Below, piece after piece: positions 1-24,820 of a stretch of 24,820 bases of DNA. The stretch covers positions 1 through 24,820 of the forward strand of contig CAIZGT010000332.1 of assembly GCA_903932545.1 (NCBI GenBank). Reading direction: 5' to 3'. Under the pieces are notes generated by a model that saw nothing but the letters and a program-made list of their open reading frames with translations, ran no database searches and was not told where the DNA came from. Position 1 is the first letter of the stretch. Each line of letters begins with the position of its first letter. This DNA is from an uncultured Rhodospirillales bacterium (GTDB lineage Bacteria; Pseudomonadota; Alphaproteobacteria; Acetobacterales; Acetobacteraceae). The translations under genes were made by a program, and so were the position numbers.

Positions 1-303
1 TATATGGCTGGTCGGAAGATATTGATTTCACCCACCGCCTCGGTCGGCATGGCCGCATCGTCCAGGTGCAGAGCGCGCGCGGTGTGCATTTGCGGCCAAC
101 GCTGGCAACCGTGCGGGCTAGGGAGTAGCTGCCCTTACCGAACAGATAAATCGGGTTCGCCACTTGCGAATACCCCAGCGCCCGCCCCGGCAGCCGACCC
201 AGTTTTAGCCCCAAATGCACACCGCGGGCGCTCTGCACCTGGACGATGCGGCCATGCCGACCGAGGCGGTGGGTGAAATCAATATCTTCCGACCAGCCAT
301 ATA
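1..303. repeat. 92-bp inverted repeat (1-92 is the reverse complement of 212-303, one mismatch at 77/227) around a 119-nt loop
   Basis: Direct comparison: the + strand TATATGGCTGGTCGGAAGATATTGATTTC...GGTGTGCATTTG equals the minus strand read from 303 down to 212. Confidence 0.97.
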
Positions 304-874
304 ACGGCAATCGCTCATCGAACCGCAGTTCTTCTCGGGCAATGGTCGCAAGGCGCAGCGCCATGTTGCAGCCATATGCATGCTTCACCGCCACAGTGCG
401 GCGCGTCCGGATGTTGCCGCAATCCTGCTTGATCAACTCCCACGCCGACTTGAAATCATAGCCCGGCCCCCGCGTGCCATCCGCTATCATCGCGCCGGTG
501 GTGGCCACAACATCAGGCATTGCCTCAAAAACGGCCATAATGGCGGCGACGTAGCCAGGGGCCATCAGGAAATCGTCGTCGAGAAACAGCACCACATCGC
601 AATCGGCAACAGCACTGAGAATGACGTTGCGTTGGCGGGGCAGGCCGGGGGGCGAGAGCAGAATTTGCACCTTCGGATGCGCATCCAATCCCACCACATC
701 CGATGGCGCAGTGCCGCAGACCACGATCTTTGCCGCATGGCGTGTTTGATGCCGCAGCGTGCGGAGAACTTCGATCAACGCGCTGGCACGCGCCTTGGTT
801 GCAATCCCAATTGCCAATTGAAGGGACTTCGCGGGCGTATGTGGCGTTGTGAGTGGGAGTGGACTGAAATTCAT
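1..874 (-). CDS. Glycosyltransferase family 2 (GT-A), 3' end truncated or chimeric at the window edge
   Basis: Not in the ORF track because it has no stop inside the window. Manual translation from ATG at 874: MNFSPLPLTTPHTPAKSLQLAIGIATKARASALIEVLRTLRHQ...LPRQRNVILSAVADCDVVLFLDDDF...AYGCNMALR...LRFDERLPLYGWSEDIDFTHRLGR...GYSQVANPIYL. It has the DDD (DxD) and ED motifs typical of GT2. Below about position 93 the frame runs into the fold-back repeat. Confidence 0.88.
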   Translation of the reverse strand, partial: MNFSPLPLTTPHTPAKSLQLAIGIATKARASALIEVLRTLRHQTRHAAKIVVCGTAPSDVVGLDAHPKVQILLSPPGLPRQRNVILSAVADCDVVLFLDDDFLMAPGYVAAIMAVFEAMPDVVATTGAMIADGTRGPGYDFKSAWELIKQDCGNIRTRRTVAVKHAYGCNMALRLATIAREELRFDERLPLYGWSEDIDFTHRLGRHGRIVQVQSARGVHLGLKLGRLPGRALGYSQVANPIYLFGKGSYSLARTVASVGRKCTPRALCTWTMRPCRPRRWVKSISSDQPY

Positions 875-1039
875 CTGCGCACCAAATTTTCTAATCAATC
901 TGATAGTGCACGGGTGGTGTTGAGATAATCACATATCATATATTTTAATTAAAATTTGGATGTTCTACAATTGTGAACACAAGAAACCATAGCAATTTAT
1001 GTTATTGAGGTATGAGTTTATTCTGCATTAGATCATTGC

Positions 1040-1831
1040 ATGAATCAAAATACCGATCCACCAGTGGTAATAACGCCCGCGTTCTGGCGCGTAGAGATTT
1101 CAGTGCTATATGCGGCGATCGCATTTCTGCTGAATCCGTTGCCGGCGCGGGCCGATGATGCTGCAATCTGTGGCGTTGCCATCGCGCAAACCGAGCATTC
1201 TGCCCGTCTGCCCCCCGGACTGCTGCACGCAATTGGCATGGTTGAGTCTGCACGGTTGGACCTTAAAACCGGGCATTGGGCTCCCTGGCCGTGGAGCATA
1301 AATGTCGCTGGCATCGACCATGTCTATGCGTCCAAACAGGCGGCGATTGCGGCAGTCGAAGCCGCCCAAGCATCGGGCATTCAATCGATTGATGTTGGCT
1401 GCATGCAAATCAACCTCAAGCATCACCCTCTCGCCTTCGCCACGTTGGAAGATGCGTTCAATCCCAATCTAAACGTCACCTATGCCGCCGCTTTTTTGTG
1501 GCGACTGCATGATGAAAACGGCCAATGGCCGATAGCAGCGGGTGCCTATCACTCACAAACGCCCGAACTGGCCACCGCTTATGTGGCGCGGCTGGCGGCA
1601 TATTGGCCGCCAGCGGCGGGATACGCCGCACCGCACCTGGTGGCGATGGCGCGTGATGTTGATCCATATAACGTCATGACCCCCGAGTTTAAGGCGAAGA
1701 TGGTCCAAGCGGCGATTGCCCGTGCAGCGCGGGACACCGCGTTGCAGCCGCCGCCACTGGTCAAGACAGTGAACGCGGCCCCGCCGCGGCAAGTCCCGCT
1801 CAAGTTTGCTGATGCCAGCGCCGCGCCCTGA
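1040..1831 (+). CDS. Lytic transglycosylase, SLT domain, with N-terminal signal or anchor
   Basis: Catalytic-Glu motif AIGMVES, WPWSINV, DVGCMQINL, AAGAYHS; hydrophobic N-terminus ending in PARA. Confidence 0.9.
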   Translation: MNQNTDPPVVITPAFWRVEISVLYAAIAFLLNPLPARADDAAICGVAIAQTEHSARLPPGLLHAIGMVESARLDLKTGHWAPWPWSINVAGIDHVYASKQAAIAAVEAAQASGIQSIDVGCMQINLKHHPLAFATLEDAFNPNLNVTYAAAFLWRLHDENGQWPIAAGAYHSQTPELATAYVARLAAYWPPAAGYAAPHLVAMARDVDPYNVMTPEFKAKMVQAAIARAARDTALQPPPLVKTVNAAPPRQVPLKFADASAAP

Positions 1832-1845
1832 TAAGGACCTCCGAT

Positions 1846-3351
1846 TTGTCCAGCATTGACACGCCCCCTCCTGCCGACGGGATCGACACGCTCAAGCGCC
1901 AATCGGTGCGCGGGGCTGCGGCCACGTTTCTGGCGCAAGGCCTGCGGTTCATTTTGCAGTTTGGCTCGCAAATTGCGCTGGCACGCCTGCTCAGCCCGGC
2001 GGATTTCGGCCTCGTTGCGATGATCGGGCCGGTCCTGATGCTGGTGCAGATATTCAACGAACTCGGCCTATCGCAAGCCACCATCCAGCGTGCCGAGATT
2101 TCACAGCAGGAATTGTCCTCGCTGTTTTGGCTCAATGTCGGGGTGAGCGTGGTTCTGGCGATCATCATGGCAGCGAGTTCCTCTGCTATTGCGCTGTTTT
2201 ACGGACAGCCTGAATTGGTGATGATTTGCATGTCTCTGGCGGGTTTGCTGGTCTCCAGCGGCCTTGCCTCCCAGCAGATCGCCCTGCTCAACCGCCATAT
2301 GCGGTTCAGCGCGCTGGCATGGATTGATATCGTGTGCAGCGCGATCGCCGTGGTGGTGGGGATCACGGCGGCGTGGATGGGCATGCGCTACTGGTCGTTG
2401 GTGCTGATGCAGGCGGCAAATGCGATCACAATTTTGATCATGGCCTGGGCATTGTCCGACTGGCGACCGTCTTGGCCGTCTCGTCACGAAGGCTTTGGCA
2501 ATCTACTGCGCTTTGGTGGCCATGTAACGGGCTATAATCTCATCAACTATGCCGGCACCAATCTCGACAGCGTGTTGATCGGCAAGCTCGGCGGCAGCGT
2601 GGCGCTGGGTTTGTTTGACCGCGCAACCAAGCTGGTGGCCGCGCCGATCTGGCAGATCAGCCTGCCGGTGGCGCGCGTGGCGGTGTCCCTCTTGTCGCGA
2701 CTGAACACCCAGGCGGATCGATATCGCAGCGCCTATCTGCGCATGCTTCAAGGTCTGCTGCTCGCCACGGTTCCTGCGGTGGTGTGCATCGCAATGACCT
2801 CATCGCAATTCGTGCCAATGCTGCTCGGCACCGCCTGGACGGAGGCGGCCCCAATCGTCACCTGGCTGGCCGTTGCCACCGCCTTCGCACCGTTGAGCAT
2901 CAGCTCCTATTGGCTGTTTCTCAGCCAAGATCGGGTCGGTGAGCAACTGTTCTACGTCTGCGTCAAAACCGCCATCGCCATCCTGGCGCTGTTGATCGGG
3001 CTGCAAGGCGGAGCCTTGGGGGTGGCGCAGTCTTACGCCGCCTTTGCCATACTGGTGCATGGCTCCCTGCTCTGGGGTGCCACCCGCACCGGACCCGTCA
3101 GCCATTCTGATGTCCTGCGGGCCTGTTATCCATTTGTGATCGCAGGAGCCGCGATTGCGTCGGCGCTGACCTGGCTGAACGATAGCAGCGCGGCTGAACA
3201 ACTCACGCGTGGTCAATTGTTGTTGTCCGACGTGGTGGCGGCATACGGCGTGTGTGGATTGACCATGCTGTGCACCCCAGAGGGACTGAAAATCGCACGG
3301 GATTTGTGGAATCTCCGCACCCATTTCGGCCATGTGCGCGCACCAAGCTAA
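1846..3351 (+). CDS. wzx: Wzx-type polysaccharide flippase (PST family)
   Basis: 501 aa with many TM segments. It begins with the family pattern SVRGAA...LARLLSPADFGLVAM...ELGLSQATIQR. TTG start with AAGGA RBS at 1833-1837. Confidence 0.92.
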   Translation: MSSIDTPPPADGIDTLKRQSVRGAAATFLAQGLRFILQFGSQIALARLLSPADFGLVAMIGPVLMLVQIFNELGLSQATIQRAEISQQELSSLFWLNVGVSVVLAIIMAASSSAIALFYGQPELVMICMSLAGLLVSSGLASQQIALLNRHMRFSALAWIDIVCSAIAVVVGITAAWMGMRYWSLVLMQAANAITILIMAWALSDWRPSWPSRHEGFGNLLRFGGHVTGYNLINYAGTNLDSVLIGKLGGSVALGLFDRATKLVAAPIWQISLPVARVAVSLLSRLNTQADRYRSAYLRMLQGLLLATVPAVVCIAMTSSQFVPMLLGTAWTEAAPIVTWLAVATAFAPLSISSYWLFLSQDRVGEQLFYVCVKTAIAILALLIGLQGGALGVAQSYAAFAILVHGSLLWGATRTGPVSHSDVLRACYPFVIAGAAIASALTWLNDSSAAEQLTRGQLLLSDVVAAYGVCGLTMLCTPEGLKIARDLWNLRTHFGHVRAPS

Positions 3352-3956
3352 GATTTGCGACTTGCATCAGCATCCCCAATCGCCGTCGCCTTGGCGTCTT
3401 TCAACGCGCCGAGCAATTGTTGAGCATCGGCTGGCTCCGCCATCGAAATCGCCTCCCGGTCCAGCCGGTCGGGCAGCTGCGGACTGTCTCTGCGCAACTC
3501 CTCCAGCAATGCGATGATTTTGGCGGTCTTCTGCTCGCTGAGCAGCGTGAGTTGCAGTGTCAGTTGCGCATGGTGCTGTGCCAATTGTTCTTCACGGCGC
3601 TGGGTGACGAGGATCATCACCACCACGTAAAACTCGCCCAATGCCACCAAACTCATCAGCCACCCAAACGGGGCTGGATCGATGGCGGCAAAGCCGAGGC
3701 CTGTGGTTAGAACATTCCCGGCGATCCATCCAAAGATCACCAATGTTGCAAACACCAGAAAACGCGGCTGGCTTAGGGTGGCGATCACACGATCCACCCA
3801 TAATTGCGTCACTGTCGCTTGCTCGTGGTGCTCCACATCCACTTGTGTGGCAGATCGAATAGCCTCGGAAACATGTGGCGGCAGGTCGGGTTCCAAAATG
3901 TTATGCAGCCCCGTTTGAGAGAGCCGCCACGACGGCGAACATCCGCAAACCTGCAC
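3348..3956 (-). CDS. DUF1003-like membrane protein (start uncertain; TTG at 3896 possible)
   Basis: Two TM helices flanking DPAPFGWL, then MILVTQRREEQLAQHHAQLTLQLTLLSEQKTAKIIALLEELRRD, matching the DUF1003 pattern as recalled. Confidence 0.8.
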   Translation of the reverse strand: MQVCGCSPSWRLSQTGLHNILEPDLPPHVSEAIRSATQVDVEHHEQATVTQLWVDRVIATLSQPRFLVFATLVIFGWIAGNVLTTGLGFAAIDPAPFGWLMSLVALGEFYVVVMILVTQRREEQLAQHHAQLTLQLTLLSEQKTAKIIALLEELRRDSPQLPDRLDREAISMAEPADAQQLLGALKDAKATAIGDADASRKS

Positions 3957-4033
3957 GCATAAGATTGTCAGTCATATTGGCTTCCTTCGCGTTCAGCGTT
4001 CCAATCACCTAGCGATCAATTCCCGCCATATGA

Positions 4034-4067
4034 GGGGGGCGAGTATTTTCCGAAGCCGCGGCCCCCC
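4034..4067. repeat. GC-rich inverted repeat GGGGGGC-N20-GCCCCCC
   Basis: Arms at 4034-4040 and 4061-4067, preceded by TGA; similar to the hairpin at 4870-4899. Confidence 0.55.
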
Positions 4068-4073
4068 CCCAAA

Positions 4074-4109
4074 GTCACCACGCAGGTCACCACGCAGGTC
4101 ACAACGCAG
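4074..4109. repeat. Tandem repeat, 3 x 12 bp GTCAC(C/A)ACGCAG
   Basis: Units at 4074, 4086 and 4098 (third has one mismatch); intergenic. Confidence 0.92.
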
Positions 4110-4229
4110 GTTGCGTTTGACTGGAACCGCATTCCTTCGTCATCGCCACGCATCCCTTGATATGACGGGCGATCACGCTGTATATCAGTAACAACTCGTA
4201 ACGATAAGAACGCAACTCCGCCGCGTTCC

Positions 4230-4808
4230 TCATCGCATTTTTCCAAAACCCTCCCGCCTCGCCCAAGCCAACACGCCCCTCGGCAACGGAATCCGAAATG
4301 GCTCCGGTTGCGGGCGCGGCCGTCGTGTTCGCCGACGCATCACACCGCGTTCTTCCGGGATTTTATCGACCGTCCAAGGCAGCTCAATCGCCAACGCGCG
4401 ACACAATGGCCGCAAAATGCGCCGCGCCTGCTCAGACGAGGCCAACATCTCCGCCATCTCCGGCGCATCCAACGCCATCCGCAACCGCAAGCCATATCCC
4501 GCCGCATGGTGCTGGCCCGATTTGAGCAGCCAGCCAAATCGGCGTGGCAGTCGAATGCTCGGCTGCGTCCGACATCTCGGCTGCCCCGTCACATGAACCC
4601 GCTGTGGCAGCAGCCACAGCTTGCCCGCACGAAACCGAACCAGCATGCGTTCAACCCGGTTGAGCGTCTGGCCAATCCGGTTGTGCAGCAGAATGCCCAG
4701 CAAAGGCGCCAACCCAAAACCGCCCAACGCCGCCTTCAGCCCAAGCAAAACCGCCCGCAGATTTGCGACGACCATGTCAGTTGGGGAAAGGGGGGGCTGT
4801 TGGTCCAT
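4230..4808 (-). CDS. Hypothetical basic protein, 192 aa
   Basis: ATG start. It contains LPRRFGWLL...AAGYG...PEMAEMLAS..QARRILRPLCRAL, which I recall from uncharacterised Acetobacteraceae proteins (not verified). No known domain recognised. Confidence 0.65.
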   Translation of the reverse strand: MDQQPPLSPTDMVVANLRAVLLGLKAALGGFGLAPLLGILLHNRIGQTLNRVERMLVRFRAGKLWLLPQRVHVTGQPRCRTQPSIRLPRRFGWLLKSGQHHAAGYGLRLRMALDAPEMAEMLASSEQARRILRPLCRALAIELPWTVDKIPEERGVMRRRTRRPRPQPEPFRIPLPRGVLAWARREGFGKMR

Positions 4809-4869
4809 CTAACATTCAACACTACATCCACTGGCTGAACTCAAGCGAATTCGCTCGCAGCCCTGTGAG

Positions 4870-4899
4870 GGGGGGCAATTCCCCCGGAATCGGCCCCCC
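4870..4899. repeat. Hairpin GGGGGGC-A-ATTCC-CCC-GGAAT-CG-GCCCCCC
   Basis: Outer stem 4870-4876/4893-4899, inner stem 4878-4882/4886-4890. It lies between the 64-aa gene and the 192-aa gene and could be a terminator, though no U-tract follows it. Confidence 0.6.
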
Positions 4900-4947
4900 A
4901 CGCGTCCGCTGACCCAACATCGCCCCGAGCCGCTCACGCGTGTTTGT

Positions 4948-5142
4948 CTAACCCGGCTTTGGCGGCGCGGCTTTGCGGCCAGATCCGCTCAACTTGCCAC
5001 CGCCGGAGAGTTTGTTCACCGTCGCCCAAGCTCGCGCCTTGGCCTCCTCATCATCAACGCCACGCTTTTCGTAGCTTTCCTCGATATGGAGAGCCTGCCG
5101 TTTCTGCTTGCCGGTGTAGGCTGATTTATCGCCGCGTGGCAT
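4948..5142 (-). CDS. Small conserved basic protein (family often labelled 'plasmid stabilization protein'; ChaB-like/stress-associated by inference)
   Basis: MPRGDKSAYTGKQKRQALHIEESYEKRG...ARAWATVNK.SGGGK.SGSGR is a pattern I recognise from memory. GGGAG RBS 6 nt upstream of the ATG. Confidence 0.8.
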   Translation of the reverse strand: MPRGDKSAYTGKQKRQALHIEESYEKRGVDDEEAKARAWATVNKLSGGGKLSGSGRKAAPPKPG

Positions 5143-5160
5143 TGCGTGCTCCCACCATCT

Positions 5161-6069
5161 CTAAGCGCGCTGCCAAACGCGCACATAATCGAGCGTGTAG
5201 TCCCAATCGTCCCCGCCATACGTCATGCCGGTCAGATCAACGCCTTTCAGCGTCATACCGATTTGGTTGGTGATCAGGATATGCGCAGGCGGCGCGTTCC
5301 AGCCGATCACCGTTTGCTTGATCGGTTTGCCGTCCACCACCCAAATCGGCCGATCTTTCACCCAATCGAGGGCAAACACATGAAAATCGGCTGAGAAATC
5401 AATGCCGGGATCATAACGCCCGTTGGACAACAGGCTGAAAATATCCCGCGTTCGCCCCTCGCGCCCGGCATTCGCCGCCGGGTGCACTTCGCCCTGTAGA
5501 ATGCGTGGGCGGGTGCGACCTTGCCAGACGAAGAACTCAAAAATATCGATCTCCGGCGGCCAGGGTGTGGCTGAGAACGTGCCACTGGGCGTCTCAACCC
5601 CGGGATTGAGCCAGAACGACGGCCAAACGCCCAAGCCGCGCGGCAATTTTGCCCGCATTTCCACATACATCCCCGGCATCACCGGCAGCAGCGCGCGCAA
5701 CATGCCGCTCTCCAACCCGCCACTGCGCAACCCACCGCCTTGCGGCATGCGGGCCTTGAGGATCAGGGCATTGTCGCTGAAAACATGCAGCGACCTTGGA
5801 TCACCCTGCGGATAATCACGGTGGGACGACCAATAGGTTGGCAATCTGTCGAGTTGCCCCGCGTCATAGATATAACGAAACCGGAACGCGTTTTGCAGCT
5901 CGGCCATATTGTGAATCGTGGCGTCCGGTCGGTCACGGCCGAAACTCCAATCGGCCAGTAGATCAAAGCGGCCATCCGCCTGTGCTGGTTGCGGCGTTGT
6001 GGCGCGTGCTGTGTTGGTGCTCAGCAGTGCTCCGGTTGTGGCAAGGCTGAGCAGCCTGCGACGACGCAT
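5161..6069 (-). CDS. Glycoside hydrolase family 16, probable Tat-exported glycanase
   Basis: GH16 motifs GMYVEMRAKLP, WPSFWL, catalytic EIDIFE, DFHVFALDW, DYVRVWQ; N-terminal MRRRRLLSLA..ARA twin-arginine-like leader. Confidence 0.9.
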   Translation of the reverse strand: MRRRRLLSLATTGALLSTNTARATTPQPAQADGRFDLLADWSFGRDRPDATIHNMAELQNAFRFRYIYDAGQLDRLPTYWSSHRDYPQGDPRSLHVFSDNALILKARMPQGGGLRSGGLESGMLRALLPVMPGMYVEMRAKLPRGLGVWPSFWLNPGVETPSGTFSATPWPPEIDIFEFFVWQGRTRPRILQGEVHPAANAGREGRTRDIFSLLSNGRYDPGIDFSADFHVFALDWVKDRPIWVVDGKPIKQTVIGWNAPPAHILITNQIGMTLKGVDLTGMTYGGDDWDYTLDYVRVWQRA

Positions 6070-6071
6070 CG

Positions 6072-7001
6072 CTAAATCGCCCCGAGCGACTGTCGCAACT
6101 TCACCATCGCCTGTCGCCGAAACGCACCGGGCAAATGCCGCAAATAGCGCCGTGCCGGAAACCGCGCCAAAGTGCGCCGCAATGGGCTGTTGGCGAAGAA
6201 ATACGCTGAGAGATCAAACTCAAACTTCAGCGTGCTGGCGATAAAGCGATCCGTATCAAGCACCGGGTGCAAGAACGTCGCACTCGCATGCTGTTCCAAG
6301 TCGTCCTCTAGGATCGGCGGATGCCACTCATAATGCGAGGCATCGCCAAACGCTTCCAACGAGGCGCAACGATAACCCGCCAGCGCCATTTCGGTGGCAA
6401 CAAACACTTCATTGCCCGGCCAGAATTTCAAATCCCCGGCCTGATACGCCCGCGTCATCTCCAAACGACGTCTGAACAATTGTTGCATGGCACGGTTGGA
6501 ATAGACCGCGATGCAGTTGAGTGAGCCTTGGATCGCCTCCACCGGGTAAACGGCCGTGTGAAATTTGGTCCAATACCAACTCTGTTTGGGCTGGCGGGTG
6601 GGAAGGCTGACGAAATCATAGCCACCTTCCGCCACGGACGCGATAAAGCCATCAATATCGATCTGCGCACAGGAATCATATTCCACGAACAGATAGTATT
6701 GATAATTCTGATTCAAAGCATAGTATAGATATTGCGGATAATCCGTATTCCACCAAATCAGCCCACCCTTGCCAAAGGCGTTGGCAAGTCCAAGTGCCAG
6801 CAATTCCGCATTGTTGGTGCGGATCACCTTGTCATGCGGAATTGCTCCAACTGCACCATGGGTCTCATCAACAATAATCACCAAATCGCCGCAGCCAATC
6901 GCCGCCTGATAGCGCAAGAACTGCCGCGCCACGAACGCGTCCCATTTAAATGTCTTGAATACGACGACATACGTGGCGGGCACAGCGCTCTCCCGGTTCA
7001 A
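6072..7001 (-). CDS. Hypothetical protein, putative GT-A-fold glycosyltransferase (DUF3405-like)
   Basis: 309 aa, TTG start (uncertain). It lies 14 nt after wza and 2 nt before the GH16 gene. Motifs VIIVDE, YYLFVEYD, WYW, NEVFVATE, FLHPV. Confidence 0.7.
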   Translation of the reverse strand: MNRESAVPATYVVVFKTFKWDAFVARQFLRYQAAIGCGDLVIIVDETHGAVGAIPHDKVIRTNNAELLALGLANAFGKGGLIWWNTDYPQYLYYALNQNYQYYLFVEYDSCAQIDIDGFIASVAEGGYDFVSLPTRQPKQSWYWTKFHTAVYPVEAIQGSLNCIAVYSNRAMQQLFRRRLEMTRAYQAGDLKFWPGNEVFVATEMALAGYRCASLEAFGDASHYEWHPPILEDDLEQHASATFLHPVLDTDRFIASTLKFEFDLSAYFFANSPLRRTLARFPARRYLRHLPGAFRRQAMVKLRQSLGAI

Positions 7002-7015
7002 ATCGCGAGAACTGT

Positions 7016-7573
7016 TTAGTAACGGCGCTCATAAACATTCACCACGTCACCGGGGGCGATAAAGGAAACCGGCGTTACCTTGCCCGACACCGCTCGGTTG
7101 TCCGTCGTGCGCACCACCGAGGCGTAATCCTCAACCGCGCGATAGGTAAACCCGCCAGCCACCGCCACCGATGTCAGCATCGTCATCCCAGGCTGGAAGG
7201 CATATTGGCCGGGCTTGGCCACTTCACCGAGCACGAAGATCGGTCGATAGGCGATCACCTCCACCGCCACACTCGGATCACGCAACAGGTTTCGCGATTT
7301 GATCTCGGTGGCGATGTTGCCATCCAGCTGCTCCGGCGTCAGCCCGGCAGCATGCACCGCACCGAGCAACGGCAAGGCGACATTGCCGCGATCATCCACC
7401 CTAAACTCCCCGGTCAACTGCTCTTCGCCGAAGGTGATAACCCGGATCTGATCGCCGGCGCCGAGCTTATAGGCGTCATTGTGATAGGCAGCGATGGGTG
7501 TGAGGTCCGCACCCGGCGTGCACCCAGCGGCGATCAGCAACAGGCAGGGTGCAGCCAACATATATCGCTTCAT
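7016..7573 (-). CDS. wza: Polysaccharide export OPX lipoprotein (Wza/GumB/ExoF family), short form
   Basis: Poly_export motif YKLGAGDQIRVITFGEEQLTGEFRVDDRGNVALPLLG; SLBB segment VLGEVAKPGQY..AVAVAGGFT; lipobox-like IAAGC. The RBS AAGGA fits the ATG at 7573 better than 7582. Confidence 0.92.
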   Translation of the reverse strand: MKRYMLAAPCLLLIAAGCTPGADLTPIAAYHNDAYKLGAGDQIRVITFGEEQLTGEFRVDDRGNVALPLLGAVHAAGLTPEQLDGNIATEIKSRNLLRDPSVAVEVIAYRPIFVLGEVAKPGQYAFQPGMTMLTSVAVAGGFTYRAVEDYASVVRTTDNRAVSGKVTPVSFIAPGDVVNVYERRY

Positions 7574-7675
7574 GATCGTCATCCTTGCTTCTGAGAAATA
7601 TTGAATGGAATATGGATAAAATAGGAATGAATTATATATATGTATGTTAATTGCTATATAAAATAAACAATCCCT

Positions 7676-8491
7676 TTAACTGTCGAGATACCGAGTGGCG
7701 ACCGACCTGTGCGTGTTAAAATAATAACGCGCTGCCTGGCGAATGTGGTCATTGCTCCCAACGTCATTCGGCGATTGTGCATTGAGCAATTCCAATCTGG
7801 CGCGGTCAGCGATCGTAATCCGCCCGCGCTTGGCGCGGATAATGCCGGAATCTTCCAGGCACGCCAGCACCGCCGTCACACTGGCGCGTCGCACCCCAAG
7901 CGCCTCGGCGAGGCCTTCATGGGTGATCAGCAAATCGCTCGACTGTATCCGATCATCCGCCATCAGCAGCCACCGCGCGCAACGCTCCTCCAAGGTGTGT
8001 TGCACGTTGGAGGCCGCTGTTTGCATGGTCTGAACCATGAGACTGTGCACGAAGCCCAGGCAAAGATCACGAAACACCGGGCTTTGCTCGGTGATGGAGC
8101 GCAGGATTGGGGCTGCAATGCGAATGGCCGGCCCCGGGATCTGGCAGATTGCCGTGATGGATGAAACCGCGTGTGGCGCCAACAGCGCCATGCCGCCCAC
8201 CATGCCTTCTCGCCCAATCATCGCCACCTGCATCGCGGAGCGTTTGGCCGTTGGGTCGGCCACCATCGAGACCATGCCGTCTTCGATGAAGAACATATGG
8301 TCAATCCCATATCCCGGTTCACACAACACCTGACCGCGCACCAAACTCACGCGAGTGAGGTGGGGGCGTAAATCGGAGAATGTCTCAATCGAGATTTGCG
8401 AGAGCAAGTCGTTCAGCGGTGTATTTGGCTGCATAAATGAAAAACCCATAATGCCCCCTGATCTGACGGCCCGAATATTCGTGATGTGCAT
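7676..8491 (-). CDS. Crp/Fnr-family transcriptional regulator (start may be 8449 or 8434)
   Basis: cNMP-fold N-terminus (FFIEDGMVSM, MIGREGMVG), ERCARWLL, HTH ITHEGLAEALGVRRASVT. No FNR Cys cluster. Confidence 0.92.
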   Translation of the reverse strand: MHITNIRAVRSGGIMGFSFMQPNTPLNDLLSQISIETFSDLRPHLTRVSLVRGQVLCEPGYGIDHMFFIEDGMVSMVADPTAKRSAMQVAMIGREGMVGGMALLAPHAVSSITAICQIPGPAIRIAAPILRSITEQSPVFRDLCLGFVHSLMVQTMQTAASNVQHTLEERCARWLLMADDRIQSSDLLITHEGLAEALGVRRASVTAVLACLEDSGIIRAKRGRITIADRARLELLNAQSPNDVGSNDHIRQAARYYFNTHRSVATRYLDS

Positions 8492-8697
8492 TGATTCGCC
8501 GACGCGCCGAGCATTTGGCAGTGTTGGATTATCGCCATTGGATGCGGTTGAAATTAACCAATGAGGTAATGCGTCAATTAAATTTCAAAATATCGATTAA
8601 ATAATCACGAAAAATATGACTCTTTTAGAGGAGTGGTCGATGGTGTAAATTACATATTGATAATTAGTGTATGTTAAATATAATAAGATTTTTTAGA

Positions 8698-8732
8698 CTA
8701 TGATTAAATCATAGAAATCATTGCTAATGATT
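8698..8732. promoter_or_regulatory. Two adjacent AT-rich palindromes, candidate operator upstream of the large GH16 gene
   Basis: CTATGATT-A-AATCATAG (8698-8714) and AATCATT-GCT-AATGATT (8716-8732), in the divergent intergenic gap 8492-8764. Confidence 0.45.
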
Positions 8733-8764
8733 AATCGATCTCTATGTATGTGAGGCGAATTTAA

Positions 8765-11700
8765 ATGCCACAGCTCTCGCTTGTTGGTTATCACTTAACC
8801 TATGATAACGAATTCACCAATTCTGCCGCGTTCGTCACATCTGCCAACGGCAGTGTGGGTTTTGCCAATTCCTACAGTTTTGGGCGCTCGCTGCCATCAA
8901 ATGGTGAAGCCGAATATTACGTTGACCCCAATGCTGGCCCGTCGCCGTTCAGCGTCCAAAACGGTGAGCTGACCATCACGGCGCAGCCGACCCTTGCTGG
9001 GCAATACACGGCTGGGCTGCCCTACAGTTCCGGCTTGATCAGCACGGAGAACAGTTTTTCGCAGAATACCGGCTATTTCGAGATCAGAGCGCAAACCCCC
9101 TACGTGCAAGGCTTCTGGTCAGCATTTTGGATGCTGCCGGTCGGCGGCGGCGGCAATCCTGAGTTGGACGTGTTCGAGCAGCCCAATCTGGAGGGCAACA
9201 ACGCCTATTGGTCCTACGCCAATCCAAGCGACCTGTTCAAAGGTGGCGGGTTTAACAACACCGGCGAAAATCTCTCCGCCGGGTATCACGCCTATGGATT
9301 GCTATGGACGACGACGAGCGTGAGTTTCTTCCTCGATGGGTTGCAAATTGGCCCCACCGTGGACATGCCACCCGATTTCACCCAGAAAATGTATATGATC
9401 GCCAATCTGGCGGTCGGTGGTGCGGGAAGTTGGCCTGGGCAGCCCACCAGCGTCACCACTGCGCAATACAAAATTGACTACATCCGCGCCTATTCGCTCG
9501 ACCCTTTGGTGCCGACAGTGGCGTTGCAGACAATTTCCTCGCCCGATGCTGCGAACACCACCCCAAGCTACACCGCGCCGCTGCCAATTATCCCGGCCAC
9601 TTTGGGCACCGGCCCCGACACGCTGATTTTGCAAATCGCCGAGGATTACTGGCAGGGCGATGCGCAATTCACCATCAGCATTGGTGGCGTGCAGCAAGGC
9701 GGCGTGCAGATCGCCACGGCGGCCAATGCGGCGGGGCAGAGCGAAGCTTTTGTGATACTAGGAAATTTCGGCACCAACCAGCAATTCGTAACCATCAATT
9801 ACCTCAATCCGGCCAGTGGTGGCCTGCCGTCACTAACCCGCAATCTCTATGTCCTCGGCGCCACACTCAACGGCACGACCTTGCCGATCGGCGCATCGAC
9901 GAGCGCCGTGAGCGTCCAACAGACCTTTAATTTCACCGCACCACCGCATGTGCTGCCAGCAGTCAACGTAACGCCCGCGCTCGGCATGCTGGACGTGCTG
10001 ACGCTGTCGATGGGTGAGACACCAATCTTGGTGGATGCACAATTCACCATCAGTGTTGATGGCGTGCAGCAGGGCGGCGTGCAAACCACCACCGCGCTGG
10101 CGTCCTCGTTGCAAACCCAAGCCTTTGTGGTAAATGGTGATTTTGGCATAGGTGCGCATGTGTTGAGCATCCATTTCCTCAACCCACCCGGCGCTTTGAC
10201 GCTGTATAGCGCCACGCTAAATGGCACCATTCTCCCCGGCGTGGCCCAAACCTTTACCACAAGCACGCCTTTGGTGGTGCCGTTCATCGAAACCAGCTTG
10301 CCCGTCACCACCATCGGAACCGGCCTGGATGTGTTGATGCTGGCGCTCAGCGAAGACGCCTATCTGGTCAACGCGCAATTCACCGTCTCAGTGGACGGTG
10401 TGCAGCAGGGCGGCATCCAATCTGTGTTGGCTGGTCACGCGCTCGGCCAATCACAATCCTTCGCCATCAACGGCACTTATGCCGTCGGCCCGCATATCGT
10501 CACGGTGAATTTCCTCAACGATGCCTATGGCGGGACCACGGCGATGGACCGCAACCTCTATGTGCTCGGCGCGCAGCTTAACGGCGTGGCAATCACCGGC
10601 AGTGCGCTGAACGAATATTCTGGCGGCCCGCAATCCTTCGGCTTCACCGGCACCACCATCGTTCCGCCCCCTGCGGCGTTGCTGACCATCCCAACACCGG
10701 CAACGGTCATCGGCAGCGGTGCCGACACGCTGGCGCTTGTCATCAGCGAGGATGCCTATCTCGGCAACGCTCAGTTCACCGTCGCAATCAACGGCATCCA
10801 GCAGGGCGGTATCCAGACAGCCATTGCTGCCAACGCCGCGCCCTATACCCCGCTGCTTTCGCAGTCGCAGGTGTTCGATATCCAAGGCAGCTTTACCGGC
10901 ACCAACATCGTCACCGTCAATTTCCTCAACGACAGCTATGGCGGCTCAACGGGTGCTGATCGCAATCTTTACATATTGGGTGCCACCCTTAACGGTGCTG
11001 CGATTGCCGGAAGTGTGCTGAACGAGTATGCCGGCGGCCCGCAATCCTTCAGCTTCGTCGGCGCCGCAATTGTGCCGCCAACCGCTGTTGTCGTCACCAC
11101 CGCCATTCCCGCTGCGCCGACAGTGATCGGCGCTGGAGCTGATACGCTGGCGCTTTCCATCAGCGAGGACGCCTATTTAGGCGACGCCCTATTCACCGTG
11201 TCAATCAACGGCGTGCAGCAAGGCGGCATCCAGACGGCGATCGCAGCCAATGCTGCCCCGTACACCCCGCTGCTTGCCCAGTCGCAGGAGTTTGATTTCA
11301 AAGGCAGCTTCACTGGCATCAATGTCGTCACCGTCAATTTCCTAAACGACATCTACGGCGGCTCATCCACAGCCGACCGCAACCTCTACGTTCAGAGCGC
11401 CACGATTGACGGCATCGCGATCGCGGGCGGCGTGCTCAGCGAAAAATCCGGTGGCCCGCAATCCTTCAGCTTCACCGAACCCACCGCGCCCGTCGTCATC
11501 CCACCCGTCGTCATCCCACCCGTCGTCATCCCGCCAGTTGTCTTGGATAGTGTCACCTTCTCGCTCACCGAGAGCGCCTATCTCGGCGACGCACGGGTGG
11601 CCCTCAGCCTAGACGGCGTTTTGCTCGGCTCACCCACCGTGGCCTTCCTCACCTCGGGCAATATCTCCGAAGCTTTCACCTTCACCGGCGATTTCGGCGG

Positions 11701-11893
11701 CAGCACGATGGTGCATGTGGCGACGGTGGATTTGCTGAACCCTGCGAGCGGCGGCTTGCCGCTGGTTGCGCGCGGCGTATTGGTGCAGGCTATCACCTTC
11801 GACGGTGCCGCCAACACAATCTTGCCGACGAGCCTCTACAGCAACGTTGCGGCCAATTTCAGCCTGCCGATCCCGATTGCAGCGCCGATCTGA
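8765..11893 (+). CDS. Large GH16 glycanase with six CBM60-like Ca-dependent carbohydrate-binding repeats
   Basis: N-terminal GH16 (GYFEIRAQ, FWSAFWML, catalytic ELDVFE, YHAYGLLW, IDYIRAY). Repeats DTL.L.(I/L)SEDAY.G(D/N)AQFT(V/I)S..G.QQGG...VNFLND.YGG....DRNLY start near 9617, 9992, 10328, 10724, 11141 and 11546. No signal peptide. Confidence 0.88.
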   Translation: MPQLSLVGYHLTYDNEFTNSAAFVTSANGSVGFANSYSFGRSLPSNGEAEYYVDPNAGPSPFSVQNGELTITAQPTLAGQYTAGLPYSSGLISTENSFSQNTGYFEIRAQTPYVQGFWSAFWMLPVGGGGNPELDVFEQPNLEGNNAYWSYANPSDLFKGGGFNNTGENLSAGYHAYGLLWTTTSVSFFLDGLQIGPTVDMPPDFTQKMYMIANLAVGGAGSWPGQPTSVTTAQYKIDYIRAYSLDPLVPTVALQTISSPDAANTTPSYTAPLPIIPATLGTGPDTLILQIAEDYWQGDAQFTISIGGVQQGGVQIATAANAAGQSEAFVILGNFGTNQQFVTINYLNPASGGLPSLTRNLYVLGATLNGTTLPIGASTSAVSVQQTFNFTAPPHVLPAVNVTPALGMLDVLTLSMGETPILVDAQFTISVDGVQQGGVQTTTALASSLQTQAFVVNGDFGIGAHVLSIHFLNPPGALTLYSATLNGTILPGVAQTFTTSTPLVVPFIETSLPVTTIGTGLDVLMLALSEDAYLVNAQFTVSVDGVQQGGIQSVLAGHALGQSQSFAINGTYAVGPHIVTVNFLNDAYGGTTAMDRNLYVLGAQLNGVAITGSALNEYSGGPQSFGFTGTTIVPPPAALLTIPTPATVIGSGADTLALVISEDAYLGNAQFTVAINGIQQGGIQTAIAANAAPYTPLLSQSQVFDIQGSFTGTNIVTVNFLNDSYGGSTGADRNLYILGATLNGAAIAGSVLNEYAGGPQSFSFVGAAIVPPTAVVVTTAIPAAPTVIGAGADTLALSISEDAYLGDALFTVSINGVQQGGIQTAIAANAAPYTPLLAQSQEFDFKGSFTGINVVTVNFLNDIYGGSSTADRNLYVQSATIDGIAIAGGVLSEKSGGPQSFSFTEPTAPVVIPPVVIPPVVIPPVVLDSVTFSLTESAYLGDARVALSLDGVLLGSPTVAFLTSGNISEAFTFTGDFGGSTMVHVATVDLLNPASGGLPLVARGVLVQAITFDGAANTILPTSLYSNVAANFSLPIPIAAPI
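11489..11533 (+). repeat. In-frame tandem repeat, 3 x 15 bp CCCGTCGTCATCCC(A/G), encoding (PVVIP)3 linker
   Basis: Units at 11489, 11504 and 11519, followed by a degenerate PVV. Confidence 0.95.
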
Positions 11894-12643
11894 CTACTCG
11901 AAATTGCCGGAAACCGGGGTGAAGTCAGACAATGCGAGCATCACCTCCATGTCCAAAATCGTCACGCTGCCGCCGCGAACTTCCAAGATGCCATCGCGGC
12001 GGATCTGCTGGAGCGTGCGATTAACGTGAACAATGCTCAATCCCAGCGCGTCGGCGAGCACTTCTTGTGTCAGCGGCATCGGGAACACGTTGTTGATCAC
12101 CATATCGACAGTGTCCAACCGCTCGTGCAACTCCAGCAGCAGATGCACCATTCGTTCATAAGCCGTCTGACGACCCAGGCGCACCACTTGGTCTTGCAGC
12201 GAAAGGCTCTCGTAAATCGATAGCAATCGCACAGCACGCGTAAGGCCGGGATATAGCGACGGGTTGACGTTCACCGCCGTCTCAAGCGTTTTCGCGTCCG
12301 CCAGCACAACGGCGGTCAGCGCCACTACCGTGCAAGTCCCTGGGATCGTTGGGCGTTCCAACCCATGGCACGGATCGCCGGGCAGCATGAAGCTGACAAT
12401 CTGGCGCCGACCGTCGCCCAATGTCCGCTGCCGACAGGCCCATCCCGACAGGATGATGCGCGGCGATGACGGTTTGCTCTCGTTCCACAACTCTTCACGC
12501 GGCAAATAGGAACGGGTTTGGCGAGAAAGATTGTGCAAAATCAGCATCTCGTCCGTCGAGAGCTCCGCCAATGCCGACATCCTCTGCACAGCGGCGTTGG
12601 ATTGCGTGTATTTGCGCGGCAGCAAGGCTGACTGCCCGTTCAT
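11894..12643 (-). CDS. Crp/Fnr-family regulator (FixK-like, no Cys cluster)
   Basis: ILSGWACR..TLGDGRRQIVSFMLPGD, GRQTAYERMVHLLLEL, HTH LTQEVLADALGLSIVHVNRTLQ; ATGA overlap with the receiver gene. Confidence 0.93.
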   Translation of the reverse strand: MNGQSALLPRKYTQSNAAVQRMSALAELSTDEMLILHNLSRQTRSYLPREELWNESKPSSPRIILSGWACRQRTLGDGRRQIVSFMLPGDPCHGLERPTIPGTCTVVALTAVVLADAKTLETAVNVNPSLYPGLTRAVRLLSIYESLSLQDQVVRLGRQTAYERMVHLLLELHERLDTVDMVINNVFPMPLTQEVLADALGLSIVHVNRTLQQIRRDGILEVRGGSVTILDMEVMLALSDFTPVSGNFE

Positions 12644-13029
12644 ACTGTATTTCGCGCCTTCCCGCCGGCCAAAAATTTCAGCGTGCGCAGCAGGGCGGTG
12701 CGATCCACCGGCTTTTCAACGCGCGCCACATGTTGATACGCCGCTGGCAGCACATTGGCTTCATAGGCGGTGACGAACGCAAACGGAACGCCCTGCAAAA
12801 TGAGTTCGTCGGCCACCGGAAACACCGAAAATCCCTGCAGATTGATATCCAGCAGCGCCACATCAATCGCCGATCGTGTCGCCTTCATCGCCTGATCAAC
12901 GCCTGCAAACGGACCCACAATTTCAACACCAAGCGGTTCCAGCAATCGGCGCATTTCTGCAGCGATCGTGTATTGGTCTTCCACGATCATCACGCGAAGG
13001 CCCTGCAAATTCGGATCGAGGGACTTCAT
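12640..13029 (-). CDS. Single-domain response regulator (PFxFATGY/SdrG-like type)
   Basis: VMIVED, ALLDINL (phospho-Asp), VPFAFVTAY, VEKP; ATGA overlap with the kinase stop. Confidence 0.92.
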   Translation of the reverse strand: MKSLDPNLQGLRVMIVEDQYTIAAEMRRLLEPLGVEIVGPFAGVDQAMKATRSAIDVALLDINLQGFSVFPVADELILQGVPFAFVTAYEANVLPAAYQHVARVEKPVDRTALLRTLKFLAGGKARNTV

Positions 13030-14576
13030 TCAACTTCACCAATCAGTGGTCCGCCTTGCGGCGGCGTTTTTAAATCGACCGAGATGTTACAATGCAGTCC
13101 CGAAGGGAGGAATTTCATCTCGGTGCGGGCATCCAACTCATAGGGAAGGCCATGCTCAATCAGCTCCCGCCCGAACCCACTATGCCCGGGCAGATTTGCG
13201 GCAAGAGCCACGCCGCTTTCTTCCCAGTTGAGCGTTAAATGCGTGGTGCCAGCGGCTGCATTTTCGCTCGGCTTGGTCGTCCAAGCGATTTTCACCCGAC
13301 CTTGCGGCTCTGACAGCGCGCCGAATTTCAGCGCGTTGGTGGTCAATTCGTGCAGCGCCAAGCCAAGCGTTTCGGCCACTTTGTCGGTCAGCATCACGCA
13401 AGGCCCGTCAATGCTAACTTGCTCACTGATCTGGCCGCCATGCGCCAACAACTCTTGATGCGCCAGTTCGTCCAGGCTCACCGCCCCATCCACTGTGCGG
13501 CCAAGTGCTGTTTGGGTGCGGGCGAGGGCGGAGATTCGGCCGCTGAGATGGGCCGCAAAATCCTCCAGTCCCGTCGCCGATTGCAATGTGCGGCTCAGCA
13601 GTGAGCGCACCACAGCAAGAATATTCTTCGCGCGATGCTGAACCTCAGCAAGCAGCCGGCGCTGGCGCATTTCGTCGCGGCGGCGCTGGTGGATATCCAC
13701 TGCTGATCCAAACCAGCGCACCAGTTTGCCTGTCGAATCCAGATGTGGCACCGAACGACTAAGGAACCAGCGCCACGTGCCATCGGCTGCGCGCAGACGG
13801 TGTTCATGCTCAAACACGCCGCCTTCCGCGGCGGCAATATCCCACCGCCGCTGGTTTTCAGCGCGCTCATCCGGATGGATCACGCTGCTCCAGCCACCTG
13901 CGAGAAACGCCTCTTCTGTCAGCCCGACATAGTCATAAAATGGCTGGTTGATGTCGTGCACCGACAAATCAGGTGCTGTGGTGAACAGAAAAGCGGGCAC
14001 CACGCTTGCCATCAATCGCACCAATTCCTGATTGGTGGACAATGCAGACGCCCAGCTTGCCGCCGTCTGCGCCATGTTGCCGCTGGCATCGAGTTGGATG
14101 CACCCGTCATCCACGTCGAAAAACAAAATAGTCTGTCCCCCGCCGGGAAGGTTTTCCACGGCAAGGTCAACCCATCCATGCACGGTCGAGCCGTCTGGCT
14201 GCCGCATGGCGTAAGACACTTGATTGGCGCGCACACGCCGCCCGGTCAGTGTCGCCTGATCCATCAAATGCCGCAGCACGCCGCGCAAATCATCGCAGGC
14301 CAATGCCACCACCGACGCCACGCCTGATGCCGGGGGACGCGCCACATAGCTTCTGAGATGTTCGGAGCGGAGCAATTCAACGCCCTGCTGATCAACCACG
14401 ATATAGGCCGGCGCATAGCGCGCAACCAAAGTTTCGGCAGCAAGTCGGGTTGTGGTGCTGATCGGCGGGAGCGAGCGCATTTCAGCTGCCTCATCCATCG
14501 AGTCGGCCAATAGCATCGAGGCAAACAATGAAACGCAGGTATTTTCGGCCGCTCTGCCCACGGTAAACCTCTCCAA
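13026..14576 (-). CDS. Soluble PAS-domain HWE histidine kinase (start uncertain)
   Basis: H-box EVQHRAKNILAVV, N-box LHELTTNALKFGAL, WEESG, SGFGRELI; PAS/PAC IHPDE...EHRLRAADGTWRWF...WFGSAVDIH. No TM segment. Confidence 0.92.
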   Translation of the reverse strand: MERFTVGRAAENTCVSLFASMLLADSMDEAAEMRSLPPISTTTRLAAETLVARYAPAYIVVDQQGVELLRSEHLRSYVARPPASGVASVVALACDDLRGVLRHLMDQATLTGRRVRANQVSYAMRQPDGSTVHGWVDLAVENLPGGGQTILFFDVDDGCIQLDASGNMAQTAASWASALSTNQELVRLMASVVPAFLFTTAPDLSVHDINQPFYDYVGLTEEAFLAGGWSSVIHPDERAENQRRWDIAAAEGGVFEHEHRLRAADGTWRWFLSRSVPHLDSTGKLVRWFGSAVDIHQRRRDEMRQRRLLAEVQHRAKNILAVVRSLLSRTLQSATGLEDFAAHLSGRISALARTQTALGRTVDGAVSLDELAHQELLAHGGQISEQVSIDGPCVMLTDKVAETLGLALHELTTNALKFGALSEPQGRVKIAWTTKPSENAAAGTTHLTLNWEESGVALAANLPGHSGFGRELIEHGLPYELDARTEMKFLPSGLHCNISVDLKTPPQGGPLIGEVE

Positions 14577-14633
14577 TTTCAGATGCGCAGAAAATATCAG
14601 ACATCGTATTCATCATTTTCCACTTAGTTAGCT

Positions 14634-14663
14634 AATCAAAAAATGATATTCATTTTTTTGATT
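14634..14663. promoter_or_regulatory. AT-rich inverted repeat AATCAAAAAATGA-TAT-TCATTTTTTTGATT, candidate operator upstream of the kinase operon
   Basis: 13/14-bp arms with one extra T, about 60-90 nt upstream of the kinase ORF. Confidence 0.45.
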
Positions 14664-14928
14664 TGTGTATTTTATTTTTCCCGCGCACGCGGTTGAAAAT
14701 ATATCTAAAGAGTTTGCCGAATTATCGAACTAACATTTGATAAGTTGTTCGCCAGTTCGGTGCGATAATCGCCCTCCAAAGGTTGGCAAATGACAATCGT
14801 GCCGACATTGATCGCGCAGGATGCGTGTGGCTCAAACCAACATCTCACCAAACCGTCCTTGCAAGCGCAGCGCTACGCTTGCGAGGACGATCCGGGGGGA
14901 TCAAGTCTCAGCCGCCATTCACCACGCT

Positions 14929-16251
14929 CTAAAGCGCCACTCTCAGTGTCAGCATGAAGCGATTGGAGTCAAAGCTGGGGCCAGTGACCCCTTGGCTGGT
15001 GCTGCCGCCAGACCGACGGCCGGTGAAATCGTAACTGCCAACCAACTGCAAATTGCGGTTGATCAGCCATGTCGCACTGGCGCCAACGCGGTAAAGGCTC
15101 TGGCTGCCGTGGCCCTGGCTATAATCATCCTGGTAGATCCCAGCGCGGCCCTGAAGCAGAATGTTGCGCTGCAACTCATGGTCGATGCGTGCGATCAGGG
15201 CGGTTTCGGTGAAGGCGGCCACGGTTTCATCCGCCGAATCTTGAACGTGGCGGGTGAGCAATCCAGTGAGCGTGGTCAGCCCGTTGGGATTCCAAATGAC
15301 CGCTGTCTCAACGGTTGGCGCTTGGATGGTTTTGTATTGGCCACTGCGGAAGCTGCGGTTTTCATAGCCCGCCAAAACCCGGAAACGCCAGGTGCTGTCG
15401 GCATCATAATCGATCCCGGCCAACACTGAGGCGTCATTAAAATTGCGCTTTGCCTGAAGTGGGGCGGCATTGGAGTAGTCGGCCACCGCGTCTCGCACCA
15501 CCAGCACCACATTGCGCCGAGGCGCCAATTCATAGCCCACCGTCAGACTTGGCATCGCCACATCGCGGTTGCGGAAGGTCTGCAGGTAGCGCGCGCCGTT
15601 CACACCGCCGTTGTCATAGTCGAACCGCGAGAGCGAAATACCCGGCTGTAGATACCAGCGATTGAACATTGCCTTATACGCGGCACGAAACACATCAATG
15701 CGATATTCGAGCGGTGAACCGAGTTGCGGTGCCTCCAGATCGCGTGGCGTTTGGTTGAGCGTCAAATGGTCGTAACTGGCGCTCAGTTGATCGCGGTCAA
15801 TCGTGTAGGCCCCACCAACGCTTGCCGTCCAATTGGTGTAGGATTGACTGTTGCGGCTCACGAACCGGAAATCATCAACCGATACCACCGCCCTCGCGGT
15901 CGCGTCCGAGTGATCATAATCGGCGCGCAGCACCGCATTGGTCTCCACCAATGTCGAGCCGCTGCCCGATTTGGTGCCCAATATATTGTCGTCATATCCC
16001 ACCGACTCACGCAGTTCAGGGTGCAGCAAGAAACTGCCGAACCGCATCCCAAGGCTGTCATAATCTGGACGGCGCCGGGAGAGCACCGTCACGCCTGCCT
16101 CGTTGGCTGTGCCCGGGATGTCGGTTGTAATCAGTTGATCGAGCAATTGCGCATGGGCTGTCGGCGCGAGTGGCAGCAGCAGGGGCAACGCGAGTAGTGC
16201 AGAATTCGTTTCAGAAAACAATCGGCGGAGTCGTAACAAAACCTGAACCAT
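14929..16251 (-). CDS. Outer-membrane beta-barrel protein of polysaccharide export loci (BBP2/EpsX-like)
   Basis: Signal peptide ending AHA-Q; RRPDYDSLGMRFGSFLLHP..SVGYDDNI; many alternating amphipathic strands; C-terminal strand FMLTLRVAL. Confidence 0.85.
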   Translation of the reverse strand: MVQVLLRLRRLFSETNSALLALPLLLPLAPTAHAQLLDQLITTDIPGTANEAGVTVLSRRRPDYDSLGMRFGSFLLHPELRESVGYDDNILGTKSGSGSTLVETNAVLRADYDHSDATARAVVSVDDFRFVSRNSQSYTNWTASVGGAYTIDRDQLSASYDHLTLNQTPRDLEAPQLGSPLEYRIDVFRAAYKAMFNRWYLQPGISLSRFDYDNGGVNGARYLQTFRNRDVAMPSLTVGYELAPRRNVVLVVRDAVADYSNAAPLQAKRNFNDASVLAGIDYDADSTWRFRVLAGYENRSFRSGQYKTIQAPTVETAVIWNPNGLTTLTGLLTRHVQDSADETVAAFTETALIARIDHELQRNILLQGRAGIYQDDYSQGHGSQSLYRVGASATWLINRNLQLVGSYDFTGRRSGGSTSQGVTGPSFDSNRFMLTLRVAL

Positions 16252-16426
16252 TTTCGGATCCTCGCCGCTGAGTTCATAATATTAATGACCAATCAAGCTA
16301 CTAAATTCGTGCATTTTTGTCCGAACTAAAGCATTTTGATTCGTGTTAGGCGAGCTGCGCCGCTGTGGCGATTTTGCAGATATCTGCATATGTTGCATGT
16401 TTAACAAAATAATTTGGGCAATTTCA

Positions 16427-16714
16427 ATGTTCAATTCCTTCGGTAAATACTCACGCCGCAGTCTGCATGCGTCGGCCCTGCTGTTGTCGTTGGGCATCCC
16501 GGCGGTGGCGCAGGCGCCCGCCGAGCCGAGCAAAACCGAAAATGAGCGGCATGTGGTCCGCGACTGCAAAGCGGATTTCGCGCGGTTCTGCGCGAAGCAG
16601 CCAGACAAAACCGTGAGCGGGCGGGATCAGGCAACGTGTCTGAAATACTACAAAGCCGATTTAGCGCCCACCTGCCGAACTGCGGTGAGTGCCGTGGTTG
16701 CACCCAAATCCTAA
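16427..16714 (+). CDS. Small exported cysteine-rich-repeat protein (about 95 aa)
   Basis: ATG at 16427 (track start 16343 is probably too long); signal peptide with SRR; C-x7-C-x15-C-x11-C pattern. Confidence 0.72.
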   Translation: MFNSFGKYSRRSLHASALLLSLGIPAVAQAPAEPSKTENERHVVRDCKADFARFCAKQPDKTVSGRDQATCLKYYKADLAPTCRTAVSAVVAPKS

Positions 16715-16729
16715 AGGACCACCGCAAAC

Positions 16730-17986
16730 ATGGCCGCAGCCCCGCAACTTACCGGCCAGCCCGCCACCGTCATCGCGGTCCCCAAGGCCCGCGTGCAGTC
16801 TGAGCAGGTCCTCTATTTGAGTGCGGCGATCATGGCGATGTCGATGCTGTTGCAACGCTTTGGCCTGCCATTTGGCGGGCAAAGCATCAGCTTGGTTGGG
16901 CCGCTGGGGCTGTTGGTATTTGCCGCGTTTTTGTTGCGGGGCACGCTCGCCTTGGATCGCAAACGGGTGATTTTGTATCTCGCACTGGTCACCTGTGCGG
17001 TCCTTGGCATTGCGTGGCGTGCAGCAGGCTTGGGCTGGACGGGCGGAGAGGCGAGCAGTAATTCACTGCTGCAATTTCTGGTTCTCACCAGCGTCGCCAT
17101 GCTCACCTTCGCCGAGCCGGTGGATGAGACGCGGTTTTTCCGCGCCATCAACCAATTGTTCTTACTGATCGCACTCGCGGGCATGCTGCAATTTGCAGCG
17201 CAGTTTGTGGGGGTGCGGCTGTTCTCCTTCACCGGATTGCTGCCCGATGCAGCGTTGTTTGAGCAGGGCTACCACCTCGAAATCCCGGTCGGCGTTGGCG
17301 ATTTGCTGAAATCGAACGGGTTTTTCCTGGTCGAGCCTTCGGTATTTTCACAAGTGATGGCGTTGGCATTGATCATCGAATTGCTCGCGTTGCGCCGCCC
17401 GCTCTACTTGGCGGCCTTTGCAGCCGGGCTGTTGCTGGCATTTTCCGGCACCGGATGGATTGTGATTGCCACCTTCGTCATCACCGCCCCGCTCGGCATG
17501 GGCAGGCGCGGGTTGATGTTGGCTGCCGTGGTTGTGGCGCTGTTGTTGGCATTGGCAGGGCTTGCGGCGGTGCTCGCCCCGGATGTGATGGCGGTGTTTC
17601 AGGCGCGCCTGGACGAGATTTCCACTCCGGGCACCAGCGGCCATCTGCGCTTCATCACCCCGTTCTGGCTGCTGGGCGACGTGTTCACCGCATCGCCATC
17701 CGCCGCCTTGATTGGCATCGGCAGCGGGGCGGCCGAGCGGTTGACGATGCCGTATGAATACAACGTCAACACGCCGATCAAGATTGCCCTTGAATACGGC
17801 GTGCCCGCGCTGGTGGCTTACGTTCTGCTGTTCGCGATGGCGCGACGGACCGCGCTGCAATCCGCATTGGCGCTGCCCGCCATCGTGTTGTTTTTCTTCA
17901 CCGGCGGGTATCAGCAATTCCCGCCGATGATCTTCATGGTGTTGCTGCTGATATCGATTGCCCGATTGGCCCCGGCGCATCGTTAA
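16730..17986 (+). CDS. wzy: Putative Wzy polysaccharide polymerase / O-antigen ligase-like membrane protein
   Basis: 418 aa polytopic; GFFLVEPSVFSQ, LLLAFSGTG, periplasmic loop ARLDE..TSGHLRF, EYGVP; no other Wzy candidate in the locus. Confidence 0.72.
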   Translation: MAAAPQLTGQPATVIAVPKARVQSEQVLYLSAAIMAMSMLLQRFGLPFGGQSISLVGPLGLLVFAAFLLRGTLALDRKRVILYLALVTCAVLGIAWRAAGLGWTGGEASSNSLLQFLVLTSVAMLTFAEPVDETRFFRAINQLFLLIALAGMLQFAAQFVGVRLFSFTGLLPDAALFEQGYHLEIPVGVGDLLKSNGFFLVEPSVFSQVMALALIIELLALRRPLYLAAFAAGLLLAFSGTGWIVIATFVITAPLGMGRRGLMLAAVVVALLLALAGLAAVLAPDVMAVFQARLDEISTPGTSGHLRFITPFWLLGDVFTASPSAALIGIGSGAAERLTMPYEYNVNTPIKIALEYGVPALVAYVLLFAMARRTALQSALALPAIVLFFFTGGYQQFPPMIFMVLLLISIARLAPAHR

Positions 17987-19157
17987 CCAACGCGTAGAGC
18001 GCCTCGCGCATGTCCGGTCTGGCGCCAGCCGCGCGATAAACCGCCTCGGTTCCGCGCGCGATCTCCTGCCAAGGCGGCACCAATGCCGCGCGAATTCGCG
18101 CCTGTTTCGCGCATTCGGCGGCAAAGGCGCGGTCAGCAATCAGATGTTGCATCGCTTGGCTGAGTGCTCCCACATCGTCCGGTGGCACCAAATGCCCCTC
18201 GCGGCCGTCGAGCAAGGTTTCGCCAAAGCTGCCGAGGCGGGAGGCCACCACTGGGCGACCGCGCGCTAGGGCCAGAAACAACACGCCGCTGGCCTCGATT
18301 TCGCGATAGGGGAACACTGCCACAACGCCCGGCCCGAACAGCGCACCCACCTCCTCGTCGCGCACAAACCGCGGCTCGATGCTCACGCCGTCCGCAATGC
18401 CCGATACTAAGGCCAAGGCGTGCAGCGGGGCGAGGTCCATATAAGGTTTGCCAACGATGCGAATATGCGCCTGGTCGCGCAAATTCTTGGGCAAGCAGGC
18501 GAAAGCCCGGATCAACAGGTCCGCCCCCTTATAGTGTTTGATTTTGCCAAACAGCGTGAAGGTCAGGCGGCCGGTCATCGGATCGGCTGGCCCTGCCACA
18601 GGCTCGGTCAACAGCCCATGCGGCAACACCATCACGCGCTCTGGCGCGATGCCTTGCGCGAGCAGGCGGGCTTGCCCCTGTTCAGTGTGCACGATCAGAC
18701 GCGCAAACTTGCTTAAGCAATTCTGGTAGCCAAGGCTTTGCAAGCGCGAACTCGGCGCACCATTGAACGGGTCGGTGTCATGCACCGTCAGCACCAGCGG
18801 CGCGATCCGCGCCAATGCGTCAAGCGTCAGCTGGTCCACCAGCGGCAGCGCCAACCACTGAAAATGAATCACATCCGGCCTTTCCCGCCGCAACCGCCGC
18901 ACCAAAGCGCGCATCGACCACGCATGATCCACGCCCTTGATGCCAAGCCGCAAGGCAGAGGGCAGCGCCGCAACGATGCGGTGGTTGCTCAGGCGATAGA
19001 AATCCTCTGCCAGATTTGCCCCCCCTGTGGCACCGTCATGCGCCCCGGCGCGGCGACCATGCAGGGTGACTGCGTGCCCATTGCCCTGTAATCCACCAAG
19101 CAATGCGCGGTCATACGGCAACGTGAACAGCGATGGATCGATGATAGAAATGCGCAT
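17934..19157 (-). CDS. Glycosyltransferase family 4 (GT-B)
   Basis: True start ATG 19157 (MRISIIDPSLFT), TGATG-coupled to the upstream GT2. Motifs LVLTVHD, FGKIKHYKG, FPYREIEASGVLFLALARGRPVVASRLG. Confidence 0.92.
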   Translation of the reverse strand: MRISIIDPSLFTLPYDRALLGGLQGNGHAVTLHGRRAGAHDGATGGANLAEDFYRLSNHRIVAALPSALRLGIKGVDHAWSMRALVRRLRRERPDVIHFQWLALPLVDQLTLDALARIAPLVLTVHDTDPFNGAPSSRLQSLGYQNCLSKFARLIVHTEQGQARLLAQGIAPERVMVLPHGLLTEPVAGPADPMTGRLTFTLFGKIKHYKGADLLIRAFACLPKNLRDQAHIRIVGKPYMDLAPLHALALVSGIADGVSIEPRFVRDEEVGALFGPGVVAVFPYREIEASGVLFLALARGRPVVASRLGSFGETLLDGREGHLVPPDDVGALSQAMQHLIADRAFAAECAKQARIRAALVPPWQEIARGTEAVYRAAGARPDMREALYALVNDAPGPIGQSISAATP

Positions 19158-20332
19158 CAGGCGGTTACCTCCGGCGAAACCGCAGGAGCGAGGCGTGATG
19201 AACCCGGCGGGCTCCAAGTTTGGAAGCGTTGGCCGCGCACCGAATACCAAACGCCAATTCCGGTTGCCACAAACGCCGAGAGGATCGAGCGCACCGCCAA
19301 AATCGGCCCGCGCGTTGCTGTCGCCAACAGGATCGCAGCCAGCAAACCAACGCCGACCACCACGGCCAAAACCGTCCATGCCTGCGCCAACACCAAGCCC
19401 GCGATGAGCGTAAAGGCGCTTGCCGCCAGCAGGTAGATCACCAGCCAGCGCAGCAATTTGTGTGAGACGTATTTGTATTGATCGATCAGCCCCAACCGCC
19501 GCAATTTCGGGCTCAAGGCGCGATGGACATTGAACGCCTGGCACGCGATGCGGATCTTGCGACGGAACTCTTCCTGCGGCTGCGACACCCCATCTTCAAA
19601 CGCATGCGCCTGCGCCGCGCGCACCACGCGGCCGCCATTGCACAGCACCATCAGCGAGACATACATATCGTCAATCAAATCCGCCGGTGGCGCGCGATGG
19701 CTTGAACGACGCAGCGCAAAGATCGAACCATCCGCCCCGATGATCGACCCGCTGACACTTTCCAACCGTTTAATCTGCTCCTCCAGCCGCCAATACAGCG
19801 ATCCGGTGGCAGCCGTCGCATTGCCGTCAGACGCGCCATAACGCAGATGGCCACACACCAAGCCGATACCGGGGTCGGCAAATGGGGCCAACAAATGGTC
19901 AATTGCGTCAGGCGCAAACATCACGTTGGCATCACTGAACACCAAGCATTCAGCATCCGTCATGCCGACCAACAGGTTCATCCCATGGGTTTTGCCCATG
20001 CGTTGCGGCGAGTTGATCACGCTCAGTTCGGGGTAATATCCGCCGAGAATCTCTGCCGTGCGGTCGCTTGCGGCATCGACGTAAACCAGGATTTCCATGT
20101 GCGGATACGAAGCCCGCAACGCCAGCATGTTCTCCACCTTGGCGCGGATCACCTTCTCCTCGTTATAGGCACACACGCACAGCGCCACACTGCGCGGCGG
20201 TTGACCGCGCCTGAACGGGCGGCGGCGCAGACGGGCCAACGCCATCAGGCTCAGCGGATAGGAGGTGAAAGGGTGAAGTGCGAGCGCCAGCAGCATCACA
20301 CTCGCGGCGATCAGCCAAAAACTTACGGACAT
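19157..20332 (-). CDS. Glycosyltransferase family 2, membrane-anchored
   Basis: CAYNEE, YVDAASD, VFSDAN, GADGSIFALR, LIDD, EEFRRKIRI; TM helices at both ends; GGAG RBS. Confidence 0.93.
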   Translation of the reverse strand: MSVSFWLIAASVMLLALALHPFTSYPLSLMALARLRRRPFRRGQPPRSVALCVCAYNEEKVIRAKVENMLALRASYPHMEILVYVDAASDRTAEILGGYYPELSVINSPQRMGKTHGMNLLVGMTDAECLVFSDANVMFAPDAIDHLLAPFADPGIGLVCGHLRYGASDGNATAATGSLYWRLEEQIKRLESVSGSIIGADGSIFALRRSSHRAPPADLIDDMYVSLMVLCNGGRVVRAAQAHAFEDGVSQPQEEFRRKIRIACQAFNVHRALSPKLRRLGLIDQYKYVSHKLLRWLVIYLLAASAFTLIAGLVLAQAWTVLAVVVGVGLLAAILLATATRGPILAVRSILSAFVATGIGVWYSVRGQRFQTWSPPGSSRLAPAVSPEVTA

Positions 20333-20371
20333 GTTGGTTCTCCAGCGTGATGGTGTGGCGGCGTTTTGGGA

Positions 20372-22588
20372 TCAGGCTGCGTTGATCATCACCATCGCCA
20401 AGGGTGCCGCATTGCCGTGGCTCAGCTTTGTCGCTGCCTCAAGCACGTCCGATTGCTCGGTTCGCGGGTCCACCAGCAGAACGGTGGCATCGGTGCGCAG
20501 CACCAAAGTCGCCGTGTCCGTGGCATTGGCGGCAGGGGCATCCATCACCACCAGGTCGTAATCCTGCTTGGCTTCGACCAGCAGATTTTGAAACCCGACG
20601 CTGCTGAGCAGCCGATGGCTGTTGGCGATTTTGCCGCTGACGAGCAGCAGATCGAGCGGGCTGTCAAAATCCGCCTCAATCGCATCGCGCCAGTCCATCC
20701 GGCCTTCCAGCACGTCTGAAAGCCCGTTCATGTCAGTGCTCAGCAGGCTTGCGATGGTCGGAGCGCCCAGATTGCCTTCAATCAACAGCACCCGCTCGCC
20801 ATCGGCGGCAGCTACGCGGGCGAAGGCTGCGGCAATTGAGGCAGCAGGATTGCCACGCGCTTCCACCGCATCGCTAAACACCACGCAGCGTGGTGCCTTA
20901 TTGCGCCCGATAAACCGCAACTTGGCTCGCAGCTTTCGCATCGCCTCCGCCGCCGGGCCGGTGGGCGCGGTGATCACTTGGGCAACAAGCGCCCGTCGGC
21001 CTGATGTGGTGCCTGATTGCGTGAATGAACGCGGGAAGCTCGCCAGCACCGGAAGGCCGGTGGCCCGCATCAGGTCGGGGCCAGACTCGAACACGTCCAC
21101 GCTGCTCCGGCGGGTGAAGGCAAGCAGGCAGCCGATCAGCAACCCGCTCAATCCGCCCGCGCCAGTGATCATCTTCACATTCGGCCCGGATGGGCTGCCC
21201 GGTGCCACTGCGGCGCTGAGAATGCGCACGTCTGGCGTCTCTGTCCCGCTCGGTTGCGCCACCGTCTGCTGGCCGCGTGAGAGCAGTGTTTGGTAAAGAT
21301 TGCGCCGTGTGGTGGCTTCTTGCTGCAATTCGGCGAGCTTGGCCTGCGCATTTTCGGTCTGCACCGCACCTTGGCGGGCGTCAGCAAGCTGGCGTTTGAT
21401 ATCCGCCTCTTGCTCACGCGCCACCCGCAGCTGCGCCCCCATTGATGCCACGATGCGCTGCACTTCGCCCCCAATCTGGTTGCGCGTTGCATTCAGATCG
21501 GCATTGGCCGCGCGCATCGGCGGATAATCCGCCCCATAGCGCGACGACAATTCTGCCACTCGACGAGACGCCACACTCTCTTGTTCGCGCAAACGCGAGA
21601 TGGTGGGCGAACCCAACACGCCCGCCAACGCATCCGACATGCCCTGTTTGGACAGCGTATTGGCGCGGTCCCAATTGGCTTCCAACTGCGCGCGCTCCAC
21701 ACTGGCGCGGGCTGCGGCGGAGGCCAGTTCCTCAAGCTGCTGCTGCCCCACACTGCCCGCGCGCAAGCCCACCAATTGGCTGTTGGTGCGCAGTTCGAGC
21801 ATCTGTTTTTCGATGCCCTCCACGTCGGTCTTGGCCTGTTGAATGCGCTGAAGCATCACATCATTCGCCCCGCGATTGGCGTCGATCCGCCGTGCCGCGC
21901 GGCCTTCGATGTAGGTGGCGATCAGTGTGTTCACCACATCAGCGGCCCGTTGAGGGCTTTGTGCGGTAAAGGAGGTGGAGATCACCAAGCTGCGGTTATC
22001 TTGGAACACCGCCAAAGCTTTGGTGACCTTGTCCAACACCGCCTCATTGATGCTCGCTTGGCTCAAACCGGCACTGGCGACGCTGAACGGAAGCCACGAT
22101 TCCACGTTGTGCTTGATCGCCTGCGCCGTGCCGCGAGGTTGCAGCGCCTCGTTGAATTCCGGGTCGCGGTCCAACCCCAAGCGGGTGATCACGGTTTGCA
22201 CTTGGGCGCGGGAGGTCAGCGCCTGCACTTCAGTTCGCACCCATGGCATCGGGTCAGGCGCGTTTTCACCACGCAAAGCGCCTTGTAATTCCGGGATCAC
22301 AAACCGCTCGCCCTCCACCGTGATGGCGCTGGAAGCGACGTAGGTTTTTGGTAAGGACTGCGCCAACACAAAGGCACCTCCGCCACCGATCACCGCACAT
22401 GTCCCAATCAGCCACGCGTGGTGGGCCAGCAATTTGCCAATTTGGGGCAATTGCAAAACACCGCCCTTGTCGCGCGTGTCAGGCAAGGCTGCGGCGGTGA
22501 GAGGGAGGTCCATCACTTTTTTTCCAATGCTGTTGGTTGGCCCGAAGGGGCGGGGCCCGCGTGTGGGGCTATAGGTTGGGGAGGACAT
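20372..22588 (-). CDS. wzc: Wzc/GumC-type polysaccharide co-polymerase with degenerate (pseudo)kinase domain
   Basis: Wzz-like N-terminal TM (LPKTYVASSAI), coiled-coil periplasmic domain, RILSAAVAPGSPSGP plus second TM, AEAMRKLRAKL. The kinase-fold C-terminus has altered motifs. Confidence 0.9.
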   Translation of the reverse strand: MSSPTYSPTRGPRPFGPTNSIGKKVMDLPLTAAALPDTRDKGGVLQLPQIGKLLAHHAWLIGTCAVIGGGGAFVLAQSLPKTYVASSAITVEGERFVIPELQGALRGENAPDPMPWVRTEVQALTSRAQVQTVITRLGLDRDPEFNEALQPRGTAQAIKHNVESWLPFSVASAGLSQASINEAVLDKVTKALAVFQDNRSLVISTSFTAQSPQRAADVVNTLIATYIEGRAARRIDANRGANDVMLQRIQQAKTDVEGIEKQMLELRTNSQLVGLRAGSVGQQQLEELASAAARASVERAQLEANWDRANTLSKQGMSDALAGVLGSPTISRLREQESVASRRVAELSSRYGADYPPMRAANADLNATRNQIGGEVQRIVASMGAQLRVAREQEADIKRQLADARQGAVQTENAQAKLAELQQEATTRRNLYQTLLSRGQQTVAQPSGTETPDVRILSAAVAPGSPSGPNVKMITGAGGLSGLLIGCLLAFTRRSSVDVFESGPDLMRATGLPVLASFPRSFTQSGTTSGRRALVAQVITAPTGPAAEAMRKLRAKLRFIGRNKAPRCVVFSDAVEARGNPAASIAAAFARVAAADGERVLLIEGNLGAPTIASLLSTDMNGLSDVLEGRMDWRDAIEADFDSPLDLLLVSGKIANSHRLLSSVGFQNLLVEAKQDYDLVVMDAPAANATDTATLVLRTDATVLLVDPRTEQSDVLEAATKLSHGNAAPLAMVMINAA

Positions 22589-23940
22589 CAGGCGCGCGAT
22601 GCAAAGCTATGCAGCGACAATGTCGGCAATATCGTGATGGCCTCAGCGCGGAGTGCGACCTGCGGCGCTTCATGCGCCGCTGCATGCAGCAACACGTGGT
22701 GCATCAGGTTGCGCTCAGCAAACACGTAGAGGCCGGAGCAGATGCCGTAGGGTTGCAACACTTGCGCGGCCTGCAGACGCGCCCAGCAATTCGACGACAC
22801 GAAATATCCGCCGATGCTCACACCGCCCTGTTCGGCGGGCAACACGCTGAGCCGCCCCCAGGCATCTTGCCCAGCGGTGGCCACATGACGCAGCGCCGCG
22901 AGCATTTCGCGGTCCTGGCCGTTGGCGGTAAGTTCGGAAAATAGCACCAACACCCGCGGATTGGCGTCGGCCAGCAGGCCTGCCACCGCAGTGTCGAAAT
23001 CAGCATCAGATACCAAAGTATCATCACGCTGAGCCGTGGCCTGTGCCAGTCGCAGCGCCAGTAATTGCGCCATATACGGCATGCCGCGCGCCAGCTCGAC
23101 AACCCGCGCCACGGCGGTTGGCATGAAAGTAAAGCCGGTCTCGCGCGCACCTTTGGCCATCAGCGCTGCCACATCTTGGTCGCTGAACAACGGCAAATGC
23201 ACGCCCACAACGTTGCGCTGAATCGACGGATGCTGGCCCAAAATCTGATCCAGATTTTCGGACACGCCAACAATCAGAAACCGCAAACCCACATCCCGAT
23301 CCGACAGCTGCTTGATGGCGTCAGCGATGCGTGTGCGGGTGGCAGGGGCGAGCACGCGGTCGAATTCGTCGATCACGCACACCAGGCTGTTGCAAAGCAG
23401 GCGGGAGGGCAGGGCGCAAACATCGCCCGGGCGCAGCTCACGGTTTGGCAGGGCATGCTCACACCCTTCAGTGTCTGCACCACCATCCGGCACCGCCAAC
23501 AGCGAAGACGGCAAATCGCGCATCAGGCCGCGCAGAATGCTATCGAAATTGCTGTCGGCATCACAAGTGTGACGCGCCACCACCACGTCGGATTGGCGCA
23601 GGGTTTCCACCACCATATTGGTGAGCGAGGTTTTGCCCCGACCGCGCTCGGCATACAGCACCACATGGGCGCAATCTTCCTGCAATGCCTGCAAAATTCG
23701 TGTCAGTTCCGGCTGACGTCCGACCAATTGCCGCCGACCATGGCGCGGCTGGGTTGGGGTGAACGCGCGGGACGGCGCCACCAATCGATCCGGCCGCCGC
23801 GCCGCCGCAAGCATCGGCTCTTGCCGCATGCCGGACAGGCTGGGCACAACGCCCATATTCGCCCGGTGCAGTTCAGATGGCTTTTTTTGCAGCCCAAAGA
23901 AACGAAGAAGACCCACGATACCCTCGCTTTGCTGGCTCAT
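22588..23940 (-). CDS. Stand-alone STAND/ORC-Cdc6-like AAA+ ATPase (about 450 aa)
   Basis: Likely ATG 23940. FTPTQP..LVGRQPEL, Walker A AERGRGKTS (23629-23652), Walker B CVIDEFD, GMPYMAQLL (GxP motif); TGATG overlap with wzc. Confidence 0.88.
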   Translation of the reverse strand: MSQQSEGIVGLLRFFGLQKKPSELHRANMGVVPSLSGMRQEPMLAAARRPDRLVAPSRAFTPTQPRHGRRQLVGRQPELTRILQALQEDCAHVVLYAERGRGKTSLTNMVVETLRQSDVVVARHTCDADSNFDSILRGLMRDLPSSLLAVPDGGADTEGCEHALPNRELRPGDVCALPSRLLCNSLVCVIDEFDRVLAPATRTRIADAIKQLSDRDVGLRFLIVGVSENLDQILGQHPSIQRNVVGVHLPLFSDQDVAALMAKGARETGFTFMPTAVARVVELARGMPYMAQLLALRLAQATAQRDDTLVSDADFDTAVAGLLADANPRVLVLFSELTANGQDREMLAALRHVATAGQDAWGRLSVLPAEQGGVSIGGYFVSSNCWARLQAAQVLQPYGICSGLYVFAERNLMHHVLLHAAAHEAPQVALRAEAITILPTLSLHSFASRA

Positions 23941-23980
23941 CGCTGAGCCGTTCGCCGTGCAGTTGTGTGCAGGCCTTGGT

Positions 23981-24793
23981 TCAGCAGGCGCCACGACGGC
24001 GGATGACGGCGGGAATCGTGCGGGCGAGGATGGCGAAATCCCGCCAGATGCTCCACGTGCTGACATACTGCGTGTCCAGCGCCACACGCTGGGCATAGGA
24101 CGTGTCTGACCGGCCGCTGACCTGCCAAAGTCCGGTCAGCCCAGGTCGGCCGGCGAAATATTGTGCGATGTTATCGCCGTAGCGCGGCACTTCATCAGCA
24201 ACGATTGGGCGTGGCCCGACCAAGCTCATGTCGAGGCGAAGCACGTTGATCAGTTGCGGGATCTCATCAAGACTGGAAGCGCGCAGCAGACGACCAATTG
24301 CGGTGATGCGCGGATCGTTCTTGAGCTTTTGCGTCTCCCGCCATTCGGCCGCCGCTATTGGGTCGGCTTTCAGCAGTTGCGCCAATATATCGGCGCTGTT
24401 GGTGGTCATGGAGCGGAATTTCAGACAGTTGAACTTACGCCCACCGCGGCCGATGCGGGTGTGGGCGAAAAAGACCGGGCCGCCGTCGATTTTCACGGCA
24501 ATCGCGATCAATCCCAGCAATGGCGAAAGCACGGCAATCCCTGCCAATGCTGCAGAGATGTCAAACACCACCTTGGCGGCCCGCGCCACCGAGCGCGGGG
24601 CCGCATGATAGTGTTGCACCTGCTCGGTCTCGTGTGGCGAAACCCAGTTTTGTTCGCCATCAAACGATACTTTGGCAGTATTCCGCTGGGTCCGCGTCAG
24701 CCATCTTTTGAGATCAACAATCCCGGTTGGTCGTAGATCATCTTCTGAACAAACGCGGTAACTTGGGCTATTAATATCTATAATTTTATCCAT
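23981..24793 (-). CDS. exoY: Priming polyprenyl-phosphate sugar-1-phosphate transferase (ExoY/WbaP C-terminal type)
   Basis: KVVFDI..single TM..GGPVFFAHTRIGRGGRKFNCLKFRSM, DPRITAIGRLLRASSLDEIPQLINVLRLDMSLVGPRP, RPGLTGLWQVSGRS; AGGAG RBS at 24802-24806. The exoY symbol and sugar specificity are inferred. Confidence 0.93.
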   Translation of the reverse strand: MDKIIDINSPSYRVCSEDDLRPTGIVDLKRWLTRTQRNTAKVSFDGEQNWVSPHETEQVQHYHAAPRSVARAAKVVFDISAALAGIAVLSPLLGLIAIAVKIDGGPVFFAHTRIGRGGRKFNCLKFRSMTTNSADILAQLLKADPIAAAEWRETQKLKNDPRITAIGRLLRASSLDEIPQLINVLRLDMSLVGPRPIVADEVPRYGDNIAQYFAGRPGLTGLWQVSGRSDTSYAQRVALDTQYVSTWSIWRDFAILARTIPAVIRRRGAC

Positions 24794-24820
24794 TATATTA
24801 ACTCCTGACGATATAAGAGA

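Follow-up and report, generated by a model that had tools for sequence, protein, structure and literature searches.

What is a soluble AAA+ ATPase doing between the initiating transferase and the chain-length co-polymerase of an exopolysaccharide (EPS) locus? The question is raised by the window, a 24,820-nt stretch of a contig from an uncultured Acetobacteraceae bacterium, in which open reading frame and translation place an ORC/Cdc6-like AAA+ ATPase gene at 22588..23940 on the minus strand, the plus strand there being rich in stop codons. An earlier sequence-only reading had described a 450-aa frame starting 40 nt after exoY and overlapping the wzc start. The frame from ATG 23940 (450 aa), the 40-nt gap from the end of the phosphoglycosyl transferase (PGT) gene at 23981, and the minus-strand TGATG at 22586..22590, in which the ATPase stop (TGA, 22590-22588) and the Wzc start share one base (A), all hold, but the reading left the minus strand unstated and its start codon is likely not the one used. 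Most homologues begin with MG[LF]F.RLFG, and in the window the hydrophobic-basic motif that fits this pattern, (M)GLLRFFGL (23890..23916, minus strand), comes after GTG 23916, a codon preceded by a Shine-Dalgarno sequence (GAGGG, 5 nt upstream); none was seen upstream of ATG 23940. Because homologue N-termini and the Shine-Dalgarno sequence point to GTG 23916, 24 nt past the ATG, as the true start, the protein is probably 442 aa long and the PGT gap 64 nt. Close spacing to Wzc recurs among 63 co-oriented loci: in 44 of them no more than 30 nt separate the ATPase stop from the closest in-frame Wzc start, and in 15 the two overlap.

Sequence and structure prediction together indicate that the product is an AAA+ ATPase, soluble and catalytically competent, with three domains in an ORC/Cdc6-like fold. 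Pfam matches are to AAA_16 (3e-10), AAA_22 (3e-9) and nSTAND1 (3e-6; 27.6 bits against a cut-off of 27.1), and Pfam gives no domain besides these NTPase models, neither sensor nor effector; no curated Pfam or NCBIfam family spans the full length, and no transmembrane (TM) segment is predicted. The AF2 model (pLDDT 87.9, pTM 0.83) shows the AAA+ base with its lid and, at the C-terminus, a winged-helix-like domain (residues 339-430; 22651..22926, minus strand), the last also assigned from secondary structure and whole-length structural matches, with residues 1-55 disordered; its best folds are ORC/Cdc6, PAB2304 and RuvB. The Pfam models, AF2 model and structural matches thus bear out the description of a sensor-less, ORC/STAND-like ATPase.

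There are 497 homologues at E<=1e-3; motif invariance was judged over 67 homologues, with identity down to 24%, and from two alignments (A1 and A2). All motif coordinates that follow are on the minus strand. Ahead of the P-loop, the segment AFTPTQP...LVGRQPEL (residues 59-80; 23701..23766), with invariant F60, P62, P65 and R75, presumably resembles the 'GRExE' found before the P-loop in ORC/Cdc6 and STAND proteins. Walker A, AERGRGKTS (residues 97-105; 23626..23652), has invariant G102, K103 and S105 and aligns with the P-loops of RuvB and of TIGR03015, the XrtA/PEP-CTERM ATPase. Walker B, LVCVIDEFDR with an IDEFDR core (residues 187-195; 23356..23382), has conserved D191 and E192, D194 invariant in both alignments, and R195 invariant in A2 and nearly so in A1. 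HPSIQR (residues 237-242; 23215..23232) occupies the arginine-finger (box VII) position, about 7 residues ahead of the RuvB-aligned stretch; it aligns with LRQR of TIGR03015, and its R242 is invariant in the 67 sequences. The STAND-like GxP lid motif ARGMPYMAQLL (residues 284-294; 23059..23091; G286 and P288 invariant) aligns with 'RGTPRIA' of RuvB and 'GIPRR' of TIGR03015, and the classical sensor-2 Arg position is taken by Tyr/His. The intact Walker motifs, HPSIQR and GxP read from the single sequence thus keep their key residues across the 67 homologues, and the winged-helix-like C-terminus is present in the AF2 model. Mean net charge across homologues is +5 for the basic linker after the N-terminal motif and about -1 for the winged-helix-like domain.

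The genes around the ATPase are those of a Wzx/Wzy-type pathway. On the minus strand lie the initiating ExoY/WbaP-like PGT (Bac_transf, 23981..24793; Pfam 8e-61, NCBIfam WbaP_sugtrans 2e-94); a 738-aa, two-TM, Wzc/ExoP-like PCP-2a co-polymerase (20372..22588; Pfam GNVR and Wzz, NCBIfam eps_transp_fam); GT2 and GT4 glycosyltransferases (19157..20332 and 17934..19160, the latter start approximate), identified by Pfam and synteny as conserved members of the operon, the GT2 downstream; a BBP2_2/EpsL-like outer-membrane beta-barrel (14929..16251; Pfam 1e-47); and a short OPX protein of 188 aa with Poly_export and one SLBB (7016..7582). The plus strand carries a multi-spanning membrane protein (about 11 TM segments, no Pfam match; 16730..17986), a probable Wzy-type polymerase syntenic in 44 of 80 loci, and a Wzx-type flippase (Polysacc_synt_3; 1846..3351). 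The window also encodes an SLT transglycosylase, and two Crp/Fnr regulators and an HWE kinase stand in the same locus. No LMW-PTP (Wzb) was found within the window, the genome's matches being on other contigs, and no exosortase in the window or in the genome, which is 75% complete.

The ATPase is probably a dedicated part of this Wzx/Wzy-type EPS machine. In 80 related loci, mostly from Acetobacteraceae metagenome-assembled genomes, Wzc lies within 10 kb of the ATPase in 70 and a PGT in 65, so that close homologues are not, as the sequence-only reading had allowed they might be, mostly outside EPS loci. The order PGT-ATPase-Wzc-GT2-GT4 is strongly conserved and co-oriented in most of the 80, the ATPase falls within a PGT/Wzc/GT2/GT4/Wzy/barrel cluster in 17/20 family loci, rearranged clusters still retain it, and its place in the operon is kept across dozens of genera. 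A paralogue of 45% identity is found next to genes for BatA/MoxR, an RND pump and a Sel1 protein, and several relatives at 23-29% identity have no EPS context. A complete genome of the same genus (G159, 100%) keeps PGT-ATPase-GT2-GT4, and no co-polymerase was detected there with the Wzc query.

What distinguishes the co-polymerases beside this ATPase is the state of their kinase domain. By motif reading, the C-terminal BY-kinase-like (BYK-like) domain of the window Wzc (about 20372-21094) is catalytically dead: its Walker A reads GNP, not GK[ST], its A' reads IEGNLGAP, and the Tyr tail is absent. GK[ST] is likewise missing from all of about 58 ATPase-neighbouring Wzc proteins, and none has a Tyr cluster, their last 25 residues holding 0-1 Tyr. 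Within five complete genomes, ATPase-adjacent BYK-like domains are dead in 6/6 cases, whereas 12/12 non-adjacent ones keep GEGK[ST] and 1-4 Tyr in the tail; the ATPase therefore does not pair equally with kinase-active Wzc, an outcome that would have counted against the original proposal. When 201 Acetobacteraceae genomes were scored with a pseudokinase-domain profile, scores were bimodal (at least 173 bits or at most 141 bits), and the ATPase is present in 19 of the 20 high scorers; on the sole exception (G057) the contig stops at the Wzc 3' end, and two further ATPase/pseudokinase pairs involve a split hit (G052) and a Wzc cut by a contig end (G062). The compared genomes are kin, and these counts therefore overstate independent support. 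More remote ATPases (27-35% identity) from alphaproteobacterial EPS loci, XrtV-exosortase loci among them, have a BYK-like partner without the Lys in 5/8; two adjoin Walker-A-intact kinases (L196, L180) and another a K-to-R variant (L183).

Natural gene fusions, which the sequence-only reading had not foreseen, add support for a link between ATPase and co-polymerase. Four protein clusters (P0138, P0271, P0137 and P0272 (Teichococcus coralli); 50-56% full-length identity) join a two-TM co-polymerase N-terminal part to the ATPase with no kinase domain, so that the ATPase stands behind co-polymerase TM2, where canonical Wzc has its kinase. No BYK-like sequence was found in the flanks of the fusion genes, which come after PGT-epimerase. 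Fusion of the ATPase behind an Acyl_transf_3 membrane domain also occurs.

Because the ATPase nearly always adjoins a kinase-dead chain-length protein, and in some cases forms one polypeptide with it, it could be the energy-using switch that the system is missing. We consider it likely that the ATPase and the co-polymerase module are functional partners, and give about even weight to the idea that it is a membrane-proximal nucleotide switch on the kinase-dead PCP-2a co-polymerase, supplying a kinase-like cycling signal. The original suggestion that it might energise or gate export in place of BY-kinase cycling remains an inference, and that it specifically substitutes for kinase cycling is somewhat doubtful. 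The ATPase would work on the cytoplasmic side of the inner membrane, its target being the co-polymerase with the dead BY-kinase domain; to this target, or to the membrane itself, it would be carried by the MG[LF]F.RLFG motif, a putative membrane- or partner-docking element, and the basic disordered linker. ATP binding would then promote self-association through the trans-acting R242, and hydrolysis would reset the assembly. In this lineage, such a cycle could provide the nucleotide-dependent signal for assembly and disassembly that autophosphorylation and dephosphorylation provide in canonical Wzc, and polymerisation and export through the short OPX protein and BBP2_2 barrel would be controlled as a result.

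The alternative with most in its favour takes the ATPase for an ExeA/GspA-like factor that helps to build or place the complex of co-polymerase, short OPX and beta-barrel whether or not the kinase works, the dead-kinase link being a lineage trait and not the reason for the ATPase. ExeA helps secretin assembly. This reading draws on a kinship that the earlier reading had set aside in judging our protein unlike the PEP-CTERM ATPase. It is indeed not a member of that family (no match to the TIGR03015 model at E<=10), but its AAA+ base and lid are remotely homologous to TIGR03015 (hhalign 94.6%, E 6.5e-8), and an intermediate (P0226) matches both families. In TIGR03015 and the ExeA/GspA/MshM group (Pfam AAA_22), Walker A, Walker B, the QR arginine and the G-x-P lid align with the window ATPase, and TIGR03015 too is found in Wzx/Wzy-type EPS loci beside a co-polymerase, a BY-kinase-like protein, OPX and often a beta-barrel. 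The two differ at the N-terminus (MGLF..LFG, basic linker and AFTPTQP here, MYESFYGF..KPF..PDP in TIGR03015), in the C-terminal winged-helix-like domain, which TIGR03015 lacks, and in the exosortase of TIGR03015 loci, of which the window and its 75%-complete genome gave no counterpart. They also differ in their partners: in 9/9 exosortase loci examined, the BY-kinases next to TIGR03015 retain GK[ST] and a Tyr-rich tail. It follows that the ancestral role cannot have been to replace kinase cycling, and one ATPase of the superfamily has a role independent of kinase loss. An assembly factor would also suit the relatives that adjoin BBP2_2/Poly_export genes, a relative beside PG_binding_1 and Sel1/SPOR proteins, and the SLT transglycosylase. 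Nevertheless, neither a TM segment nor a periplasmic or peptidoglycan-binding domain is present in the ATPase branch, which does carry the additional winged-helix domain, and we found no functional test of TIGR03015 itself in the literature; nor does an assembly role predict strict dead-kinase pairing or fusions with the ATPase in the kinase's place. We regard it as unlikely.

Two further explanations look to other partners, and to each we assign a low probability. In the first, the ATPase would bind the PGT encoded upstream and control entry of undecaprenyl phosphate into the pathway, much as a cytoplasmic protein of Myxococcus xanthus is reported to activate a PGT by direct binding (PMC12802240). 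PGT-ATPase adjacency in 65/80 loci, distant relatives that adjoin a PGT (P0165, L197) and the position of the fusions after PGT-epimerase fit such a regulator, but the fusion partner is the co-polymerase and not the PGT, the ATPase is sometimes parted from the PGT in rearranged clusters (L044, L045, L048, L119, L121), and the correlation with kinase loss is left unaccounted for. In the second, the winged helix would bind DNA in a nucleotide-dependent manner and switch EPS genes, as in ORC/Cdc6 or XssQ. The best whole-length folds are indeed DNA-binding ORC1/Cdc6 proteins and RuvB, and XssQ is a STAND ATPase in an EPS cluster that activates transcription (PMC8205485); against this, the N-terminal HTH of XssQ has no counterpart here, the winged-helix-like domain is slightly acidic on average, the gene lies in the middle of an operon, its translation coupled to that of a membrane protein, relatives are fused behind co-polymerase TM2 or Acyl_transf_3, and the locus already holds its Crp/Fnr regulators and HWE kinase. 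That a STAND/AAA+ gene of a defence or selfish kind came to lie here by chance, as an unrelated passenger, is scarcely credible: the nSTAND1 score barely over its cut-off and weak matches to anti-phage ATPase models (E about 0.007) are set against no match in PADLOC, an operon position conserved across dozens of genera, the lack of effector or sensor domains, and fusions to EPS membrane proteins.

Comparison with known systems places the switch reading in context. In structure, the best whole-length matches, spanning base, lid and winged helix, are archaeal ORC1/Cdc6 and 'ATPase_2' proteins (PAB2304, PDB 2qen; Sso1545, PDB 2fna), with VIA-align Z scores of 18.2 for 2qen (315 residues aligned) and 17-18 for Cdc6/Orc1, and these share the pre-P-loop segment and the arginine after strand 4. 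Sequence identity is, however, 13-16%, the TIGR02928 score of 17.7 bits is far under the cut-off (181), and the window ATPase has Tyr/His at the sensor-2 Arg, a non-basic winged helix and an EPS rather than a replication context. Symmetry speaks against the switch reading: AAA+ proteins of the ORC type usually assemble with five or six members, whereas Wzc is an octamer. XssQ of the Synechocystis synechan (xss) cluster, a STAND-type transcriptional activator, is likewise an NTPase of the STAND/AAA_16 type whose gene belongs to a Wzx/Wzy EPS cluster, but it has an N-terminal HTH and binds DNA by EMSA (PMC8205485), whereas the window ATPase lacks an HTH and has relatives fused to membrane proteins. 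The canonical Wzc kinase (E. coli Wzc, S. aureus CapB) is a cytoplasmic P-loop NTPase joined to or associated with the C-terminal side of co-polymerase TM2, the place that the ATPase takes in the fusions; the window protein differs in being an AAA+ ATPase with Arg finger and lid, not of the MinD/SIMIBI-like P-loop class, and in having neither Walker A' nor Tyr cluster, nor any tested feature of a kinase. EpsV/EcpK of M. xanthus and HfsA/HfsB of Caulobacter share with the window a Wzx/Wzy pathway, a kinase-like domain without catalytic residues or Tyr tail, and a composite OPX and beta-barrel translocon; the window differs in its PCP-2a layout, with pseudokinase and co-polymerase in one protein, and in the separate, intact AAA+ ATPase gene immediately upstream. 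We know of no reported need for such an ATPase in EpsV/EcpK or HfsA/HfsB, a point against the switch reading. Both are phosphorylation-independent PCP-2 systems with BY pseudokinases, described in a paper whose text mentions no such ATPase ('AAA' occurs 0 times) and leaves open how pseudokinase PCP-2 proteins cycle (PMC12004946), a question that the role proposed here for the ATPase would, if true, answer.

Our comparisons show that an ORC/Cdc6-like AAA+ ATPase shares an operon with a PCP-2 co-polymerase predicted to be unable to autophosphorylate, is inherited together with it and in some cases forms one protein with it, as judged from gene order and conserved motifs. The gene lies at 22588-23940, as a prior sequence-only reading had placed it, on the minus strand, the plus-strand translation being full of stops, and its frame runs from ATG at 23940 to TGA at 22590-22588 (450 aa). 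The spacing proposed in that reading also held: a Bac_transf phosphoglycosyl transferase (PGT) gene, likewise on the minus strand, stops at 23981, 40 nt upstream, and the ATPase stop and the Wzc ATG have one base in common in a TGATG overlap. Most homologues have MG[LF]F.RLFG as their N-terminus; since the window copy of this motif starts at GTG 23916 and GAGGG stands 5 nt upstream of that codon, with no such site before ATG 23940, the ATPase probably has a true length of 442 aa. All motifs reported earlier were found (K103, D191/E192, R242 in HPSIQR and G286/P288 in ARGMPY, numbered on the 450-aa form), and they are invariant or nearly so across 67 homologues with identity down to 24%. Walker A GK[ST], Walker B D-E and a trans-acting arginine after strand 4, the classical AAA+ features, are all present, at positions backed by alignment to RuvB and to TIGR03015, the NCBIfam model of the XrtA/PEP-CTERM system-associated ATPase; the gene is thus a conserved AAA+ gene whose product is predicted to be catalytically intact.

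An AlphaFold2 model built from 67 sequences (pLDDT 87.9, pTM 0.83) has residues 1-55 disordered, followed by an AAA+ base, a helical lid and a C-terminal winged-helix-like domain, the three-domain layout of ORC1/Cdc6 that Foldseek and VIA-align also support. Against the PDB, Foldseek ranked ORC/Cdc6, RuvB and clamp-loader subunits at the top (best 7jgr_A, 2v1u_A and 1fnn_A), and against the Swiss-Prot AFDB models it placed archaeal ORC1-type proteins first; VIA-align, which is independent of Foldseek, gave a concordant ranking, with the archaeal ATPase PAB2304 leading (Z 18.2, 315 residues aligned) and Cdc6/Orc1 (Z 17-18) and Sso1545 next. Pfam matched AAA_16 (3e-10), AAA_22 (3e-9) and, at the borderline, nSTAND1 PF20703 (27.6 bits against a cut-off of 27.1). 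NCBIfam offered no family, RuvB and orc1/cdc6 scoring ~20 bits, well under their cut-offs, and the ORC1/Cdc6 model TIGR02928 falling below threshold at 17.7 bits (E 0.0012) against 181.3 bits; the ESM Atlas returned only clusters called 'AAA family ATPase'. Features of the STAND NOD module are also present, namely the GRExE-like pre-P-loop LVGRQPEL, the P-loop GRGKT, RGMPY (GxP) and the winged-helix domain. In a profile search of solved structures the lid RGMPY pairs with RGTPR of RuvB, an alignment that puts Tyr/His of the ATPase opposite the sensor-2 Arg of RuvB, as in the STAND 'GxP' motif; R285, two residues before this position, is conserved among homologues. We found no STAND sensor repeats (TPR, WD40 or LRR) or effector domain, there being no further Pfam domain and nothing in the model beyond the three core domains and the disordered N-terminus, and the label 'sensor-less ORC/STAND-like AAA+' is a fair one.

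No transmembrane segment was predicted in the ATPase; longer relatives (500-700 aa) have extended N-termini that mostly lack such segments and were uninformative. Mean net charge across homologues is ~-1 for the winged-helix-like domain and ~+5 for the N-terminal linker. A BY-kinase identity of the Wzc/CapB type does not fit the AAA+ rather than MinD-like fold, with neither an A' motif nor a Tyr tail, and we dropped a defence-system identity because PADLOC matched 0 defence-system families at E<=0.01 and operon synteny is strict.

The PEP-CTERM-associated ATPase had been judged a poor fit to the protein, a view that stands for family membership but not for descent. The ATPase gave no match to the TIGR03015 model even at E<=10 (cut-off 324.5 bits), and membership is rejected; hhalign with nine true members nevertheless returned a probability of 94.6% (E 6.5e-8) for an alignment of 211 base and lid columns, and an intermediate protein cluster (P0226) matches both families, which points to the ATPase family being remote kin of TIGR03015. 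The window is not an exosortase (EpsH/XrtA) PEP-CTERM locus, with no exosortase among its ORFs and no PF09721 match in the 75%-complete genome; some distant ATPase relatives do lie in XrtV exosortase loci. All nine XrtA loci compared contain an OPX, a co-polymerase, a BY-kinase, a TIGR03015 ATPase and an exosortase, and all nine kinases keep GK[ST] and Tyr-rich tails. Since TIGR03015 proteins sit beside kinases that appear to work, kinase replacement cannot, on this comparison, have been the ancestral role of the ATPase group. NCBIfam models for exosortase loci already imply a trio of co-polymerase, kinase and AAA+ ATPase; no ATPase is mentioned in Haft 2006 or in the Aquincola paper.

The window, an entire 24.8-kb contig from a 75%-complete MAG, carries what its gene content identifies as a complete Wzx/Wzy-type locus: Wzx (1846-3351), a short OPX of 188 aa with Poly_export and one SLBB (7016-7582, minus strand), a BBP2_2/EpsL-like barrel (14929-16251, minus), a probable Wzy with ~11 TM segments (16730-17986), GT4 and GT2 glycosyltransferases, the 738-aa Wzc/ExoP-like co-polymerase downstream of the ATPase (20372-22588) and, upstream on the minus strand, the PGT (Pfam 8e-61; WbaP-type 2e-94). 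Two GH16 glycanases (8765-11893, plus; 5161-6069, minus) suggest that the EPS may be trimmed by dedicated glycanases, like succinoglycan; the larger, of 1042 aa, has four CBM60 stretches and resembles EglC-type endo-1,3-1,4-beta-glycanases. Two Crp/Fnr-type regulators and a PAS-HWE histidine kinase are encoded at 7676-8491, 11894-12643 and 13026-14576, all on the minus strand, and the HWE kinase is again a neighbour of the cluster in just 2 of the 80 related loci. LMW-PTP matches in the genome sit on contigs other than the window's. The sole sequencing run containing the stretch was a lake-water metagenome (DNA contigs), and it was found in no RNA run.

At E<=1e-3 the ATPase family comprises 497 clusters at 90% identity and 2,080 representatives at 50% identity, 209 of the latter below 1e-30, and entries that carry a name are called just 'AAA family ATPase' or 'hypothetical protein'. 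Within Acetobacteraceae, 30 of 201 genomes have a match and 25 of 201 an orthologue at E<=1e-58; elsewhere occurrence is sporadic (8/400 other alphaproteobacterial genomes at E<=1e-20; 5/400 across the phylum at E<=1e-25). The synteny with Wzc and the PGT that the sequence-only reading proposed to check is borne out, the ATPase lying inside a PGT/Wzc/GT2/GT4/Wzy/barrel cluster in 17 of 20 hits examined as 20-kb stretches, rearranged orders included. In 80 related loci on one-genome-per-species contigs retrieved with a homologue alignment (A2), Wzc occurs in 70, the PGT in 65 and GT4 in 62, and the commonest arrangement is PGT+ ATPase+ Wzc+ GT2+ GT4+. The ATPase stop lies <=30 nt from the nearest in-frame Wzc start in 44 of 63 co-oriented loci and overlaps it in 15 of 63, a spacing that the choice of nearest start skews towards small gaps. 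Nearly all 80 loci come from Acetobacteraceae/Rhodospirillales MAGs, many of them 'metawrap' bins, with Roseomonas and Acidisoma among the named genera and one Rhodospirillales record labelled as a lichen MAG; two hits, in MAGs labelled Burkholderiaceae and Janthinobacterium, may be mis-binned contigs. Carriers include isolate records of Roseomonas sp. BN140053 and Teichococcus coralli, along with one Roseomonas MAG and one Acidisoma MAG.

The partnered co-polymerases share a further property. In the BY-kinase-like domain of the window Wzc (20372-21094, minus strand) the Walker A position reads ...ARGNPAAS rather than GK[ST], the A' motif reads LLIEGNLGAP and the C-terminus, ...MVMINAA, has no tyrosine, so that the domain is, by its motifs, catalytically dead. 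A correlation between the ATPase and Walker A loss, raised as a question by the sequence-only reading, was observed: all of ~58 full-length neighbouring Wzc proteins are without GK[ST] and without a Tyr cluster (0-1 Tyr in the last 25 residues), and within five complete genomes the BY-kinase-like domains adjoining an ATPase homologue are dead in 6 of 6 cases, whereas other co-polymerase or BY-kinase genes keep GEGK[ST] and 1-4 Tyr in the tail in 12 of 12. When a dead-kinase-domain profile was scored across Acetobacteraceae genomes, scores were bimodal (>=173 bits or <=141 bits, other BY-kinase domains of the family falling in the lower class), and the ATPase was present in 19 of the 20 high-scoring genomes, although the compared genomes are kin and such pairing counts overstate independence. 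Two further dead-kinase/ATPase pairs occur, one as a split hit (G052) and one with Wzc cut by a contig end (G062). Genome G057, with a dead-kinase Wzc and no ATPase, was set aside as a counter-example: its contig stops at the Wzc 3' end.

Distant relatives (27-35% identity) accompanied by a co-polymerase and a Lys-less BY-kinase-like protein with no Tyr cluster occur in four more loci (L136, L133, L195 with two copies, and L197), which are two XrtV-exosortase loci and loci of two other alphaproteobacterial families and provide partly independent replication. Other distant relatives stand beside an intact GK[ST] (L196, L180) or beside Arg at that position (L183). The distinctive feature of the present branch is its consistent pairing with dead or absent kinases. 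Both XrtV loci, L136 with a free ATPase relative and L133 with a fusion, encode exosortase EpsH, EpsI and the XrtV accessory protein (NF045607), and both hold BBP2_2, Poly_export, Wzz and a Lys-less stand-alone BY-kinase-like protein; BBP2_2 barrels accompany ATPase relatives in L180 and L183 as well.

The pairing has exceptions. In G159, a 100%-complete genome of the window's genus and the closest complete relative, a 72%-identical ATPase lies in the order PGT-ATPase-GT2-GT4-Wzy-barrel, and searches with the Wzc query and the pseudokinase profile found no co-polymerase between the ATPase and GT2 or elsewhere in the genome. Genome G069 carries a 45%-identical paralogue outside EPS loci (L115:9926-11206, contig 1), with a Sel1-repeat protein, an RND efflux pump, DUF885 and BatA/DUF4159/MoxR genes as neighbours, and a third copy (32% identical) 2 kb from a stand-alone Lys-less BY-kinase-like gene (L143). 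Several relatives at 23-29% identity showed no EPS context with the queries used. P0157 (667 aa, in L132), a relative whose N-terminus is much extended, is flanked by a ParA/MipZ-like ATPase and a PG_binding_1 protein; a Sel1/SPOR protein and UDP-sugar enzymes are encoded in the vicinity, and this setting recalls ExeA.

Co-polymerase::ATPase fusions argue most strongly for a role close to the membrane and linked to the co-polymerase. Four such proteins (P0138, 880 aa; P0271, 863 aa; P0137, 814 aa; P0272, 907 aa, the last from the isolate genome of Teichococcus/Pseudoroseomonas coralli) share 50-56% identity over their full length, with fusion genes at L131:6214-8856 and L187:7104-9695. Each begins with a co-polymerase part that has a hydrophobic segment at each end and resembles the window Wzc in its periplasmic region (3e-11), continues through a basic linker and ends in an ATPase 43-45% identical to the window protein; in these proteins the AAA+ module occupies the exact place of Wzc's kinase. 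The loci on record, which do not include that of P0272, read PGT-epimerase-fusion, and their flanks hold no BY-kinase-like sequence, active or dead. In L187, AMP-binding, PP-binding and luciferase-like genes follow the fusion. In a different fusion (P0230, L133:10001-12508), encoded in an exosortase EPS locus, the partner of the ATPase is an Acyl_transf_3 membrane domain.

Wzx/Wzy pathways are the source of most bacterial capsules and secreted polysaccharides, and their control is explained by cycles of Wzc tyrosine phosphorylation. Kinase-dead co-polymerases (EcpK, HfsB), BY pseudokinases and phosphorylation-independent PCP-2 systems have been published, and the 2025 EcpK paper states as open what drives the cycling of kinase-dead co-polymerases (PMC12004946). 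Our literature search found nothing on an ORC-like/AAA_16 ATPase in a Wzc operon, on the ORC-like branch, on dead-kinase pairing or on the fusions. In the explanation that we favour, the N-terminal hydrophobic-basic motif would bring the ATPase to the membrane or the co-polymerase, the protein would oligomerise in an ATP-dependent manner via R242, and its hydrolysis cycle would control co-polymerase assembly and hence polymerisation and export. A bolder reading, possible but on balance unlikely, is a fourth PCP-2 architecture: an ORC-like AAA+ ATPase, standing alone or attached behind TM2, would have taken over from the tyrosine kinase the task of driving assembly and disassembly of the co-polymerase, and ATP hydrolysis in an Arg-finger ring or spiral would set chain length and open the OPX/beta-barrel exit without phosphorylation. 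One co-folding job, which paired the ATPase with the Wzc cytoplasmic domain and used alignments A2 and A3, reached 0.01 where the mark was 0.32; we draw no verdict from it and use it neither for nor against binding.

The ATPase might instead be an ExeA-like assembly factor, or it might regulate the PGT. It might also be a transcription factor, for which the synechan cluster offers a precedent in XssQ (PMC8205485), but the HTH domain of XssQ is missing from the ATPase. The ATPase family offers a concrete, testable candidate for the cycling of kinase-dead co-polymerases, being apparently intact, tracking dead kinases and, in some species, joined to the co-polymerase where the kinase would be. 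The family likewise provides a first way into the function of those AAA+ ATPases, so far unstudied, that are annotated in exosortase and EPS loci (TIGR03015 and its relatives), and since isolate carriers are on record, genetics should be feasible in them. The window's OPX and BBP2_2 barrel are of the same composite OPX/beta-barrel translocon type as that of M. xanthus EPS.
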